Source: a virus
DNA: 64,000 nt
Strand: one strand, 5' to 3'
IMG/VR virus record: IMGVR_UViG_3300047585_000133
Span: 56,291 to 120,290 of that record
A program made the translations under genes and the position numbers. This document shows, piece by piece, positions 1 to 64,000 of this stretch (positions are counted from its first letter, which is position 1; every line of letters starts with the position of its first letter). Under the pieces are notes generated by a model. It did not search any database. It saw nothing but the letters and a program-made list of their open reading frames with translations, and was not told the DNA's origin.

Positions 1-452
1 TCGTCGGCGCGGCCCTGGGCCGCCTCAGCCTCGTCGGCAGCCTCCTGTGCACGGATCTTAGCGTCGTCGGCCAGCCGCTGGGCGACATGAGGACGGGAGG
101 CATCCTGGTATTCGGCTTCCGCCTGCCGGCGGGCGTCCTCGGCTTCGGGCTGGTCGCGGGGGAGCCGGAACCCGTCCACGGCCTCGACGGCACTGAGGTC
201 TACTCCGGCGGGGACAGCGGCGACCGGGGTATCCCGCTCGCGCTTCTCCTCCTCGGTGAGCGGGACGCCGTTCTCGTCCAGGTCCTCCTCCGGGACGGCC
301 TCGTCCGAGGCCTCCGGGGACCGCGTGCCGTCGGCCGCGTGCACGGTGCCCTGTCCGGGCTCGTCCTTGATCCTGCCGGTCACTTCGCCGGTCACTTCGC
401 CGGTTACCCGGCCGGTGACCTCGCGGTCGTCCTCGTCCCTGTTCCTGCTCAT
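1..452 (-). CDS. Acidic hypothetical protein, runs off window start (MSRNRDEDDREVTGRVTGEVTGEVTG...)
   Basis: Hand-translated: ATG at 452 after GAGGAAGG RBS, no stop before position 1; 12-bp VTG(E/R) repeats. Confidence 0.65.
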   Translation of the reverse strand, partial: MSRNRDEDDREVTGRVTGEVTGEVTGRIKDEPGQGTVHAADGTRSPEASDEAVPEEDLDENGVPLTEEEKRERDTPVAAVPAGVDLSAVEAVDGFRLPRDQPEAEDARRQAEAEYQDASRPHVAQRLADDAKIRAQEAADEAEAAQGRAD

Positions 453-503
453 ACGGTATTCCTTCCTCTTTTTATAGCCCTTTATGTTCTTCTGGCCGGA
501 ATG

Positions 504-581
504 CTAAAGGATTCCGAGCACGAACAGCACGATAAGTACGATAACGATCAGGAGGATCAGGCTCCACGGAAAATACGGCAT
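504..581 (-). CDS. 25-aa single-TM micropeptide MPYFPWSLILLIVIVLIVLFVLGIL
   Basis: Hand-translated below ORF-track cutoff; fully hydrophobic, AAAGGG upstream. Confidence 0.5.
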   Translation of the reverse strand: MPYFPWSLILLIVIVLIVLFVLGIL

Positions 582-628
582 GTGCTATGACTGCCCTTTA
601 AGTAACAGCCTATTCACTGCCTTCTGAA

Positions 629-1015
629 TTACCAGGTCTTTTCGTCCAGCAGCCGGCTGCTGTCGATCGCTTTCAGCCGGGCGGCGAACTGGGCCGGGCG
701 GCTGGCTTCCCGCAGGGTGTCCAGTTCCTCGCGGTACAGGACGACCAGAGAGCCGCTGTGCTGAGCGCGCCAGGCCGCCCGGTAGGGGCGCATCGCGGAG
801 TCAGTCAGGTCGCTGCCGATCTCGACGTGCACGGTCAGGATCCTGGGGACGGCAACACGGAGCGCAGTCCACTGCCACGCAGGCATATCTCCTGCCGGCC
901 GCGCTTCCATGACGACGCGCAGGACAGGGACCTCGTGAAAATGGCACAGCCCGTAGAACAGGGCCTCCATCGGCGAGTCCAGCACGATCTCAGAGGATGC
1001 CTTCACGCGAGCCAC
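629..1015 (-). CDS. Degenerate PD-(D/E)XK-like domain, paralog of the C-terminus of 4129..5133
   Basis: SPMEALFYGLC...AAWRAQHSGSLVVLYREELDTLREA aligns by eye to NGLESAFKGLC...TAWRVQRGLLAVLFEEDLQTLRTA; GTG start after AGGAAGGA. Confidence 0.6.
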   Translation of the reverse strand: MARVKASSEIVLDSPMEALFYGLCHFHEVPVLRVVMEARPAGDMPAWQWTALRVAVPRILTVHVEIGSDLTDSAMRPYRAAWRAQHSGSLVVLYREELDTLREASRPAQFAARLKAIDSSRLLDEKTW

Positions 1016-1206
1016 GACAGCGTGTCCTTCCTGGTAACGGTAAGCATGGATACCGCGTCCCACATCGGCCGGCACCCGCGCGGGTCGCCGGGATGCCCGG
1101 ACAGACGGCCGCCGTCGTCGTGAATCCACCAGCCCGGGTTCGGCATCCAGCCCAGCTTCCGGCGGTGCGCCGTGCAGTAGAAGACAGGCAGCTCGGTCTC
1201 TTTCAC
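1003..1206 (-). CDS. Small hypothetical protein
   Basis: ORF track; overlaps neighbours in operon fashion. Confidence 0.5.
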   Translation of the reverse strand: MKETELPVFYCTAHRRKLGWMPNPGWWIHDDGGRLSGHPGDPRGCRPMWDAVSMLTVTRKDTLSWLA

Positions 1207-1472
1207 TGCTCCTCCGGGTACAGGTGGCCGTAGGCGGCGATCATGTCGCGGGCATGCATGAGCTTCTCAGACCTGTAACTCGGCTGCTGGTAAGCGATCC
1301 CCGGCGGCGGCCCGCTGGCGATCAGGTCTTCCTCGAACTCGGTCCGGACCTCCCGGCAGTGGACGATGAGGCACCTCATGCACAGCGGGGTGTCCGGGTC
1401 GCAGTCCATGCAGACGTCGCAGGCCTGGTACCCAGAGTCGGCGTTCCCGCACCGGCTGCACGGCGATGTCAT
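1203..1472 (-). CDS. Cys-rich zinc-finger protein
   Basis: Four CxxC-type pairs plus HC; RBS GGAGG. Confidence 0.65.
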   Translation of the reverse strand: MTSPCSRCGNADSGYQACDVCMDCDPDTPLCMRCLIVHCREVRTEFEEDLIASGPPPGIAYQQPSYRSEKLMHARDMIAAYGHLYPEEQ

Positions 1473-1474
1473 AA

Positions 1475-2008
1475 TCAGCTGCCTCCTTCGTCATCCTGGA
1501 ACCGGAAACCGAGCGCGTGCGAGTGACCGCGCAGCAGCTCCCGGACCATGGTGGTGAACTCCGGGTCGCCGGAGACCCTGGCGGTCATCTCGGCGACGAT
1601 CTCGTTGAGGCTGGCCAGGTTGGCGGCGACGGCGTCCAGGCGGGTGCTATCGGCAGCTTTGTCGTCGGCTCCGAACGGAGACCAGGCCGGGAATCCGGGC
1701 AAGTGACCGCTGAGAGACTCTGCCCCGAACTCGACGGTGATGATGTCGCCGGGGTCTACGGTCGTCAGCTCGATGGAGGCCCGCAGGACATATCCGGTGT
1801 CCTGGTTGATCACGGCGACGCGGTGCACGGTCCTGCGCGGCGAGGTTACCGGATAGGGAATGTCGACCTTGAGCTTGCCGGCGGTCGCCGGGGGAGGAAA
1901 AGGCACGTCGGGTACTTCCACGGTGACGCGGTCAGTGGTGAACAGCCGGGCCGTCAGCCGGGGCGCCTTGGTCTCTAGTGCGGGACGGCGGTTGATCTCG
2001 GTGCCCAT
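1475..2008 (-). CDS. Hypothetical protein
   Basis: 177-aa ORF tightly packed between neighbours. Confidence 0.6.
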   Translation of the reverse strand: MGTEINRRPALETKAPRLTARLFTTDRVTVEVPDVPFPPPATAGKLKVDIPYPVTSPRRTVHRVAVINQDTGYVLRASIELTTVDPGDIITVEFGAESLSGHLPGFPAWSPFGADDKAADSTRLDAVAANLASLNEIVAEMTARVSGDPEFTTMVRELLRGHSHALGFRFQDDEGGS

Positions 2009-2009
2009 G

Positions 2010-2213
2010 TCAGCAGCTCCCGAAGAAGAACGAAGTGAATCCCAGGCCGGACTCGTCCGGGGTGAAGTGCAGTTCTTCCAGCCGGACCAGGTCCTGCGGC
2101 GAGACGAGGTCCGGGCTGACGTCCACGTAGAGCAGGTCGTGCGTGCAGTTGGTGGGAATCTCAGGGTTGGCGTACTTGCGCATGATGACCAGCGCTTCGA
2201 TCAGAGCATCCAT
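2010..2213 (-). CDS. Small conserved phage protein (paralog A)
   Basis: MDALIEALVIMRKY...HDLLYVDVSPDLVSPQDLVRLEELHF. Confidence 0.7.
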   Translation of the reverse strand: MDALIEALVIMRKYANPEIPTNCTHDLLYVDVSPDLVSPQDLVRLEELHFTPDESGLGFTSFFFGSC

Positions 2214-2214
2214 G

Positions 2215-2424
2215 TCAGTGCACTCCCGGCCAGGAAAAGGTGTGCCCGTCCTGGATGAAGTGCAGCTTCGCCAGCCGGGTCAGGTTTTCCGGCGTGACGA
2301 CCGTCGGGTCTACCTCGACGCAGAGGACGTCCTCTCCGGTGTATACGTCGTGAGCGGGATACGCGCAGGTACCAGGCTGCGCGTACCAGTGCAGAATCAT
2401 CAGTCCCTCGATCAGTTCTTCCAT
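2215..2424 (-). CDS. Small conserved phage protein (paralog B)
   Basis: MEELIEGLMILHWY...VEVDPTVVTPENLTRLAKLHF, similar to 2010..2213. Confidence 0.7.
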   Translation of the reverse strand: MEELIEGLMILHWYAQPGTCAYPAHDVYTGEDVLCVEVDPTVVTPENLTRLAKLHFIQDGHTFSWPGVH

Positions 2425-2425
2425 G

Positions 2426-2590
2426 TCAGTGTTCTCCTGGCACTTCGGTGTCCAGATTGACGGTGACCGCGATTATGCTGTCGCACAGCAGCACGCGCAG
2501 GATGCCTTCCGCGTCGGTTGCCCCGCATTTCACGCCGTACGCGGCCAGCTTCTCTGCCAGCGATGCGATCTCCTGTGCTAGTTCGCTCAT
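2426..2590 (-). CDS. 54-aa hypothetical protein, leaderless (MSELAQEIASLAEKLAAYGVKC...)
   Basis: Hand-translated; ATG 6 nt after TAAGAT -10 box. Confidence 0.6.
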   Translation of the reverse strand: MSELAQEIASLAEKLAAYGVKCGATDAEGILRVLLCDSIIAVTVNLDTEVPGEH

Positions 2591-2592
2591 GG

Positions 2593-2625
2593 ATGCATCT
2601 TATCAAGAAAAGCCGTAATGTATAG
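2593..2625. promoter_or_regulatory. Bidirectional promoter built on the AATACAGCTTTTCTTGATA motif (copy 1)
   Basis: + strand ATGCAT-17-TAATGT-7-ATG(2629); - strand CTATAC-17-TAAGAT-6-ATG(2590). Confidence 0.7.
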
Positions 2626-2628
2626 CCT

Positions 2629-3012
2629 ATGAGACGCACCGTCAGCGCAGCCAAGGTCCAGTGGGAAGTCCAGGACCTCCGCGAGCAGCTCGTCATCGCT
2701 CAGGCCGAGCTGGTCAAGACAGAACGGGTCATCCGCGAGATCGTGCGGCACCCGCGCAACAGGGCCGGGGTCTTCGGAGCAGGGGACGCTCCTCTCTACA
2801 CCGACCCGGCCAGGGCGGTAGACGCACTGCGCGAAATGGGCCGGCTCGCCTACCTGGTCTACCCGGGCCGGAAGAACCGGATTAAGCCGGGAGTGCTGCT
2901 GCGCCAGTACGAGGGCAGGATCACGGCAGTAGTGAGCCTGGAGGGCCGGCTGGAAGCACTGGAGGCCGCGCTGCGCGAGGCCGGGGTGAACCTGGACGTA
3001 CTGCCCGGGTAG
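2629..3012 (+). CDS. Coiled-coil hypothetical protein, leaderless
   Basis: 127-aa ORF directly after motif promoter. Confidence 0.65.
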   Translation: MRRTVSAAKVQWEVQDLREQLVIAQAELVKTERVIREIVRHPRNRAGVFGAGDAPLYTDPARAVDALREMGRLAYLVYPGRKNRIKPGVLLRQYEGRITAVVSLEGRLEALEAALREAGVNLDVLPG

Positions 3013-3052
3013 TTCTAGCCCTGCTTCCGGCCGGTCTTCATGAGCCCCTCCC

Positions 3053-3295
3053 TCAGGCGTATGCGATCCAAGCGGCCATCGGCGCGGTACCTGGCTCCGG
3101 GCCGTACCAGACGACGATCCGGATGTTCGTGACCGGGCCAGTCTGGATGCCCTCTTCCAGGCAGTTGCCCAGGACGGCGTTCGCGAACTCCTCGGGGTCG
3201 TCGTCATAGTCGTCGTTCGTGCCGGTCATGTCGTCGACAGGCACCCAGGTCTGGTCGTCGTCGGTGGCCTCGACTGCGTAGGTGAAGGTCGTCAC
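3053..3295 (-). CDS. Acidic hypothetical protein, leaderless
   Basis: GTG 7 nt after TAAGCT -10 of motif copy 2. Confidence 0.65.
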   Translation of the reverse strand: MTTFTYAVEATDDDQTWVPVDDMTGTNDDYDDDPEEFANAVLGNCLEEGIQTGPVTNIRIVVWYGPEPGTAPMAAWIAYA

Positions 3296-3302
3296 GAGAA
3301 GC

Positions 3303-3331
3303 AGCTTATCAAGGAAAGCTGTATTGTCTAG
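3303..3331 (-). promoter_or_regulatory. Motif promoter (copy 2)
   Basis: CTAGAC-AATACAGCTTTCCTTGA-TAAGCT on minus strand. Confidence 0.7.
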
Positions 3332-3339
3332 CGCCAGGT

Positions 3340-3807
3340 CTAGAACTGCTCAGGGTCGTAGATAACATCCGGGTGAAAAGGGATCTTGCGGCCTGTCACC
3401 ACCGGGTCACCGGAGTAGTCCACGGGCGGCTCCGGCGGCATCCTCCCGCCGAGCATCAGCACCTCCTCGGTGACGATCACCAGCCGCCAGCCGTCCTTGT
3501 CCAGGTCCGGGTTCACCTTCACCGGGACGGGGAACCAGTCCCCCGCCGTGGTCTCCCAGCCGGAGCGCTCCCACAAGTCAGCATCCATGTGCAGCAGGTG
3601 GCGTACCGCAGGGTGCATCTCCAGGCGCAGCCCGTCCGGCAGCCGCTGGCCTGGCATCCAGTGCTCGTGCACGTACTCGTTGACGCTGGTGACCAGGTGA
3701 CGGACCAGCTGCTGCTCTTTCCTCCAGCCGGGGCAGTCGTGGCCGGTGGACCCCTGGTGGGCAGGATGGGGTTCTTCGTTGCCGCAGCGCGGCCAGGGGA
3801 TGCTCAC
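3340..3807 (-). CDS. Hypothetical protein with N-terminal C/H metal-binding motif
   Basis: CxxxxxHxxH...HxC pattern; 4-nt overlap with upstream gene. Confidence 0.6.
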   Translation of the reverse strand: MSIPWPRCGNEEPHPAHQGSTGHDCPGWRKEQQLVRHLVTSVNEYVHEHWMPGQRLPDGLRLEMHPAVRHLLHMDADLWERSGWETTAGDWFPVPVKVNPDLDKDGWRLVIVTEEVLMLGGRMPPEPPVDYSGDPVVTGRKIPFHPDVIYDPEQF

Positions 3808-4040
3808 TGACCCGGATCCCGCAGCACTAGCCGGCCTTGCATGGCCAGTCTGACCAGCACGTCTTCCCAGTCAGTGCCGCCGATCACCTCGACTCCGAGG
3901 ACCTGGCCGTCTGAATCCACGTCGATCATCTCGGAGTCGCTTACCTCAAAGGTCCGGGCCACCTTGCCTTCGCGCAGCTTCGCGTAGCAGGCGTTCACCT
4001 GGGGGTCGTGCCTGAATTCAAGTACCTTCGCTTCGCCCAT
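3804..4040 (-). CDS. DUF2283-like protein
   Basis: HDPQVNACYAKLREGKVARTFEVSDSEMIDVDSDGQVLGVEV matches the YD..AD..Y....VDxDxxGxxxGIEI pattern. Confidence 0.7.
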   Translation of the reverse strand: MGEAKVLEFRHDPQVNACYAKLREGKVARTFEVSDSEMIDVDSDGQVLGVEVIGGTDWEDVLVRLAMQGRLVLRDPGQ

Positions 4041-4128
4041 GACAGCAGGCTAACGGACCGGGCAGGGCCTCCCCAGGCTCTTGGTCACTCGGGAGACCGT
4101 GCCTTACTGCACCGGCCGGAGTACCAGG

Positions 4129-5133
4129 TCACCGGAGAAGAGAAGAACCGCTTGTCGCCCGGTAGCGCAGCATCGCCCAGAACTGGTCGGCCGACGGTGC
4201 CGTCCGCAAGGTCTGGAGATCCTCCTCGAAGAGCACGGCCAGCAGGCCGCGCTGGACTCGCCAGGCTGTGTGCTTCGGCTCAGTGTCTTCTTTCACCCAG
4301 TGGTCGCCTTTGGTCTCTACGGCGATCACTTCTCCGCGCCACTCGCAGATAAAATCAGGCGCGTAGGAACCGCGATCACCCCAGGGAATCTGCTCATCGC
4401 CCTCCGGGCGGCGGCAGCCGATCTCCATCAGGTAGCAGAGTCCCTTGAAGGCTGATTCGAGTCCGTTGAGCTGCTCGTTCGGCCGGGTGTGCTCCTGCGA
4501 GCACTTGTCGGAGCAGTAGCGGCGGTGACCCTGGGATTTCGGGTAGGTGAACTGCCGACCCTCGCGCGGGCAGCCAGGGTTCTGGCATACAGCGATGAGG
4601 GTATTGGCGGGGTCGGCCTGCCGCCTGAGCGCATACTTCTCACGGCACTCGTCAGAGTGGTACTTCTTCGGGTAAGGACTGTAGAAGACCTCGCCGCACG
4701 GGCAGGTGGTCATCTTCCGCTTGTCGGCCCAACGGTCCTTGTTGTCTACGGACCGGGCGCACGTCAGTCCACAGAACCGCTGCGGAGAGTTGACCGGGGC
4801 CTCGAATATCTCCTCGCACGCCGGGTTCTCGCATGACCTCGCCTCGCGAGCGATAACCCGCTTGCGTCCGCCGTGCTGGCCGCCGGAGCCGATCCGGTTT
4901 CGCTGGCTTGCTGCGATCCGCTCGTTGATCTCCCGCTGGTAGTCCTCGCTGCGCCCGGCGTTCGGGTTCCTCGGCCGGGCGGCCAGTTCGATTCCCTCTT
5001 CACCGAGCCACCGGGAGAGAGTCTGGACGCTGGGACCCAGAAGCTGGCTGATCTCGCTGAGCGACTTCAAGTTCTCGATGTAGAGACGCTTGACCTCGTC
5101 GATGTACTGGCTTTTCTTAGATGTTCTAGACAT
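4129..5133 (-). CDS. Free-standing endonuclease: HTH + three Zn-finger repeats + PD-(D/E)XK domain (homing endonuclease-like)
   Basis: HTH SLSEISQLLGPSVQTLSRWL; C..C...[FY][CH]...C repeats; YAPDF...VETKG; RBS GGAGGAGG before ATG 5133. Confidence 0.75.
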   Translation of the reverse strand: MSRTSKKSQYIDEVKRLYIENLKSLSEISQLLGPSVQTLSRWLGEEGIELAARPRNPNAGRSEDYQREINERIAASQRNRIGSGGQHGGRKRVIAREARSCENPACEEIFEAPVNSPQRFCGLTCARSVDNKDRWADKRKMTTCPCGEVFYSPYPKKYHSDECREKYALRRQADPANTLIAVCQNPGCPREGRQFTYPKSQGHRRYCSDKCSQEHTRPNEQLNGLESAFKGLCYLMEIGCRRPEGDEQIPWGDRGSYAPDFICEWRGEVIAVETKGDHWVKEDTEPKHTAWRVQRGLLAVLFEEDLQTLRTAPSADQFWAMLRYRATSGSSLLR

Positions 5134-5226
5134 GAAACACTCACCTCCTCCGTCATCGTATCGGAAGAAGTGAGTGTTATGCAAGCTTGCTAGTCAAGAT
5201 ACACTTAAGTCATGACTAGCTAAGAC

Positions 5227-6252
5227 TCAGCTTTTCGTGATCGACGCCAGCCCTCTTGGATTGAGCACCGACATAGCGATCATTTCATCGAAGACCCAGC
5301 CCTTCCAGAACGCCTCGACGTTGTGGTTCTCTTCGACATCCAGGCTGTAAAGAATCGGGAAAACTCCGAGGAAGTTGGGTTCGGGAGCCAGGAAGATCTT
5401 CGCCTGGGGCACGATGATGGACCGCTGGATCTGGAACTCGCCGAAGGACGTGATGGTCTCGCCGGCGACCACCCGGTCCTTGAACGCCCATCCGGTTTGG
5501 TTTATATCCCACCGGAACATGTCCCGGTAGTCGAACGGGTTGATCAGGATGCGGGCCGACGGCAGCTCGTGCAGGTCGGTCATGGCGACCGCGCTGTACA
5601 GCGAGCCGGGGGTCAGGTACCCCGACGCCTCGGTGATGTTGTGGTTGGGCGTGACCACGTGGTCCGGGCGGGTGGCGTAGTCGGTGATCGCCGCCTGAAG
5701 CAGGACCAGCAGCCGGGCGTCCTCCTGCTTGAGGATGGCCTGCTTGGTCTCGTCCTGGGCCTGCTCGACGGCGTTGATCCGCAGGTAGAACAGGTCTTCC
5801 TTGCGGATGGCCGGGCGCGACGCGATCCGGAAGAACCGGACCGGGATCCGCTTGCCCTCGAACGGGGTGACCCGGACTTCGCCTTCAGTCCCGGACAGGA
5901 TGTAGGCCTGGCCGAGGTCGTCCCAGACGTCGTACTCCACCGGGGTACCGGGGGTGACCGGGTCCTCCACCAGGACGTTGCGGACGATGCCCTGGTACCG
6001 GAGCTTCAGCTGGATCGGCCCGACCATGCCGACACCCAGGCGCCGGAAGCCGTGCATCTCGTCGGAGAGGATCAGGGCCATCTTCCGGACCTTGGCCTCC
6101 CTCGTAAGAGAGACGCCGTTGGTCCGTGCCCGCCGGGCCTCGATCTGGGCGATGTAGTCGTCGGACTTCCGCGAGGCCACGCGGGGCCGCAGGCCGCCGC
6201 CCGGAGCCAGCGCCAGCTGCCCGCCGGCCGAAGTGGTCGCCAGCTCGTTCAT
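5227..6252 (-). CDS. Major capsid protein (cluster C/Bxz1-like)
   Basis: GPIQLKLRYQGIVRNVLVED, TPFEGKRI, YRDMFRWDINQTGWAFKD, FLGVFPILYSLDVEE closely resemble the Bxz1-type MCP as I recall it. Confidence 0.92.
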   Translation of the reverse strand: MNELATTSAGGQLALAPGGGLRPRVASRKSDDYIAQIEARRARTNGVSLTREAKVRKMALILSDEMHGFRRLGVGMVGPIQLKLRYQGIVRNVLVEDPVTPGTPVEYDVWDDLGQAYILSGTEGEVRVTPFEGKRIPVRFFRIASRPAIRKEDLFYLRINAVEQAQDETKQAILKQEDARLLVLLQAAITDYATRPDHVVTPNHNITEASGYLTPGSLYSAVAMTDLHELPSARILINPFDYRDMFRWDINQTGWAFKDRVVAGETITSFGEFQIQRSIIVPQAKIFLAPEPNFLGVFPILYSLDVEENHNVEAFWKGWVFDEMIAMSVLNPRGLASITKS

Positions 6253-6304
6253 GGGTTCCCTTTCCTGCGTTCCCGCGTGTTTTCTGTTTCTCGCTGCCCG
6301 GTCG

Positions 6305-6934
6305 TCAGACCTTGGCCGCAGTCAGGTTGCCGGCGGTGCCGGAGGTGAAGGCGGGCAGGCCGCCGATGGTGAGCTTGGTGCTGGAGTTGACCTTCAGCAG
6401 CCGGGCCACCGGGGAGGAGATCGTGACGCTCGACGACCAGGGGACGAGCATCCCCTGGTTGGAGGTCGCCGTGGACACCCCGACCAGCTCCGAGCCGGAA
6501 CCGTCCGTCGGGTCCGTCCACGTCTGGGTGGCGTCGAACGCGGGAGCCAGGATCTCGAACTCCGAGTCGGGGCCCAGCACCCACACCGCGAAGGCGTTGA
6601 TGCCCGCGTAGAGCAGCTCGTCGATGCCGTCGCCGCCGACGTACAGCGCACCGAGGCCGTAGACCGGCTGGACGCCCGCTGTCGCCAGGGTGGTGCCGGC
6701 GTTGCCCGAGTAGGCGGTGCCGGTCATCGTCTTGGAGCCCATCTGGGTGGTGTTCGCGCCCACCGGGGCCACCAGGTCGCCGCCGGTCCGCATGTAGCCC
6801 ATCCCGGGCCACAGCGGGATCGCACGGGTCCAGGCCGGGTCGAGGAAGCACGACTTGGGCGTGGCCTGGGTCCAGGAATAGAGCGGGCGAATTGTCCTTT
6901 TGACGTAATCATTTGAAAGGTACGTTCTGATCAT
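6305..6934 (-). CDS. Capsid decoration/head protein
   Basis: KRTIRPLY...QATP..FLDP and GGDGIDE motifs; immediately upstream of MCP as in cluster C. Confidence 0.75.
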   Translation of the reverse strand: MIRTYLSNDYVKRTIRPLYSWTQATPKSCFLDPAWTRAIPLWPGMGYMRTGGDLVAPVGANTTQMGSKTMTGTAYSGNAGTTLATAGVQPVYGLGALYVGGDGIDELLYAGINAFAVWVLGPDSEFEILAPAFDATQTWTDPTDGSGSELVGVSTATSNQGMLVPWSSSVTISSPVARLLKVNSSTKLTIGGLPAFTSGTAGNLTAAKV

Positions 6935-7122
6935 AGTATGTATGCCTCCTGATACTCGAACGCACTTTCCATGAGAAGAGCGGCCGAATGGTACTCGCCG
7001 AGATATAGAGAGGACGAATCGTCTACCTGAAGCCCAGCCCGGAGCAGCTCGCCGAGGTGATCGCCCTGCTGGAGGCAGCGCAGCAGCGAGCCGCACATCT
7101 GCTCGAATAGCGGGCTGCTCAT
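6931..7122 (-). CDS. Small hypothetical protein
   Basis: GAGAGGAGG RBS; stop overlaps decoration gene start. Confidence 0.4.
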   Translation of the reverse strand: MSSPLFEQMCGSLLRCLQQGDHLGELLRAGLQVDDSSSLYLGEYHSAALLMESAFEYQEAYIL

Positions 7123-7185
7123 CTGCTGCCTCCTCTCACCGGGTTCCTGCTATTCCTTCTGGGGCTGCGGACGCAAAAGGCACCG

Positions 7186-7536
7186 TCATGACAGCGTCGT
7201 CGTGTTAGCGGAGAACAGCGCACTCAGCGCCGTGGCCGGGATCAGCGAGTACTCCGCGTCCGAAAGCACCGCGACGGCGCCGCCGGAGTAGCGGATCCCG
7301 TTGGGCAGCACCACGTTGGACAGGTCCGCCGTGATCGTCACCTGATGACTCACGTCCCCTCCCAGGGAGCCCGTGGAAGTGCCCCCGGCACCCGCCGTCA
7401 GAAGTGCCTTCGCCCCCGCCGTCAGCAGTCCGAACTGATCGTCCGGGAGCGTGAAACCGGCTCCCGCCGCATAGCGGATGCCGTTCGGCATGACAATCGA
7501 GTCGGTGCCGGAGTTGACGACGAGGGAGTAGGTCAT
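7186..7536 (-). CDS. Putative virion protein with two internal repeats
   Basis: IVMPNGIRYAAGAGFTLPDDQFGLL / VVLPNGIRYSGGAVAVLSDAEYSLI; TGATG coupling. Confidence 0.7.
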   Translation of the reverse strand: MTYSLVVNSGTDSIVMPNGIRYAAGAGFTLPDDQFGLLTAGAKALLTAGAGGTSTGSLGGDVSHQVTITADLSNVVLPNGIRYSGGAVAVLSDAEYSLIPATALSALFSANTTTLS

Positions 7537-10500
7537 CAGTCGAACAGGTCCGAAGCGTCCAGGTCGTCCATGACCGCCGGGGCGTAGGAAGCCGACGCCC
7601 CCACCGAGGCGAGCGACGGAACCGACCGGGACGCGGTGCGCGCCACCGGGCGGGCCGCCTGCCGCTGCTGGACGACCGGAGTCTGCGACAGGACGCTGAT
7701 CTCCCGCTCGATCCAGTCCGTGGGGGTAGAGGCGTCCTTCTCGATTTTCTCGGCTACCGCCAGCTCGTCGCCCTGGGCGAGGCCCGCCTGCACCCGCATC
7801 TTCGCCAGCCGGATGGAGGCGAAGGTGCGGCGGGAGGCGTCGGCTTCCAGAGAGGCGGCCTTCTGGGCACCGGGCTGGCCGCCCTGCTCCCCGCGTGCGT
7901 CGAGAATCCACGGGAACGCCGCCCCGTTGTCGCCCTGGCCGCCGATCCCCGGACCGTGGGCCTTCAGCGGGTCCGGGTCGATCCGGACGTCGGTCTCGAT
8001 CCTGCGCTGCTCCAGCGGGACGCCGCCGTCCTGCGACGGGTTGGTGCCCTGCACCGGAGCGGTCACGTCGACCAGGTTGGTGGCCGGCGGCGTCTGCATC
8101 TCCACGCCGGGAGTGATCGGCGTGGTGGTCATCTGGGCCGGGACTCCCGCGTTGGCGCCCGGGGTGGTGCCGGGGCGGCCCGCGTTGTCCATCGACCCGG
8201 GCATCAGGGCCTGCTCGGTGGTCTCCGCCGGCGGTCCCTCCGGCGGGTCCGGGACCGGCTGGGCCGGGTTGAGGATGTCCGCGTGCTTGCGCATCACCCG
8301 GCGGCTGATTTCAGTCAGCTCCGGGGCGATCCCCGCAGCGGAGGCGAGGAACGAGAGCTGGGCATGCAGGACCTCGTTCTGCACGCTCAGCTCGGCGATC
8401 CTCCGGGCCTGCGCCTGCGCGAGCGCGGCAGCCGTCTTGCTTGCTGGCATGTCCTTGTCCTCTTCCTCGTCCTGTTCGGCCTCAGGCTCTTCCTCGCCGT
8501 CGCCAGACGGGTCTTCTGCTCCTTCCGGGGGTGCCGCTTCGCCCCCGGGGTCTTCCTCGTCGATCAGGTGCAGCGAGGCCATCCCGCAGGCGGGGCACGG
8601 CACCCCCGGCTGCGCGGCGGCGTCGGTCTCGAAGGTGGTGCCGCAGGCCGGGCAGATCAGGTCGTCGCCCGGCTGGTCTTCCAGCTCTCCGGCCGGGTCC
8701 TCCGGCGGGACGTCGCCTTCGCCTTCGAGGTTCTGCTCTTCCTCCCCGGCTTCCGGGTCGGCGCCAGGATCGGCCGAGGGGTCGGCGAGGGGGTCTTCCT
8801 GGGCATCCGGCGGCTGGCCGTCGGTCTCGCCCGGGTCGCCGCCCTGCACTGTCGGCACGCCGTCGGGGGCGATCTGGTCGGGGTGCACCAGCTGGCCGTC
8901 CGCGTCCTGGCCGCTGCCGACCTGAGCGGCGGGCAGCTGGGCGTCCGGCTGCTGCGCGCCGGGGGCGTCCGGCGGCAGGGTGACGTCGCCAGCGGAGCCG
9001 AGCTGGTCGCGGACCTCTCCGGCCTTGGACGTGTCCGGGTCGCGGAACACCGACGGCGGCACCACGAACCCGCAGACCGGGCAACGGCTGCCGGACCAGA
9101 CGTTGTGCTCTCCGCAGACCGGGCACTCGTCCATCCGCAGGGTGTCCACCTGGGCCGGCACCCGGGTCTCCCCGTACGCCTGGACCTGGAGTCCGTTCTG
9201 GGACTGGCGCAGGTGGTCGTCGGGGTGGTACTGCCGGAACCGGCCGCCGCCCTCGATGACGTCGGCGGGACGGGTGCGGGGCAGTCCGGCCAGCCCGTTC
9301 ATGTCAGGAGCCTGGGCGTGCCTGGGCGCGCAGTCCCTGCACAGGAACGGGATGAACCGGCTGCGGGACTTCCCTTCCGGATTCGCCTTTCCGGAGAACT
9401 GGGCGCCGCAGCCCGAGCAGTGGCTTCCCTCCTGGCCGATCGACCCTGTCGCCCGGATCTGCTCGATTTCCTGATCCGGGATGTCGTCGACCGTGGGGTA
9501 GCTGTCGCTCCTGGACCTATGAGTGTGCACGTAGAACCCGTTCTTGTCCTTCTTGAGGGCAAGCCCGTCGAATTTCGGATCCCGGCCGTACCCGCGTACC
9601 GGCTTCGGCTGCCGGCCTCTGGGCTTCTTCGAGCGGGCATTCTGGGAGCGCTTCAGGGCGTCTCCGGCTTCCCACGGGCGGATTTTCCCGGTCTCGTAGT
9701 GCTCCGGGTAGTCCATCTCGTCGGAGGCAACCGGGTGGTACTGGGTGCCGCCCTTGTCCATGGGGCGGACGGGCATTCCCTTGACGGTGTGCTCGGCGCC
9801 GCCCATGTGACCGTAGAAGCAGTCGTTGCACAGGAACGGCATGCTCTGGTGCGGCCAGCTGCCCGACTTCTTATCGGTGTACATCGACCCGAACTCGGTC
9901 CCGCAGTTCACGCAGTGCGCCGGCCTGGCGGTGACTCCGGCGGTCTTCTTCGACGCGGTGAACGGGTCGGGCGGCATCTGGTGCTCGTCTCCCCTGGGGC
10001 TGCGCGGCAGCGGACGGCCTTCAAGCTGCTCGAACAGGCCGTGCATGTGGTCTTCCACCCGCGAGCGCGCCTGGTCGTACTCCGCCCGGGCCCCGGGGAC
10101 GGAGTCGTAGACCTTCTGCGGGTCAGCCGGGTAGGGGTCGTGACCCTCCCGCTTCATGCCGTCCTCGTGGTACCAGCCGTTCCCTGGCCGGCTCAGTGAG
10201 TGCAGGTTGATCCTCACCGGGTCGCCGCAGAACAGGCAGTGCGTACCGCCGAACTGAGACGGCGCCATCCGCCCGGACTTGTCCTGCGGGTTCACCGGGT
10301 CCGGATCGTGGTCGTAGTCGCGCGCGCTGTCGTGCTTGAACCTGGGCGGATGACGGGTATTGCCGGGTGTCCAGGCCACCGCATCGCCGCAGTTCCGGCA
10401 GGTGTTGCCGAGGTAGTCGCGGAAGTCGGGCTCGCCTGAGGCGGTCCTGGCGGAAGCAGCCTTGGCCATTCCGCGTGCGTCGGGAGTCCCAAGGACGAAA

Positions 10501-11150
10501 GCCGAAGGGTCAGCCGGATCTTCCACCAGCAGGCTGTTCTCGAAGAACGACAGCCCGGCGCAGACCTCGTGGATCAGCTTCTCTTCCAGCTTGCCGGTCG
10601 TCTTGTTCCGCTGCCGGATCTTCTTGCCCTTCAGGGCCGGCAGGTGCTTGCAGTACTCGGCCGGGGAGGTGGCCTTGTTGCCGCAAGCGGAACAGGTGGA
10701 CCAGTCCACGTCCACGCCCATGGAGGTACGGTTGACCCGCCCGGCCAGGACCGCCTTCGCCAGCCTGGGGAACCTGACCGCGTCGACTTCGTGGAGGCCC
10801 TCGACCCAGGTGTCCGGACTGCCGTCGGGGTTCCTGTCGCGGTGCAGGGCGACGGCGACGATGACGCCCCGGGCCCGGCGGTGGTTCTCGTTGTTGTGGT
10901 TGACGAAGACCGGCTTGCCGAGGAAGGTCTTGTAGCCCTTCTCGATCTCGCCGGCCGGGAACGTGTCGTGGTTGTCGTTGGTCCGGCTGGAGATCATCCG
11001 GGACCGCAGGTACAGGTAGCCGGGACGCGGCTCGTAGTCGAATGTCACCCGGTGAGCGGCTTTGACGATCCTCCGGACACCGCTTCCGGGGTTGCCGGGA
11101 ACGGCCTGGCGCCAGGCTTCCAGCACCTCCAGCGACGCGTACTTCCGCAC
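7536..11150 (-). CDS. Capsid maturation protease / scaffold fusion with inserted Zn-binding modules (1204 aa)
   Basis: N-terminal KPVFVNH...TSMG...CSACGN...FFENSLLVEDPADP protease-like block; acidic scaffold-like C-terminus; upstream of decoration and MCP. Confidence 0.8.
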   Translation of the reverse strand: MRKYASLEVLEAWRQAVPGNPGSGVRRIVKAAHRVTFDYEPRPGYLYLRSRMISSRTNDNHDTFPAGEIEKGYKTFLGKPVFVNHNNENHRRARGVIVAVALHRDRNPDGSPDTWVEGLHEVDAVRFPRLAKAVLAGRVNRTSMGVDVDWSTCSACGNKATSPAEYCKHLPALKGKKIRQRNKTTGKLEEKLIHEVCAGLSFFENSLLVEDPADPSAFVLGTPDARGMAKAASARTASGEPDFRDYLGNTCRNCGDAVAWTPGNTRHPPRFKHDSARDYDHDPDPVNPQDKSGRMAPSQFGGTHCLFCGDPVRINLHSLSRPGNGWYHEDGMKREGHDPYPADPQKVYDSVPGARAEYDQARSRVEDHMHGLFEQLEGRPLPRSPRGDEHQMPPDPFTASKKTAGVTARPAHCVNCGTEFGSMYTDKKSGSWPHQSMPFLCNDCFYGHMGGAEHTVKGMPVRPMDKGGTQYHPVASDEMDYPEHYETGKIRPWEAGDALKRSQNARSKKPRGRQPKPVRGYGRDPKFDGLALKKDKNGFYVHTHRSRSDSYPTVDDIPDQEIEQIRATGSIGQEGSHCSGCGAQFSGKANPEGKSRSRFIPFLCRDCAPRHAQAPDMNGLAGLPRTRPADVIEGGGRFRQYHPDDHLRQSQNGLQVQAYGETRVPAQVDTLRMDECPVCGEHNVWSGSRCPVCGFVVPPSVFRDPDTSKAGEVRDQLGSAGDVTLPPDAPGAQQPDAQLPAAQVGSGQDADGQLVHPDQIAPDGVPTVQGGDPGETDGQPPDAQEDPLADPSADPGADPEAGEEEQNLEGEGDVPPEDPAGELEDQPGDDLICPACGTTFETDAAAQPGVPCPACGMASLHLIDEEDPGGEAAPPEGAEDPSGDGEEEPEAEQDEEEDKDMPASKTAAALAQAQARRIAELSVQNEVLHAQLSFLASAAGIAPELTEISRRVMRKHADILNPAQPVPDPPEGPPAETTEQALMPGSMDNAGRPGTTPGANAGVPAQMTTTPITPGVEMQTPPATNLVDVTAPVQGTNPSQDGGVPLEQRRIETDVRIDPDPLKAHGPGIGGQGDNGAAFPWILDARGEQGGQPGAQKAASLEADASRRTFASIRLAKMRVQAGLAQGDELAVAEKIEKDASTPTDWIEREISVLSQTPVVQQRQAARPVARTASRSVPSLASVGASASYAPAVMDDLDASDLFD

Positions 11151-11200
11151 GGGTTCCTCCCGGTCTGCTCTCCTCTCTTCCGTGGACCCCGGGACGCCCG

Positions 11201-11229
11201 TTGCTCAATACAGCTTTTCTTGATATTGT
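11201..11229 (+). promoter_or_regulatory. Motif promoter (copy 3)
   Basis: TTGCTC-AATACAGCTTTTCTTGA-TATTGT. Confidence 0.75.
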
Positions 11230-11282
11230 CATCTCAGCGAACGCAGAGCACTGACTACGCAGGCGAAACTGAGGAGAAGCAG

Positions 11283-11849
11283 ATGGCACTCGTACTCGGA
11301 TCGGACAAGACCGGAACCGGCCTCGCGCAGGAGATCGCCGGACTCGCCGCCGGGCGCCAGCACAACCTGGCCGCCTACCTGGTGGACGGCCTTCACCCTA
11401 TTAACCCGGCCCAGGCTGACAGCATCCGCAAGTACCTGGAGGGCCGCCCGCTCCGTGAGACCACTGAGGAGGCGATAGTGGCCAAGGCCGTTCCGCCGGC
11501 CCCCCGGTTCACCTTCGGCGACATCCCGGCCGGCTTCTACGCCACGTCCAACAAGACCGAGAGCGCCAACGACTACAGCTTCTGGAAGGTCACGGTCTCT
11601 GAGAAGAGCGGCTTCCGGAACGTCAAGCGGGTTATCGGCGGCAGCGCCACACCGCTGCCGCAGCTCGTCATGATCGGGAGGCCCCAGCAGACTGCTGCGC
11701 TCAGCGCAATCCTCCGGGCGGGGATCGAGACTTCTGCCGCCCTGTACGCGAAGCTGGAGACGCGCTGCTCCGACTGCGGGCGCCAGCTCACGACCGAAAG
11801 GTCCCGCGAGTACGGGAAAGGCGACATATGCAGGGAGAAGAACGGGTGA
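11283..11849 (+). CDS. DUF6011-like Zn-ribbon domain protein
   Basis: C-terminal CSDCGRQLTTERSREYGKGDIC; RBS GAGGAG. Confidence 0.75.
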   Translation: MALVLGSDKTGTGLAQEIAGLAAGRQHNLAAYLVDGLHPINPAQADSIRKYLEGRPLRETTEEAIVAKAVPPAPRFTFGDIPAGFYATSNKTESANDYSFWKVTVSEKSGFRNVKRVIGGSATPLPQLVMIGRPQQTAALSAILRAGIETSAALYAKLETRCSDCGRQLTTERSREYGKGDICREKNG

Positions 11850-12352
11850 GCAGCTGGTTTCAGGTGACATCGGCGCAGGCGGCCGGGGTCATCCTGGGTT
11901 TCGCCGTCCTCGCGCTGGCCATGCCGCGCGAGGACGGCTTCCTCATTCCCGAGTACCGGGACTGGCGGGCGATGATCCGGCGGCGGTTCAGCCGCCGGGA
12001 ACGGGAACGCCTGGAGGTCACGGGCGAACTGGAGGCGGCTGCCTTCGTCGCCGAGCTGCACGAGGACCGGGGCAGGCACCGCCTGCCGGAGCCCATGACG
12101 GTCAGGGCAGCTGACCTTCCCAGCCGGAACCGGGTTATCACCACGCTCCTGACGGACGGAGCACCTCCCTGGGAGGAGATCCCGGCTCCGGAGCCCGAGC
12201 CGCCGGAACCCGTGCAGCCGGATCCGCCCGTGAGGAAGTCCAGGCACCAGGGCGACCCGCCGACCATCGTCATCGAGCAGGTTCGGCCGAACATCAGCCG
12301 GGGCCTGGGGATGTACCTGGCCCGGCTGCCCCGCTACCGGGACGGGGACTAG
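11846..12352 (+). CDS. Membrane-anchored Pro-rich protein
   Basis: N-terminal TM AAGVILGFAVLALAM; GTGA overlap. Confidence 0.6.
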   Translation: MSSWFQVTSAQAAGVILGFAVLALAMPREDGFLIPEYRDWRAMIRRRFSRRERERLEVTGELEAAAFVAELHEDRGRHRLPEPMTVRAADLPSRNRVITTLLTDGAPPWEEIPAPEPEPPEPVQPDPPVRKSRHQGDPPTIVIEQVRPNISRGLGMYLARLPRYRDGD

Positions 12353-12675
12353 CCGGCTTTGTCCCGGTTGTCGGCTGCCGCGCCGTCCCGCTGGGTCCGC
12401 CAGATCATCACCGTCCTCCACAGCACGTTGACGGTCACCAGTGCGAGGAAAACTACCTGCGTCCACTCCAGGGGGACGTCGGTGATGTGAAAGTCCAGGT
12501 GCAGCACCGACGGGAACAGCGTCCCGGCGATCGACACTTCCAGCAGGACGGTGTTCCAGCCCCACCACGACAGGTGCCAGGGCCAGAAGAACCGGGTGAC
12601 GAACGGGAAAAGCAGACTTACCCAGAACCCGATGTTCACTTCCCAGTGAACGGACAAAAGCAGAGCGTTATCCAT
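12349..12675 (-). CDS. Three-TM putative holin-like membrane protein
   Basis: Three hydrophobic segments with PW..SWWG motif; third gene of a membrane trio typical of actinophages. Confidence 0.6.
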   Translation of the reverse strand: MDNALLLSVHWEVNIGFWVSLLFPFVTRFFWPWHLSWWGWNTVLLEVSIAGTLFPSVLHLDFHITDVPLEWTQVVFLALVTVNVLWRTVMIWRTQRDGAAADNRDKAG

Positions 12676-12871
12676 TGGGGCGGTCCTGCTGGGAACGCTG
12701 CTGGATGAGCATGGTGATCGTCTCTATTACATGGTTCTTCGCACGGATCTCCCGCAGGGGAATGATCACCTGGTCCTTGTCCCTGGCCAGCAGGTGTTCA
12801 GCTGCCTTCCGCCTGGCACGGACTTCGACGAGTTCGGGAGACGGGAGCCTGTTCCTGCGAATTCGCCACAT
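12668..12871 (-). CDS. Small basic helical protein of the membrane trio
   Basis: LREIRAKNHVIETI motif; sits between two membrane genes. Confidence 0.55.
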   Translation of the reverse strand: MWRIRRNRLPSPELVEVRARRKAAEHLLARDKDQVIIPLREIRAKNHVIETITMLIQQRSQQDRPNG

Positions 12872-12872
12872 G

Positions 12873-13118
12873 TCACTCCAGGATCCTTGGAGCCCCGTGG
12901 GTCTGGAGGGCATCGGCAACGATACGGCCAGCAAGGATGCCGGCTTCCGCGCGGGCGCCCGCAAGCTCGGCGAGCCGTTTCCACTCATCCCTCTGTTCTT
13001 TCATATCGTCGTAGGAACTCTTCGAGTAGATCTGCCCGGTGACAAAAAGAACGAGCATGACGATGGCCACTCCGCCGCTTGTCCCGCCGAGCACCGTGAG
13101 GAGGTCACTCGCGCTCAC
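12873..13118 (-). CDS. TM + coiled-coil membrane protein (holin-associated)
   Basis: TM GGVAIVMLVLFVTGQI then YDDMKEQRDEWKRLA. Confidence 0.6.
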   Translation of the reverse strand: MSASDLLTVLGGTSGGVAIVMLVLFVTGQIYSKSSYDDMKEQRDEWKRLAELAGARAEAGILAGRIVADALQTHGAPRILE

Positions 13119-13374
13119 TCGCCCTTCCCCCGTCCCATCGGTCACGGATCAGCCCGGCACTCATCCCACAGCTTCCAGGGTCAACCCAGGCGCCTATGCC
13201 ATCCCAGGCAACAGCAGGCACGATCATCCCCATGCGGGCTGCGAGTGCTTCGACGATCTCGCTGCTCTTCATGCCGGGCGCACCGAGGAACACTCCCCGC
13301 CCCTCGTACGGGTCGGCGGCGGCCATCTGCTCGCGGGTGACCGCTTCCATCCGGTAGCTGCCGAAGATGCTCAC
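13105..13374 (-). CDS. Hypothetical protein
   Basis: ORF track, GTGA overlap with upstream gene. Confidence 0.5.
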   Translation of the reverse strand: MSIFGSYRMEAVTREQMAAADPYEGRGVFLGAPGMKSSEIVEALAARMGMIVPAVAWDGIGAWVDPGSCGMSAGLIRDRWDGGRASERE

Positions 13375-16300
13375 GCGAACATCACGTCGTCGTCGTAGTT
13401 GTCAAGGTTGAGTCCCCTACGCTCAAGTTCACTGTCGGCATCCTCGTAATGCGTGCCCTCCAGGCGCAGCAGGTCCAGGTTCCGGGCCCGCTGCCCGCGT
13501 CCCTCCCGGATCAGGTCGTCGGCTTCCGCTTGCGGCAGCACGTCGGCCGTCTTGGCGAGGTACTCCCTCGCCGCCACCGCGATATCCCCGTCGCCCTGAC
13601 CGGGAGCAGAATCGCCGGTATAGGACCTGGACGCGGCTGACCGCTGGAAGGACGCCACGATATCTTCGATACCTCCCTGCGGCAGCCCGGCCGGGACGTC
13701 CACCTCGTCGGAGTCGGCGCCGCCGCCGGACCACTGCTGGTTCCCGGTCGTCTGAATTGACGGGTCCTCCGGAGACAGGTACTCGTCCTGGGCGCCCATG
13801 CCCGGCTCCTGGGTGACCGGAGAAGGCTGCTGGGCCTGCGGGGAGGTCTCGCGGTTCAGGTCGCCCATCGGGGTGCCTGCGCCCCGCTGGAAGCTGGCCC
13901 CGAACTCGCCGAGCGCAGCGGTATCCAGCGGGGCACCCTGGCCCTGGCCCGTCCCCGCGTCACCGCCGCCGATCGTCCCGTCAGCCGCTGCCGTCGCCTC
14001 GATGTCCTCGCCGGTCGTCTCCGGGAGTGCGGCCTCCGGGTGATCCTTCAGCTCGGCTCTGGATTCTTCCATCCGGATGCCGTTCGGGTCACGCGGGCTG
14101 ATCGCGGTCGACGGACCGGCGGTGTTCGCCCGGTCGGAGTATCCGAAGCTGTCCTGGTTCTCCTGCTGCCATCCCTCAGTAGAAGGCCAGTGCACGTCTC
14201 CCGGTACCGGCTGCTGCGCGGCGGTATTGCTCAGCGGCATCTGAAGGGCGCTGCCGTCCTGGATGCCGCCCCAGTTCTCCGGGTCGGGAGCGGCCAGGAA
14301 GCCGTAGGAGGCCGGGCTCTGGTCCTTGTTGGGCGGGGACGTCGCGCCGTAGGGCTTCTGCGTCGGGTGCTCGGAGACGTTCTGGCTGCCCCAGGAGCTG
14401 TTCGCCTGGTCGGCGGTGACGGCGAAGGACTCGACGGCGCGCAGCGGCACAGGATCGCCCGGCTCCTCGTGCCGGTGCGGGAGGCGGACCGCTGCGCCGT
14501 TGTCGTGCAGCGCCTGGTGGAATGCGTCAGCCGATTCCAGGCTCCCGGTCCGGCGCGCCACCGAATCCTCCGGCAGGCCGTGCGCCACCTGAAGGTGGCG
14601 CGCCATCAGGCCAGTGGAGCGCGCCAGGTCGGCGACGGAGCACATCCCGGCCAAGAGCCGGAGCGCGCCAATCTCGTCCGGGTCTTCTTTGGCGCGCACC
14701 AGCGCGGTAGTGGCACGGTGTGATGGCGCACCACGGGCGATTTCCCATTCGTCGCGCTCCTCCGGAGTCCAGTCCCAGTCGCGTGCCTCATCCGGGGTGG
14801 CGCGGTGCACCATGCTGCTCCGGCGCGCCAGCGGAGCGCGCCACTCCTCGCTCCACCGGCCCCGGTGCGGCGCGCCGTCGTACGGCGGCATCGACTTCAC
14901 CACGACCGAGGACGGCGACCAGGAAGCGGGCTCGGCATCGGAGTCGAAGGACCGGCCGAACATGCCGCGCGACTGAGCCTCGAACTGGAGAGCCATCACG
15001 TGGCTGCACGGGCGGCCGGCGTACCGGCTGCTCGCCGTCTTCTGGTGGAAAGATGCCCAGGGGCACCCGCAGGCCCAGTGAGATATCGTCTGCCGCTTGC
15101 CGACAGGCCGCTGGATGCCGGACTCGTAGGTGTCGTGGTCGCCCCGCACCTCGCCGATCACCATGCCCGCCGAGGCGTGGGTGATCCGGACGTAGCCTTC
15201 GGCCCGGATCCGCTTCGCCTTCGCCACCACGTCGCTCCAGGCGGCGGTGAACTCGAACCGGAAGTCCCGGTTTCCGGCGGCGGCGGTGAACATCGCGAGC
15301 GCCGCGTCCTTGCTGAACGGGGTGTCCTCGTCGCCCTTGCCGGTGTCGTTCGGGTCTGTTCCCGCAGACTGGTCGTTGTCGTCGTCCTGGTCCCCGCCGC
15401 CGCCGCTGTCCCCGTCGTCCGGGGCGAAGGGGGCAGCAGGCGGAGTACCGCGTTTCACTTTCCCGTCGTCGCGGCCCTGGGTCCAGGCGCGGTTCCGCTC
15501 GCTGACCTCTGCCCCGGCGGCGGGCCACTCGTCCGGGTCGGCGGGCGGCATGTCGTCCGGGTTCCCGGGGATCCCGGCCGGGGGGATATCCGCCGGATTG
15601 TCCTCTTCGCCGTCCCCGATGGCCTGCGGGGAGTCGTTACCGGGGCCTGCTTCGTCCTCGTCGCCGTCCTCGTCGCCGTCCAGGTCGTTGCCCGGGTCGT
15701 CGTGCTCGTGGGCGGGAGCCGGGCTGTCGTCTTCACTGCCATGATTATGGTCGTGCACGTGCACGTGCACGTTGAGCGCCGACATCATCCGGCGGAACCG
15801 CGCCGGGTCGGTCTGCTGGTACACGGCCGGGTCCGGGGCCGGCTTCACTCTCCTCAGCCGGTCCATGGCGCGGGCAGGGTCTTTCGACGAGCCGCCGTGC
15901 TCCGGGGCCACGATGGGATATCCCTCGGGGGTACGCATGCGCGGGGTACTGAAGATCGACGGGCCGAACATGTTGCTCAGCGATTCCTCGCGGTCCGGAC
16001 CCTGCTCGTCTTCCGGCTCGGTGTGGCTGTGGTTCGCCATCCCGGCGTCGTGCATGCCCTGGTGCAGGTCCTGGATCCGGTCCCCGTGCGCCCGGATCCG
16101 GTTGAACTGCGTCTCGCCCCAGCCGTGGCCGTCGCGCATGTGGTCTTCCCACTGGCTGTCGGCCGATGCCTCCACCGGGCCGATGCCCTCTCCCTGCGCC
16201 TCTTTCATCCGTTCTTCCACCTGGGACCTCGGCGGAGTATTGCGGCCGAGGAACTCCCCCGACGGCACGAAATCGCCCTCGGTGATACCGGGCGGGACCG

Positions 16301-17462
16301 TCTGCCAGCTGTGCAGGTGCTCGCGCTGCGGCCCGGTCCACGGCACCCGGGCTCCGGTGAACTGGTGGGAGCTGCTGGCGTCGTCTCCGAGGTCCCAGTG
16401 CGGGTCGAAGTCGTACTCGTCGGGATGGCCGTGGCCGACGTCGCCGTAGGCGTGCTGGGCGTCGTGGTCTTCCGACAGCATCCGCCGCTGGGCATCGCTC
16501 ATACCGGGAGTCTGGGGCGGGAAGCCGTGCTCTTCCTCCATGTGCCGGGGCAGGTTGTCCAGTGCTGCGGTGAAGGCGCCGATCTCCAGTCCGGGGCCGC
16601 CGCCGGCTGACATTCCCTCGGGGTACATGCCGACGGTGGCGGCGTTCTCGTTCTTCTTGTCGCCGTGCTGCGACTTCGGCAGCGCCTGGTTCCATCTGGG
16701 GTCGCCGTCACCCTCGGTGGAACGGTCATCGTAGGAGTCCGGGTCGCCGGCACGCGGGACAGTGCCGTGCTGCGGGGCGTCGCCGTGGCCGTCGATGTTC
16801 GTGCCGTTGATGTCGGTGGCATGACGGCGGGAGCCAAGGTACTGCCCGCTGGCATCGTCGCCGTGCTCCCACAGAGGGTCAAGTTCTCCCTCATGCTGGT
16901 GATCGGCGTCCCCGCTGTCGTGCAGCTGGTCGTGCGCGTGCGCCATGGTGAACTGCCAGGACGGATCACGGTGGTTGGCGCGGTCGAATATCTCTTTACC
17001 GTGGTCCTCCACCAGGTGGCGCTTCAGGGCCAGGTACTCAGCGCTCGACCCGGTTACGCTGATCGCCGTGGCATGGTGGCGCATGCCGACCAGTCCGGCA
17101 GCTTCCTCCATCTCGGCGAGCCGCGCCATCACCGGGCTTGTCATCCACGGCGGGGGCGGTGCCTCCTGCTGGGGTCCGAGGTGCTCTTCCGTCCAGTCCT
17201 GCTCGGCGGGCTCGGCCCAGTCCATGCCGGTGTCGCCTTCGCCGCCGTTGTACCCGCCGTTGCGGGGGTCTTCCTCGGTGCCGTAGGCGGCGGCGGTCTT
17301 CGACCCGATGACGGTGATCTGGCTGCCTGGATCGGGCCGGTCAGACAGGATGCTGCCCATCTCCGGGTAGTCATGAGCCGCTGTGCGGTGCTGCTGCTCC
17401 TGCTCGTCCTCAGGCTCGTCGTCGTTGAGCTGGGACAGCCTGGTGCTGTGCTTCCGGATCAT
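13371..17462 (-). CDS. ~1363-aa modular putative internal head protein with SWIM Zn finger and four His-rich modules
   Basis: WACGCPW...PCSH SWIM motif; repeated H-x4-HG...H-x3-H...HxH; many xTA motifs; RBS GGGAGG before ATG 17462. Confidence 0.7.
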   Translation of the reverse strand: MIRKHSTRLSQLNDDEPEDEQEQQHRTAAHDYPEMGSILSDRPDPGSQITVIGSKTAAAYGTEEDPRNGGYNGGEGDTGMDWAEPAEQDWTEEHLGPQQEAPPPPWMTSPVMARLAEMEEAAGLVGMRHHATAISVTGSSAEYLALKRHLVEDHGKEIFDRANHRDPSWQFTMAHAHDQLHDSGDADHQHEGELDPLWEHGDDASGQYLGSRRHATDINGTNIDGHGDAPQHGTVPRAGDPDSYDDRSTEGDGDPRWNQALPKSQHGDKKNENAATVGMYPEGMSAGGGPGLEIGAFTAALDNLPRHMEEEHGFPPQTPGMSDAQRRMLSEDHDAQHAYGDVGHGHPDEYDFDPHWDLGDDASSSHQFTGARVPWTGPQREHLHSWQTVPPGITEGDFVPSGEFLGRNTPPRSQVEERMKEAQGEGIGPVEASADSQWEDHMRDGHGWGETQFNRIRAHGDRIQDLHQGMHDAGMANHSHTEPEDEQGPDREESLSNMFGPSIFSTPRMRTPEGYPIVAPEHGGSSKDPARAMDRLRRVKPAPDPAVYQQTDPARFRRMMSALNVHVHVHDHNHGSEDDSPAPAHEHDDPGNDLDGDEDGDEDEAGPGNDSPQAIGDGEEDNPADIPPAGIPGNPDDMPPADPDEWPAAGAEVSERNRAWTQGRDDGKVKRGTPPAAPFAPDDGDSGGGGDQDDDNDQSAGTDPNDTGKGDEDTPFSKDAALAMFTAAAGNRDFRFEFTAAWSDVVAKAKRIRAEGYVRITHASAGMVIGEVRGDHDTYESGIQRPVGKRQTISHWACGCPWASFHQKTASSRYAGRPCSHVMALQFEAQSRGMFGRSFDSDAEPASWSPSSVVVKSMPPYDGAPHRGRWSEEWRAPLARRSSMVHRATPDEARDWDWTPEERDEWEIARGAPSHRATTALVRAKEDPDEIGALRLLAGMCSVADLARSTGLMARHLQVAHGLPEDSVARRTGSLESADAFHQALHDNGAAVRLPHRHEEPGDPVPLRAVESFAVTADQANSSWGSQNVSEHPTQKPYGATSPPNKDQSPASYGFLAAPDPENWGGIQDGSALQMPLSNTAAQQPVPGDVHWPSTEGWQQENQDSFGYSDRANTAGPSTAISPRDPNGIRMEESRAELKDHPEAALPETTGEDIEATAAADGTIGGGDAGTGQGQGAPLDTAALGEFGASFQRGAGTPMGDLNRETSPQAQQPSPVTQEPGMGAQDEYLSPEDPSIQTTGNQQWSGGGADSDEVDVPAGLPQGGIEDIVASFQRSAASRSYTGDSAPGQGDGDIAVAAREYLAKTADVLPQAEADDLIREGRGQRARNLDLLRLEGTHYEDADSELERRGLNLDNYDDDVMFA

Positions 17463-17502
17463 TGCCGCCTCCCTTACTTCTTCCCTGGAACGGCCGGAAG
17501 CG

Positions 17503-17531
17503 TTGAGGAATACAGCTTTTATTGATATTGT
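17503..17531 (+). promoter_or_regulatory. Motif promoter (copy 4), leaderless
   Basis: TTGAGG-AATACAGCTTTTATTGA-TATTGT-6-ATG(17538). Confidence 0.75.
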
Positions 17532-17537
17532 CCTGTC

Positions 17538-17777
17538 ATGACGCCGATTAACGAGGCCCAGATCCGCGAAGACCACTACGACGAGGACATCCTGGAGATC
17601 TACGAGAACGCCGGGGTGCTGGCGTCCGACCAGGACCAGGTCACCTTCATCACCGACAGCGAAGGCAAGCGCGTCTTCGCGATCGTCCCCGTCGAGTTCG
17701 CCGAGCACGCACTAGACCGGGAGGACGTGGCGACCTTCGCGGCCCGCGCCGGGCTCCTGAGCCGCAGGCTCAGGTGA
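17538..17777 (+). CDS. Phd/YefM-like small protein
   Basis: VTFITDSEGKRVFAIVPVEFAE resembles the Phd ITxxGxxxAxLVxxE pattern. Confidence 0.5.
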   Translation: MTPINEAQIREDHYDEDILEIYENAGVLASDQDQVTFITDSEGKRVFAIVPVEFAEHALDREDVATFAARAGLLSRRLR

Positions 17778-17913
17778 ACTGCGCTATCTGCGGCCACCCG
17801 GACGACGAGCACAGCATCGCGCCCGGATTTACCGGGTGGCCAGCGAACAAGCTGGCATGTCCGCAGTGTCCGGACGGCCTGTGTCTCCTGCCGGAAGCAG
17901 AGGAGGACCGCTG

Positions 17914-18327
17914 GTGCAGTTCCTGGCCCTGATCGGCGTCGTCGTGCTGATCCTCCTGGTCTGCTGGGGAGGCGTCGAGCTGAACGACCTGATCCACCAG
18001 TACCCCGGGCAGTTCTACATGGGCGTCTTCGCCGTCCTGTTCATCGCCGCAGCCGCCGGGGCGGCGCGGTTCTACCGGGTTACGCACGACCAGGTGCCGC
18101 TGCGGCCGAAGGTCCCGGAGATGCCGAAGGCGATCGAGGCCGTCCCCCTGGTGACGGCTATCGCCGCGCCGCATACCGAGGAGGCGCAGGCCTGCGAGGG
18201 ACCAGGATGCGGCAACAAGGTGGACGACGACCCGTGGACGGCCGCACCCGAGGACGATCCGGACGACAAGCACCGTTTCTGCTCGCACCGCTGCGCCCGG
18301 CGCTGGAGCGACCGTCAGCCGGTGTAG
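17914..18327 (+). CDS. Two-TM membrane protein with C-terminal Zn finger
   Basis: Two TMs; CEGPGC...FCSHRC; RBS AGAGGAGG. Confidence 0.65.
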   Translation: MQFLALIGVVVLILLVCWGGVELNDLIHQYPGQFYMGVFAVLFIAAAAGAARFYRVTHDQVPLRPKVPEMPKAIEAVPLVTAIAAPHTEEAQACEGPGCGNKVDDDPWTAAPEDDPDDKHRFCSHRCARRWSDRQPV

Positions 18328-19688
18328 TTGTAGTTGTAACCCGCGTAGGTGTCGACGGTGGATGCCAGCGCGTAGTTGGTGACGGTCCCGCTGGTGGTCG
18401 CGGCGGCGCTGTAGCCGTTGAGCATGCCCACCCCGCCGACCTTGAACGGGGCGGCGCCCAGGCTGGTAGCGATGATCCCGTAGCGCGGACCGATGGTACC
18501 GGAGCCGCCGTCGCCGATCCCCGTGGTGACGACGGGGCAGCCGCCGACGTACACCGGCAGGCCCGCCGACCCGCCGGCCGCCGCGCTGTAGTTGACGTCG
18601 ATGCCGGCCCAGCTGCCCGCTGCCCCCGACTCTCCCTTGCCGTCCCGGCGGCAGCTCGGACTGGTGAGCTGGATCATGCAGGCTCCGGTCCCGGCTCCCT
18701 GGCCGGTCTGGAAGGTGGCGTCGCACCGGATGCCCGACTGGGTGTTCGCATCGGTCGAGAAGCTGTCGAAGGTGGCGTACCCGGGGGCGTACGTCCAGTC
18801 GTACGGCGTGCCGCCGTCGGTGATGTTGGTGAGGTGAAGCCCGTACCCTCCGTTCCACTCTCCACGGCAGTGGCTCCAGTGGCTGTTGTCTCCCCCGCAG
18901 ATCTGCCAGCCGTCCCCGCCGCAGCCGATGATGTAGCAGAAATGGAACTGGGAGTCCTCGGGGTAGATCAGCCTCGCGCCGTTCAGCGCACACGAATCGA
19001 TGGTGACGTTGCTCCAGATCTGCCCGTCGGCGCCGATGGGGGTCGCCGTGGTGTCCACGTGAGTGTTGACGCCGTTCCCCGACATCTCCACGATGCTCAC
19101 GTAGCTCATGGTCAGGAAGGCGGGCCCGTTGACCACGATGCCGTCCACCGGCTCGGCGGTATAGGCGGAGCCGACGATGCCGAAACCGGACAGGATCGGG
19201 GCGTTCACGGCCGTCGAGTCGGCGGTGTCGTCGCACGCGAACACGTAACTGCCGGAGAAGCTGCTGGAGACGACGAAAACCGAGCCGTTCATGTTCGCGG
19301 TGCCGGTCACCGATCCGCCCTGAACGCCGGCACCCTGAAGGACCAGGTTCTTCGGCAGCACCTGCCCGGCGGTCACGCTGAACCGGCCCGGGGGAACCGT
19401 GAGGCCGTACGGCGCCGGGTAGACGGCGGTCGCCGCCGCGCAGGCATTCGCCAGGGGCGTCGCGACCGACGTCGTCCCGGTCGGGTCGGCTCCGAAGTCC
19501 CGCACCAGGTTGGCCCACCCGGTGATCACCTTGCCGGCCCGCGCCAGCGTCAGGGTCTTGTTCGACCCCGAGGAGTTGGCCGGGGCCGTCGTGGTGTCAG
19601 CCGGGTCCAGGACGAGCAGCGAGACAGCTGCCGTGGGGTTCGTCAGCGCCGTGAGGGCTGTCCCGCCGGCCATATCGTAGTTGGGCAC
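18315..19688 (-). CDS. Pectate-lyase-like beta-helix tailspike/depolymerase
   Basis: NLVRDFGADPTGTT...LTVPPGRF N-cap, Gly/Asn beta-helix pattern. Confidence 0.75.
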   Translation of the reverse strand: MPNYDMAGGTALTALTNPTAAVSLLVLDPADTTTAPANSSGSNKTLTLARAGKVITGWANLVRDFGADPTGTTSVATPLANACAAATAVYPAPYGLTVPPGRFSVTAGQVLPKNLVLQGAGVQGGSVTGTANMNGSVFVVSSSFSGSYVFACDDTADSTAVNAPILSGFGIVGSAYTAEPVDGIVVNGPAFLTMSYVSIVEMSGNGVNTHVDTTATPIGADGQIWSNVTIDSCALNGARLIYPEDSQFHFCYIIGCGGDGWQICGGDNSHWSHCRGEWNGGYGLHLTNITDGGTPYDWTYAPGYATFDSFSTDANTQSGIRCDATFQTGQGAGTGACMIQLTSPSCRRDGKGESGAAGSWAGIDVNYSAAAGGSAGLPVYVGGCPVVTTGIGDGGSGTIGPRYGIIATSLGAAPFKVGGVGMLNGYSAAATTSGTVTNYALASTVDTYAGYNYNYTG

Positions 19689-19718
19689 CGCACCGCCTCT
19701 CCGGTCATTCCTTCCGGG

Positions 19719-21767
19719 TCAGGAGACGCGCTCGAAGGACGACGAGGCGATCGTGACGGTGTTCGACGTGTTCGCTGTCGCCCACGTCCAGTCCAGGGAC
19801 AGGTTCTCCGCCGAGCTGGTGGTTACCGTCACTGCCGAGGAAGCCTGGTTGAACCAGACGACGGATGCGGTAGTAGCCGTCGGACGGTACGTCAGCTGAA
19901 GCCAGCCGACGGCAGTCGTCGTCGTGTAGAACTCGATCTCGCCTTCGATCTTGACGGGGACAGCCGCCAGGCTCGCCGGAGACGCCGGAGCGGACGTGCC
20001 GGTCACCAGGGAGACGACCAGCGTGCCCGTCGTACCGCCCCACCGCAGGTCCACCGTGATCACGCCGGGCGTGGCCTCCGTGGTCAGCGTGCCGTGCGCC
20101 GTCACCCTGTACTTCGCCCCGGCGACAGGATCGTGAGCGGGCACGCTGACCGACCCGAGAGACCCGATCGCGTTCGTGTCCCCGACGGTAACCGGGGACA
20201 CGGCCGCCGGCTGCGCCTGCTGGAGCAGGCCGCCGAGTCCGGCTCCGGTGACCGACCCGAGATTGCCGTAACCGAGTCCGGCCGGGTCGTAGCCGACCAG
20301 CTGGGCGAAATACGGCGACGCAGCCGGGAACGCCGTCTGCCCCTGGACCGCAGCACCGGGATTTCCCGTAAGGTACAAGGGACTGCCAACGGCGGCCTGG
20401 GTGTAGTCGATGATGACGACGCCGCCGCCGTTGACGTAGTTGACTGTCTCGTTGACGCCTTCGTTTACCCCGGTCACCGAGTTGCCGATGACCAGGACAT
20501 TGGTCATCGTGCCGTCCAGCTGGACACCGTACGACTGGCTCCCCGGCGGGTCGTATGAATTATTGGCCCCTGTAACATCGGCCACCGTGATATTGGTGCA
20601 GGTGCCAGTCAGGTTAACGCCGCATCCGGTGGTAACGTCCGTCCCGGAGGAATTGGTGTCGCACTCGCCGCCGACGATGGTGGTGTAGGAGGCGCTGCTC
20701 AGGGTGACTCCGTGGAGGGCGCACTGCTGGAACGAGCAGCCGATGACCCGCTGGTAGCTGGCGGCACTGTACAGGCCGACGGCCGTCGTGGAAGTCCATG
20801 CTCCGCTTGCCTCTGAATAGCCGGCGTAAAATCCTTTGCAGCCGTTGAGGATATTGTTGCCCGAAGCAGCTTCAAAATGCATTGCGTCCAGGCCGGAATG
20901 CCCGCTGATAAAGTTAGTGAAGTGGTTGTCGGTGGCCCCTACGCCGTCAGATGCTGCGCCGTCTCCGCAGTAGAGCCCGTATCCGCTGCAGTTGTACTGA
21001 ATGCAGTCGGTCATCCGCATGCTGCGGACCTGGTTATCGAAATTATACGCATTGCCGTTAGCGGCCAGTACGACGATGCCGGTAAGCGTATGCATCTGGT
21101 CGTACGGCACCCATTGCACTTCAGGAGCGAAACCTGTGTTATCCAGGCCGATCCCGCCGCAGATATTATCGCAATTCAGGACAAAATTACGGAGCTTTAC
21201 CTGCTTGGTCGTTGCGGGAGTTTTGAGGGCTATCGCGTAGCCGGTAGTTCCGGTGGCCACCTGGAGAGTAGCGCCGTTTCCTTCGATGCCCCCGAGAGAA
21301 TCCGGGAGCAGGTTCGTGACGTAGTACAGGGCGCCGGTCGCGAGGGAGGCGAGCTGGCCGGCCTGGGCGACCGCGTTGATCGCGCTGGTGTCCGTCGCGC
21401 CGCTCGTGTCGCCGGACGGCAGGACCAGTCCCGTGGTACCAGCCTGGACCAGTTCCTCCAGGGCGGCGGCGGTGATCACGTTCTCGACGGTGAACCCGCT
21501 CGTATGGGTGACCGGGGTCGTGCCTTCGGCTCCGCGTGTTACCGTCCACGTAGTGCCGCTGACGTTGGTGACGATCATCTTCTCCGACGAGGCTGCCGGG
21601 TCGGTGACCCGGAAGAACGTCGGCGGGGAGGCCGTCGAGCTGGCCGCCGGGAACCCGGTGCTGGCCGCCACGGTCCACGTCTGGGAAGTGCCGGCTGAGG
21701 GCGCGGTGGTCCCGCCGCTGGACACGGTGGTCTGCGCCTGGTTGGCGAAAAGCTCAAGCCCGGCCAA
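19719..21767 (-). CDS. Beta-helix tailspike/fibre protein
   Basis: Attachment motif EKMIVT...WTVTRGAEGT, PSGDTSGATDTSAINA beta-helix start, C-terminal beta-sandwich. Confidence 0.75.
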   Translation of the reverse strand: MAGLELFANQAQTTVSSGGTTAPSAGTSQTWTVAASTGFPAASSTASPPTFFRVTDPAASSEKMIVTNVSGTTWTVTRGAEGTTPVTHTSGFTVENVITAAALEELVQAGTTGLVLPSGDTSGATDTSAINAVAQAGQLASLATGALYYVTNLLPDSLGGIEGNGATLQVATGTTGYAIALKTPATTKQVKLRNFVLNCDNICGGIGLDNTGFAPEVQWVPYDQMHTLTGIVVLAANGNAYNFDNQVRSMRMTDCIQYNCSGYGLYCGDGAASDGVGATDNHFTNFISGHSGLDAMHFEAASGNNILNGCKGFYAGYSEASGAWTSTTAVGLYSAASYQRVIGCSFQQCALHGVTLSSASYTTIVGGECDTNSSGTDVTTGCGVNLTGTCTNITVADVTGANNSYDPPGSQSYGVQLDGTMTNVLVIGNSVTGVNEGVNETVNYVNGGGVVIIDYTQAAVGSPLYLTGNPGAAVQGQTAFPAASPYFAQLVGYDPAGLGYGNLGSVTGAGLGGLLQQAQPAAVSPVTVGDTNAIGSLGSVSVPAHDPVAGAKYRVTAHGTLTTEATPGVITVDLRWGGTTGTLVVSLVTGTSAPASPASLAAVPVKIEGEIEFYTTTTAVGWLQLTYRPTATTASVVWFNQASSAVTVTTSSAENLSLDWTWATANTSNTVTIASSSFERVS

Positions 21768-21805
21768 GTTCCCCTCCGGAAGTAGTGCTCAGGACTTCCG
21801 TGGGC

Positions 21806-24628
21806 TCACCCGGTTACCCCGGCGAATACCTGCTTCTGCGCCTCCCGGAAGGCCTTGTAGGCAAGGTCGGCCTGGCGTTCGGCTTCGTAGGCCTTCCCGT
21901 ACAGGAACCCGGCGGTTCCGTCGGTGCCGCCCGCCTGGCGGGACATCCGCCAGTTCTCCATAGCCCGGTTCTCGATATGCCGGAGATGCTGGTAAGCCGC
22001 CCACAGCCCTTCCAGGTCAGGTCCGGCCGTCCCGGAGACGGCCATGAGCGGGTACCCCGAGAACGCGGCCGTCCCCTCGGCGCTGAACGCCGCCGTCAGC
22101 AGCGCGGCAGCGGCCAGGGATGCTCTCGCAGCCAGGACGTGATGAGGGGCCGCGCTCAGGGTCCCGAGGCCGCTGAGCGGCGCCGCCGCGTTTGCCCGCT
22201 TCGTCCCGGTGCCGGATGCCGACCCGGACCCGGACAGTGCGGCGGCCCCGTGGACGTACCCTCCGCTGGCCGCCGTGAGGGACCCGGTCCCGGCCAGGAC
22301 GGCTGACGCATGCTTGACGAGGACCTGCGAAACACCCAGGGTTCCCGAACCGGACAGGGCTGCGGAACCGGGGACGAGCAGGTACCCGGCAGCGGCGAAT
22401 GTCCCCGAACCTGAGAGGGAAGCGGCACCCGGCAGCCCGTAGACAGCGGTGCCCCCGAGTATCCCGGCACCGGAAAGAGCCGCCGACCCGGGAAGAATGC
22501 CGGTCGCGGCTGCGCTGAGAGCACCGGACCCGGACAGTGACGCCGCACCGGGAATGTTTTTGTGCCCCGTCCCGCCGAGAGTGCCTGAACCGGACAGGGC
22601 GGCGGCAGCGAGGAGACTCTCTTCGGCGGAGGAAGCAGCCGTGCCCGAACCGGACAGTGCGGCGGCCCCGTTCACCTGCTTCTGGCCGGTACCGTTGAGC
22701 GTCCCGGCCCCGGACAGAGCAGCGGCAGACGGGATGAACCCGCCGGACACGCCCGTCAGGAGACCAGATCCGGACAGGGCGGCCGACCCGGAGAAGGTCT
22801 CCGTTCCGTCCGGGGTCAGGGCCCCGGCTCCGGACAGTACAGCCGCACCGGGGACCTTCTTGGCACCGCCGCCCGCCAGGCTTCCCGACCCCGACAGCGT
22901 CGCGGCACCAGGGATGCTCTTCTGGCCGGTGCCCGCCAGCGCTCCGGCCCCGGACAGGGATGCCGCTGCGGGCATCTGGTTCTGCCCCGAGGCGGTGAGT
23001 CCTCCGGTGCCGGACAGGACCGCTGTTCCGGCGAAGACGGCGGCGCCGGCCAGGGACCCCAGGCCGCTAAGGGAAGCCGCACCGGGAATACTCTTCTGCC
23101 CGGTGCCGCCGAGAGCGCCCGAACCGGACAGGGAGGCAGCACCGGGAACGATCTCCAGGCCCGCTGCGGCCAGAGTGCCGCTGCCGGACAGGGCAGATGC
23201 CCCGGGGATCTTCTTCTGGCCTGCGGCACTGAAGGCACCGGACCCTGAAAGCGCCGCCGCACCAGGGATGCTCTTCTGGGCCATGCCGCTGAGAGTGCCC
23301 GAACCGGACAGAACGGCGGCACCCGCGTACGTCCCGGTTTCCGTCCCCGAAAGGGCACCCGAACCGGACAGTGCTGCCGCGCCGGACAGGGTTGTCGCTG
23401 CCGACGGAGTGCCCGGTACCGCGCTGCCGGGCAGCGCGATGCCGGGAACGGCCGGAGTGAGGAAAGGAAGAGGCCCGGTGCCTGTCAGCGTTCCGGTACC
23501 GGACAGGACCGCAGCCCCGGAGATCTTCTTCTGGCCGGTACCCGCCAGGGTCCCTGACCCGCCGAGGGATGCGGCACCGGGGATCTTCTTGGCTCCCGTG
23601 GCGGACGCATTCCCCGAGCCGGACAGGGCGGCTGCTCCGGGAAGGACCGCCCGGCCTGCTGCGCTGAGAGTGCCGGACCCGGACAGGGACGCGGCTCCGG
23701 CGAAGTATCCGGCTCCGCCTGCTGTTCCGGTGCCGCTGAGCGCGGCAGCTCCGGGAATCGTCTTCTGCGCCGCTGAGGTGAGGACTCCGGACCCGGACAG
23801 GGATGCTGTCCCGGCGAGATTGCCGGCGGCTGTCAGAGTGCCGCTGCCGGACAGGGCAGATGCCCCGGGGATCTTCTTCTGGCCAGCTGATGCGAGGGTC
23901 CCGGACCCGGACAGTGACGCCGCACCAGGGATGCTCTTCTGGGCCGTCCCGCCGAGAACGCCGGACCCGGACAGGGCGGCGGCACCCGACAGGGTCGTCG
24001 AGGTGGGCGCGATGGTGACGATGGACGCGACCCAGTTCTGCGCCGTCGTCGAGGTCTGCGACCACGAGTACGTGCCCCCGGAAGACGAAGGCAGCTGGTA
24101 GCCGGCCCACGACCACGCCTGGGAATCCTGGGTGGCGGTCCAGGACCCGCCGGGCGAGGCCGACGCCTCCCCGTAGATCACGGACGAGCCGATGACCAGT
24201 TCGTTCGCGGCGGTAATCGCGGCGGTGGTGCCGGACGACGGGTCGAGGCTGGCCGTCCCGGTGTTCGAGACCGACTTGTCGATCGTCGGCGACGAGCCGA
24301 GGCCGCTGACCTCGTACGCCTTGCAGTCGTACGAGGTCCCGGTGCTGGCGCTGAACCCGAACGTCTTGACGCCGCCGGACACGGCGGCGAACACGTACAC
24401 GACCTGGCGGACTGTGTCAGTCGAGCCGCCGGACAGGGGCGGCTGGTAGGTCAGGGTCGGGCTGGTGGCACCGCCCCCGTTGCCGCCGCTGAAGGTAACG
24501 CCCGTTGTGCCGCCGTTGTAGCAGGTGCCGATCACGACCACCGCGTTGCCGGAGGCGACGTTGTTGGTGAACGTCCCCGAGGAAGCGAAGTCTGCCGACG
24601 TCCCGGTCTGGACGATGGTGGTGGTCAC
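21806..24628 (-). CDS. Gly/Ala/Ser-rich repetitive fibre-like virion protein (940 aa)
   Basis: About 30 copies of a ~22-aa GAAxLSGSGxL unit after an N-terminal beta-rich domain. Confidence 0.75.
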   Translation of the reverse strand: MTTTIVQTGTSADFASSGTFTNNVASGNAVVVIGTCYNGGTTGVTFSGGNGGGATSPTLTYQPPLSGGSTDTVRQVVYVFAAVSGGVKTFGFSASTGTSYDCKAYEVSGLGSSPTIDKSVSNTGTASLDPSSGTTAAITAANELVIGSSVIYGEASASPGGSWTATQDSQAWSWAGYQLPSSSGGTYSWSQTSTTAQNWVASIVTIAPTSTTLSGAAALSGSGVLGGTAQKSIPGAASLSGSGTLASAGQKKIPGASALSGSGTLTAAGNLAGTASLSGSGVLTSAAQKTIPGAAALSGTGTAGGAGYFAGAASLSGSGTLSAAGRAVLPGAAALSGSGNASATGAKKIPGAASLGGSGTLAGTGQKKISGAAVLSGTGTLTGTGPLPFLTPAVPGIALPGSAVPGTPSAATTLSGAAALSGSGALSGTETGTYAGAAVLSGSGTLSGMAQKSIPGAAALSGSGAFSAAGQKKIPGASALSGSGTLAAAGLEIVPGAASLSGSGALGGTGQKSIPGAASLSGLGSLAGAAVFAGTAVLSGTGGLTASGQNQMPAAASLSGAGALAGTGQKSIPGAATLSGSGSLAGGGAKKVPGAAVLSGAGALTPDGTETFSGSAALSGSGLLTGVSGGFIPSAAALSGAGTLNGTGQKQVNGAAALSGSGTAASSAEESLLAAAALSGSGTLGGTGHKNIPGAASLSGSGALSAAATGILPGSAALSGAGILGGTAVYGLPGAASLSGSGTFAAAGYLLVPGSAALSGSGTLGVSQVLVKHASAVLAGTGSLTAASGGYVHGAAALSGSGSASGTGTKRANAAAPLSGLGTLSAAPHHVLAARASLAAAALLTAAFSAEGTAAFSGYPLMAVSGTAGPDLEGLWAAYQHLRHIENRAMENWRMSRQAGGTDGTAGFLYGKAYEAERQADLAYKAFREAQKQVFAGVTG
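22150..24000. repeat. Coding tandem repeat, ~66-bp degenerate unit
   Basis: Recurring CCGGACAG core encoding LSG. Confidence 0.8.
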
Positions 24629-24664
24629 TGCCGCCGCCCTCCTGACGCGGGCAGGGGGCCGTGT

Positions 24665-25114
24665 TTACCAGGTGGAGGCGTTCACGGTGACGCTGGCTGC
24701 TGCGAACTGCACGGTGTCCCCGGAGGCCACGCCCGTGATGTTGGCGGTCAGCGCCCCCCACAGGTGCCGGACCGGCGTGCCGGAGGTATCCCAGATCTCG
24801 ATGGCGACGACGGTGGACCAGGTCCCGGTAGCAGACCAGGACACCACGTTGGCATTGGAGAACTGGCCGCCGGAGATGCTGCCCGCGAAAGTGGTCCCGA
24901 GGGACGAGCCGCCGGCGGTGTACCCGTTGGAAGTGCTCAGCTCGGTGCCGGTCGCCGTTTCGGACCCGATCACCGAGAAGAGCCGCAGGTGGAACGGCGG
25001 CGTGACGGTCTGGGAGGTGCCGCCGGTCCCGGCTGTGACCGTCGTGGCGGTCGACGTCTTGTAGAGGTTGGTGAGCAGGCCGTTGACGAACGTCTGGTCC
25101 ATCATCCCGGTCAT
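24665..25114 (-). CDS. Minor structural/fibre-associated protein
   Basis: LRLFS...GTELS...GY...IWD...GN-like pattern common in actinophage structural modules. Confidence 0.7.
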   Translation of the reverse strand: MTGMMDQTFVNGLLTNLYKTSTATTVTAGTGGTSQTVTPPFHLRLFSVIGSETATGTELSTSNGYTAGGSSLGTTFAGSISGGQFSNANVVSWSATGTWSTVVAIEIWDTSGTPVRHLWGALTANITGVASGDTVQFAAASVTVNASTW

Positions 25115-25338
25115 CAGGCACCCCCGGCCGGAGCGACTTCAGCACTGCCGGGGACCATGGTGATAGTCACCGGGCGGCACGGGACCGCGCCGGGCTCGTT
25201 AGCCGCCTGGCCGTGATGGTGATCCTGCGGGCAGCACTTGCAGCCCGCCGCGTCGAGCGCGGTGTGGACGTCCACGTCGTCCTCGGTGATCACCGCGACT
25301 GCGGTGCAGTCGGGGTTCTTGTCCTGCACCAGGTGCAC
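25114..25338 (-). CDS. Small Cys/His-rich protein
   Basis: GCKCCPQDHHHG...PCRP; RBS GAGGAGG. Confidence 0.6.
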   Translation of the reverse strand: MHLVQDKNPDCTAVAVITEDDVDVHTALDAAGCKCCPQDHHHGQAANEPGAVPCRPVTITMVPGSAEVAPAGGA

Positions 25339-25352
25339 GCCGTCCTCCTCGT

Positions 25353-27626
25353 TCAGCCCCCGGCCGGGGTGTACTTCTCGTAGTCGGCCAGGTGACCGTC
25401 TTCCTCGGTCACTCCCAGCCGGGCGCGCATCCCCACGTGCGGCGGATCCTGGTAGGCGCGGATCGACGGCCCGGACATCCATCCGCCCTTGCCGTCCTTC
25501 GCTTCCACTTCGGAGTCCGGCAGGTGGGCTTCGAGGACGAAGCCTTCGCCGCCGGACGACGCGGCTACTCCTTCCAGGGGCGCTTCGTCCACTGCGCGGG
25601 CGAGGGCGGCCATCTTCCTGACCCGGTCGGCCCGGCGGAACAGCGCGCCCTGCTTCGGCATGCCGCGCTTGCCTGCTTTCGGCATGGACCCGCGCTGCTC
25701 GTCGGACTCCGGCGGGCGCTGCGGGTCAGCGTCTTGCTCAGCCGTCTCGCCTTCCGGCGGGGCGTTGAGCGGGCCGCCCGTCTGGGCGTCCATCTCGTCG
25801 GCCATCTGCTGGTCCTCGGGGGTGGGCGCGAGGTCGGGCAGCGGGAGGGGGGAAGCGCCCATCCGGTCGATCATCATGGCCTGGCCCGCTACGGCCGGGG
25901 GCACGCCTTCCACCTGGGCGACCGGAGCGAAGTCGGCCATGAGGTCGGCGGGGACCGGCAGTCCCTGGTTGCGGAGTTCGACGAACGCCTGGCGGCGGGT
26001 ACGGGCCTGGGCGATGATGTCGGCTACCGCCTCGTCCTGGGACCGTTCGCGTTCCTCGTCCAGCTCGATGCCGAGGCCCCGGGTCCGGGTGCGGGCGGAG
26101 ATCGGGATGCCGCTGGCGCGAAGGGCCTCGGTGAACTGGCGGGTGGTGTCCTCGTCCCGGAAGTTCAGCACCTGGCAGGTCAGGTCGGGCACCAGGAGTT
26201 TCGGCTGCTCGGTGATGCGCTTCTCGCCGGTCTCCTCGTCGGTTTCGAGGACTTCCTCCATGATCACGAAGCGGCGGCCGTTGCGTTCCTCGTAGTCGTA
26301 GTGCTCCTGTGCTTCGGCGACGATGAGCATCCGCTGCCTGATGTGCCGCTTCAGCATCTTCTGGTAGCTGGTCATCAGCTGCTCGACCAGCTGCTTGTTG
26401 AGGGCGTCGGCGGCGTAGGTCTGGCCTTCTCCGGCTCCGGTGAGGAATGTGCGCGAAAGTCCGAAAACTTGCAGGACGCGGTCTTCGATGCGTTCGAAGT
26501 CCATGCTCAGGTCGGGCATGTTCTCCCGGCCGAAGACGGACTCCAGCTCGACGGCGAAGTTGTGGATCAGCACCCGGAAGTCCCCGGCGAGGGCGGCGTC
26601 CATGGCCATCTCGAAGTTTTCGAGGTCGTCGTCGGTGGGGATCCACGGGACCGACGTGCCGAGGTCGGTGGCGCTGGCACCGAGTTTGGCCAGCAGCAGC
26701 GGGGTGTAGAGCCGGTCGGCGATCGAGTCCAGGGCGGTGTTGAGCATCTCCTGCTGGAGCATCGAGCGCATCGCCCGGGTCAGCAGCGGCAGCCCTCTCA
26801 GGTTGAAGGTGTCGCCCTTGAACTTGAGCTGCCGCAGCAGGATGTTGCTGACCGGCATGAAAGCGTTCTCGGCCGTGTAGGCGGCCAGCTCCGGGTACTC
26901 CTGGACGAGCTTGTTATATTCCCAGGCGGGCTGGCGGGTGGTGAGGATCTGCCGGATCGTCCACGGCAGCCGGGTGAAGTACCGGGGTTCCTTCAGGAAC
27001 GGGCTGCGCTCGACCTTGATGTCGTCGGAGTTGAGCAGCTCCTCGTCGTCCCAGATTCCCAGGTCCTCGTTGAAGGTGGCGAACGGCCACGCCTCGCCCG
27101 TGATGTAGTACTCGCGGCCGATGTCGACGAGGAATTCCGAGTAGTCCAGGCCGTCGTCGCCGAAGAACAGGTCCTCGTAGAACTCCGTCAGCCGCTGGTC
27201 TTTGCATTCGAGCTTGGCGCCGACAACAGGGAACTTGGAGAAGATGTCGATGCAGGAGCCGACGATCGGGTCCGTCTGGTAAAGGAGTCGGCAAAAGGCT
27301 CTGACCTTAGCCAGTTCCTCGTTCTGGCTGAAGTCGTAGGGAAGGTTGTTCTGGCGCCAGTAGAAGAGCGGGTCTCTGGGCCTGCCTGTAGCAAACTGGA
27401 TGTCGCTGAACCCCGACCCGCCGGCTCCGCCCGTCGAGTAGCCCGTACGGCGGCCGACCGAGGCGGTACGTGCGTTGGCCCGGCGGTTCTTACGGGCCTC
27501 CAGCACTTCGGGGGACATCTGCTCGGCGGAGGCCGCCCCGATGCCCATGGTGCGGCCGAGCTGACGGGCGACCGAAGCCTGCCGTGCAGCACCCGACCCC
27601 GGCTGGTACGCGACCCTCATCCGCAA
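25353..27626 (-). CDS. Portal protein (cluster C-like)
   Basis: RLLYQTDPIVGSCIDIFSKFP, GEAWPF, RGLPLLTRAMR, DSIADRLYTPLLLAKLG; head-module position. Confidence 0.85.
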   Translation of the reverse strand: MRMRVAYQPGSGAARQASVARQLGRTMGIGAASAEQMSPEVLEARKNRRANARTASVGRRTGYSTGGAGGSGFSDIQFATGRPRDPLFYWRQNNLPYDFSQNEELAKVRAFCRLLYQTDPIVGSCIDIFSKFPVVGAKLECKDQRLTEFYEDLFFGDDGLDYSEFLVDIGREYYITGEAWPFATFNEDLGIWDDEELLNSDDIKVERSPFLKEPRYFTRLPWTIRQILTTRQPAWEYNKLVQEYPELAAYTAENAFMPVSNILLRQLKFKGDTFNLRGLPLLTRAMRSMLQQEMLNTALDSIADRLYTPLLLAKLGASATDLGTSVPWIPTDDDLENFEMAMDAALAGDFRVLIHNFAVELESVFGRENMPDLSMDFERIEDRVLQVFGLSRTFLTGAGEGQTYAADALNKQLVEQLMTSYQKMLKRHIRQRMLIVAEAQEHYDYEERNGRRFVIMEEVLETDEETGEKRITEQPKLLVPDLTCQVLNFRDEDTTRQFTEALRASGIPISARTRTRGLGIELDEERERSQDEAVADIIAQARTRRQAFVELRNQGLPVPADLMADFAPVAQVEGVPPAVAGQAMMIDRMGASPLPLPDLAPTPEDQQMADEMDAQTGGPLNAPPEGETAEQDADPQRPPESDEQRGSMPKAGKRGMPKQGALFRRADRVRKMAALARAVDEAPLEGVAASSGGEGFVLEAHLPDSEVEAKDGKGGWMSGPSIRAYQDPPHVGMRARLGVTEEDGHLADYEKYTPAGG

Positions 27627-27668
27627 TGACCTCCTGCCCCTTCCGGGGGAGGAGGTCTTGAGACTAAA

Positions 27669-28037
27669 TCAGAAGCGTCTCGGCCAGGTTCCGTCGTTCT
27701 CGGAACCGGGCGTCATCTGCTCCTGCATAGAGCGGAGAACGTGCGGCTGCCGCATAGCGGCTACGGCACGTTCTCCTACGTCGTCGTCTCCGGGGCCGAG
27801 CCCGACGCTGAGCGAGCGCATGTTCGCAGGATCGCTGTTGTGAAGAACCCGCAACTTCCACTGACCTTCATCGTGGTTGTACGGAGTGATCACCGTGTGC
27901 CCGGTCTCAAGGTGGGCGATGCCCAGGCCGTCGCTGCGCGAGGTGATCCCGTTGCGCTCAAGTGACGGACGGGCGCGTTCCCATCGCTGCTCGTCTTCCG
28001 AAGCCGCCCTTTTCCGCAGCAGGTCGGAGATGCCCAT
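27669..28037 (-). CDS. Hypothetical protein (ETGHT module paralog)
   Basis: LETGHT...LG...VLRSMQEQM. Confidence 0.65.
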   Translation of the reverse strand: MGISDLLRKRAASEDEQRWERARPSLERNGITSRSDGLGIAHLETGHTVITPYNHDEGQWKLRVLHNSDPANMRSLSVGLGPGDDDVGERAVAAMRQPHVLRSMQEQMTPGSENDGTWPRRF

Positions 28038-28231
28038 CAGTCCTCCCCGGGGTCGCCGGACTCCAGGATCATCCAGGCCAGCGCCCGCCACTCCTGCCAG
28101 GTGGCAATCGGGGACAAGATGATCCACTTCTTGCAGCGGCTGTCCTCGGTGAACTGCGGCTGGCCCTCAGGATCGGCCAGCCGCCGTGCGCCGGGCTCGC
28201 CGGTAACGGTCAGCCTCCCGCTGTTACTCAT
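28037..28231 (-). CDS. Small hypothetical protein
   Basis: Overlaps both neighbours. Confidence 0.55.
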   Translation of the reverse strand: MSNSGRLTVTGEPGARRLADPEGQPQFTEDSRCKKWIILSPIATWQEWRALAWMILESGDPGED

Positions 28232-28589
28232 CGCCGTACGGTCCGTTCATCTGCTCGTGCATCCGGTTCATTACGTTCCGGTCGTTGAGGTGCTTCACCA
28301 GGTTGGGAAACCACTGGCGCGGGTCGTGCCCGAGCGGCACGGACATGGGGTAGCCGGCGTTGCGGTGCTGAATGACGACCTGCGGGCCTTTTACATCGTC
28401 AGGGCCGAAAGCGCCGGGATCGGTCACGGGAAGCAGCGTGTGGCCGGTTTCCATCCGGACGCTGTGCGGCCCGTTGGGAGTGAATGCCGAGGCGAGCTGC
28501 TGCCGGAAAGCGACGTTGTTCCCGTAGTCTTCCAGACTCTGACCGGAGTGCCGCTCCGGGCTGGTGAAGTGGTAGTCGTTGTATCCCAT
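28224..28589 (-). CDS. Hypothetical protein (ETGHT module paralog)
   Basis: METGHT...PLG...VMNRMHEQM. Confidence 0.65.
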   Translation of the reverse strand: MGYNDYHFTSPERHSGQSLEDYGNNVAFRQQLASAFTPNGPHSVRMETGHTLLPVTDPGAFGPDDVKGPQVVIQHRNAGYPMSVPLGHDPRQWFPNLVKHLNDRNVMNRMHEQMNGPYGDE

Positions 28590-30258
28590 CAGCTCCTCCC
28601 GAACTCATCCCACGGGTCAGTCTCGTCCGGCTCCGGCGGCGGCCACTGGTGACTGACGTCCTCGTGAGCATGCGGCACCGCGACGTGCTCGTGCCGGGGG
28701 ACCGAGTGCTCAGCATCATGATGACGGGGCAGGACGTTAGCTGCTTCCGGCCACTCCGTCGCCTCGCGCACCTCGTCGGCACTCCACCCGTGATGGCTCA
28801 TCATGTGCAGCGGCAGGACTTCGCGCGTATGCGGGTCGTAGTGGAGCATGCTCGTGACAACGTTCCAGCGGTTAGCAATAAATCCCGTATTGCTGGAGGC
28901 GTCCGGAGACCCGTACCAGGGCTGGCTGTCGCGCTCGGCGTGCTCTTCCTCGTGCAGGCTCGTCAGGGTCCGCTGAGGGATCATGTGCGCCGTGCTCAGG
29001 CCGTGGTCGTCGCGCATGTGCTCCCGCAGCTCCGTCAGGCTTCTCAGCGGCCCGTGGGCGCTGCGGCGAAAGGGCGGCGGCTCGCGCTGCGGGAGGCGAA
29101 CTTGCCGTAGAGAGAGCAGCCCGGCTGGTCGTGGTCCCCGGTCGTCGTGCACTCCAGGGCATGGTACTTGGGCCGGTCGGCGGTGTAGTCGTGGTAGCCG
29201 TCGTACCACTGCTTCGGCTCGCCCCGGGTGTCGGCCTTCTCCAGGGGACTCGGGCCGTAGTCGTAAACCCCGTTGACGGCCCGCTGGCCGGCGTTCCACC
29301 CGCGCTGGTAGTGGCCCCGTGCGGTCTTCTCCTCTTCGCCCCGGGCGGCCGTACGGCTCGCACTGTGGAACGGGGTGTCCCGGAACACCTGGTTCGGGGT
29401 ATTCCACCACTGGTTCGGCGACTCTCTTTCGGGCATGCCCTCGCCGCCCCGGTCCGGGGTGGTGGCGTGCACGAACGACCGGGCCGGGTCGCGGGCAAGC
29501 TGCCGCTCGGCTTCCTGGCGGGGGTCGCCGTCCTGGCCCAGGTGCATGAGGTGAATCTGGGAGGAGGCGGGGTGGGTGATCGTGCCGTACCAGTCGCGGC
29601 CTGTTCTGCCGATGGACACCTGGTGCCCGCTGGACAGCGTCCGGTAGGGCCGGGCATTCGCGGTCACCCGCTTCTTCGCTCCCTCGGCCCGCAGCCGGGC
29701 CATGACGCGGGGATCGGCGCCGGAGGCGGCGACGGCCATGTGCCGGACAAGCTGTTCCTCGTTCAGCTGCTGTCCTGCGGTACCCCGGTAACGGAGAGAA
29801 GACTTCTTCTTCGACTTGCCCTTCGGCGGGGGCGGCGGACCGCTATCGTCGTCGTCACCGGGCGGCGGCTCAGTGCCGCTGTCGTCGCCCGGTCCTTCAA
29901 ACGGCCCGTCTCCCGGCTCGGAATCCCCGTGAGGCGGGCCGTCTCCATCCGCAGGGGCTCCGTCCGGGCCGACCATGCCGGGATCGACGAGGCCGCCGTC
30001 CGGGCCGACGTCGGAGGGAGCACCAGGACCCATCGGCATCTGGGGCATACCGGGAAAAGCGGGCTGAACCCGGACGATGTAGTTCTGGCCGCGTTAAACA
30101 GAAGTCACACCCGATCGTCCCGTCAGACCGGCCGACTACCTGACCGCTTCCACAGAACGGGCTAAACAATGGCTGGTGACCAGAGGGTCGCCCGGATCGT
30201 GGGCTTCCTTGATCAGACCAGCCGTGCCAGCACGCAGGTTGCTTGACTTCATTCGCAT
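28589..30258 (-). CDS. Zn-ribbon head-associated modular protein split by 5-nt and 7-nt extra segments and a -1 frameshift site (recoded gene or pseudogene)
   Basis: Removing 30161-30165 and 30091-30097 gives HCPFCGSGQVVGRSDGTIGCDFCGQNYIVRVQPAFPGMPQ; C CCT TTC at 29074-29068 links to the frame ending at 28589. Confidence 0.65.
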
Positions 30259-30301
30259 CACCCCCTTGAAACCGGGGCCGACTCGCGGCCAGATCATCCG
30301 T

Positions 30302-30427
30302 CTAGTTCTTCTGCGGCTGACCACTGACCTGGTCGCCAGACGGGGACGCCGGACTGCCTGACAGCGGGTCGCCCGGGTCATGGGCCGTCCTGGTGCCGAT
30401 ACCGCGCGGCCGGGTCATGGTGCTCAT
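30302..30427 (-). CDS. 41-aa ORF duplicating the N-terminus of the next gene (RTAHDPGDPL)
   Basis: Hand-translated MSTMTRPRGIGTRTAHDPGDPLSGS... Confidence 0.45.
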   Translation of the reverse strand: MSTMTRPRGIGTRTAHDPGDPLSGSPASPSGDQVSGQPQKN

Positions 30428-30439
30428 GACCCTTCCGCG

Positions 30440-30688
30440 TCAGAAAACCTCGCGGGCACCGGACTCGTCGAGGCCGTAATCAGCAGCGCGTACCTCGACG
30501 TCTGCTTTGCGGAGCTTGCGGGCGTCCCTGGCTGCGTCCCGGTACGCGCTGGCGACGTAGAGGAACCAGTCCGACAGCTCTTTCCTTGCTTCGGTGAAGG
30601 TGGCGAAGATCTCGCTGCCGTCTACCGGGTCGTCAGTCGGGAAGACAGTACCGTGCTGGCCGTCAGCCATGAAACCCCAGTTGGTCAC
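30440..30688 (-). CDS. Hypothetical protein
   Basis: ORF track, GTGA overlap. Confidence 0.6.
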   Translation of the reverse strand: MTNWGFMADGQHGTVFPTDDPVDGSEIFATFTEARKELSDWFLYVASAYRDAARDARKLRKADVEVRAADYGLDESGAREVF

Positions 30689-30936
30689 TGCTCCTCCGCC
30701 GGGTACCAGAGGGCGCCCTTCGGGTTAAGTTCTGCCCGGACGCGCCCCTGCTTCTCCAGTTCGCACAGGAGCGACAGCACGAGAGTCAGCGGCGCGGAGG
30801 AAGCCAGGATCTCAGAACGGGCCGGGTGCTCTACCGGAATATGAAATCCCACCTGGAAGGCTGTCAGTCCCGGCTTCTCCGCCAGGATCGCGGCGACGGC
30901 CTGGAGCTGCCGCTCGCGGAGCTGAGCTTTGTTCAC
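30685..30936 (-). CDS. Winged-helix-like small protein
   Basis: PGLTAFQV...LLCELEKQGRV...ALWY. Confidence 0.55.
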   Translation of the reverse strand: MNKAQLRERQLQAVAAILAEKPGLTAFQVGFHIPVEHPARSEILASSAPLTLVLSLLCELEKQGRVRAELNPKGALWYPAEEQ

Positions 30937-31250
30937 GGGACCGGCCCCAGGTACAGTGCGTCCTCGCCCAGGCTAACCAGGTACTTGGTGATTTCCTCGT
31001 GCTGCCGGGAGATGAACGACTCCAGGTTCTCGCGCTCAGACCGAAGCTGAGCCGACTGTGCAGAATAAACGCGGTCGCCTCCGGAGGAGCGGTAAGCATA
31101 TTCGAGTTTTTGCTGCTCCCTCGTTATGTCAGCCAGCCGGTCTTCGGTACGGCTGGCCGCGCGGTACAGCGACAGAACGTGCTGGAGCTGCGCTTCAACT
31201 CGTGCATCCGGGTGCGGCTCGCGGGCCTGTGTCTTCCTTCTCGGGAACAT
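30933..31250 (-). CDS. Coiled-coil hypothetical protein, leaderless
   Basis: TAGAAT-6-ATG on minus strand. Confidence 0.6.
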   Translation of the reverse strand: MFPRRKTQAREPHPDARVEAQLQHVLSLYRAASRTEDRLADITREQQKLEYAYRSSGGDRVYSAQSAQLRSERENLESFISRQHEEITKYLVSLGEDALYLGPVP

Positions 31251-31271
31251 GGTCAGATTCTATGCCGGGAC

Positions 31272-31302
31272 TTGCATTTATTACAGCTTTTCTTGATAAG
31301 AT
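31272..31302 (+). promoter_or_regulatory. Motif promoter (copy 5), leaderless; starts the plus-strand accessory array
   Basis: ATTACAGCTTTTCTTGA-TAAGAT-6-ATG(31309). Confidence 0.75.
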
Positions 31303-31308
31303 CTAAGC

Positions 31309-31824
31309 ATGCCGCGAATGCTAGACAGCCTGACGCCGGCGGAGATCCGCACGGCCGTCCTGGCGCAGATGCTGGAAGAAGGCCCTTGCGGCGGTCGCTG
31401 GACTGAGGCCTACATGCTGTACGGGCCGGTCGCCCAGCGGCTCGGCTCCGGCTGGGGCAGGTCAGGCATGCCCGAGCCGGGCCCGTACGGGGGGCGCCGT
31501 CAGGAGGAAGCGATCCTGAACCGCTACAACGGGCGGGTGACCAGCGCGCTGGAATCCCTCGCCGCCAGCGGCGACCTGGTTAAAGTCGGCAAGAACCAGC
31601 CCGGTCCGAACGGGGTTACCTGGAGCGGGGTGCAGTACTGGGTCCCGGCTGCCTACGAGAAGGAGAAGCGCACGGCCGAGATAAAGGCGGACGCCGCCGC
31701 AGCGGAGAAGCTCCGCTGGGAGCGCGTCGCCGTGCGGCTGCTGCCGTTCGACATCATGCTGAAGAAGGACGGCTCCCTGTCCCTCGACGACTGGGAGCAC
31801 CTGCTGGAGGCGACGGGCCTGTGA
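31309..31824 (+). CDS. Hypothetical protein
   Basis: 171-aa ORF with leaderless start. Confidence 0.65.
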   Translation: MPRMLDSLTPAEIRTAVLAQMLEEGPCGGRWTEAYMLYGPVAQRLGSGWGRSGMPEPGPYGGRRQEEAILNRYNGRVTSALESLAASGDLVKVGKNQPGPNGVTWSGVQYWVPAAYEKEKRTAEIKADAAAAEKLRWERVAVRLLPFDIMLKKDGSLSLDDWEHLLEATGL

Positions 31825-32193
31825 ACGGCGGCATGGAACCAGCAGACCAGTACCACAGCGAAAAAGACGCTGCTCTCCTGGAGCGCGCAGCGGAGGTCCT
31901 CCAGCGCCGCTTCGGCCGCCTGACGTCCGGGGACCTGATCGACGGGCTCACCGGGGCAGCACTGTCGCTGCGGACCCGTACCGGGGACAGTCCGGTCATC
32001 AAGCCGCTCGCGCTGGTCGCTGAGATCCGCCGTCTCCGGAACGGAGAGCAGTCGTGACCAGGTGGGACACGGCTGTCAGCGTGGCAGCGTGGAACGACCT
32101 GGTGAAGCGTTACCGCGAGGTCGGCGGAGAAGAAGCCAGCGACTTCGAGCTGGCGGAGCTGTTGCGGCAGAAGATAACGGAGGTGGAAGGCGA

Positions 32194-32640
32194 GTGAGCG
32201 GGAATCCTCTCAACTACTCGACGATCGTCAGCCCCGACAAGAGCGCGAACGAGTGCACGGCCATGCTCGGCCGGTTCGGCGCTGTCAGGACCGGACTGGC
32301 CTACGACCGGAACCGGGTGCCGTTCGGGCTGACGTTCGTGCTGAACACCCGGTGGGGCGAGCGCCTCTACGAGCTGCCGGTGGACTTCGAGGGCACCTAC
32401 CAGGTCCTGCTGAAGGCCTACAAGGACGGGAAGATCAAACGGAGTTACGCCGAGCGCGGCCACGCACAGCGGGTGGCGTGGCGCGTCGTCAAGGACTGGC
32501 TGGAAGCCAACCTGGCGCTGATCGAGCAGGGCCTGATGGAGGCTGACCGGGTGATGTTCCCGTACATGCTCGTCGCCCCGGAGCTGTCGGTCTTCAGTGC
32601 CTACGACGAGCAGCAGCCGGCGATCGGGAGCGGGCAGTAA
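32194..32640 (+). CDS. Conserved phage protein
   Basis: AQRVAWRVVKDWLEANLALIE...FPYM motif of a common phage family. Confidence 0.7.
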   Translation: MSGNPLNYSTIVSPDKSANECTAMLGRFGAVRTGLAYDRNRVPFGLTFVLNTRWGERLYELPVDFEGTYQVLLKAYKDGKIKRSYAERGHAQRVAWRVVKDWLEANLALIEQGLMEADRVMFPYMLVAPELSVFSAYDEQQPAIGSGQ

Positions 32641-33206
32641 GCACGGCAGAGGACCTGACCACCCTGGTCCGCATCTACGAGCGGTTCGGCGGGTTCGACG
32701 AGGTCGACCCGCCCGAAAAGGAGGACGAGTGAGCGAAACACGGGCAACCCTGGCACCCGGGACGAGCCTTGAGGTGGTAGTGCCCGGTGCGCTGCTGAAG
32801 ATCGATGTCGGAGACGACGGGGAGACGACGGTCCTGACGTTCACCGGAACCGGCACCGAGATCACCGGCATCGCGCCGTCGCTGCGCATCTCGCCCGGGG
32901 CGGACTGGTGAGCGCCCAGGACAAGCCCCGGTGCGCGACCGCGACAGACGCTCTCGTCCAGGCACTGACGGCGGCTGTGCGGCCGGTAGTCACCGGCCGG
33001 GTGGAAGGACGCCTCGACAAGGTGGAATTCGGACGGTTCGCGGCCGAGGGAGCCGGGTGGTACTGGCAGCTCGGCGTCACCACCGAAATGTGCTCTGACC
33101 CGAAGCACCGGACTGACCTGGGCGACACCCTCGAACGGCGCATCCGGATGATCATCGAGAAATGGAAGCTGGATCTTGACAGGTACGAGCACCCACGGGA
33201 GGACGG

Positions 33207-33461
33207 ATGACCCTAGACGAGGCCCGCGAGCACATCGGCGAGAGGGTGCTTTACTCCTCCGTCCCCGGCGAGTGCGAGGTTGGCGAGATCATCGCGGCCG
33301 GCAGGAAGTACGTCCACGTGCTCTACTTCGGCCAGCCGAACGCGAAGGCGACGCCGCCTGAGCTGCTGACCCTCATGCGCGGCGGCAGCGTGCACGAGCA
33401 CTTCCACCTGAACATGGCCGAGTCCGGGTTCCCGGTTCGAATGTACGGAGACGGCCTGTGA
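33207..33461 (+). CDS. Small SH3-like barrel protein
   Basis: IGERVLY...EVGEI...YVHVLY...ATPPELL. Confidence 0.6.
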   Translation: MTLDEAREHIGERVLYSSVPGECEVGEIIAAGRKYVHVLYFGQPNAKATPPELLTLMRGGSVHEHFHLNMAESGFPVRMYGDGL

Positions 33462-34261
33462 CGACTAGCAGGCGCAGAGTTCTCCTCGGGTGCGAGTGCT
33501 CCGGCCGGGTGCGGGACGAGTTCGCGAAGCTCGGCTGGGAAGCGTGGTCGGCTGACATCCTGCTAAGCGAAAGTCCCGACAGCGGCGTACAGGGACGTGG
33601 CTCGGCCCGGCATTACAAGGGCGACGTCCTCGACCTGTTCTCCTGGGATCACCCGGTGAACGGCTCACGGGACAGGTACAGGCGGCTGGACAATGACGGA
33701 GCAGACGCTCCGCTGTGGGACCTGGTGATCGCATTCCCGCCGTGCACGCACCTGTCGCTGGCCGGGGCGGTGTGGTGGAAGAAGAAGCGCGAGCCCCGGG
33801 GGTACTGGGACGACGGGCTAGACAAATGGATCGAGATCCCCTCGCTCCAGGACGAGGCGGCTGGCTTCTTCATGGAGATGATCGGCGCCCCGGCGCCGTA
33901 CGTGGCGGTGGAGAACCCGCGCGGGGACATGACCCGGCGCTACCGGGCGCCTGACCAGTACGTGCAGCCGCACATGTTCGGCGACCCCCTGATCAAGGCG
34001 ACCGGGCTGTGGCTGAAGGGCCTGCCGCTCCTGGTCGCCGACAACCCCGTCGAGCCGGCCGGGCGGGTGGCGACCGGCGGGGGCTCGTGGCGCACCGACC
34101 GGGACAACCCTAAGGAAGGCTGGGAGCCGAGCAACCGGCATGAGGACGGCAAGGGCCGTAAGTTCCGGCAGCGTGAGCGCAACCGGACGCTGCCCGGCCT
34201 GGCACGGGCAATGGCCCAGCAGTGGTCGGCTTTCATCGAAGAACAGGAGAAAACAGCATGA
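33458..34261 (+). CDS. DNA cytosine-C5 methyltransferase-like protein (short phage type)
   Basis: VLLGCECSG motif I variant, DLVIAFPPCT catalytic PC, VENP motif VI. Confidence 0.8.
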   Translation: MTTSRRRVLLGCECSGRVRDEFAKLGWEAWSADILLSESPDSGVQGRGSARHYKGDVLDLFSWDHPVNGSRDRYRRLDNDGADAPLWDLVIAFPPCTHLSLAGAVWWKKKREPRGYWDDGLDKWIEIPSLQDEAAGFFMEMIGAPAPYVAVENPRGDMTRRYRAPDQYVQPHMFGDPLIKATGLWLKGLPLLVADNPVEPAGRVATGGGSWRTDRDNPKEGWEPSNRHEDGKGRKFRQRERNRTLPGLARAMAQQWSAFIEEQEKTA

Positions 34262-34292
34262 AGATGCCCGATCCGGACCCGGCGGTGGCGCT

Positions 34293-34997
34293 GTGACGGC
34301 GAAAGGCAAGGACCAGCGCGGCCCCTGGGGCGAAGCGACGGCCGAGGCCACGGTGGACGAGGCGCTGAGGCTCATGAAGCCGACGAGGCACTGCACCCCC
34401 GAAGTGCTGGCTCTCCTGGCCGCCGAACTCCCCGGGATCTCCGGGTCCGTCTCGGAGATCGCGGCCATGAAGCCGCTGCGGCTGGCCTCTCGCCTGATCG
34501 GGATGCAGTTCGTGGACGAGGACGACCTGTTCGACATCGCCAGGGACGTGGACGAGGACGACCTGTTCGACATCGCCAGGGACCTGATCGCCGGGTTCCA
34601 GGCGATGCTCGGCCCTCAGCCTGAACCGGAAGCCAAGCCTGAACCTGAGCAGCCCAAGGCGGCGCCGGCCCCTGAGCAGCGCGCCCGGCAGAAGTCGGCT
34701 CGTACCGAGGAGGAGTACCGCAGGTTGCTGCTCGGCTCAGCCCAGGGACGCAAGAGCACCATGAGCGGCGACATCCGGCTCGGGGCGACAGTCATTGAGT
34801 CATTCGAGACTATGAGCGGGGACGTAACCCTTGACGGCACCATCGTGCTCAGCGGCGGCAGCACCATGAGCGGTGACCTCCGGGGTTCTGCCTACATGCC
34901 GCGCGGTGCCAGGATCTCGACGATATCCGGTGACGACCGGCTCGACGTGCGCGTGGAGTCCTATGAGGAACTCGCCCGCCTGGCAGGCCTGACGTGA
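34293..34997 (+). CDS. Hypothetical protein with TMSGD beta-solenoid repeats (DUF4097-like)
   Basis: STMSGDI/ETMSGDV/STMSGDL/STISGD. Confidence 0.6.
   Translation: MTAKGKDQRGPWGEATAEATVDEALRLMKPTRHCTPEVLALLAAELPGISGSVSEIAAMKPLRLASRLIGMQFVDEDDLFDIARDVDEDDLFDIARDLIAGFQAMLGPQPEPEAKPEPEQPKAAPAPEQRARQKSARTEEEYRRLLLGSAQGRKSTMSGDIRLGATVIESFETMSGDVTLDGTIVLSGGSTMSGDLRGSAYMPRGARISTISGDDRLDVRVESYEELARLAGLT
34511..34583. repeat. Perfect 36-bp tandem duplication (VDEDDLFDIARD x2)
   Basis: CGTGGACGAGGACGACCTGTTCGACATCGCCAGGGA twice. Confidence 0.9.
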
Positions 34998-35464
34998 GCG
35001 GCCGGTGGAACCTGTACTGGTACGAGGCCCGCGCGGTGATCGGCTGCGGAGAGGCGTACCTGCCGCTGGAAGACCTGGAGGCGGCGCTGCGGGAACTGCG
35101 GTGGCAGGACACCAGGAACCTGAACGTGGGTGCGGCTAACAGCAGAGAGGCCCGTGTCGTCATCGTGACAAGGGCACGGCACTCAGGCGAGGCAGCCGAG
35201 CGCCTCGTGGCGGGACTGGCTGCTGCCGCGCCGCGCGGCTGGAACTGGGCTCAGGCCGAGGTGGAGGCCCGCCGTGTCAAAGAGGGCATCGTCCGCTGGC
35301 CGAGACTGGCGGTGAACCCGGCGCTGGGGGAGCAGACGTGCGCCAGCGCAGCTACGTGGCTGGCCGGGCGGGCGGCGACGACAGAAGCCCCGGCGGCGGA
35401 GACGCTGGAGCTGCTGCGGATGTGCGGGCTGACCACCAGCGCGGGCAGGGAGGAGAACCTGTGA
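34994..35464 (+). CDS. Hypothetical protein
   Basis: ORF track, GTGA overlaps. Confidence 0.55.
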   Translation: MSGRWNLYWYEARAVIGCGEAYLPLEDLEAALRELRWQDTRNLNVGAANSREARVVIVTRARHSGEAAERLVAGLAAAAPRGWNWAQAEVEARRVKEGIVRWPRLAVNPALGEQTCASAATWLAGRAATTEAPAAETLELLRMCGLTTSAGREENL

Positions 35465-35809
35465 GCGCCTGGAACATCATGGGCTTCACGTCGGTCGAGC
35501 AGATGTACGTGGTCGAAGGGGCGCTGCGGCTGGAAGTCAGCTACGAGGGGTTCGTCATCATGGTGGGGACGGACTTCATCCGGCAGCAGGCATCCGGGTA
35601 CGAGACCCCGAACCAGTTCGCTTCCGTGTGCCGGGACCGGGACGGGCGCCGGGCGCGGGCTCTTGAGCGGTACTTCGGGTGGGAGCAGGGTCTGTGACGC
35701 AGGAGCCGGAGCGGCTGTCGTCCTGCTGCGGTGCGCCTGTCACGGTGAAAGGCCGGACGACGCAGTACTGGGCGTGCACGGGATGCGGGCAGCCGTGTGA
35801 CGCAAAACC

Positions 35810-35838
35810 TGTCTCAATACAGCTTTTATTGATAAGAT
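35810..35838 (+). promoter_or_regulatory. Motif promoter (copy 6)
   Basis: AATACAGCTTTTATTGA-TAAGAT. Confidence 0.7.
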
Positions 35839-35865
35839 TCTGGCACGAGCCATTACGGAGGAATC

Positions 35866-36234
35866 ATGAACGGGTACGCGCTGCTGCGCTACGACATCAA
35901 AGAAGGCACGATGACGTCGCTGGGCGTCTACCTGGCCGCTGACACGGCGGTAGCCAACGCCGAGTACGACGTAAACGCGCGCCGTGGCCTGCGGGCCGGT
36001 GCTGACGGCCAGCGTCTTGAGCCGGCGGAGGAAGAGATCTCCCTGGACTGGCAGGCTGCCGGGGACGAGCCGAGCGGCCTCGTTGCCTGCGACTGGTGGG
36101 CGGTCAGCGACTACGGCTCGTACTACATCTCCACGGTCGAGGTAGTCGGGGAAAACACCTGGTCGGCCGCCGGGAAGGCTATGTCCCTGCTGCGGCAGGT
36201 GCTGACCTCGATCGTGCGGCACGGGGCGGCGTGA
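35866..36234 (+). CDS. Hypothetical protein
   Basis: GGAGG RBS downstream of motif promoter. Confidence 0.65.
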   Translation: MNGYALLRYDIKEGTMTSLGVYLAADTAVANAEYDVNARRGLRAGADGQRLEPAEEEISLDWQAAGDEPSGLVACDWWAVSDYGSYYISTVEVVGENTWSAAGKAMSLLRQVLTSIVRHGAA

Positions 36235-37289
36235 ACCCGGTGCACGAAGAAGAACTGACCCCGGTATTGCAGATGGAAGCCGAGTACGCCCCGTATATCG
36301 GTTTTTCCTTTACCTGCGACTTCCGCGTGCTCGGTGATGAAGACTGGGAGTGGCTGCGTCTCCGGGCTGTCCCCGGGACAGATATCAAAGTCTGCGCGGG
36401 CAAGGTAGCCGGCACGGCAGAGATTACCTACGTGGACGAGATCCTGCGGGTAATCGGGCTTCGCGGGACGGCGTGATGACCAGGGTGCCGCCCACCGGGC
36501 TGTACGAGTGTCCGTGCGGCGAGTCCCACGTGCTGGACGCCGTACTGGGAGAGTTCATCGCGGACCTCGGGCCGGACAGGCTGACGGAGACCGTCCAGGG
36601 CACCTACCTGGTACCCCGTGTCTACATCTTCGCGCACGGTATCAAGGGCAAGAACGTCGCGAGGCTGGCATCGGTCTACGGGTGGGAGCAGGCATGAACG
36701 GCATCGTGAATATCCTGCTGGGACAGCGGGCGGACGGCAGGGCCGCCGGAAAAGACCGGAGGCCGTGGGCTGAGGGCGAGGAGGTTACCATCCTCGCGTG
36801 CGATCTCAGAACCGGGAAGCCGGTACGGGGATCGCTTGTGGTGCACTGCTCAGTTGCCGAGGCCGACGGCTTCTACGTCGCTGTCCTCGTCGGCGACGGC
36901 CGGAAGGCTGCCTACGAGGTATTCCGTGCGCGTACCGGCTGGGACGTCCGTCCGGCCCCCAGCCCCTGGCGGCTGCACCACGGGAGCTGGAAGCGGTGAG
37001 CCGCCAGCTGACGAAAGGCGAGCGGAACGAGGCCCGGCACCTGCTCCAGGAACTGTCGGAAACCGCTCGCCTGGTGCGGAACGCGGTCGAGCCGGAAACC
37101 GGCGTCTTCGTGCTGACGGCCGAGCAGTGGGAACAGCAGTGGAACCAGATGACGCTGGCGCTCGAAGTCTTCACGGCTCAGGTGAGGGCGAGGCAGTGAC
37201 TGGCCGGCCGCACTGCCCGGTGCTGGTGGACCGGGCCACGGGCCTGACACCTGATCACGTGGAAACTGTCAGGGAATGGCTGAAGACGC

Positions 37290-37318
37290 TTTAAGTTTAT
37301 CAATAAAAGCTGTATCCT
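37290..37318 (+). promoter_or_regulatory. Motif promoter, inverted spacer (copy 7)
   Basis: TTTAAG-TTTATCAATAAAAGCTG-TATCCT. Confidence 0.65.
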
Positions 37319-38509
37319 GGTCTCCGAAAGGGAAATCGACCAGAGGGGACAGCGATGCCGCGCAAGCCAGACCCGGACCCCGGCAAGCCGTGTGAGTTCG
37401 GCCCGCCGGGACGGAATCACCGGGCGTCGTTCAATGTCTTCGCCGGCTTCGAGGCGCGGAAATCCTGCGGGCAGCACCTCCAGGAGGCGGTCCTGTGGGC
37501 AATCGGCATGAGCGGGGCTCCCGCCTCGGTCTACGACCTGAAAGCGAGGACCTGATGGCAACGGTCACGATCGGCGGCATCGAGGCGGCAGCAGACATCG
37601 AGGAAATCGACGGCGTGTTCACGTGCGAGCTGAAGGCCGCCGCCGAAGAGGACCTGAAGGATTTCATCCGCCTGGCCGTGCCCGGCGCCAGGGCTGTTAT
37701 CGCATACGACGGCGGCGACGAGTACGAGTGCCGCGTGACCATTACCGACCCCTGGGACTACGTGACCGTGGTGGAGATCTGATGGATCCCGTGTGCCCCC
37801 GGTGCGGCTTCCCCGCCGAATCCGACGGCCAGGGCGGGCAGCAGCACGTCAGCCGCGCCGATGCCCTGGTATGCGGCCTGCTGTTCGGCGGCGGCAGCAT
37901 GCTGGACTCCCTGCTGGACGAGGAGAGCTGACATGAGCGAGTTCCTGCTGGTCGAAGTAGACGGCGAATCGGAAGACAGCAACGAGCTGGAGGCTTACCT
38001 CTACAGCCTCGGGAACGTGATCTCGGTCAGCGTGCACGGTCCGGGATGCTGCTGCAAGAACTGCCCGTGGGACGGAAACCATGGCTGACAAAAAGGCGCT
38101 GTGCGGCTACTGCGCGAAAGAACGCTCGTGGACGGTCACCCGCGACGTCCCCGGCTCCCCGGTGACTGCTGCCTGCTCGCAGCACCTGGCGGTCGCCTGC
38201 GCCAAGACGGCCGAGGTCACGGGAGCGGCATCGGTGACCGTCTACCTGGCCGGCAGAGGCGGGGAGACCGGGAACGGACAGCTTCCCGCAACTGAGCACG
38301 TCCTGGAACAAGTACGGCGGGTCGGCGCTCACTCGGCGGAACCTGAGACTGCCCATTCGATGGAGGACGCACTTTACCTGGGCGTCCTCGGGGCAATCGC
38401 CCAGGGAGCACCGCAGCCGTCAGTCCTGGCGGCGGCGGCCCTGACGACGCAGCGGTACGGCTTCGAGAGACGAGCCGGACGGTAAAGCAGATCCCGTGGG
38501 GGGACCGAA

Positions 38510-38671
38510 ATGAGCGAGGACCAGATAAAGGAAAACAGCACGGTAGAAACGCTCGCAACCGGGCGGCGCGGCACGGTGCAGTACGTCACCGCGAACGGCA
38601 TGGCAGCCGTGCGGTTCGCCGGCGGGATCGCCGAGGCGGTTCCCGTGGGGGAACTGAGACTGATCGAGTAG
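38510..38671 (+). CDS. SH3/KOW-like small protein 1
   Basis: Hand-translated TVETLATGRRGTVQYV...AAVRF. Confidence 0.6.
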   Translation: MSEDQIKENSTVETLATGRRGTVQYVTANGMAAVRFAGGIAEAVPVGELRLIE

Positions 38672-38729
38672 GAGGAACAGTGGAAGAGGACGCGGAAACG
38701 GGGATCGCCGAGGACCAGGTGAACGGGCC

Positions 38730-38897
38730 GTGAGGGACATCGAGCCGGGCGACGAGGTCGTTGTGACTGGGACCGGGGAGCACGGAACCGTCCAGTACGT
38801 CATCAGCGAGCCGCAGGCAGCTGTCACGCTGGAGGACGGCAGCACGGTCGTCCTGGAGGTAAGCCTGCTCGACCTGGCCGGGGACGAAGCGCCGTGA
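38730..38897 (+). CDS. SH3/KOW-like small protein 2
   Basis: IEPGDEVVVTGTGEHGTVQYV...AAVTL. Confidence 0.6.
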   Translation: MRDIEPGDEVVVTGTGEHGTVQYVISEPQAAVTLEDGSTVVLEVSLLDLAGDEAP

Positions 38898-39064
38898 GTC
38901 TCGCCTGGTGCCATATCTGCCCTGATGATCTCGTCGTGGACGGGGAAAGCGGCCACATGGGTACCGTCATCGAACTGAAGGGCGAGTACGCCCTGGTGGA
39001 GGTGGCGCTGCTCGGGCGGCACTGGATCCTCGCGGACGACCTGGAACTGGCGGCAAGAGCGTGA
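38894..39064 (+). CDS. SH3/KOW-like small protein 3
   Basis: DDLVVDGESGHMGTVIELKGEYALVEV. Confidence 0.55.
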   Translation: MSLAWCHICPDDLVVDGESGHMGTVIELKGEYALVEVALLGRHWILADDLELAARA

Positions 39065-39465
39065 AACCGCGATCGGTCCTGGTTCTGTGGATTGTCACCA
39101 GCGACCCGGAGCTTGACGTCCTGGCCGTCGACCCGCAGGAGCTGGGTATCGGCATCCCGGACGACGTGTTCGCCTACGCCTGCGGCATGTGGAAGCGCAA
39201 CGCCCGGGTACTGGTCACTACCCGGCGCACCGGGCTGCTGAACGGGCGCTGCGACGCGCTCCTCGGGCACGTCACCGCCGAAGAGGCCATTGCGGTAGAA
39301 GCGGCCCTGGCCGCACTGGTTTCATGAGCGCATGAAGCTGAGCGAGGACACGCGGCCGTGCGCCACGCCGGGATGCGGGCACGAGGGCCGCGTCCACGAC
39401 CACTACAACCTGTTCACCTACTGCGGGAAGACCGGGTGCCCGTGCCGGAAATGGAAGCGGTCGTA

Positions 39466-39495
39466 TAGCTGGAATACAGGGTTTATTGGTATCGT
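39466..39495 (+). promoter_or_regulatory. Degenerate motif promoter inside ORF 39332..39736 (copy 8)
   Basis: AATACAGGGTTTATTGG-TATCGT-7-GTG(39503). Confidence 0.55.
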
Positions 39496-40420
39496 CATTG
39501 CTGTGAGCGAGGGAGCGGGAGGACGGGTGCGGTACACGACGTGGCTGAGGCTGTGGCTTCAGGAGCTGTGGATCGAGGCAACTACCCAGCCGGTGCGGCT
39601 GCTGCCGCACTCTCACCGGCCGGAGTCTCTGGGCCCGAACGGCGGGTACAGGTGCACCAGGTGCGGATCGTTCTCGGCCCGGGTGCAGCACAAGGGAATA
39701 CAGCAGGCCGAGAGGATCAGGAGGCAGTTCGCGTGAACTGGGAGAAGATCAGGCTGAAGCTGATGCGGCTCGTGCCGCACGGTTACGTCCCGGCCGGGAA
39801 CAGCCGCTGTGCGCGCTGTTCGTGGAGGCTGGCGTGAGCAGTATCGAATGGGGCGTCAGGAGCAGGTCCAGGAGAATCGGCGGCCAGTGGCACGAGTACT
39901 ACTTCGCCAGCCAGGAGGAGGCCAGGGCCGAGTACAGCCACCTGCTGGTGAACCTGGATAACTGGGATATCGAGTTCGGCTACCGCACGGCTAAGGTCGA
40001 AGCCGGCCCGTTCACCAGGTACAAGGCTCCCGCGAGCGGGTCCGCGCAGCCCGAGGAAGACCCGGAGGTTCTCGCCGACATCCTGTCTCTCGTCGGCGGC
40101 GTCATGATCCCGGCTGAGGTGATCGCCGTCTGGACTCCGGCGGACAGGAAACTGGCCGCTAAGTGGGCGGCGGCCGAGCACCTGCACGCCTCCGACAACG
40201 AGGACGTGCAGCGGATCCCGGAGCCGGGCTTCGTGAAGCGGGCCGCTGAGATCTGCGCGAGTCCCGCCATGGCGCAACTCGCCGTGGAGAACTGGACGTC
40301 CTGGCTGGCCGGAGTGCAGGAAAGCGCCGGGGGAGCCGGGCCGCGTACCACCGGGGCGATCGGAATCGCCCGGGACGCGATCACGGGCCTGCTGGTGCTG
40401 CTGAAGGACAGGCAGCCGTC

Positions 40421-41110
40421 GTGACCGCCGAGATGCCCGAGCCCGGCGCGGCGACGCCGGGGCACGGCCACGTCGTGCCGCGACCGGACGGGGCCAGGGC
40501 CCGGTGCGGAGGGCCCGCGCTGTGCAGCGCCTGCGCGAAGGAGCTGGCCGCGCAGCAGCAGTCCGGCGCGACGCCGGGACAGGCGGCGGCGTGGGATGCG
40601 TGGTACGCGGCCGACCAGGCGAGTCGGACGATGGCGCAGGGCTTCAGCGAGTCCAAGTACGAGGCGATGCGCCGGGCGTTCCTCGCGGGCACCGAAGCCC
40701 AGGCCGCCATCGCCGCCGCAGCGCCAGCCGCCCCGCAGCCCGCGCCAGGCGACTGGTGGATCTGCGACGGCCCGCTGCCGGACGCCCGGAAGCTTCTCGG
40801 CCCGTTCGCGACACAGGAACTCGCACTCAACGTCCGCACCTACGTGGAGAAAGCCGAGAAGCGCTCAGACCTGTGGGTGGATGACGAACCGCAGCAGCCG
40901 CAGCCCGCGCCCGGCCCGTGCCCCGGCTGCGAGTCGCTGCGCCGCCAGTGCAGCGAGATCGCCGGAGAGGTCGGCATCCTCGCCGGGGCACTAACCGAGA
41001 TCCGCGACAACGACCACCCGTACGGCTCGTACGCCCGCGACAAGGCGCGTGCGGCCCTTGACGTCCTCCACGGACTCGCCCCGCAGGCCGCGCCGGGGAC
41101 GGCACCGTGA
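40421..41110 (+). CDS. Mosaic hypothetical protein with PQPAPG linkers
   Basis: GHGHVVPRPDGARARCGGPALCSAC N-terminal motif; repeated linkers. Confidence 0.65.
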   Translation: MTAEMPEPGAATPGHGHVVPRPDGARARCGGPALCSACAKELAAQQQSGATPGQAAAWDAWYAADQASRTMAQGFSESKYEAMRRAFLAGTEAQAAIAAAAPAAPQPAPGDWWICDGPLPDARKLLGPFATQELALNVRTYVEKAEKRSDLWVDDEPQQPQPAPGPCPGCESLRRQCSEIAGEVGILAGALTEIRDNDHPYGSYARDKARAALDVLHGLAPQAAPGTAP

Positions 41111-41760
41111 ACGAGGTCAGGGGGAGAGCACTGGGGCGGACTGCCGCCAGGCTGCTGACCGCCGCCGTGGGACTGCTGTGCCTGGGGGCTGCCGCCGGGA
41201 TGTTCGTTCCTTCCGCCGGGATGATCCTGGACAGGGCCGGCTGGGTCCTGTACTTCGCCGCGATGACCGACACCGTGGTTTTCCTTGCCTGGAACACCCA
41301 GGCGAGGCTGGCGGCCCGGATGCTCCAGAACGCGAGCAACCTGAGAATGATCCGGGACGGGGCGCACCGCCGTCAGGTGCACGAGGACCGGATCCGCGAC
41401 TCGCTCGGCTCAGGCGGCCTGAGTGCGGCCGGCCCGTATGCTGCGATGCGGCAGGCCGTCGCGGCGGGCACGTTCAGCGTCAACGGGACGCCCTATCCCT
41501 CTGACCGGGCTGCCCTGTCCGGAACCGGGAGCCTCACCAGGCTGTCCGGTACCGGGAACGTCACCAGGACGAGTCACACGGAGTGGCGGGACCAGCAGGG
41601 CACCCTTCTCAGGTCCGAGACCGTCACCGAGACCGCCGGGCCGCCCGGAAGAGCCTTCTGCGCGAACTGCGGCCGGGAGAAGCACGGAGTCGGCTACGAG
41701 CCCGGTACGGTCTACTACTGCACCGGGTGCGGCGGCGGTCCCGTAGTGAGCTGCGGCTAG
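41107..41760 (+). CDS. Membrane protein with C-terminal Zn ribbon
   Basis: Two TMs; CANC...CTGC. Confidence 0.6.
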   Translation: MNEVRGRALGRTAARLLTAAVGLLCLGAAAGMFVPSAGMILDRAGWVLYFAAMTDTVVFLAWNTQARLAARMLQNASNLRMIRDGAHRRQVHEDRIRDSLGSGGLSAAGPYAAMRQAVAAGTFSVNGTPYPSDRAALSGTGSLTRLSGTGNVTRTSHTEWRDQQGTLLRSETVTETAGPPGRAFCANCGREKHGVGYEPGTVYYCTGCGGGPVVSCG

Positions 41761-41854
41761 CCGAAGATTCTTCAGCTAACCCTCGGAACACCTTGACATT
41801 TCATTCTGCCAGACCCAGCTAAAACCGAAGAATCTACAGCGAGAGGAACAGATC

Positions 41855-42124
41855 ATGACCGCAGAAGCCCCCGAGGCCGTCGAGATCCCCGAAGGCTGCG
41901 GCCTGCTCAGCACCCTCGACAAGACCGGCGACACCCGCGTGATGTGGGACCGGGGAAACGACGACGAGGTGGCGACCGCCCAGAAAACGTTCGACGACCT
42001 CACCAAGAAGGGCTACCTCGCCTACAAGGCCGAGGGCAAGGACGGCCGCCAGGGCGAGCAGATCCGCAGGTTCGACCCGAAGGCCGAGCGGATCATCCTG
42101 GTCGCCCCGCTGGTAGGAGGCTGA
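41855..42124 (+). CDS. 89-aa protein ending in VGG (candidate ubiquitin-like modifier)
   Basis: DKTGDTRVMWD...FDPKAERIILVAPLVGG-stop; RBS AGAGGA. Confidence 0.75.
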   Translation: MTAEAPEAVEIPEGCGLLSTLDKTGDTRVMWDRGNDDEVATAQKTFDDLTKKGYLAYKAEGKDGRQGEQIRRFDPKAERIILVAPLVGG

Positions 42125-42127
42125 CCA

Positions 42128-42952
42128 GTGCCGATGCCAGCGGCCGTAACCAGGCCAGATCCGGGCGCGGTGATCACCGCAGATGCCAAGAGCGCCGCCT
42201 TCAGTGCCGGGGCCTCCACGTGGACCGGCTGGAACACCGACGTCTACGGCAACTGCTACGGGACCGCGACCACCAGCGCTTCGACCACGATCATCGTCAA
42301 CGGGACATGGAGCGCCTGGAATACCGTCCTGGTCACCGGGAGCACTGCCGCCTCCCAGGCGGGCACTGCCGGGTACGGGATCACCGTCGGCCAGTGGTCC
42401 TCGTGGAACACCGCTTACGAGGAAACCGCCGAGCAGCAGGCCGCACGCGAGGAGGCCCAGGCTGAGGCAGGCCGGCAGGCAGCGGAGCGCCAGGAAGAGC
42501 TGAACGCCCGGTACGAGCAGGAACGGCTTGAGCGCGAACAGGCTAAGGCCAGGGCCCTGGAGCTGCTGCGCTCGCTGCTCACGGGCGAGCAGTGGGCCTC
42601 CTACCAGGAGAACGGCTGGTTCGAGGTACGCGGCTCCAAGGGCGGCCGGTGGCGTATCCGCAACCGGGGCCAGTCCGGCAACGTGGACCTCATGCCGGAG
42701 ATCGGCGGGGAACGCGACGCCTCCTACTGCGCTCACCCGCCGGGGATGCTGCCCGACCCGGATGCCCACGCCGCGCAGATGCTCGCCCTGGTCACCGACG
42801 AGGAAATGTTCGTCAGGACCGCCATCGTCCACTACCGGCGGCCCCCGGATGCCGGGCAGATCCGGCGCGACCGGGAACAGCAGCTCATAGCCACCGCGCA
42901 CGAGCGCGCCCACTTCGGCACCGAGACCTGGGAAGACCCGCAGGCCGCCTGA
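42128..42952 (+). CDS. Partner of the VGG protein: WxxWN repeats, coiled coil, C-terminal CAHP domain
   Basis: Starts 3 nt after previous stop; ALELLRSLLTGEQ...YCAHP...AQMLALVTDE. Confidence 0.7.
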   Translation: MPMPAAVTRPDPGAVITADAKSAAFSAGASTWTGWNTDVYGNCYGTATTSASTTIIVNGTWSAWNTVLVTGSTAASQAGTAGYGITVGQWSSWNTAYEETAEQQAAREEAQAEAGRQAAERQEELNARYEQERLEREQAKARALELLRSLLTGEQWASYQENGWFEVRGSKGGRWRIRNRGQSGNVDLMPEIGGERDASYCAHPPGMLPDPDAHAAQMLALVTDEEMFVRTAIVHYRRPPDAGQIRRDREQQLIATAHERAHFGTETWEDPQAA

Positions 42953-42981
42953 CCGGGTGCGTTAGACGTCTGAGAGTCGCG

Positions 42982-43010
42982 TAGTCAGATACAACTTTTC
43001 TTGATAAGGT
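42982..43010 (+). promoter_or_regulatory. Motif promoter (copy 9), leaderless
   Basis: TAGTCA-GATACAACTTTTCTTGA-TAAGGT-7-ATG(43018). Confidence 0.7.
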
Positions 43011-43017
43011 TTCAGCC

Positions 43018-43326
43018 ATGCGGCCATTCAAGCGCAACGAGCGCACCGTGACCCGGTACTGGTTCCAGGACAGGGACGGCAGCTACTTCCGGACCTGTCC
43101 CCTGATCATGCAGGAGATGGACTGGGCACGCCTGACCTTCCGGTTCGGCCTCGCTGAAAAGCTCCGCGCCGAGTGGCACCAGTGCTGGGACTCGGGCGTC
43201 ATCAGAAAAGCGGAGCTGGAGCCGGGCGATGCCGTGACCGAAGCCGCTCCGTTCCGCGAGGCGTACCCGGACCACCCCGGCCTGTGGATGCTCGACGGCG
43301 CAGACAGCAGGGACCGGCTGCGTTAG
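43018..43326 (+). CDS. Hypothetical protein
   Basis: Leaderless ORF inside repeat-flanked cassette. Confidence 0.65.
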   Translation: MRPFKRNERTVTRYWFQDRDGSYFRTCPLIMQEMDWARLTFRFGLAEKLRAEWHQCWDSGVIRKAELEPGDAVTEAAPFREAYPDHPGLWMLDGADSRDRLR

Positions 43327-43755
43327 ACGTCTGAGCGTACTGATCACAGCCAGGACAAACGGGATAGTAGATGACAGAACACCCAGATCAGCACAAATGG
43401 ACTCCCGGGGACCGGGTACAGGTCCGCCTGCCCGACAAGAACGGCATCAAGGGACGGCGGAACTCCCGCAACTGGTTCAGCGGGACCGTCCGGGCGGTGG
43501 ACCCTCCAGGTGCACTGCCCGGGGTCATCGTGGACCTGGACCACCCGGTCAGCGGAGTACGGGACTGCTATGCCACTCACGCAGAACTGAGGAGAGAAGG
43601 AGAAGCACCGTGAACGAATTCAGAGGCCAGATGGTCAACACCATTACCTCGGGGAGCAGCACGGCCGGCGGTCCGGCATCAGGTCCGGTGACGCACGGCA
43701 TCGGTGCGGCAGCCGTGGACGGTGCGGCGCTGTCGGCTGCGTTCTGGGACCTTCA

Positions 43756-44025
43756 GTGACAGCGGCACCTGATCCCGGCCAGGCACAGACAGTGCCTCTC
43801 GGGAAGGCCGTCAGGACCCCTACAAGGCCGCTGGAAGTACTCCCCGGCCTGGAACCGCTGGACGAACTGTTCGAGCCGTCCCTGGGCATGCTGTGCGCCC
43901 GGTGCAGGCACCGGACGGGGAACTTCACCCAGGGGCACTACTGGAGCTGGTGCACGGTCACCCGGCGGTTCGAGGAGAAGTTCCACTTCTGCTGCCCGGG
44001 TGACTGCGAATTGCAAGCATCCTGA
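43756..44025 (+). CDS. Cys-rich hypothetical protein
   Basis: CARC...HYWSWC...HFCCPGDC. Confidence 0.6.
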   Translation: MTAAPDPGQAQTVPLGKAVRTPTRPLEVLPGLEPLDELFEPSLGMLCARCRHRTGNFTQGHYWSWCTVTRRFEEKFHFCCPGDCELQAS

Positions 44026-44100
44026 AAGCGGGTGCCGGGCAAGGGCACCCGCCAGGACAGAACCAGGCGAAACAGCACATAACAGAAGAAGAGGCACGCA

Positions 44101-45018
44101 ATGCACAGCCAGTGGGAAGATATCACGCCGGCCAGGGCCCGCGAGGACCTGAAAACCGCGAAATGCGGCCGGAACGCCTCCGTCAAGGTCATCGGGCGGT
44201 ACGCCCGCGACATGAAGAACGGCAGGTGGGTAGAGACCCCGGAGGGCCTCGTCTACGACGGCGAGGACACCGGGACCCCCGCCCTGCGGGACGGCCAGCA
44301 GCGCTGCTACGCGATCGTCCAGGCAGCCACGGAACTCGCCGAAGAAGGGAAGATCGGCCATCCCGACGACTTCTCCCTCCGCCTGTGGGTGACCAGGGGC
44401 AGCACCGAGGAGATCGACAGGGCGTTCCCCTATCTCAACATCGGCAAGAACCGCAACGGGTACGACGTCCTGGCTACCGAGGGGTACTCCAATCCCACGA
44501 TGCTCTACACGGTCGCCCGGCGGATCGCCCTGTGGGAGAGCGGCGACCCGACGGGCAACACCTTCAAGCCGACCCGGGCCGAGGTGCTCGACCTCTTGAA
44601 GCCGGACCCGGAGAAGGACCCGGCAGCCGAGGTGAAGCGCATCGAGCGGATCGTCGAGGCGGCTGAGTTCGCCGTCGGCTGGAAGATCAGGCCCCCGGTG
44701 CCCGCCCCCGGGATCGCCGGGTTCCTGTGGTGGCTGCTTGGCCGGGTCAACGAGGCCGACCGCGACACCTTCCTGGACATCCTGCGGACCGGCGGCGGCC
44801 CGGCGGGCACCGAATCCGTCCTGTTGCTGCGCAACCGGCTCCAGCGGGACCAGTACGAAGCGAGCCGGCACGGCACCAAGGTCAAGCAGGAAACGGTGCT
44901 GTGGCTGTGCCTGCGGGGCTGGACCTCCTGGCGGCGGGACGAAGACCCGAAGAAGATGCAGATGCCCAGCAAGCTGGGCGATGCCAGCTTCAAGGTATTC
45001 CGGCGCAAGCTCGGATAG
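44101..45018 (+). CDS. ParB-like (DGQxR) domain protein
   Basis: ITPARA...YARDMKNGRW...LRDGQQRCYAIV. Confidence 0.75.
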   Translation: MHSQWEDITPARAREDLKTAKCGRNASVKVIGRYARDMKNGRWVETPEGLVYDGEDTGTPALRDGQQRCYAIVQAATELAEEGKIGHPDDFSLRLWVTRGSTEEIDRAFPYLNIGKNRNGYDVLATEGYSNPTMLYTVARRIALWESGDPTGNTFKPTRAEVLDLLKPDPEKDPAAEVKRIERIVEAAEFAVGWKIRPPVPAPGIAGFLWWLLGRVNEADRDTFLDILRTGGGPAGTESVLLLRNRLQRDQYEASRHGTKVKQETVLWLCLRGWTSWRRDEDPKKMQMPSKLGDASFKVFRRKLG

Positions 45019-45158
45019 CATGCCGCACGTGCGCTCCCGGTATCTGAGGGGAAGCGGGAGCGCGCCAGGCGGGGCCCCGGCGACTGCCGTCGTGAGAGGG
45101 GCCCCGCCGTCATTTCTCCACTGCCACAGAAGCACAGACCGAACGGGAGAAGACTGTC

Positions 45159-45476
45159 ATGAGAGAGGGACCGCCCGGCGCGCCGGAGCGCGCCGGGAAC
45201 GTGCCAGGGATACGGCACGAGGTGCGCTGGCGCGCCAGGGACGCCTGGCGCGGCTTCGCCTTCCTGCTGAAGCGCGAGCCCTGGTACGGAATCTGCGGCC
45301 TTTCGCTGACGGCCCTGTGGACGCCTGCCCTGGCCGTATTCCTGACCGCACCGGACACCGCGCCAGTCTCGGTTCTGCGCCAGGAGGCAGGGTGGATGCT
45401 GGCCGCCGGCCTGGTACTGACCGCCGTGGCGCACCGGGGCACTCTGCTGGCGCAGTGGCGCGGGCGGCGCAGGTGA
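45159..45476 (+). CDS. Two-TM membrane protein
   Basis: Two hydrophobic segments. Confidence 0.55.
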   Translation: MREGPPGAPERAGNVPGIRHEVRWRARDAWRGFAFLLKREPWYGICGLSLTALWTPALAVFLTAPDTAPVSVLRQEAGWMLAAGLVLTAVAHRGTLLAQWRGRRR

Positions 45477-45790
45477 GCGGTACGCGCCGGGCACGGGTGG
45501 CGCAGGACAAGCCGCCGGCACGGCTGTGGCGCACCGATGATGCCGCGTGCCGGGGAGCGGACATCGAGCTGTTCTACCCCGAGGGACCTAAGGCGGCAGC
45601 CAGGACGAAGGCGGCCCGCCTGATCTGCTCCGGGTGCCCGGTGAAGGCCAAGTGCCTGGAAGTGCACATGGACGAGGAGAAGAGCGGCGGGGGCCGGTAC
45701 GGCATCAAGGGCGCCCTGACCGCCGAGGAGCGCAGGGCACTGCAAAAGAAGCGCACGCGGAAGAGCGAGTCCGGGGAAGCTGCCGCGTAG
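45473..45790 (+). CDS. whiB: WhiB-family transcription factor
   Basis: AACRGADIELFYP...ICSGCPVKAKC...YGIKGALTAEERR: four Cys plus G(I/V)xG turn (W replaced by K). Confidence 0.85.
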   Translation: MSGTRRARVAQDKPPARLWRTDDAACRGADIELFYPEGPKAAARTKAARLICSGCPVKAKCLEVHMDEEKSGGGRYGIKGALTAEERRALQKKRTRKSESGEAAA

Positions 45791-45808
45791 CACTTCCGTA
45801 AGCAGCTG

Positions 45809-45849
45809 TTGTCGATTATCAAGAAATCCTGTATTGTCGGTCTTGCAAG
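45809..45849 (+). promoter_or_regulatory. Motif promoter, inverted spacer, plus CTTGCAAG (copy 10)
   Basis: TTGTCG-ATTATCAAGAAATCCTG-TATTGT-CGGTCTTGCAAG. Confidence 0.75.
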
Positions 45850-45873
45850 AAACCGGGCAACCAGGAGGACCTG

Positions 45874-46149
45874 ATGCCTTACCAGCTCGTTCAAGACGGA
45901 ACCTACCCCGGCACCGATCTCCCCGTGTTCAAGGTCTACGACGCGGACGAGTACCAGGACCCGGCCGTCAGGGACCCCCGTGCTATCGGCGAAGTCTGGG
46001 GCACCGGGGTACGCGGCGTCACCGGGCAGTTCGTTCCCGCTGGTGTCCGCTGGCAGATCTCCGGTAGCTGGGAGGCATCCCCGCTTTACCCGGCCGGCGC
46101 CTACGCAGACGCCGCACGCGCCATGGTCGCAGCCTACGAAGGACGCTGA
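45874..46149 (+). CDS. Hypothetical protein
   Basis: AGGAGG RBS. Confidence 0.65.
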   Translation: MPYQLVQDGTYPGTDLPVFKVYDADEYQDPAVRDPRAIGEVWGTGVRGVTGQFVPAGVRWQISGSWEASPLYPAGAYADAARAMVAAYEGR

Positions 46150-46905
46150 GGACCGGAACCTGTACCGCTTCAAGGTGTGGAAGATGGAGCTGATCACCGA
46201 TGCGAGATGACGTGAACGAACAGTCCTGGAAACAGGACGAGCCCTACGTGCCGGATATCGGCGAAACCTTCACTGTCAGCCGTACCTGGACGTGGCGGCA
46301 GTGGCAGCGGACGCCGTTCCCCTGGTACCGCAGGCGCACCCATACCGAGACGAGCAGCTACCGGGTGAACAGCTGGATGCGCCGCCGTTCGCCCCTCCCC
46401 GTTTCCCACGGCGAGGACGACGCGCGCATCGTGCTGATACTCGCCGAAATGATCGCCGACGGCAGGATCGACCCGCCGCGCGGATTCGGCCCGGATAACG
46501 TGCCCATGGAATGGTGCCGCCGAGAGGAAGCCGAGTACGTCAGCGGCGCCGGCGTCGGGGGGATCATCGCCCGGCTCGACGAGATCACCCTGACCGGGCA
46601 TGTCCCCTGGAACGAAGAATTGATCCGGCAAGAACGCAACCACGCCAACCAGCTAGCAGGAGAACCGCTGACATGACCCATTTCCGGCTGACGGCCGTTA
46701 CTGCCCTGGGAACCGGCCATGACCACCTCTGGGGCGACGGCTACGAAGTGCACGCGGACAGCTACGAGGAAGCTGCTGCCAAGGTCCTTAACCTGGAACC
46801 TCTCCCGGACAGCGAGCCCTACGCCCGTGTCGTCAAGGCATGGCGGAAAGACGGATGGCGCTGGAATGAAGTCGCTCTCCCGCAGGAAAGCCCGGGAGAG
46901 GAACA

Positions 46906-47424
46906 GTGAGCAGCAGGTACCAGATCAGGCTCGCCCGGCTGGAGTACGACTGGGACGCCCTGTCGTGGCTCCGCACCGCCGTCGAGGTGCGCCTGAGGCA
47001 GATGGAAGACGATTCGGGCCACGACCTGACCACCGACCTGGCGCGGGGCCTGGACCGGATGGCCTTCTACACCGGGAACGACCAGATGTACCTGGTCGCC
47101 GAGCACGGGATACTGGCTGCCGCCTACGCGCTCACCCCCGACGGCGACCCGGCGTTCTGGACGCCGGCCGAGCGCAAGCAGGAAGCGCTGTACCTCGACA
47201 ACGCGATGGTGCACCCGAAGCACTCGGGCCACGGCATCGGCGCGGTGGTCACCGCCCATGCGGTCGCCGAAGGCGCCGCCCGGACCATGGACCTGCTGCG
47301 GCTGGACTGCCAGCGCGGCAACGAGAAGCTGCGCGCTCACTGGGAGGCCCTGGGCTTCGGCTGGGTGCGCGACGTCCAGGTGCCCGGCCGGGCATCCGGC
47401 ACCCTGATGGAGATGAAGCTCTGA
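46906..47424 (+). CDS. GNAT acetyltransferase
   Basis: YLDNAMVHPKHSGHGIG acetyl-CoA motif; LRLDC...NEKLRAHWEALGF. Confidence 0.85.
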   Translation: MSSRYQIRLARLEYDWDALSWLRTAVEVRLRQMEDDSGHDLTTDLARGLDRMAFYTGNDQMYLVAEHGILAAAYALTPDGDPAFWTPAERKQEALYLDNAMVHPKHSGHGIGAVVTAHAVAEGAARTMDLLRLDCQRGNEKLRAHWEALGFGWVRDVQVPGRASGTLMEMKL

Positions 47425-47596
47425 TGGACGCTCCCGCAGAAAAACAGCTCTTCATCCTGGGATGAGTTCGAGGTCCGGGCGACGCGGTTTAAGGGCTGAT
47501 TCTCCGGCCTTCCTGAATTTTCCCGTTCGGCTTGACGCGTGGCCAAAAGTACGCAAGAATAAATCTTGTCAGGCAGTCAGCGAACGGAGAACGAAA

Positions 47597-47758
47597 ATGA
47601 GCCACGGAATCCTCACCGACTACAAGACCGGCGAAGCCATCCGCGAGGCCACGGCCGGGGAACTGGCCCAGACCGACGCCAAACTGGCCAGCGGCGACAG
47701 CGACGCCTACACCGGCGCATTCGACCTCGACGGCCGCACCGTCTACGTCGCCGAGTAG
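47597..47758 (+). CDS. Small hypothetical protein (MSHGILTDYKTGEAIREAT...)
   Basis: GGAGA RBS; TTGACG upstream. Confidence 0.6.
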   Translation: MSHGILTDYKTGEAIREATAGELAQTDAKLASGDSDAYTGAFDLDGRTVYVAE

Positions 47759-47983
47759 ATGCCCCGTAAGCGCAATGAGGCCCTGGTCGATGCGGCCAGG
47801 GCTCTCGCGTCTGCGGGCAAGACGCAGGCCGAGGCGTCAGCCAAGCTCGGCGTGCCCGTACGGACGCTCCAGTCGTGGCCGGTCGAGTGGCCCAAGGGGC
47901 GGCCGAGGGTTCCGGACGGGCAGGCGTCGGCGAGGACGGCACGGCGCAGGCGGACGGAGCGCGCCTCTGCGCAACTCCGCTGA
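47759..47983 (+). CDS. HTH DNA-binding protein
   Basis: GKTQAEASAKLGVPVRTLQSW. Confidence 0.7.
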   Translation: MPRKRNEALVDAARALASAGKTQAEASAKLGVPVRTLQSWPVEWPKGRPRVPDGQASARTARRRRTERASAQLR

Positions 47984-48509
47984 AGTCGCCTGAAGTCAGG
48001 TAGAGCCGGGAAGGACTCAGGCGGCTCAATGACCGTCCGGACACCTGCCGCCTGTTCTGGAAGTGCGCCAGTGCGCTTTGTGCCTCGGCCCGGTCGTCTA
48101 CTGGGACGGCGATTTCCGTCACCTGGACGCCAGGTGCCCCCAGACGAGGAGAGACTGATGCTGCCTGAGATGAAGCCCGAGGACGAAGCGCTCCTCGGCG
48201 AAGTTCTGGAGACAGCCAGGACCGCCGCCGCTGCCTGCATTCCGCGCAATCCGCAGTGGGGACCGGACTACGATCCCCTGACGATCCTCGCCAACCCGCT
48301 GTCGCATCCTGAGCACGAGCTGATCGCGCTGGTCAACATCCGGATCGCCATGCACCCGGAGGAGCGCTGGAGCAAGTGCGCTGACTGCGGGCGCGTCTTC
48401 CTCGTCCGCGAGGGCGACGGCACCGTGTGCTCCCCGGAGTGCTTCGACTCGTACCTGGCCTATCTCCTCGGTGTACGCGAACAGCCCGTAAGAATCCTGC
48501 GCGGCCCTC

Positions 48510-48552
48510 TTCCATAAATACAGCTTTTCTTGGTAATGTTGGTCTTGCAAGG
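48510..48552 (+). promoter_or_regulatory. Motif promoter plus CTTGCAAG (copy 11)
   Basis: AATACAGCTTTTCTTGG-TAATGT-TGGTCTTGCAAGG. Confidence 0.75.
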
Positions 48553-48747
48553 AACCAGCTACCGAAACGAGGAACACATGCCGGGAACACCAGGACCTTC
48601 AGCAGACCAGAAGAAACTGAGCATCAACTGCCGAGACTGCAACTCGGGCGTCGGCCAGCGGTGCTTCGACCTGCGTCCTGCTTACCGGGGACTGCGCATC
48701 GCCACCTTCCACAACATCCGCATCCAGGACGCGAAGGGAAAGTGACG

Positions 48748-49482
48748 ATGCCGGAAGAGAAGCTGCTGGAGCGAGTTCGCGCGCTGCTCGCCAAGGCCGA
48801 GAACGAGGGCTGCCCGCCGGCCGAGGCGGAGGCGCTGACGGCCAAGGCCGCCGAGCTGATGGCCAAGTACGGCATCGAACGGGCCATGATCGGCGCGCTG
48901 CGCCCCGAGACCGACAAGCCCGCCGACCGCGTCTTCATCCTGGGCAACCCCTGGGGCGACGTCAAGCGCCACCTGCTCGCCGGGATCGCGGTGGCGCTGC
49001 GCTGCCAGTGCGTGCAGGTGGGCTCCAAGAAGTACGGGATCTTCCTGCACGTCTTCGGGTACGAGTCCGACATCGAACGGACCGAGATGCTGTGGACATC
49101 TCTTCAGGTGCAGATGCAGCGGGCACTGGCCCAGGAGCGCCCGCAGTCGTACCGCGACGCGAATAACATCCGTGCCTGGCGGCGGTCGTTCATGCTCGGT
49201 TTCGCGCGGGCCGTGGTCCAGCGCATCAAGGCATCTGAGGCTGCCGCCGCCGAGAAGGCCGACGAGCGCTCTGAGACTGCCTCCGGTCCGTCCACGGCGC
49301 TGGTCCTGGCCGACCGCTCACTGGTCGTCAAGTCCCAGGTCGCCCGGGAGTACCCGAACCTCCGCAAGACCCGCGTGACCTACTCGGGCAGCGGTTACGG
49401 CAGCGGCCACGCGGCCGGGCAGCGGGCCGACATCGGCGGCGGCAAGGTCGGCGCCGGACAGGGGCGGGCGATCGGCCGGTGA
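48748..49482 (+). CDS. DUF2786 domain protein
   Basis: KLLERVRALLAKAE...EAEALTAKAAELMAKYGI; RRSFMLGF. Confidence 0.85.
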   Translation: MPEEKLLERVRALLAKAENEGCPPAEAEALTAKAAELMAKYGIERAMIGALRPETDKPADRVFILGNPWGDVKRHLLAGIAVALRCQCVQVGSKKYGIFLHVFGYESDIERTEMLWTSLQVQMQRALAQERPQSYRDANNIRAWRRSFMLGFARAVVQRIKASEAAAAEKADERSETASGPSTALVLADRSLVVKSQVAREYPNLRKTRVTYSGSGYGSGHAAGQRADIGGGKVGAGQGRAIGR

Positions 49483-49676
49483 ACGACCTGAAGACCTACC
49501 TACAATCGCTGGAGCAGCGCGGCTACCAGCTGGAGACGCTGGGCAAAAGCCACGTTGACGTCCGGTGGCAGGGCACGAGGGTGGCCGTCGCCCCCTCCAC
49601 GTCCCGCAGCCGCCGCGCACTGGAGAACCTGAAGGGATACGTCCGGCGGTTCGAGCAGAGCACTTCCGCCGGCTAG
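49479..49676 (+). CDS. HicA-like protein
   Basis: LEQRGYQL...KSHVDV...PSTSRSRRALENL. Confidence 0.6.
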   Translation: MNDLKTYLQSLEQRGYQLETLGKSHVDVRWQGTRVAVAPSTSRSRRALENLKGYVRRFEQSTSAG

Positions 49677-49689
49677 CGCCGGCAGCCGT

Positions 49690-49724
49690 GCAAGGGGTTC
49701 AGGGAATCTTCCTGGACCCCTTGC
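49690..49724 (+). terminator. Hairpin, likely terminator
   Basis: GCAAGGGGTTCAGG...CCTGGACCCCTTGC. Confidence 0.55.
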
Positions 49725-49763
49725 TGCAATACAGCTTTTCTTGGTAATGTTGGTCTTGCAAGG
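49721..49763 (+). promoter_or_regulatory. Motif promoter plus CTTGCAAG (copy 12)
   Basis: TTGCTG-CAATACAGCTTTTCTTGG-TAATGT-TGGTCTTGCAAGG. Confidence 0.75.
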
Positions 49764-49787
49764 GACCGAGCAGCCGAGGAGAAGCCA

Positions 49788-50702
49788 GTGACGAAGACCC
49801 AGACCCCCGCCGAATTCGACGCCACCGAACTGGCCGTGATGCAGGACCTGGCTAAGGCTGACCGCACAGTAGACCAGGTCGTCGAAGCCGCTCACCGCAA
49901 GGCCGGCGACACCTACGGCTGGACCAGCCGCACCGCCCACGGCTGGCAGCTCAGCGACGAAGAGGCTGCCGAGCTGTCCGGTCTGAAAGGGACGCTCGCC
50001 GCAGCTCAGTACGAAGTCGAGGAACTGAACCGGAAAATCACCGCGATGGAGCAGTACTACCGCGCCGACCCCTGGACCCGCTGGTACCCGTGCCTCAACG
50101 CCGACGGGCACATCCACTCCAGTCACAGCGACTGCCCCACCCTGCACCGGATGGGCCAGGAGACGGCGATGGGCTGGGAGACGCGCCTGTCCGGCCAGCC
50201 GGTCGCGGTCGTCATCGCGGAGCTGGGGCCGCGCCTGTGCAGCGTGTGCTTCCCCGAAGCCCCGGCCGAGCACTGCCGGTCGCTGAGCGACATCACCCGG
50301 GCCGGCCGCGAGGCCGCCAGGGCGGCGAAGAACGCCGAACGGGATGCGAAGCTGGCGGTCAAGAACCTGGCCGAGCCGTTCTTGGCCAGCGACGGCGATG
50401 TCATCACCACCGTGGCCGCCGCCAAGGCCGCCGTGCGCAAGGCCGCCGAAACCGCAGTCGAGCTGGACTGGCACAAGAGCGAAGACGGCCGCAGCAAGTG
50501 GAAGGGCATGGAGGACCGCTACAACGGGTTCCTGCTCCGGATGGCCCGCAGACTGGCCGGCGAGCAGGCCGACGCCACTGCACTCAACGAGATCCTGATT
50601 AACCGCGAAGCTGCCGCTCCCGGCACCGGCTGGACGTACGTGGAGTTCGCCAAGTCGGTCAGGGCCACCACCGCGCGGACCCGCAAGGCGTACTTCGGCT
50701 AG
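49788..50702 (+). CDS. Conserved actinophage protein with GHIH..C / CSVCFP metal motif
   Basis: WTRWY...GHIHSSHSDCPTL...LCSVCFPEAP; RBS GAGGAG. Confidence 0.7.
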   Translation: MTKTQTPAEFDATELAVMQDLAKADRTVDQVVEAAHRKAGDTYGWTSRTAHGWQLSDEEAAELSGLKGTLAAAQYEVEELNRKITAMEQYYRADPWTRWYPCLNADGHIHSSHSDCPTLHRMGQETAMGWETRLSGQPVAVVIAELGPRLCSVCFPEAPAEHCRSLSDITRAGREAARAAKNAERDAKLAVKNLAEPFLASDGDVITTVAAAKAAVRKAAETAVELDWHKSEDGRSKWKGMEDRYNGFLLRMARRLAGEQADATALNEILINREAAAPGTGWTYVEFAKSVRATTARTRKAYFG

Positions 50703-50712
50703 ACCCGGACCC

Positions 50713-50748
50713 GGGAGGCCCTGCAACCGGAATGGTGCAGGGCCTCCC
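50713..50748 (+). terminator. Hairpin, likely terminator
   Basis: GGGAGGCCCTGCA...TGCAGGGCCTCCC. Confidence 0.6.
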
Positions 50749-50773
50749 GTCTTATCAAGAAAACCTGTATCAT
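50745..50773 (+). promoter_or_regulatory. Motif promoter, inverted spacer (copy 13)
   Basis: CTTATCAAGAAAACCTG-TATCAT. Confidence 0.65.
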
Positions 50774-50979
50774 GGAGGGCACTATGAAGATCACCGGAAG
50801 GACATACTGATGCCCGGCTGGATCCCGCGCTGGCACCCCGTCGTATGGGCCGTCGTCATCATCCTGTTCATCGCCGTCGTCACCGACCCCGTCGGATGGG
50901 CCGGACGGGTCCAGGGCCTGCTCCACGACCTGGACCACATCGCCCACCAGCTCACCGTCTTCTTCACGAGTATCTGACC

Positions 50980-51543
50980 ATGGCAGGCAGGCACCGCTCC
51001 AGGCGCAGGCTCGGCCGCTGGCTGGTGCCGTGCGCCGGGGCCGTCGCGCTCTGGCTGGCCGACAACGACCCCTTCGGCGCGGCCGGGTTCGGCCTGCTGC
51101 TGGCTGTGGGGCTGCTGCTGGGCCTCTTCTACCCGCTGCTGGCGATCCTTGCCCTGGAGGCTCCTGGGGCGCTGATCCCTTCGGGGTGGCGCTCCTGGTA
51201 CTGGAAAGAGGCGCCCAGGCCGACGGTTCACGCCTGGCTCAAGCGGACGGTGAAGGCAGCGGACCGTTACTCCTGCTGCTACTGCGGCAGCAGCTCAGAC
51301 CTACAGATCGACCACGTAAAGCCCTGGGCAGTCGGCGGGCGCATGAGTTTCTGGAACTTCATGACGCTGTGCGGAACCTGTAACAGAGTGAAAAGTGATT
51401 ACTGGGTGTTCCGCAGCGGCCGGGTCAACTACCATCCCTGGAAGCGTCACTGCAACGAGCGGAGCGCCGCCCTGATCCTCGCCTGCGAGCTGAGGCACCG
51501 CCGCAGCCTGGCACGTCTCGTTCGGGCCGCAATCGCCCTGTAG
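50980..51543 (+). CDS. HNH endonuclease with N-terminal TM segments
   Basis: CCYCG...IDHVKPWAVGG...NFMTLCGTCNRVKSD preceded by two hydrophobic helices. Confidence 0.8.
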   Translation: MAGRHRSRRRLGRWLVPCAGAVALWLADNDPFGAAGFGLLLAVGLLLGLFYPLLAILALEAPGALIPSGWRSWYWKEAPRPTVHAWLKRTVKAADRYSCCYCGSSSDLQIDHVKPWAVGGRMSFWNFMTLCGTCNRVKSDYWVFRSGRVNYHPWKRHCNERSAALILACELRHRRSLARLVRAAIAL

Positions 51544-51610
51544 GGCAGCGAACGGCCCCAGCGGCTAGTATCTTGCGGTGGTAATCCTGTCGCTAAAGGA
51601 AGGTTTCTCT

Positions 51611-52663
51611 GTGAAGCTAAACCGAAAGGGCGCCGTCAGCCTGGCGGCTGCCGTTGCGGTAGCAGCCGGGGCCGGGGCTGCGTTCGCCGCCACCAGCCAG
51701 GCCGGCGCTGCCGGGTACACGGACACTTCGCTCCAGGTCAGCAACTTCGTCTGGCAGCACGAGATCACCGGCACGGCATCAGCGAACGAAGTACTCCCCA
51801 CTACGGTTGACGTCAGCGGCCTGAAGGGAGCATTCGCGCCGGGCTCAAGCTCGGACCGGAGCGTCGTCTACGCCATCAAGGCGGGCGCAGACGTTGACGG
51901 CGTGACTCTCTCAGTGACAGACAATGAGATTCTGGCCGCCACCACGACGGGCGTTATCTCTGCTAACGGCACCCTGAACAACGGAGCGGTCGCCCCGGTT
52001 GCGGCCACCGTCACGCTGACTGCTACCGACACTTACGGTGACGTCGCTGTGGTCACGGTCCCCGTCGAGGTCAGCAACAACTCCGTAGTCCTCGGAACGG
52101 GCTCGGTGCTGACCGACGAGGTCTACAGCATCACCGCTAGCAACGACAACACCAACGGATCAGTCGTGTTCGCCGCGAAGGACACCGGGGATACAGCTAT
52201 CGCCGCTACCAGCGAGTCGAACCTGCCGTCAGGCCTGGTCTCAGGTAACCCGCTGCTGCCGGGTACTGCAATCCCGGGCAAGTACAACGACCTGGAAGTG
52301 ACGGCGGCCGACGCTGCCGGGGCCCAGGCTACGGGAAGCTTCCTGCTCAAGGTGAACGGCGGCCCGGCGGCCGTGCCGGTTCTGTCACACGGCCAGGCTT
52401 ACTACGTCTCCCCGGTCCGCGAGAACGTCGCTTTCGAGTCGAGCCTGCCCACCTGGGTCAAGTTCACGATCACCGGCCCCGGCCCGATCAACGGGCACGT
52501 CGGCTGGGTGTACGCCCAGGGCGACGGGGTCCTCAACACCGCCGTGTACGGCGGCCTGGAGGCCAAGGAGGGCTACAAGATCATCTTCCAGCCGTACACC
52601 GGCAAGAACGGATCGCCGGTCGGCCACTACGGCTATGTCTGGTTCGTGACCGACAAGAAGTAG
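51611..52663 (+). CDS. Secreted Ig-like beta-sandwich protein
   Basis: Signal peptide KLNRKGAVSLAAAVAVAAG...AGA; VTLTATD / LEVTAAD Ig-like strands. Confidence 0.7.
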   Translation: MKLNRKGAVSLAAAVAVAAGAGAAFAATSQAGAAGYTDTSLQVSNFVWQHEITGTASANEVLPTTVDVSGLKGAFAPGSSSDRSVVYAIKAGADVDGVTLSVTDNEILAATTTGVISANGTLNNGAVAPVAATVTLTATDTYGDVAVVTVPVEVSNNSVVLGTGSVLTDEVYSITASNDNTNGSVVFAAKDTGDTAIAATSESNLPSGLVSGNPLLPGTAIPGKYNDLEVTAADAAGAQATGSFLLKVNGGPAAVPVLSHGQAYYVSPVRENVAFESSLPTWVKFTITGPGPINGHVGWVYAQGDGVLNTAVYGGLEAKEGYKIIFQPYTGKNGSPVGHYGYVWFVTDKK

Positions 52664-52679
52664 CCGCCTGCTGAACCAG

Positions 52680-52714
52680 GAGGGCCGTCCCCGCTACGAA
52701 CGGGGGCGGCCCTC
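52680..52714 (+). terminator. Hairpin terminator
   Basis: GAGGGCCGTCCCCG...CGGGGGCGGCCCTC. Confidence 0.6.
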
Positions 52715-52729
52715 TCTGTATTCTCAGGG

Positions 52730-52772
52730 TTGCACAAATACAGCTTTTCTTGGTAATGTCGTTCTTGCAAGG
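52730..52772 (+). promoter_or_regulatory. Motif promoter plus CTTGCAAG (copy 14)
   Basis: TTGCAC-AAATACAGCTTTTCTTGG-TAATGT-CGTTCTTGCAAGG. Confidence 0.75.
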
Positions 52773-52795
52773 GAACAGCACCCGAGGAGGACGCA

Positions 52796-53299
52796 ATGGC
52801 CGGAAGAAGCGCCAGGACGATGATCGCCGCCACCCAGTGGGGAGACGTCGAGTACAGGACCGCCGGGAACTACAGCGTCGCCGGGGTCATCCACTGCATG
52901 ATCAACGGCGAGCTGGTCACCCGCGTCGCCGCCGTCGGCAATTCCTGGGACTCGGTGCAGAGCCGCACCCGCAGGGCCCTGCGCGATGCCCGCCCCGGCA
53001 CGCTCCCCTCGGACTACGTTTACCTGACGGAAGTCGTCTCCCTGACCGAGGCGACCGCCCCGAAACTGCACCAGTACTTCGGCACCCACAAGCTCTCCGT
53101 CACCCAGGTCTTCACGCCCGGCCGGGGCTGGACTGCCGCTAACTACCACGCCGGCCGCAGCAGCCTGCGGAAGCTGGCAAAGGAAGGCGTCACCGCCGTC
53201 TCCGCCGGCAGGAGCCGGACGGCGCGGCTCGGCCGCTGGGAAGCCGGCTTCCAGATGGACGAGCTGCTCAAGTCCATGAACGCACGAAAGTCGTCCTGA
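52796..53299 (+). CDS. Hypothetical protein
   Basis: GAGGAGG RBS. Confidence 0.65.
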   Translation: MAGRSARTMIAATQWGDVEYRTAGNYSVAGVIHCMINGELVTRVAAVGNSWDSVQSRTRRALRDARPGTLPSDYVYLTEVVSLTEATAPKLHQYFGTHKLSVTQVFTPGRGWTAANYHAGRSSLRKLAKEGVTAVSAGRSRTARLGRWEAGFQMDELLKSMNARKSS

Positions 53300-53300
53300 A

Positions 53301-53600
53301 ATGAAGAGAACGGTCCGTACCTGGCAGGAAAATTTCCCTCTCGGCAAGTTCTGCCGGCGGCTGGGCATTCCGGAAGACGAAGCTCCTTACCTGCTCACGA
53401 TGTACGCGGAAGTGTTCGGGGTCAGCGCCACGTTCATCCAGCCGACCGGGGAACATGAGAGCGAACAGTGGGACCGGCACTGGTGGTCCAAGCGGGCATT
53501 CTGCAAGGCACTCGGCCTGCCCGGTGAGTGGAGCAAGTCCCTGACAAATTTCAGTGTCAACACCTATGAAGAGACCGTGGAAGTCAGGTTCGTACTATGA
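53301..53600 (+). CDS. Hypothetical protein with internal duplication
   Basis: FCRRLGIP / FCKALGLP. Confidence 0.55.
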   Translation: MKRTVRTWQENFPLGKFCRRLGIPEDEAPYLLTMYAEVFGVSATFIQPTGEHESEQWDRHWWSKRAFCKALGLPGEWSKSLTNFSVNTYEETVEVRFVL

Positions 53601-53983
53601 GCGAAGCGAGCAAGGCCCCGGCGGAGCCGGACGAGACACTGGAGGCCCTGCGGGGCATGGCGAAGTTCATCGAGGAAGCGTTCGGCAGGCCCCCGGCTGT
53701 GTCCGTACCGGACTGGCACTTCGCTAAGGAGGAGCACCTGGTGTCCTGGGTCTGGCTGATCCCCGCCGGGACGAACAGGGATTACAAGGTCAACTGCGGG
53801 TTCCGCTTCCACCAGCGCGGTGACCGGCAGCGGCTGGAAGCCTGGGGGCACGGCAACAGGCTCGAACTGTCCGCCGCGCACGGCGGCCTGACGAACTTCC
53901 CCGGTCTCCAGACGATGATCCACACGGTGATCAGCGCACAGCCGAGGACCGATACGGACAACAGGCCCCTTCACGGGTTATAG
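53597..53983 (+). CDS. Hypothetical protein
   Basis: ATGA overlap. Confidence 0.55.
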   Translation: MSEASKAPAEPDETLEALRGMAKFIEEAFGRPPAVSVPDWHFAKEEHLVSWVWLIPAGTNRDYKVNCGFRFHQRGDRQRLEAWGHGNRLELSAAHGGLTNFPGLQTMIHTVISAQPRTDTDNRPLHGL

Positions 53984-54029
53984 TGGCACGCAGAGACGTC
54001 CCGCCCGCAGGCAGGCGTCTCCGTGGCAG

Positions 54030-54081
54030 AGAAAAGACCGCCGGGCTCCCCGCTCTTAACCCCGGCGGTCTTTTCTTCTTT
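54030..54081. terminator. Bidirectional intrinsic terminator at the convergent junction
   Basis: AGAAAAGACCGCCGGG...CCCGGCGGTCTTTTCT. Confidence 0.85.
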
Positions 54082-54082
54082 C

Positions 54083-55114
54083 CTACAGGGCGGCCAGCTC
54101 CGCGACGTCGGCGATATCCCCGAGGCCGCCTGCCGCACCGGAAGCTCCCCCGCCGCCTTCGCCGCCGCCCAGGCCGGGCATGATCATCGACCGGATCCCC
54201 TGGCCTTCCAGGACGTGCGCGGCGGCGCCGCCCCCTCCGCCGCCGGACCCCGATCCCCCGCCGCCTCCGCCGCCCATCGGGCCGTTGCCGATCGCCGAGT
54301 CGTTGAGGTCGGCCGCCCGCAGGTAACGGGACACCACCTTGCGGCCCAGCCGCTCGCACTCGGCCGCCGGCAGCCCCGGGTTCGCCTCCGCGATCATCGC
54401 GGTCACCCGCAGGATCTTCGAGCGTACGGGGTCGAGGCTGCCCGTGGTGACCCCGGGGCGGCCGGTCGCCTGTCCTACCGGAGCCGTGTTGCCGCCCGGC
54501 TGGGGCCCGGCGGAGACGCTCGGGGACATGCTGTTGGAGTCCGGAGTCGGCAGCCCCACGTCCACCGAGCCGTTGCCCAGTCCGGCGTCCGGCGGGGTGT
54601 ACGGGCTCATCATCGACGCACCGGGATCGTCAGAGGCCTGCCGGCGCAGCGACCCGGTAGCCTGGCTGACCGGGGCTGCCGCCTCCTGCCTGGGCTGGGT
54701 GACCGCCGGGTCAGGCCCGGACAGGTTTCCCATCGGGACCTCCGAGTAGCCGTGACTGAAATCCGGGCCCTCGTCGTGCTCCAGGGGCTCTTCGGGGCCC
54801 TGGCCGTAGCCGCCGCCGTTCAGCAGCGGCTCCAGCGAGATAAGCGGGTCTTCCCCCTCGGCCAGGGCCTCGCGGTACAGCTCGTAGCGGCGCCGGGCGG
54901 TCGCCTCGATGTCGTCCGCCTCTACCCCGGCGCGGGCCGCGATCAGCATGACGGAAGAGTTTGCCGTCGCCAGCCGGTGCCCGAACTCCTCCGGACTCCG
55001 CGAGGCGAGCAGGAACGGCATCAGGCTATCCATCTCGGCTTCGGCACGGGCGAGTGCCGCTTCCCTCGCGAAGTGCTCGTGGTCGCCGGAGGCGGCCTCC
55101 CACAGGTCGTCCAC
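54083..55114 (-). CDS. Gly/Pro-rich putative internal head protein
   Basis: GTG at 55114 coupled to previous TAG; FLLASRSPEEFGHRLA helical N-terminus. Confidence 0.65.
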   Translation of the reverse strand: MDDLWEAASGDHEHFAREAALARAEAEMDSLMPFLLASRSPEEFGHRLATANSSVMLIAARAGVEADDIEATARRRYELYREALAEGEDPLISLEPLLNGGGYGQGPEEPLEHDEGPDFSHGYSEVPMGNLSGPDPAVTQPRQEAAAPVSQATGSLRRQASDDPGASMMSPYTPPDAGLGNGSVDVGLPTPDSNSMSPSVSAGPQPGGNTAPVGQATGRPGVTTGSLDPVRSKILRVTAMIAEANPGLPAAECERLGRKVVSRYLRAADLNDSAIGNGPMGGGGGGGSGSGGGGGGAAAHVLEGQGIRSMIMPGLGGGEGGGGASGAAGGLGDIADVAELAAL

Positions 55115-56739
55115 TACTGCGCTCCCATCTTCGCCAGATTGGCCTGCACCGTATGCCGGAAAGCCGCCAGGCGGTCGTTGCCGCGCGGGTCTCCCCGGTA
55201 GGCGTCCTTGTTGCTGTACTCGCCGTGGTCGGCTTTGTTCTCGGCTGCGGGTGCCAGTATGGCATTCTCCGGGTGCATCCCCGAGTAGGTCTGCACCGTC
55301 GGGCCGTCCGGCTGCGGCTGCTGCTGCGGCCGGCCCATCACGTCGTCGGGGACAACAGGACCGCCGGGCAGCGGCGGGGCACCCTGGTAAGGGGAAGCGC
55401 CTCCCGCCTGAGCCGGGTCCGACAGGCCGCCCATCGGCGGCGGGGCGCCGGGACCGTTGAGCGGGGTCGCGCCCATCGGGTCCGGCGAGGTACCCGGTCC
55501 GTCGGTAATCAGGTCCGTGGAAGTTCCGGCCTGGCGGACCAGGTACATGGACGTGCCGTGACCGTACCCGCCCGTCTGCTTGCGGGTAAACGACTGGTGC
55601 AGTCCGATCCGGCGGATCAGGCCCCTGTGCCTGCCGCCCTGAACGGCATGGGCATGCGTCCACGCTTCCTGGATCTCCGGCCGGTCGGTGATCCCCGCGT
55701 ACAGCCCGGCCTCGAACTTCGCCGAACCCTGGGCGACCAGCCGCTGGCCCGGCCGCCACTTCAAGGCAAAGAGGTACGCCCGCCTGAACTCCGGGTCCCT
55801 CATCAGCGAGTCAGGGGCGAACGCAGCCGATACCCGCCTCAGCGACGCGGTGTGCTTCGACGCGCGGGCCACCTGGAAGGACCGCTGCGCCTCCTGGGCG
55901 TTCTGCGCCTGGCCCGAGTCCCCGCCCATCGAGCGGGGCACGTCCTGCGGACCCTGCGGGGACCGGGCCTGGCCGTACCCCTGGGCGTAGCCCTTCACGT
56001 ACGGGCTGACCCCGGAGGAGTTGTCGGCGAACAGGGGCCGCTCCCCCGCCGACCTGTCCGACTGGCCGGCGCTCATGCCCGCCTGGTAGTCGCCGCCCTC
56101 GTTCTGCGACCAGGGATCCGGGGACGTCTCCGGGGTATTGTACGGCGGGTTAGTGTCGTCGGTGGTCTGGTGCGGCGGCGTCCAGGTGTCGGCTTCGCGG
56201 CGCATCGCAGTGGCCTGGCCGCCGCTGTCACCGTGGTACAGGACGCTGGAGTCCGCGTTCATTTTCCGTCCCTGGGCGTAGGCCGCCAGGTACTGCGGGT
56301 GCAGGTCGCCGCGCCCGGTCTGCCGGTCGTACTCCTGCTGCGTCATCGCCGCGCGGCCGACCGCACCGTGCATCAGCCCGGCCGTCTCGTTCCAGGCCTG
56401 GAGGTAGCGGCCGTGCTGGATGGGGTTGTACGGGAACTTGTCCTGGTGCTGCGGGCTGTCGCCCCGGGCCGCCGCCGCCTGGCCGAGGGCCTCGGCATCG
56501 CCCGGGGGAAGCTGGGCCCTGGCTCCGGTGCGCGGCTGCGGGCCGTCCGGCCCGGTCGACCACTGCTGGCCGAACGTGGAGCCGGGCGCGTTGTCCCCGA
56601 GCGGGAACGCCACGCCGTCGGGCAGCTCGTCGTCCTCGGGGACGGCTTTGTTGTTCGGGTCGGTCACCTGCTGGATCTGCGGCAGGCCGCTGGCTCCCTG
56701 AAAGAGGAAGTGGCCCTGGGGGAGGATCCCGGTTGTCAC
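55114..56739 (-). CDS. Low-complexity putative internal head protein
   Basis: Begins with QGASGLPQIQQVTDPNN, also present in the upstream gene; xxA motifs. Confidence 0.65.
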   Translation of the reverse strand: MTTGILPQGHFLFQGASGLPQIQQVTDPNNKAVPEDDELPDGVAFPLGDNAPGSTFGQQWSTGPDGPQPRTGARAQLPPGDAEALGQAAAARGDSPQHQDKFPYNPIQHGRYLQAWNETAGLMHGAVGRAAMTQQEYDRQTGRGDLHPQYLAAYAQGRKMNADSSVLYHGDSGGQATAMRREADTWTPPHQTTDDTNPPYNTPETSPDPWSQNEGGDYQAGMSAGQSDRSAGERPLFADNSSGVSPYVKGYAQGYGQARSPQGPQDVPRSMGGDSGQAQNAQEAQRSFQVARASKHTASLRRVSAAFAPDSLMRDPEFRRAYLFALKWRPGQRLVAQGSAKFEAGLYAGITDRPEIQEAWTHAHAVQGGRHRGLIRRIGLHQSFTRKQTGGYGHGTSMYLVRQAGTSTDLITDGPGTSPDPMGATPLNGPGAPPPMGGLSDPAQAGGASPYQGAPPLPGGPVVPDDVMGRPQQQPQPDGPTVQTYSGMHPENAILAPAAENKADHGEYSNKDAYRGDPRGNDRLAAFRHTVQANLAKMGAQ

Positions 56740-56746
56740 GGCTCGC

Positions 56747-58264
56747 CTACTTCCCGACGGGGGCGACGTGGTATTCCTTCGCCATCTGGTCGATGTAGTT
56801 GACCACCTTGGCATGCGGCTCGTTCGTGCGGCCGATGTCGTGCTTGGCGTTCTCCACGTCGGCCGGGCCGCTCACCGGGAACTTGTCGTCAGTGCCGGGC
56901 AGGTGGTGGCTGGCGTTCTCCCGCTCGGATTCGGTGACGCCTCCGGCCGCCAGGCCTCTCGCGGCGGTCCGGCCGCGCCCGTTAGGGTGCTTGGCGCAGC
57001 CGCAGCCGCTGTCGGTGCAGTGCGCGCAGTCGCCGCCCTTGCACGCGGTGCACGACAGGTCGGCCAGGACGGGCCGCACGACGGCCATGAAGCCGTGCAG
57101 GACGGCAGTGTCGTCGAGGGTACGGTCACTGCGCCCCCAGGCGGCCGTGAAGCGGTTGTGGGCCTTCCCCAGCTCCGCCAGGGACGACGAGCCGGTCACC
57201 GCCCGCAGGCCCTCCCTGACGCCCACTGCCTCGCAGGCGGCAGCCCGGCGGGCACTCTCGATGTTCATCAGGTACCCGACGGCCACCGAGGCGGTATGAC
57301 TGCGGTCGCCGCAGGACTCTTCCGGCCAGTGGCTGCTGCCGCACCGTTCGTGGAACGGGTGCATAACCTCGGACTGCATCGCCCAGCGGTAGCCGAACGG
57401 GTCCGGTACCGAGTACCCGGCGACGGCGGCGGCGTGCCGCCGGTCGGCTCCGGCGTCCTGCGGCACCCCGGCGACCGGGTTGGGGGCGCTGGATCCCGTG
57501 GAATCGGTTGCGGCCGGAGCCGTGGGAATCGTGCCGGGCGGTCCCAGCGGAATTTCGGCGTAGGAGTCGGCGGTGTCGAACTGCGTGGTGTGCGAGTCGG
57601 GCCGTTCCGGTCCGCTGCCGAACCCGGATCCGCTGTTCTCCTGCTGCATCACCTGCTGGATCAGCGGTGCCTGGGCAGAGGAGGCCTGGGAGTCGCGGTC
57701 GAATCCCTCCACCTGGTTGAACGGGTCCTGGTCGGCGCCGAAAGTCGGGAAGACCTCGGTGGGGTACGGGGTGGCCGACGGGGCATTGTTCGGGTCCACC
57801 GTCTGGTCGATCTGCGGCAGCCCTGAGGCCCCCTGGCGCGAGTGCAGGTAGGCCACCACGCTCATGAACTCGTTGCGCGCCGCGCCCATTTTCAGCCCGT
57901 AGCCGGAGGCGAGGCTGCGCGCCCGGCCGTCGGCCTGGGCGGCTAGCTCGTCAGTGTCGGAACGGACGGCCGGGTCGAGGCCCCGGTACCAGAGCGAGGC
58001 CTCGGCGATCATCGCGGTGCGGTAGTCACCGGAGGGGATATCGGCATCGCCCAGCCAGTCGGTGGCGGCGGTGTGGTGCTCGTGGACCGGCACGGGGGTC
58101 AGCCGCTGGGCGGCGATTCTCGCTCCGAGGTCGGTCTCGCGGTCAAGGCCGGCTGCCGTCGTGCGGCTGCGGTCGTACTCGTCGAGGGCCGCGACTGCCT
58201 GCGCGAGTTCGGTGCCGTTGGACGCCTCGCGGATCATGCGCCGCAGGTCATTCCGGTCTGTCAT
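56747..58264 (-). CDS. Putative internal head protein with C-terminal DUF6582-like module
   Basis: HHTAATDWL, GASGLPQIDQTVDPNN; KFPVSGPADVENAKHDIG; RBS GGGAGGG. Confidence 0.7.
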   Translation of the reverse strand: MTDRNDLRRMIREASNGTELAQAVAALDEYDRSRTTAAGLDRETDLGARIAAQRLTPVPVHEHHTAATDWLGDADIPSGDYRTAMIAEASLWYRGLDPAVRSDTDELAAQADGRARSLASGYGLKMGAARNEFMSVVAYLHSRQGASGLPQIDQTVDPNNAPSATPYPTEVFPTFGADQDPFNQVEGFDRDSQASSAQAPLIQQVMQQENSGSGFGSGPERPDSHTTQFDTADSYAEIPLGPPGTIPTAPAATDSTGSSAPNPVAGVPQDAGADRRHAAAVAGYSVPDPFGYRWAMQSEVMHPFHERCGSSHWPEESCGDRSHTASVAVGYLMNIESARRAAACEAVGVREGLRAVTGSSSLAELGKAHNRFTAAWGRSDRTLDDTAVLHGFMAVVRPVLADLSCTACKGGDCAHCTDSGCGCAKHPNGRGRTAARGLAAGGVTESERENASHHLPGTDDKFPVSGPADVENAKHDIGRTNEPHAKVVNYIDQMAKEYHVAPVGK

Positions 58265-58339
58265 CAGCCCTCCCTGGGTTCCTGTCCCTTCTGCGGCCAG
58301 GTCACGGAAAGGATTCAAGGAACTGTAACGGGAGGGTAA

Positions 58340-58849
58340 CTATCCCGCGATGGTAACAGGCTGGTCACAAGCGCTGGTCAGGTCAGTGGTCACGGCGATG
58401 TTACCGATCACGTCCATCAGCGCTGCCAGATCGGCAGTCCTCAGGGGCGGCATCCGGCCAGCCGCCAGGAAGTCCTCCCACATCCCGGCGACCTCGGACG
58501 CAGCCAGGCCCTTTTTCACCCTTGCGGCCGACCAGCCGGCCATTCTCCCGTACCACTGCTGCCTGCCGGTGTCGGGCTTGTGTACAGGCTCCAGCCCCTG
58601 GGCCACAGCGAGAGCCACCAGGGCGCGGAGCTGAGCCCGGTCGAGGATGACGCGGGTGCCGGAGGAAAGGATGTCCCGGGCGGTCGTTACCGGGTCGTTA
58701 TCCTTGTCCCGGCGTCCTGCCGCCTCGGTGCTGGCGCACCCCTGGTGCATCTTGCGGCCGTAGTAGTACACGTATTCCTCGTGCAAGATGAACTCAGTGC
58801 CGCACTCGTCACAGGTGATCCCGGTCTCCCGTGCTGTCGCCATCGCCAT
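58340..58849 (-). CDS. Hypothetical protein with N-terminal Zn finger
   Basis: CDEC...HQGC. Confidence 0.6.
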   Translation of the reverse strand: MAMATARETGITCDECGTEFILHEEYVYYYGRKMHQGCASTEAAGRRDKDNDPVTTARDILSSGTRVILDRAQLRALVALAVAQGLEPVHKPDTGRQQWYGRMAGWSAARVKKGLAASEVAGMWEDFLAAGRMPPLRTADLAALMDVIGNIAVTTDLTSACDQPVTIAG

Positions 58850-59162
58850 GGAAGCCTCCCACGGCTTCCGGGGTTGTATCAGCTTCCTCGGGCAGCGTGA
58901 TGCCGTGCGCCTCCAGGAGACGGGCGGCGAGCACCTCGCGCGCCTGAACGGCCGTGCTCTCCAGGAGGGCGAGTGCTTCGGTGTAGAGGCGTGTCATCGG
59001 CGGGCGCGGACGGGTGCCCTGAAGCAGGTCCAGCATGGCATCGGCCGCCCGGACGTCCTCGGCCGCCTTGTGCAGGTCCGCACTGTGCTCCCACTGGCGC
59101 GGGTCCGGTCCGTCTACGGTGGGAGTCTCTTCCGGGGAGCCGGCCGCGTCCTCGCTGCTCAA
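58809..59162 (-). CDS. Helical hypothetical protein
   Basis: TTG start overlapping UDG stop. Confidence 0.5.
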   Translation of the reverse strand: MSSEDAAGSPEETPTVDGPDPRQWEHSADLHKAAEDVRAADAMLDLLQGTRPRPPMTRLYTEALALLESTAVQAREVLAARLLEAHGITLPEEADTTPEAVGGFHGDGDSTGDRDHL

Positions 59163-59740
59163 GACACGGCCTGGGCCAGGACATCGACCGTCTGCCGCTC
59201 CCACTGCCGCCGCTCGTCCCCGGGCAGGCGCAGGATGTAGGCCGGGTGGGGAACAGCCAGGAGACGGCGGCCGTTCAGGTCGTGCCACTGGAAGCGGGCT
59301 GTCTCGAAGGAGCCGAGGTCCTTGCGCGTGACGCCGTGCCAGGCGACCGACCCGGCCGCGACGACGACAACCGGGTCCACTACGGTAATTTCGTCTGCCA
59401 GGCGCTGCCAGGACGCCTGTACCTGGAACGGGTACGGGGTCCGGTTGCCCGGAGGCCGCCAGCAGACGGTGTTGGTGACGTAGCACAGCCGCCAGGGGAT
59501 CCCGGCCCGGTGGAACAGCTCCTGGAGCAGAGAACCCGACGGTCCCACGAATGGTTTCCCTTGCTTCTCCTCTTCGGCCCCGGGCGCCTCGCCGACGACG
59601 AGGAACGGGGAGTCGAGCGGGCCGTGCCCCCGCACCAGTTTCCGGCCTGCGGCCAGCTCGGCGAGGACCGGCGTCGCGGCGTACTGCTCGTACAGGGAGT
59701 CCATCGCAGATTCCCGGCTCAGCTGCCCGGTCGTGCCCAT
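59159..59740 (-). CDS. Uracil-DNA glycosylase (family 4-like)
   Basis: VGEAPGAEEEKQGKPFVGPSG, TNTVCWRPPGNRTP, HPAYILR. Confidence 0.9.
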   Translation of the reverse strand: MGTTGQLSRESAMDSLYEQYAATPVLAELAAGRKLVRGHGPLDSPFLVVGEAPGAEEEKQGKPFVGPSGSLLQELFHRAGIPWRLCYVTNTVCWRPPGNRTPYPFQVQASWQRLADEITVVDPVVVVAAGSVAWHGVTRKDLGSFETARFQWHDLNGRRLLAVPHPAYILRLPGDERRQWERQTVDVLAQAVS

Positions 59741-59859
59741 GTTCACCTCCGGAAACAGCGAACCGGGCAAGCGTAGAGGGCTCGCCCGGTTCGCGGGCCG
59801 GAACCATCGGGGTCCCGGCCTGCAAGGAACTCGGCTGGAGAATCTTGCCGGTCAGTCCC

Positions 59860-59888
59860 AGGTTAATACAGCTTTTCCAGACATACAA
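59860..59888 (-). promoter_or_regulatory. Partial motif promoter upstream of UDG (copy 15)
   Basis: TTGTAT-GTCTGGAAAAGCTGTAT-TAACCT. Confidence 0.55.
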
Positions 59889-59893
59889 GTCCC

Positions 59894-60658
59894 TCAGGCA
59901 AGGCTCGTCGGCGGATTGAAAGAGGGAGCGTCAACCGCCCTCTGCGGGACGACGGACGGATCCCGGCGGGCAGTACGCGACGTCATGTTCTCCTTGGTGG
60001 CGATTCGCCACAGAGGGTAGGTCTCGCCCCAGTTCTCGGTGACTGTCCCGCCCGTCATCGAGATCACGTAGCCGTCGGACTGCACCTGGAACGGGGAGCT
60101 GAGCAGCGCCATGTAGTCGGTCGCCCCCGGTGCCGCGTCCGGGTCGAACCAGGTCGGCAGCACGAAGTCGGAGACGGTGCCCGATACCTCGGTGCCTGCC
60201 ACGGAGGTAACTGTCATCTCGTAGGAGCTGCTCTCCACCGGGTCGCACAGTTCCAGGGCGATCTCGGTACCGTCTGCCTGCTGAGCCCACCTGTTGCACG
60301 CAGAGTCGCCGATGGTCTCGATCACCTCGTGGCTCAAGACGGAACACACCGAGAGGATGTCGCTCAGGGCGTTGCCGCCGTTCTGGAGGACCGGCTGGGC
60401 GAACACCCGGCCGTAGACGTCGGCGTCCGGGCCCTCGGAATGATAACCGAGGTCCCCGGCCTGGTCGGCGTCGTCGAAGACCGTGATGATGGCACCGTAC
60501 TTGATCTTGGGGGAGCCGGAGAAGAAGCTGACGCTAGGCGGCTGGATGCCCCAGGCCGGAGCGACGTGCTCCCTGACCTGCTTGTCGACGAGCAGCACCA
60601 TGGTATAGACGTCGTCGTTGCTGACAGACGTCGCGGCGTTCGTTACCCCGATGATCAC
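59894..60658 (-). CDS. Zincin-like metallopeptidase (HExxE variant)
   Basis: LGYH...SHEVIETIGD...ELCDPVE...VSDFVLPTWF. Confidence 0.7.
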   Translation of the reverse strand: MIIGVTNAATSVSNDDVYTMVLLVDKQVREHVAPAWGIQPPSVSFFSGSPKIKYGAIITVFDDADQAGDLGYHSEGPDADVYGRVFAQPVLQNGGNALSDILSVCSVLSHEVIETIGDSACNRWAQQADGTEIALELCDPVESSSYEMTVTSVAGTEVSGTVSDFVLPTWFDPDAAPGATDYMALLSSPFQVQSDGYVISMTGGTVTENWGETYPLWRIATKENMTSRTARRDPSVVPQRAVDAPSFNPPTSLA

Positions 60659-60926
60659 TGCTGGCTCCTGAGAATCGACTCAACGATGTCACGGACTGCT
60701 GCCTGGCCCGGTCCCTGCCGGTAGTAGCGGCTCACTTCTTCGCGGATCACCTGCACCATGACGTCTTGCACCTGGCGGGTAACCAGCGCCTGAACGTTCT
60801 CTGCCGTGCATACCCGGTCCACGGCTTCAGCGATCTCAGAGGAAAGATCCGTCATGTACTCGGTAAGTGCCGTCTTGATACTGGCCCTCATGCCCTCGAC
60901 TTCGAGGGTGATCACGGGGATGCCGA

Positions 60927-61247
60927 TCACTTCTGCGGTCCCTCGACGGCCTTCCGGACTTCGTCCTTCCAGCGGACCGGGAACTGCCCCGTCCACTGGA
61001 GCATGGAGTGCAGGAACCGCTTGGCAGCCTCGTCCCACTTGCCCTCATCGCCCTCGACGACCAGGCGGCCGTTCACCTCGCGCATCACCAGGAGCGGCTG
61101 GCCGTCGGCTCCCTCGATGGTGATGTTGAACGGCGGGCGCCCGGCGTTCAGGATGCTGCCTCCCTGCGGAGCAGGGAGACGGGAGACGCGCGGCCTCAGC
61201 CGCATCTTCATCTGGTCCTCGGGCACGGGCGGGACGGGAGCAACCAT
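60927..61247 (-). CDS. Hypothetical protein
   Basis: ATG coupled to upstream TGA. Confidence 0.5.
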   Translation of the reverse strand: MVAPVPPVPEDQMKMRLRPRVSRLPAPQGGSILNAGRPPFNITIEGADGQPLLVMREVNGRLVVEGDEGKWDEAAKRFLHSMLQWTGQFPVRWKDEVRKAVEGPQK

Positions 61248-61499
61248 CAGACGGTCCCCTCGATCTTGGTGAAGTCGGCGAACGGGTCCTCGGTCCGGGC
61301 CATCGCCTGCCAGTTCGGGTGGTCGGTTTCCCACTGGGCCCGGCGCCGGATCGCCTCGGGGAGGGTCTTCGGGCAGCAGGGACCGGGATGCAGTTCAGCC
61401 AGCGCGCACCAGTGGTCAATGAGACCGTCCGGGGTCTGGTGAATCCGGCACGTCCGCTGCGGGTGCTCCGCGAACTTCACCTCGGGGAGAGGCTCCTCG

Positions 61500-61811
61500 T
61501 CAGCCACCGAACGCCGCAATCCAGTGGCTCTGGACCGTGCGCCCGCCTTCCCGCGCACCGAGGCCCTCCCACGAGGGCAGCGTCTCGCCGTGCACCGACT
61601 GACCGTCCGCATGAGCCCGGTAGCGCTCGTACCCGTACCGGGCCTGGGCTTCGACGTGCTCCGGATTCTCCGCCAGGAGACGTCCGAGCTGCCCCCAGAA
61701 CGAGGCGGCATGGCTCTCGTGCTCGGTCACCTCGTTGGTGACCGGGCCGTAGGTGGTGCGCACCTTGATATTCTGCGGCTCGCGCTCGTCACGCATGGCT
61801 GTCAGGGTCAT
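61500..61811 (-). CDS. Hypothetical protein
   Basis: AGGAGG RBS; GETLPSWEGL...HWIAA. Confidence 0.6.
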   Translation of the reverse strand: MTLTAMRDEREPQNIKVRTTYGPVTNEVTEHESHAASFWGQLGRLLAENPEHVEAQARYGYERYRAHADGQSVHGETLPSWEGLGAREGGRTVQSHWIAAFGG

Positions 61812-64000
61812 TCTGGTCCTCCTGGTCTGATCTTCTTGACGAAATACTCTTAGGCTCCCTGGGCTTCCTGCTGGTGTAAGTCATGTCCGTCATGCCGAGC
61901 TGCATTGCATTCCACACCCGGTGATGACCGTCCATCAGCGTGCGCTCACCTTTGTGCGTCTTGATCCACAAAGGCGTGCGCTGCCCGTTTTCCGCCATAT
62001 CGTCTTGAAGATCATAGACTTTTGACCTCCCGGCGTCTTCGTCCCAGTGGGTAGCCCGCCTCAGGTTACCGTCTCTCCGCTGGAGCACGTCAGCAACCGT
62101 CCCTCCGCCCGGCGAGTCAGCGGACCTCAGCTTAAGGATCTCCTCGATCGGCATTACCGGGCCGCTATTCTTAGCCGCCGTGTGCAGGCTGATTCCAAAC
62201 GGGAAGCTCCGCACGTCGTCCCCGCGCTTCACGTGCAGGTGCGTGAAGCTCACCGGCACCTTCGGGTGCTGCTCCGGAACCGCTTCGCCCTCCTCCAGGT
62301 ACGCCAGGGTGACGTGCGGCGTGTAGTTCTTGAACTCGCTCGCGTTCAGGTCCTCCACTGCGTGCCGGACGGCTGACAGGCCCCGGACGAACGCAGGCAC
62401 GTACGCCACCGTCTTGTTATCGCTGCCCTCGCTCGGCGGGAACGTCCGCGTCCCCTCCAGGTGGCCGCTCAGCGGCGGCGACTGGGAGGCGGCCTCCTTC
62501 GCCCGGCGGCAGGCCTCGGCGAACGTTTCGTCATCCACGTCCTTGCCGAGGTAGCAAATTGTCACATGATGGTCGTCGACCCCGCCGGGTACCGGCCGCA
62601 CGGCACCCGGCGGGAGTTCCAGGTAGATCATCCCCGAACGCGGCGACAGGTCGTAGCCCTTGGCGGCCGTCCTCGCAGAATGCACCGGAGCACCAGGCGA
62701 CATCCCGCATTCACCGCAGGCGTAGTTGCCTGTGTCAGCGAACTGGTGCGGCCTCTTCTGCTTCTCGTACAGACTCTGGTTCTGCTCGCGAACCTGGCGC
62801 TGCCGTTCGTCCTGCGCTTCGTGGATCTCCTGCCGGGGCAGCTCCCGGCCCACCAGCATCGGCCCCCTGGTACGGAACGCACTCGGCAGCTTGTCCACCG
62901 GATCAGGTTCCATGTCCCCTGCGGGGTGTACCTCGAAAACACGGCCAGGACCCCGCCCGGGACGGGCGTGTTCCTGGCCGGCGGCGAGCTGCCAGGCGCG
63001 CAGCTTGTCGGTCGAGGCGTAGGAGTGATCGGGACTCGAAGCATCCCATTCGCCCCTGGTGCCGCGCGAAGACGGCGAGGTGACGTATTCGCCCGGGGCA
63101 AACGGATGCTGAGTCCCGTGGTACCAGGGGCCGTCTTCGGCTGCCGCCTCGCGTCCGGTCAGGCCGTCGTAGCCGCTGACGGCATGCCGACGGCTGTACT
63201 GGTTTTCGCGCTGCTGCTCGATCTCTTCCTGCGACATGTGCCAGGAGTTCAAGTCCTGCGGCCACTCATGCCGGGGCACCTCCCGGACCACGTGCAGCGG
63301 GTGGCTGGTCATCCACGACGCATTGCCCCGGACGATTCCGTTAGCGGTCTCGTCAGGCTTCACCGGGCCCGTCGGGTGCACCTGGTACAGGTGGCCCTCA
63401 GATCCTCCGCGCAGCTCGGCCATATGCCCGGCCAGGCTCGGGTCGGTGGTGGCGTAGAGCGGGGAGTTCTCCCTGAAGTCGTCGCGGTCCGGGTACTTCT
63501 TCCAGTAGTGGTGCTCGATCTGGTCGCCAGGCTCGTACTGGTCAGCGGTGCCGTGGTAATAAGCAGGACCGGCCGCCGCCTCGCGGTGGGTGCCGTCGTC
63601 AGCCGCCGCCGTGCGCCACGGGGACTTCTCGCGGGCCTTCAGCTGCTCGTTTTCCTCATCCCTGAACCAGGGCTTGCGTGCTTCTGCCGCCGCGTCGTAA
63701 TCAGCCTGATTGTCGTAGTCACCGACCGGCAGGTGCAGGCCGAGGTCCCAGGCAGCTGCCGCCCGGTGGTGCCCGTCCATCATCTGCGGCCTCTTCAGGG
63801 GACGGCCGCCCCGGGTGAACCGGGCCAGCGCCGGAGCCTCCACGCCGTGCTCAGCGACGTGGGCGCGCAGCTTCTCCCAGTACTCCGGCCCGTTCTTCTT
63901 AAAGTGCTTCACCAGGGAGGGGAGAGTCTTCACCGGGTAGTCGGGGTACTCGTACTTCCCGTACTCCTCCGGCGGCACCATCCTGATGGTGGTACCCGAG
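61789..64000 (-). CDS. Multi-enzyme polyprotein, 5'-truncated: ParB-like, Arr-like ART x2, Zn knuckle, 2H phosphoesterase, ParB-like
   Basis: MDGHHR twice; YHGT...YA[TS]TD...[YF]xVxPxG twice; HVTICY and HVTLAY; frame stays open to the window end. Confidence 0.85.
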   Translation of the reverse strand, partial: SGTTIRMVPPEEYGKYEYPDYPVKTLPSLVKHFKKNGPEYWEKLRAHVAEHGVEAPALARFTRGGRPLKRPQMMDGHHRAAAAWDLGLHLPVGDYDNQADYDAAAEARKPWFRDEENEQLKAREKSPWRTAAADDGTHREAAAGPAYYHGTADQYEPGDQIEHHYWKKYPDRDDFRENSPLYATTDPSLAGHMAELRGGSEGHLYQVHPTGPVKPDETANGIVRGNASWMTSHPLHVVREVPRHEWPQDLNSWHMSQEEIEQQRENQYSRRHAVSGYDGLTGREAAAEDGPWYHGTQHPFAPGEYVTSPSSRGTRGEWDASSPDHSYASTDKLRAWQLAAGQEHARPGRGPGRVFEVHPAGDMEPDPVDKLPSAFRTRGPMLVGRELPRQEIHEAQDERQRQVREQNQSLYEKQKRPHQFADTGNYACGECGMSPGAPVHSARTAAKGYDLSPRSGMIYLELPPGAVRPVPGGVDDHHVTICYLGKDVDDETFAEACRRAKEAASQSPPLSGHLEGTRTFPPSEGSDNKTVAYVPAFVRGLSAVRHAVEDLNASEFKNYTPHVTLAYLEEGEAVPEQHPKVPVSFTHLHVKRGDDVRSFPFGISLHTAAKNSGPVMPIEEILKLRSADSPGGGTVADVLQRRDGNLRRATHWDEDAGRSKVYDLQDDMAENGQRTPLWIKTHKGERTLMDGHHRVWNAMQLGMTDMTYTSRKPREPKSISSRRSDQEDQNDPDSHA

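Follow-up and report, generated by a model that had tools for sequence, protein, structure and literature searches.

A zinc-ribbon gene on the minus strand of the window, the whole 64,000-nucleotide stretch of DNA analysed here from an uncultured soil phage, is broken by two tiny TTA-led blocks of 5 nt and 7 nt. Read on the minus strand, the letters are CAT TGT [TTAGC] CCG TTC TGT ... TTC TGT [TTAACGC] GGC CAG, with both blocks directly 3' of a TGT cysteine codon and each opening with TTA. The features of the locus, all on the minus strand, are as follows.

30302..30427, minus strand: decayed copy of the native 5' end, in which 22 codons resemble P0002, the closest homolog, and are followed by a degenerate, indel-bearing first zinc knuckle and a stop
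30261..30267, minus strand: AAGGGGG, a Shine-Dalgarno-like stretch 8 nt before ATG 30252 in the working copy; this ribosome-binding site and start are common to contig L117
30166..30252, minus strand: coding piece 1, the first 29 codons, which reach the ...SHC motif and close with the take-off TGT 30168-30166
30161..30165, minus strand: coding gap 1, TTAGC, with UUA at 30165-30163 and the proposed landing AGC at 30163-30161, located at the intein insertion point of homologs
30136..30138, minus strand: TAG terminator if no hop occurs at gap 1, 9 codons past the UUA
30098..30160, minus strand: coding piece 2, 21 codons that lie in a different DNA frame and extend from the first knuckle (PFC) to the second one (CDFC), ending in the take-off TGT 30100-30098
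30091..30097, minus strand: coding gap 2, TTAACGC, with UUA at 30097-30095 and the proposed landing CGC at 30093-30091
29044..30090, minus strand: coding piece 3, 348 codons plus stop, beginning GQNY..., in the DNA frame of piece 1

The interruption of a Zn-ribbon gene by two TTA-led segments after Cys codons had been proposed in an earlier, sequence-only reading of this DNA, and the minus-strand sequence bears it out. Straight-through translation ends at TAG 30138-30136, as that reading had stated, and the unhopped frame meets a further stop at TAA 30096-30094. Another frame, that of an ORF at 29897..30169, holds the 21 codons between the gaps. Reading resumes after gap 2 at GGC 30090-30088 and continues to the stop at 29044; the proposal that skipping 5 nt and then 7 nt restores CPFC...CDFC and joins some 350 further codons agrees with the 348 counted. 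The segments also end in xGC as described, AGC and CGC each matching UGY, as read by a Cys tRNA, at two of three positions. The placement of TGTTTA at the two breaks is beyond chance, because this hexamer is found only seven times in the 120,290-nt genome, both strands counted, and three of the seven fall at gene breaks, two in the Zn gene and one in another gene.

The blocks are present in independently assembled DNA. A Logan contig of 10,686 nt (depth 12) from run X1, the probable source run, has no differences from the window over 28300-31000. A 255-nt contig from X2, a soil sample of a separate study with a depth of only 2.5, spans 29931-30185 with no gaps and a single change, 30082 G>A, which is AAC>AAT and synonymous in the frame that follows gap 2. 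Three of the four differences listed for the X2 strain within the Zn-ribbon gene are synonymous. The record is a metagenome assembly at a depth of about 12x, and an error of sequencing or assembly could in principle have produced the inserts. This can be practically dismissed, as the same sequence comes from a second assembler, both inserts recur in a second sample and study, and the divergent contig L117/L123 is gapped at the same codons. The assembly artefact that the sequence-only reading had kept as an alternative is therefore rejected.

Homologs of the protein read through both sites without a break. The ribbon is unbroken in 71 of the 88 family proteins, and up to 9 others begin after or within it. 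At the DNA level, none of 27 loci has a frame-changing event across the ribbon (the view of gapped alleles leaves out the DNA behind P0003, P0011, P0014, P0021, P0025, P0043, P0045, P0060 and P0078). Residues H25, C26, P27, F28, C29, C44, C47 and G48 are invariant in an alignment of 34 sequences, and omission of the two blocks, neither of a length divisible by three, restores junctions that are invariant in these homologs. The gene at 30252-29044 (minus strand) is best explained as a head-module gene, in a large actinophage-like virus, for a product of about 398 residues that combines a Zn ribbon with a conserved domain. An AlphaFold2 model of homolog P0004 (mean pLDDT 65) has a confident domain at about residues 150-260, with the ribbon at 30-55; Foldseek comparison of this model with PDB and BFVD returned no matches at E<=0.001. 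The locus found no match among 50,697 phage records by blastn or tblastn, Pfam and PHROGs gave only a sub-threshold match to a Lar-type zinc ribbon on the coding pieces, and the protein atlas gave no usable match.

A second gapped lineage is represented by the divergent phage contig L117/L123, where the same two codons carry TGT[TTAAAGGC]CCA and TGT[TTAGC]GGG. Initial searches for broken sites in viral_contigs used patterns too strict to catch L117 and returned 10 and 6 unrelated chance loci; with looser TGTTTA-anchored patterns, the L117 contig was the only one found in viral_contigs. L117/L123 and the window have in common the ribosome-binding site, the start and about 60 nt upstream. The gaps of L117 are 8 and 5 nt long (sum 13) as against 5 and 7 nt, and the interior of gap 2 thus differs by a 2-nt indel between the lineages. 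Codons of G0 and L117 were compared with each piece in its own frame and scored as same/synonymous/non-synonymous. The counts are 13/4/1 for the last 18 codons of piece 1, 9/10/2 for the 21 codons of piece 2 and 22/14/4 for the first 40 codons of piece 3. In the other two frames, the pieces show 0 to 2 synonymous changes but 6 to 18 non-synonymous ones; for piece 2 these frames give 1 synonymous to 12 non-synonymous and 1 to 11. Judged by these substitutions, purifying selection acts on each coding piece in its own frame across the two gapped alleles. If the gaps were independent and recent in both lineages, the selection signal would be older than the gaps.

Predominantly synonymous change, together with an indel within a gap that is not a multiple of three, speaks against both a pseudogene and frameshifting by a fixed +1 or -1. 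A dead or dying allele, its inserts being scars such as imprecisely deleted inteins and its product either absent or a ribbon-less protein from the internal ATG 30048, has several observations on its side: 4 to 5 homologs carry inteins exactly at site 1, TGT TTA GCC is akin to an intein start (C-F-A/G), a decayed 5' copy lies just upstream, and gene callers place the ORF start at MPQMP. We consider it unlikely nonetheless. Between the two gapped lineages, synonymous changes predominate in each of the three pieces, the 21 out-of-frame codons included; the allele occurs in two samples; no Shine-Dalgarno sequence precedes ATG 30048; and a gap occurs also in the baseplate-J gene of a complete genome.

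The homolog inteins, of about 316 residues, are inserted at SH|C..|CPFC in P0073, P0088, P0090 and probably P0030. Full inteins in homologs had been set by the sequence-only reading as a result that would refute bypass. They do exist at gap 1, and the bypass reading is not overturned by them, only the question of origin being affected. Only 5 and 7 nt stand at the gaps of the window, with no Hint splicing domain there, and 5 of the 10 gap sites found in this phage clade are not before Cys, Ser or Thr, the intein-capable residues, so that those five cannot be intein scars. For these reasons we judge the inteins to concern the origin of gap 1 and not the decoding of the gapped gene.

It is also conceivable that the three pieces are made as separate polypeptides, the middle one for example from TTG at 30169, with which the ORF at 29897..30169 opens and which is in frame in L117 too (by reading the L117 letters only). 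We regard this as very improbable: no ribosome-binding site lies ahead of TTG 30169, the middle ORF continues for 66 codons (40 in L117) to its zero-frame stop, and all unbroken homologs are one chain.

Similar gaps recur elsewhere. Two more are found in the same genome, in a virion (tail-tube) gene, phrog_2756. Genome-wide frameshift-aware alignment of 106 gene pairs, in which the aligner would skip large pairs above 1.3e7 cells, returned only four events flanked on either side by 10/10 identical codons. These are the two Zn-gene and the two phrog_2756 breaks, and an in-frame TTA stands at every one. In relatives, screened with the pair G4<-G5 excluded, further TTA-led gaps occur in the same virion gene (3/13 loci) and in a baseplate-J gene, the latter in a complete genome. 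At all 10 gap sites in the phage clade, an in-frame UUA immediately follows the last conserved codon on its 3' side. The four Zn-gene gaps of the window and L117 all have the form TGT-TTA...xGC, and two gaps in relatives have perfect take-off/landing pairs, UGG/UGG and CAA/CAA. Early screens for frame breaks had been dropped when alignments showed that they flagged mostly intergenic regions and off-frame ORFs, as was a GC3-based census of TTA, which antisense frames confounded.

The codon itself is nearly unused, as the sequence-only reading had said: TTA occurs at 0.12-0.5 per 1000 codons in nine genomes. None of the phage's own 39 tRNAs reads UUA, and tRNA-Leu(UAA) is absent from all three phage tRNA sets compared (39-40 tRNAs). 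UUA may be decodable, given that the tail of a BldC-family phage gene apparently uses a TTA codon. Dependence of the hop on a host tRNA-Leu(UAA) is an inference, as is the tie to host development through bldA; the host is unidentified, a search of genome_contigs by portal protein having found none. No stimulatory RNA structure was detected around the gaps, where folding z-scores of -0.27 and -0.73 are no better than those of shuffles, and comparison of the 10 sites gave no consistent Shine-Dalgarno-like motif shared among them.

UUA-triggered bypass of the two short gaps is the best-supported explanation, to which we assign a probability of roughly 75% in the absence of protein, RNA or ribosome data. 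The unbroken homologs, the own-frame selection in the second gapped lineage and the indel in a gap that is not a multiple of three all support this reading as first proposed. In the mechanism envisaged, the ribosome would hold peptidyl-tRNA-Cys on a weakly paired UGU with UUA in the A site, and would stall there on a nearly unused codon for which the phage brings no tRNA. During the stall the peptidyl-tRNA would release, the mRNA would slide by 5 or 7 nt, and the tRNA would re-pair through the last two bases on AGC (gap 1) or CGC (gap 2). Decoding would then restart at CCG or GGC, respectively, giving a product with the invariant CPFC...CDFC ribbon. The hop and its efficiency are inferred; what has been demonstrated comprises the DNA itself, unbroken homologs, the scarcity of UUA codons, the selection on three pieces in two gapped lineages and the free indels within gaps. 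A single long hop from the first TGT to the last was rejected, as UUA follows there again and the frame is still wrong.

Gap lengths alone would also suit programmed single-nucleotide frameshifts, in which UUA is read as Leu and the frame then slips by -1 at site 1 and by +1 at site 2, adding about two residues per junction. A gap of 5 nt equals -1 and one of 7 nt equals +1, the gaps sum to 12 in the Zn gene and to 6 in the virion gene, and rare A-site codons are described as classic +1 triggers in the accessible part of PMC5009743. At site 2 of L117, however, the 5-nt gap would require the opposite direction, and with residues added at site 1 the invariant knuckle would read CxxxxC instead of CPFC. 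The slippery heptamer X XXY YYZ is absent at both Zn sites, and the virion gene of relatives has gaps of 8 and 7 nt at one site. With gap 2 at 7 nt in one lineage and 5 nt in the other, and with the L117 sum of 13, neither a fixed shift nor a compensating pair fits both alleles; compensating frameshifts were discarded also for the stops in the straight frame. We hold single-nucleotide frameshifting to be improbable, if somewhat less so than a dead allele.

As to how the gaps arose, the locus looks like a homing-endonuclease cassette minus its endonuclease. Such a cassette has its own start and a copy of the target region that displaces the native gene end, and both are found here, with the decayed native 5' end upstream and the ribosome-binding site and start also in L117. 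The tail of the decayed copy aligns with the ribbon DNA of a relative at a score reached by 12 of 500 shuffles. No endonuclease gene was found beside the Zn gene among two neighbouring ORFs of the window (0 Pfam families) and the gene's own pieces; ORFs of L123 were unscanned. In relatives, ORFs resembling homing endonucleases adjoin gapped genes, with scores below Pfam cut-offs. We infer, with less assurance than for the hop, that the gapped 5' module, with its ribosome-binding site and start, was brought by recombination driven by a homing endonuclease or intein, and that the gaps break the nuclease target while leaving the protein unchanged. A broader and quite tentative proposal is that TTA-led micro-gaps confer the immunity in hit-and-run homing cassettes. 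Such cassettes, intein-borne or with a free-standing HNH enzyme, would pass among large soil actinophages, take the place of the 5' ends of conserved virion genes and leave them readable only by hopping at a hungry UUA. If true, this would be an actinophage counterpart of T4 mobA/gene 60, and virion production would hinge on the UUA-decoding state of the host.

The decoding of UUA gaps is rare and was until now known from one small group of Streptomyces phages. The case for UUA-triggered bypass previously came from three terminase genes and a single experimental paper, which describes its evidence as supportive rather than as proof. Added here are an unrelated phage clade, 10 gap sites and three virion-module genes. 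We believe the evolutionary evidence to be new: in two diverged gapped alleles the coding pieces stay under purifying selection while bases inside the gap come and go, with a 2-nt change among these events. Hops as short as +2 to +8 that land by two-of-three pairing may be tolerated, TTA-led gaps are linked with the target sites of inteins and homing endonucleases, and the hop hypothesis is now directly testable through defined junction peptides and reporters. Because gene callers split gapped genes, as in the up to 9 family proteins that start after or inside the ribbon, such recoding is probably under-counted in metagenomes.

UUA-led coding gaps in the phiHau3 terminase were reportedly described by Smith et al. 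in 2013. The precedent that the sequence-only reading had named does exist, as two 10-nt UUA-led gaps, GGC[TTACTCCGGT]AAG and TCT[TTAACGGTCC]ACG in our analysis. The part of Antonov et al. 2023 (PMC10732093) at hand places such gaps in the large-terminase genes of Streptomyces phage phiHau3, prophage StrepC.1 and an S. catenulae prophage, and there a 5' stem-loop and Shine-Dalgarno-like stimulators are merely proposed for phiHau3. The Zn-gene gaps join this "UUA coding gap" class (Antonov et al. 2023). Common to both are an in-frame UUA right after the last conserved codon, a short block whose length is not a multiple of three, a junction conserved in unbroken homologs, two gaps per gene, and a high-GC phage in which UUA is very rare. 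The gaps here are 5 and 7 nt long rather than 10, 10 and 7, and the landing is near-cognate (AGC/CGC for Cys) rather than synonymous (GGC->GGT, TCT->TCC). Instead of terminase, the genes concerned are the Zn-ribbon gene of the head module, a virion gene and baseplate J; the relatives are phages of about 160 kb with 39-40 tRNAs, whereas phiHau3 is a 50-kb R4-like phage; and the evidence is comparative selection without experiment, unlike that for phiHau3.

Mini-inteins and LAGLIDADG inteins of the family (P0073, P0088, P0090/L114) occupy the same codon as gap 1, between SH and CPFC, and some 316 residues are excised from the protein, where the window has 5 nt and no Hint domain. Bypass elements ('byps') interrupt many genes of one genome with bypassed inserts, and two-out-of-three pairing at landing has been discussed for them; unlike those of the window, the inserts are tens of nucleotides long, lie in a eukaryotic organelle and follow no UUA rule. 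They belong to the mitochondria of Magnusiomyces capitatus and are named in the available portions of PMC10732093 and PMC5009743. The bypass of T4 gene 60 with its mobA homing-endonuclease cassette (Manning & Atkins 2022 preprint; PMC5009743, both seen in excerpt) has a 50-nt gap and matched GGA codons, with a UAG following take-off, a hairpin at take-off and a nascent-peptide signal; none of these is seen here, and the two ORFs scanned beside the Zn gene, in contrast to the T4 locus, gave no endonuclease gene. Within the same excerpts, the likeness is that of a bypassed gap in a conserved gene linked to a homing element; the T4-type element supplies a start of its own and a new N-terminus along with a copy of the target region, its endonuclease can be lost while the gap persists, and the gap is said to guard against cutting.

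On the minus strand of the window, a Zn-ribbon head-module gene is split into three pieces by two short gaps. Three to four short open reading frames (ORFs) separate it from the portal gene downstream (25353-27626; phrog_2833, E 7e-144). The window makes up the right-hand 64 kb of G000, a linear IMG/VR record of 120,290 nt (CheckV 76%); GC content is 67%. Re-reading of the minus-strand sequence found every detail that the sequence-only reading had given of the two inserts, their frames and their codons to be correct.

30267-30261, minus: ribosome-binding site AAGGGGG
30252, minus: start codon ATG
from 30252, minus: piece 1, 29 codons, ending ...CAT TGT
30165-30161, minus: gap 1, TTAGC, directly after TGT
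between the gaps, minus, other frame: piece 2, 21 codons, CCG TTC TGT ... GAC TTC TGT
30097-30091, minus: gap 2, TTAACGC, after the second TGT
after gap 2, minus: piece 3, 348 codons from GGC CAG AAC, stop at 29044

Read straight through, the gene stops at a TAG at 30138-30136. All four ribbon cysteines are encoded by TGT in the window and by TGC in relatives. The minus-strand ORFs of the Zn gene (29044-30048) and its neighbor (28589-29410) overlap by 366 nt; in the homologous protein P0022 their counterparts are fused modules, with SRRPF motif repeats at the module borders.

TGTTTA occurs seven times in the whole of G000, both strands counted: two mark the Zn-gene breaks, a third marks a break in another gene, and a further one falls within a tRNA gene. 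A Logan contig at depth 12 from sequencing run X1 (peat, the likely source) is identical to window 28300-31000. From X2, a soil sample of another study, a 255-nt contig at a depth of only 2.5 spans both inserts with no gaps and a single change, synonymous in the frame used after gap 2. The exact match in X1 and the presence of both inserts in X2 exclude assembly error, an alternative raised earlier, and confirm that the two inserts are real.

The family comprises 88 proteins, 83 from a search with the 334-codon ORF and five from a search for longer forms. An unbroken ribbon (...AHDPGDPL.TSHCPFCGSG...C.FCG...) is present in 71. Nine start inside or after the ribbon, the window's own ORF not counted, and four were sorted by script as intein-bearing, among them P0079, whose ribbon is in fact unbroken and whose N-terminal motif is a variant; P0030 begins within an intein. 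A 34-sequence alignment shows no variation at the H-CPFC and C..CG residues. DNA across the ribbon is unbroken in all ten viral loci, and no frame-changing event was found across it in 27 loci (viral and metagenomic, with some duplicates).

In P0060 and P0021 the second zinc knuckle reads CDLGFCG, not CDFCG; this Leu-Gly insertion, seen at the protein level without DNA, could be an in-frame TTA-led block that the gene caller translated through. P0060 further resembles the window at its N-terminus, ...LVKEAHDPGDPL. The ribbon DNA of most relatives is nearly identical, third codon positions included. A few alleles (L104, VFSW01027403.1; the intein-bearing L114; the window in part) are heavily recoded toward A/T-ending codons, for which homing-endonuclease pressure could be responsible.

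A second gapped lineage is represented by L117 (the same as L123), a viral contig of 8,884 nt that encodes the "truncated" protein P0049 and has the head-module order of the window down to a portal gene. Its gaps occur at the same two codons and differ in sequence, TGT[TTAAAGGC]CCA and TGT[TTAGC]GGG. Because the two share the ribosome-binding site, the start, the N-terminus ...GLIKEAHDPGDPL and, upstream, about 60 nt, we infer that both gapped 5' modules derive from one ancestor; over their remaining length the two proteins are only about 46% identical. Between the two genes, the 18 codons leading up to gap 1 show four synonymous changes and one non-synonymous, the 21 middle codons ten and two, and the 40 codons directly following gap 2 fourteen and four, while the two other frames give 0-2 synonymous against 6-18 non-synonymous. 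Mostly synonymous change in each piece's own frame implies purifying selection on each piece in the gapped genes. Inside the gaps, the two alleles differ by indels of 3 nt and 2 nt with the TGT-TTA start and GC end kept, as expected of non-coding gaps skipped from the take-off codon to a landing triplet. Since the gaps sum to 13 in L117, against 5+7=12 in the window, the latter sum reflects no compensating pair. A fixed +1 or -1 shift was rejected, being unable to serve both alleles at site 2. The UUA-triggered ribosome bypass first proposed from sequence alone is supported by comparison (unbroken homologs, selection on the pieces of both gapped genes, indels within gaps), not by experiment, and the hop itself stays putative.

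Frameshift-aware alignment to G000 of 106 genes from the complete genomes of the relatives G001 and G002 (88% portal identity) yielded only four events with 10/10 identical flanking codons on both sides: the two Zn-gene gaps and two in a virion gene. In reciprocal screens, three of 13 relatives' loci for this virion gene have a gap (four of 14 with G000 included), and no such gap was found in G001, G003, G005, G006, G007 or G008 (23-83 genes aligned per screen). Gap sites outside the Zn gene are as follows.

G000 27.4-27.9 kb, outside the window: 178-codon virion gene (phrog_2756), TGT[TTAC]GAG and CAG TTT[TT]ATC
G002: phrog_2756 virion gene, TGG[TTAATTGT]GAG
G004, a relative's genome: phrog_2756 virion gene, TGG[TTACCTGG]GAG
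L091, a relative's locus: phrog_2756 virion gene, TGG[TTAATGC]GAG
G002, complete genome: baseplate-J gene (PF04865), CAA[TTAGCAA]TAC

All ten gap sites begin with TTA, none of them further than 55 codons into its gene. At every site, two or three positions of the landing triplet match the tRNA of the take-off codon, and at three sites the match is perfect; with UUA in the A site, CAG TTT[TT]ATC permits a perfect +2 slip from UUU to UUU.

The gapped virion gene and a tail-sheath-like gene, neighbors in gap-less relatives, are separated by an N6/N4 DNA methylase gene (PF01555, E 2e-19; G000 ~28455-29207, L048 1956-2708, minus). The minus-strand 1204-codon ORF at window 7536-11150 has about 55 nt extra relative to G001 (~10387-10445), split by the aligner into 25- and 29-nt pieces, and remains open. 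A motif like ATCAAGAAANCCTGTATTG, probably a phage promoter, occurs upstream of several genes and is common to relatives (window ~11110-11310, minus, and 45800-45950, plus; G000 ~3440); it produced false frame-break calls in the screen.

TTA makes up 0.12-0.5 per 1000 codons in nine genomes (crude gene sets). Homology-supported frames contain ten in 21,175 codons, three of them at or inside gaps and the rest mostly in leaders or doubtful frames (not each checked). The tRNA sets of G000, G001 and G002, 39-40 each, include Leu(CAA, CAG, GAG) and Cys(GCA) and lack Leu(UAA); in G000 the array of 39 genes spans 34908-43097, outside the window. For G001, ARAGORN also gave two odd calls whose anticodons have four and two letters. 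A BldC-family regulator gene (G000 34318-34611, L116 319-612; NF033787, 82 bits against a cut-off of 77) has a TTA in its C-terminal tail, where the promoter-like motif overlaps the gene end. It is consistent with an actinobacterial host, the host itself being unidentified.

Scars of deleted inteins had been suggested as another explanation, to be checked by seeking full inteins at these Cys codons in homologs. Such inteins do occur at the gap 1 site, exactly between SH and CPFC in P0073, P0088 and P0090, and probably at the same point in P0030; that of P0090 (DNA in L114) has about 316 residues and begins TGC TTC GGG. Aligned at the DNA level, gap 1 splits the Cys codon at this point (T[GTTTA]GC). 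The native 5' end survives as a decayed duplicate upstream of the working start (window 30427-30302, minus), with 22 initial codons like P0002 followed by a zinc knuckle that small indels have ruined; in X2, contigs match part of the duplicate (30362-30506) with one difference each. The working 5' module just downstream looks foreign in character. In relatives, ORFs with homing-endonuclease features, absent from gap-less G001, lie directly upstream of gapped genes: one matches AP2 (E 3e-6) and one HNH_3 (E 8e-4, plus HTH domains), both below Pfam cut-offs, and one in L091 passes for HTH_38 (E 2e-11, 43.7 bits against 27). These loci resemble the T4 mobA/gene 60 element, which, by the account of Manning & Atkins (2022 preprint), carries a start of its own plus a target copy, with bypass guarding against nicking and the nuclease often lost. 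A homing-cassette origin of this kind is held at only about one in three, because no endonuclease gene stands beside the window's Zn gene among the ORFs scanned (L123 ORFs not included) and intein scars are ruled out for half of the gap sites.

Our literature search found only one paper joining bypassing, UUA and actinophage (Antonov et al. 2023, PMC10732093). That paper describes UUA-led blocks of 7-10 nt in three of 100 actinophage terminase genes, a full-length product in Streptomyces and, in E. coli once UUA had been changed to UAA, a junction peptide identified by mass spectrometry. In our own reading, the record of the Streptomyces phage phiHau3 has two gaps, GGC[TTACTCCGGT]AAG and TCT[TTAACGGTCC]ACG, with synonymous landing codons. 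No stimulatory hairpin was found at the window's two gaps (fold z -0.27 and -0.73), nor any Shine-Dalgarno-like motif shared among gap sites. The window's Zn gene belongs to this phiHau3-type class of UUA gaps, with variant features: its gaps are shorter, and its landing triplets are only near-cognate whereas those of phiHau3 are synonymous. It departs from the phiHau3 type in its very short proposed hops, the two-of-three landing, the involvement of several virion genes and the tie to an intein site.

Follow-up and report, generated by a model that had tools for sequence, protein, structure and literature searches.

A phage multi-enzyme chain with recurring Ala-containing linkers as candidate head cargo and candidate substrate of a head-maturation protease

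At the end of a contig from an uncultured phage, one reading frame strings together ParB-like, ADP-ribosyltransferase and 2H phosphoesterase modules, with a short Ala-containing motif recurring between them. The question is what such a chain is for, and whether the motif marks places where it is cut. The initial annotation of this DNA proposed a protein that is packaged in the capsid, cut at the motif into free enzymes and injected. That multi-effector proteins are embedded in virions and may be processed is, as a general idea, in print since 2017: Iyer, Burroughs, Anand, de Souza and Aravind (PMC5512222) described polyvalent proteins from both phages and conjugative elements, a concept taken up in PMC9503650, and in the available text of PMC5512222 these proteins are predicted to be embedded in the virion, to be injected at an early stage and perhaps to be cut up. 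The window referred to below is the whole 64,000-nucleotide stretch analyzed.

The gene and its phage

61789 to 64000, minus strand: 3' part of the polyvalent-protein gene, 736 codons and a stop, the 5' part lost at the contig end

This frame had been read as one ORF. It is the 3' fragment of a far longer gene, the polyvalent frames of relatives running to 1825 to 2805 aa, and represents roughly the C-terminal third of a polyvalent effector protein. The window ends where the contig ends, the ORF is 5'-open there with no stop up to the last base, and from the ATG at 63981 it gives 730 aa. Homology runs beyond that ATG, where TTIRM pairs with TTVRM within the homolog P0003, and every match to residues 1 to 111 sits within a longer protein. 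Because the contig end removes the N-terminus, no targeting leader is visible in this copy.

The source phage is an uncultured, high-GC myophage of about 160 kb that is distant kin of the Bxz1-like phages, and portal, capsid and protease genes are on the same contig. With tblastn against GenBank phages, including the Bxz1-like ones whose homologs the initial annotation had suggested aligning, there are 0 matches to the polyvalent protein at E ≤ 1e-5. There are nevertheless 651 homologs of the fragment at E ≤ 1e-3. A shadow frame, or an artefact of assembly at the contig end, can hardly be credited as an explanation of the ORF, even though it touches the contig end and high-GC DNA yields long spurious frames, such as a 513-aa plus-strand ORF overlapping this one that failed the GC3/GC2 filter. 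The number of homologs and three Pfam families above cut-off refute it, and the GC3 of 0.82 and the synteny with relative G002 that holds around the gene also stand against it.

Modules of the chain

63649 to 63981, minus strand: ParB/Srx-like module 1, residues 1 to 111, MDGHHR core (ESM-Atlas ParB_N clusters, TM 0.58 to 0.60)
63274 to 63561, minus strand: Arr-like ADP-ribosyltransferase module 1, residues 141 to 236 (Pfam Arr-ms)
62830 to 63138, minus strand: Arr-like ADP-ribosyltransferase module 2, residues 282 to 384 (alignment to Arr-ms 2hw2; Foldseek)
62680 to 62748, minus strand: H-x9-CxxC-x8-H knuckle, residues 412 to 434, tail of the second Arr unit (sequence motif)
62188 to 62649, minus strand: 2H phosphoesterase module, LigT/CPDase-like, residues 445 to 598 (Pfam, Foldseek)
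61843 to 62166, minus strand: ParB/Srx-like module 2, residues 606 to 713, MDGHHR core (ESM-Atlas ParB_N cluster, TM 0.52)

The list of domains given earlier, with two ParB-like, two Arr-like, a knuckle and a 2H domain, is upheld by Pfam, alignments, ESM-Atlas and the sequence itself. Polyvalent proteins are recognized by 2 to 15 domains of disparate activity in a single polypeptide from a phage or conjugative element, and here five enzyme-type modules are found in 730 aa. From the recurrent polyvalent domain set, ParB-like, ART and 2H are present, and the MPTase-like HExxH domain is in relatives only.

The ParB/Srx-like modules, candidate members of a superfamily (PF02195) that has a GxxR-type active-site box, share the DGHHR box, with an ESM-Atlas feature score of 0.92 and TM of 0.52 to 0.60. 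Neither is detected by Pfam at E ≤ 10, and ParB-like PHROG matches to these ends of the fragment are weak. They are 38% identical to each other over 45 aa. There are 28 blastp matches beginning at residue 1 of the first, and the second is followed by a 17-aa acidic/basic tail.

Pfam Arr-ms (PF12120, the rifampin ADP-ribosyltransferase family) scores 51.2 bits against a cut-off of 25, matching two stretches of which 141 to 236 is the best. Arr-like module 1 retains the YHGT, Y and D positions when aligned to ARR-2 (9iba). Module 2 has a Foldseek match to 2hw2 at E = 2.7e-6, about 26% identity to Arr-ms, and AF2 block-mean pLDDT of 76 to 97 over residues 281 to 400. The two are 32% identical, and both retain Arr-ms positions H19, Y49 and D84 in alignments to 9iba and 2hw2, which we take to be the catalytic residues. 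The knuckle, a Zn knuckle by its sequence, has AF2 pLDDT below 50, and model confidence is also low in the N-terminal half of the fragment.

The 2H module contains HVT twice, supplying both HxT motifs expected of the 2H fold with its duplicated alpha+beta lobe. Pfam matches it to 2_5_RNA_ligase2 (PF13563; 36.0 bits vs. a cut-off of 27, residues 472 to 575) and LigT_PEase (PF02834; 30.3 bits vs. 23.3), and AF2 gives it pLDDT of 94 to 98. The comparison with T4 Acb1, the anti-CBASS 2H nuclease, made in the initial annotation is sound as to the 2H fold, the two HxT/S motifs and the phage origin. It does not extend to family, since Pfam Acb1 (PF23474) gives 18.6 bits (E = 0.0017) where its gathering score asks for 27. 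Foldseek ranks 5h7e (E = 4.6e-7) and LigT 5ldo (4.5e-6) ahead of Acb1 7t27 (1.2e-3), and the module as modeled is structurally closer to LigT/CPDase than to Acb1, the nearer proteins being D. radiodurans CPDase, E. coli LigT and the rotavirus VP3 2',5'-phosphodiesterase.

Single modules are also found as standalone genes, 2H in P0128, P0153 and P0162, and Arr plus knuckle in P0143, a 160-aa homolog that terminates at the knuckle. The ends of these genes coincide with linker positions.

Linkers and their distribution

63574 to 63615, minus strand: linker 1, RTAA (123 to 126) and REAA (133 to 136); 29 and 25 breakpoints within 15 aa, in overlapping windows
63142 to 63189, minus strand: linker 2, RHAV-SGYDGLTG-REAA, residues about 264 to 280; 24 breakpoints
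62662 to 62673, minus strand: linker 3, RTAA, residues 437 to 440; 117 breakpoints within 15 aa
62173 to 62184, minus strand: linker 4, HTAA, residues 600 to 603; 96 breakpoints

All the linkers named earlier (RTAA 123, REAA 133, RHAV 264, REAA 277, RTAA 437 and HTAA 600) are present. The first part of linker 2 looks, by its sequence, like a remnant of a 2H-module leader; its SGYDGLT also stands before 2H modules in P0002 to P0011.

The fragment (P0001) has 6 copies of [RKH][TE]A[AVS] where 0.29 are expected, a number reached in 0 of 300 shuffles, and 5 of the 6 are at module borders. The other, KEAA at 495, is a conserved helix run inside the 2H fold and not a linker, which means that the 4-mer can have a structural origin as well. 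Of the 335 internal blastp breakpoints on P0001, 268 are no more than 15 aa away from one of the five linker motifs, against 21.6% at random (0/5000 placements), and there are none at the intradomain KEAA copy. AF2 models Arr2 and 2H with confidence, and the ends of both domains come to within some 10 residues of motifs: linker 3 is about 5 to 10 residues N-terminal of the confident 2H domain, which stops at about residue 598, just before HTAA.

In 161 related proteins, the motif is observed 313 times against 70.5 expected, and the polyvalent frames of three relatives have 16 vs. 1.22 (G003), 8 vs. 0.70 (G002) and 6 vs. 0.89 (G001). An unbiased count of 4-mers finds REAA, KTAA and EAAA as the top recurring ones. 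Across four genomes, the rate per 1000 aa is 4.44 in polyvalent proteins, 5.57 in the 523-aa protein introduced below, 2.22 in the protease fusion, 2.08 in the gp100-like protein and 0.54 in other ORFs.

The initial annotation had asked whether module content varies while linkers persist, and among relatives it does: phages with portals 86 to 88% identical have different module sets (Arr in 1 to 3 copies, 2H in 1 to 2, GNAT, NUDIX) and keep the linkers. Like modules are also found on head proteins of other phages, Arr-ms within protease fusions (P0230, P0237, P0244) and 2H within portal and MuF fusions (P0014, P0016 to P0019).

The head-maturation protease fusion

7536 to 11150, minus strand: head-maturation protease (by PHROG, 3e-22), fused to Zn-ribbon modules and to a C-terminal domain that is scaffold-like
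10437 to 10448, minus strand: RTAS, directly after the protease domain
8427 to 8438, minus strand: KTAA, ahead of the scaffold-like C-terminal domain
7629 to 7640, minus strand: RTAS, 34 aa from the C-terminus

The initial annotation had placed an assemblin-fold protease in this gene, and structure comparison agrees. VIA-align matches the protease domain to T4 gp21 (5jbl_A) with Z = 9.8 and rmsd 3.1 over 125 aligned aa, the next unrelated rows scoring 5.7, and to the proteases of VZV (Z = 6.9) and HCMV (Z = 5.4); the match that Foldseek gives by itself is weak (E = 8.7e-3). The domain has the T4 gp21/herpesvirus assemblin fold. The candidate catalytic pair, H85 and S143, does not vary across 27 sequences and has a spacing that is presumably gp21-like.

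The three motif copies are conserved in G002 and G003. Among 120 homologs of the fusion, 34 have the strict motif 34 to 37 aa from the C-terminus, and 79 of the 86 having the conserved tail show a relaxed motif directly ahead of it. By analogy, this three-site layout resembles the R and M sites of herpesviruses. That the protease cuts after Ala, as had been argued earlier from the fold, does not follow, because T4 gp21, the best structural match, cuts after Glu, so Ala specificity is argued from position and the herpesvirus analogy only.

The motif in portal, gp100-like and other proteins

25353 to 27626, minus strand: portal (PHROG portal, 6.8e-144)
27459 to 27470, minus strand: RTAS in the portal, just ahead of a Gly-rich stretch preceding the conserved core
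13371 to 17708, minus strand: gp100-like protein, 1445 aa, adjoining the protease gene, with an acidic N-terminal leader ending HRTAA
55114 to 58318, minus strand: two motif-rich proteins encoded downstream of the polyvalent gene, one of 523 aa with 4 motif matches and one of 566 aa with 1

Most of the 56 relatives listed retain the portal site, either as R-[TQSA]-A-[SA] or as R-T-A-x. The gp100-like gene, syntenic with gp100 of phage Pio, has 4 motif matches against 0.67 expected, and both G002 and G003 conserve its leader together with H-[RQ]-[H]-T-A-[AS]. The 523- and 566-aa proteins match no Pfam or PHROG family; their HHTAATDWL is conserved in G001. The strict motif is found neither in the G002 and G003 portals, nor in the G001 protease fusion, nor in any capsid protein; hence any protease site must be looser, R/K-x-A-A/S, a form that is frequent by chance in an Ala-rich proteome.

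Proposed mechanism and alternatives

The best explanation, in which our confidence is evenly balanced, is a packaged enzyme chain, cut by the head protease and injected, whose modules are exchanged at the linkers. The modules, the enrichment and placement of the motif, its presence in the protease-scaffold fusion and in other head-region proteins, the fold of the protease and the shuffling of modules are what the data show; packaging, cleavage, the precise bond cut, injection and targets are what we infer. The chain is made of autonomous small modules (a ParB/Srx-like NTPase or nuclease, two Arr-type ARTs, a LigT-like 2H and a second ParB-like module), each with a short leader having [RKH]-[TE]-A-[AS] at its end. 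That motif would be the recognition site of the gp21/assemblin-fold protease, with the scissile bond most likely after the first Ala, by analogy with herpesvirus A↓S sites. The precursor would be incorporated into the prohead, where the protease would cut it into free enzymes while freeing itself from the scaffold and trimming the portal and gp100-like leaders. Released together with the phage DNA, the enzymes would go to work as soon as infection begins, within its first minutes, on nucleotides, nucleic acids or proteins of the host. Modules are swapped by recombination at the linkers, so that the cargo set differs among close relatives.

A larger claim, whose chances we put somewhat short of even, is that this phage lineage operates a genuine polyprotein system in its capsid, in which a short leader and an R/K/H-x-A↓A/S code would suffice to load any small enzyme into the prohead, to be freed by an assemblin-fold protease with herpesvirus-type R site, M site and Ala-specific cutting. 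The linkers would double as recombination joints, reshuffling the injected set of ART, 2H, NUDIX, GNAT, ParB-like and other enzymes among near-identical phages as a modular counter-defense arsenal.

It is rather unlikely that the chain, still packaged, owes its cutting to a metallopeptidase module that polyvalent proteins carry themselves, working in cis or in trans, or stays uncut, with the motif as that enzyme's site or a flexible joint. Such a reading has precedents in the available text of PMC5512222, where zincin-like MPTase autoprocessing is proposed and N4 vRNAP is packaged uncut, and the HE[AG][AS]H module conserved in P0003, P0004, P0006, P0010, P0012, P0013 and the G002 and G003 polyvalent frames could do the work of the head protease. 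Against this, a scan finds no HExxH motif in the visible 736 aa or the G005 frame, and only HHAAH in the G001 frame. The motif also occupies conserved sites in portal, gp100-like leader and protease-scaffold fusion, which are not polyvalent, and sites arranged in this R/M-like way favor the head protease.

Unlikely too, and ranked by us below autoprocessing, is a multi-enzyme protein that stays in the cytoplasm and does not enter the virion, in which the motif is an inter-domain joint or helix cap spread by cassette recombination and the copies in head proteins are compositional. The motif rate in polyvalent proteins, 8-fold higher than in other ORFs, is hard to reconcile with this, as is the conservation of motif position inside otherwise diverging segments; modules of like type occur in fusions with protease, portal and MuF; and tail-sized and other large proteins have no motif matches, including the four further ORFs of more than 700 aa that G000 has beyond its head region. 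What it does account for is that some 34 kb separate the gene from the portal gene, which places it outside the head module, that the other ORFs of the four genomes contain 67 strict-motif matches, that the motif copy at KEAA 495 is in a folded domain, and that xxAA is common in an Ala-rich, high-GC proteome.

Comparison with known systems

The likeness to polyvalent proteins is in the many unrelated effector domains in one phage chain, ParB-like, ART and 2H included, and PMC5512222 also reports 2H domains fused to MuF and portal, suggested to degrade defense nucleotides. The ART here is Arr-type by Pfam, whereas the main polyvalent ART clade in the available text of that paper is Tox-ART-HYD2; and zincin autoprocessing is proposed there, where we favor the head protease. 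In its main text, as available, the word linker occurs 0 times, and a motif tying module borders to head-protease sites is not described.

T4 Alt is packaged and injected (PMC5512222, in its available part), and according to the accessible text of PMC10052503, SPN3US gp245 cuts at AXE in portal, capsid and ejection proteins and in itself, at 14 sites in 9 proteins. Like these T4 gp21 and phiKZ-SPN3US gp245 systems, the one proposed here has a protease of gp21 fold and N-terminal leaders that end in the motif. T4 gp21, acting on the IPs and Alt, and gp245 mainly remove one propeptide per protein, whereas here the motif recurs 6 to 16 times per chain between enzyme modules, which implies several enzymes released from one precursor. 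Their motif is Glu-based and the one here Ala-based.

The herpesvirus UL26 assemblin-scaffold sites are x-x-A↓S/T, in PrV YLQA-T and VQA-S with 37 aa removed (PMC4498786, available text), and the motif copies after the protease domain and 34 to 37 aa from the C-terminus are alike in place to the R and M sites so described. The phage fusion differs in having about 650 aa of Zn-ribbon and variable modules between protease and scaffold-like domain, and its motif in having a basic P3. No sequence similarity of the fusion to the herpesvirus assemblin-scaffold protein is detectable.

Another parallel is in the MuF-anchored polymorphic toxins of temperate phages, reportedly the subject of Jamet et al. 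in 2017, which have variable enzymatic cargo on a head protein and cassette-like exchange. The chain here has many modules in place of their single C-terminal toxin, and Pfam MuF (PF04233) at E ≤ 0.001 is absent from the full-length polyvalent frames of G001, G002, G003 and G005.

If the linkers are head-protease sites, they would make a phage counterpart of viral polyprotein processing that serves injected cargo and not replication proteins, a sequence rule predicting packaged proteins and cut positions in these phages, and a natural design rule for putting foreign enzymes in phage heads. The herpesvirus-phage parallel in fold would then come to include the layout of sites and, it may be, Ala specificity. 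The standalone modules and their candidate substrates (cyclic nucleotides, NAD-dependent modification) are directly relevant to phage counter-defense, and with hundreds of relatives and many modules belonging to no family, this locus is exceptionally rich in novel enzymes. Pio, a cultured Bxz1-like phage, carries the motif in gp100 and gp101, so the cleavage idea is testable in existing phages.

Extent of the polyvalent gene

The polyvalent protein, one of the published class in which many small effector modules occupy one phage polypeptide, is read from the following frame.

61789-63999, minus strand: 3' part of the polyvalent gene, 736 codons running off the end of the window, 730 if counted from an ATG at 63981

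The frame has a GC3 of 0.82, and a long plus-strand frame opposite it did not pass the GC3/GC2 filter. The viral record (120,290 bases, linear, estimated 76% complete) ends where the window ends, homologue similarity extends 5' of the ATG (SGTTIRM in P0001, the encoded fragment, against PATTVRM near residue 535 of its homologue P0003), and the corresponding frames in complete relatives are 1825-2805 aa. Hence P0001 covers only the 3' portion of a far longer gene, and what is lacking beyond the window end at 63982-64000 is likely to exceed 1000 codons. In a representative search, which gave 651 homologues at E ≤ 1e-3, all matches to residues 1-111 of P0001 sit within longer proteins. The initial annotation had described a single ORF stringing the modules together; the modules stand, but the frame is a 3' part cut at the record end rather than a whole ORF. 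At the position of the break, related phages show hypervariable content and multiple copies of Arr and 2H modules, a possible reason for the assembly having ended there.

Modules of P0001

Pfam families above cut-off are Arr-ms at 51.2 bits in two stretches, 2_5_RNA_ligase2 at 36.0, and LigT_PEase at 30.3; the Acb1 family scored 18.6, under its cut-off of 27. Both Arr modules align with the solved Arr proteins 9iba and 2hw2, retain the residues at Arr-ms H19, Y49, and D84, and are 32% identical to each other. The AlphaFold2 model of P0001 rests on a patchy alignment with almost no rows for the N-terminal half, MAFFT alignments of the mosaic fragments having misplaced ParB and Arr1 pieces. Confidence is high at Arr2 (about 281-410) and at the 2H module (about 445-598) but low in the rest of the model, which is therefore informative only over about 281-600. 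There, Foldseek finds Arr-ms closest to Arr2 (2.7e-6), and for the 2H module the Deinococcus radiodurans CPDase (4.6e-7), then Escherichia coli LigT and the rotavirus VP3 2',5'-phosphodiesterase, with Acb1 at 1.2e-3. Pfam at E ≤ 10 gave nothing useful for the two ParB/Srx-like ends, the knuckle, or the head-protease domain searched alone. For the two ends, the ESM Atlas gives structure matches to ParB_N clusters at TM 0.52-0.60; they have the core MDGHHR in common and are mutually homologous. The module list proposed from the sequence holds, the two Arr modules and 2H being confirmed by Pfam and by comparison with solved structures, and the ParB-like ends supported by the ESM Atlas structure matches.

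As to what the modules do, family membership suggests that 2H could act on RNA ends or signalling nucleotides by opening phosphodiester bonds of the 2',3'-cyclic or 2'-5' kind. The Arr modules are predicted from their family to transfer ADP-ribose to some acceptor, and NTP-dependent nicking or binding is the probable activity of the ParB-like modules (PMC5512222). An anti-defence role is plausible for such a set.

A linker recurring between modules

P0001 belongs to the polyvalent class of PMC5512222, and the new element here is a motif, [RKH][TE]A[AVS], found 6 times against 0.29 expected, a count reached by 0 of 300 shuffles. Five of the 6 copies lie between modules; the other, KEAA at 495, is part of a conserved helix within the 2H fold. 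The same motif gave 313 matches against 70.5 expected in 161 related proteins, and when the 4-mers that recur in the long relatives were counted without preselection, REAA, KTAA, EAAA, TAAR, and HTAS came out on top.

Homology breaks also gather at the linkers. Of 335 internal blastp breakpoints on P0001, 268 are no more than 15 aa from one of the five linker motifs, where random sites give 21.6% (0 of 5000 placements), and none falls at the intradomain copy. Standalone genes start and stop at linker positions, 2H in P0128, P0153, and P0162 and Arr plus knuckle in P0143. Ahead of Arr2, P0001 has RHAV-SGYDGLTG, the usual leader of a 2H module, left behind in what looks, from its sequence, like a recombination scar. 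A literature search limited to main texts found no description of the linker motif or of protease specificity in Bxz1-like phages.

Module turnover in related phages

Bxz1/Myrna-type mycobacteriophage portals share 38-40% identity with that of the window phage. GenBank phages gave no match at E ≤ 1e-5 to the region by megablast or to the protein by tblastn. In a scan of viral contigs, 59 related loci came up, complete genomes of 160-166 kb among them. Two uncultured relatives, G002 and G003, have portals 88% and 86% identical to that of the window phage, and their polyvalent frames have only some modules in common with P0001 (2H, 60-63%; ParB plus Arr, 50%). Otherwise their sets differ from that of P0001, with 1 to 3 Arr, 1 or 2 2H, and GNAT; NUDIX occurs in the related genomes G001 and G005. 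The motif is retained in these frames, with 16 copies against 1.22 expected in G003, 8 against 0.70 in G002, 6 against 0.89 in G001, and 7 in G005. A test had been proposed, whether module content varies in homologs while the linkers persist, and the uncultured relatives G001-G003 and G005 give a positive answer. Giant genes of the polyvalent type come two or three in a row per genome, and synteny with a downstream gene of 523 aa is maintained.

A second inter-module peptide, LLxHF[EG]A, has six copies in the G001 polyvalent protein (L002:4292-10489) and none elsewhere in G001; it occurs about 4 times in P0061 and after the protease domain in P0249, and it is also present in upstream polyvalent genes of loci L102-L106. 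Downstream polyvalent genes (L103:7874-, L102, L104, L106; P0005-P0007, P0013) open with a short conserved leader in which PKS[LV][TS] occurs; next come an R-x-A-A-like site and an Arr module, and the peptide recurs internally in G005. This leader is a candidate for capsid targeting.

The head protease and its fusion

The head genes were identified with PHROGs.

5227-6252: major head protein
7536-11150, minus strand: 1204-aa protein whose N-terminal domain (10371-11150) is a head-maturation protease
25353-27626: portal

An AlphaFold2 model of the protease domain (pLDDT 69) aligned by VIA-align to T4 gp21 with Z = 9.8 (rmsd 3.1, 125 aa), to the VZV protease with 6.9, and to the HCMV protease with 5.4, on a scale where unrelated rows begin at 5.7. 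By itself, Foldseek found no match at E ≤ 0.001 for this model, and a PDB sequence search with the domain gave 0 matches. The motif is kept at three places in the fusions of the window phage, G002, and G003.

Places of the motif in three protease fusions
Immediately C-terminal to the protease domain: GMAKAASARTAS, AAARTAV, AAAKTAAA
Junction of the acidic stretch and the scaffold-like C-terminal domain: DMPAS-KTAAALAQ
34-37 aa from the C-terminus: RTA[AS]RSVPSLASVGA...DLFD

Among 120 homologues of the fusion there are 320 motif matches against 71.2 expected. The strict motif lies 34-37 aa from the C-terminal end in 34 of the 120, [RK]-x-[AG]-[AST] stands directly ahead of the conserved tail in 79 of 86 that bear it, and a relaxed form is within 30 aa of the protease-end anchor in 82 of the 114 with an anchor. 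The herpesvirus R and M sites, both x-x-A↓S/T (arrow, cut), have the same arrangement as the motifs in the phage fusions; cutting at the M site takes off the C-terminal tail that binds the capsid, which in PrV is 37 aa long (PMC4498786).

The fusion, with 626 homologues, itself carries variable modules (Zn ribbons, DUF7178 (PF23802), Arr-ms, GNAT), its homologues ranging from 724 to 2078 aa, and a DUF7178-like block is in G001-G003 and not in the window phage. The source names of some homologues are Streptomyces assemblies, which hints at a host.

Modules of the polyvalent kind are found inside head proteins, Arr-ms within the protease fusions P0230, P0237, and P0244 and 2H within portal, portal+MuF, and Mu-portal fusions (P0014, P0016-P0019). 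Fusions of Arr or 2H type to head proteins are regarded as signs of head packaging (PMC5512222; PMC9503650).

Distribution of the motif and its interpretation

In four genomes, the motif rate per 1000 aa is 4.44 for polyvalent proteins, 5.57 for the 523-aa family, 2.22 for protease fusions, 2.08 for gp100-like proteins, and 0.54 for all other ORFs; the four other ORFs over 700 aa outside the head region of the window phage have 0 matches. In the gp100-like protein the motif closes the N-terminal leader. In the portal it adjoins a Gly-rich stretch ahead of the conserved core, and R-[TQSA]-A-[SA] or R-T-A-x is retained in most of the 56 relatives listed, with varying flanks. The strict motif was not found in the G002 and G003 portals, the G001 protease fusion, or any capsid protein of the four genomes.

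The most economical account of this distribution is that the motif is the site of the head protease, and we consider the chances evenly balanced that it is and that the polyvalent precursor is packaged and cut into separate enzymes. The precursor would sit in the prohead while the protease is active, and the protease would then divide it. Against this are the 34 kb between the gene and the portal, the missing N-terminus of P0001 and with it any targeting leader, the intradomain copy, the frequency of the relaxed form by chance, the absence of the strict motif from some head proteins, and the specificity of T4 gp21, which cuts after Glu. The main rival, processing by a zincin-like module, or no processing, has in its favor that such a module is present in many relatives; we think it unlikely. 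That the protein is not packaged, the linker being merely structural or recombinational, we judge slightly less likely again. For a reading at the DNA level, in which the linkers would be conserved recombination sequences, codon identity is uninformative because codon bias is extreme. Cleavage by the head protease would have a parallel in SPN3US, whose single protease processes itself as well as the portal, the capsid protein, and ejection proteins at AXE (PMC10052503). The difference is that here many enzymes would be released from one chain.

Observations on neighboring and head genes

At 55114-58318 on the minus strand, two motif-rich ORFs, of 523 and 566 aa, share 68 bases; searches against Pfam and PHROGs gave no family for them or for the neighboring genes over 55114-61811. 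A single 1283-aa frame stands for the 523-aa family in G001, and a separate 566-aa homologue was not found there. The two proteins might be ejection proteins or additional cargo.

The conserved core of the major head protein is preceded by about 26 leader residues (6170-6252) that end in PRVAS, RVAS being residues 23-26 from the ATG, and G001 has RRATA there. RVAS may be a relaxed protease site but is too loose to count.

In P0014 and P0016-P0019, a recurring V/L-A-K-A peptide borders the inserted 2H at one end or at both (VAKAATGYE ahead of it, for instance, and VAKAGD, VAKADA, or VAKADR behind), which may be another lineage's version of site-flanked cargo. Several portal frames of more distant relatives (L061-L072) reach 920-1130 aa and have an intein-like insertion directly after a conserved ...IRAFC/YC motif, reading C-N-T-P-D-A-P... 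with later VVG blocks. The portal annotation of Mycobacterium phage Pio (L107), a cultured Bxz1-like phage, likewise mentions an intein. Pio has the same gene pair, gp100 (1278 aa) and the protease fusion gp101 (1371 aa, annotated hypothetical), and RTAA-type motifs are enriched in the pair, 4 against 0.49 and 3 against 0.70 expected, ASRTAAAVRTAAD included.
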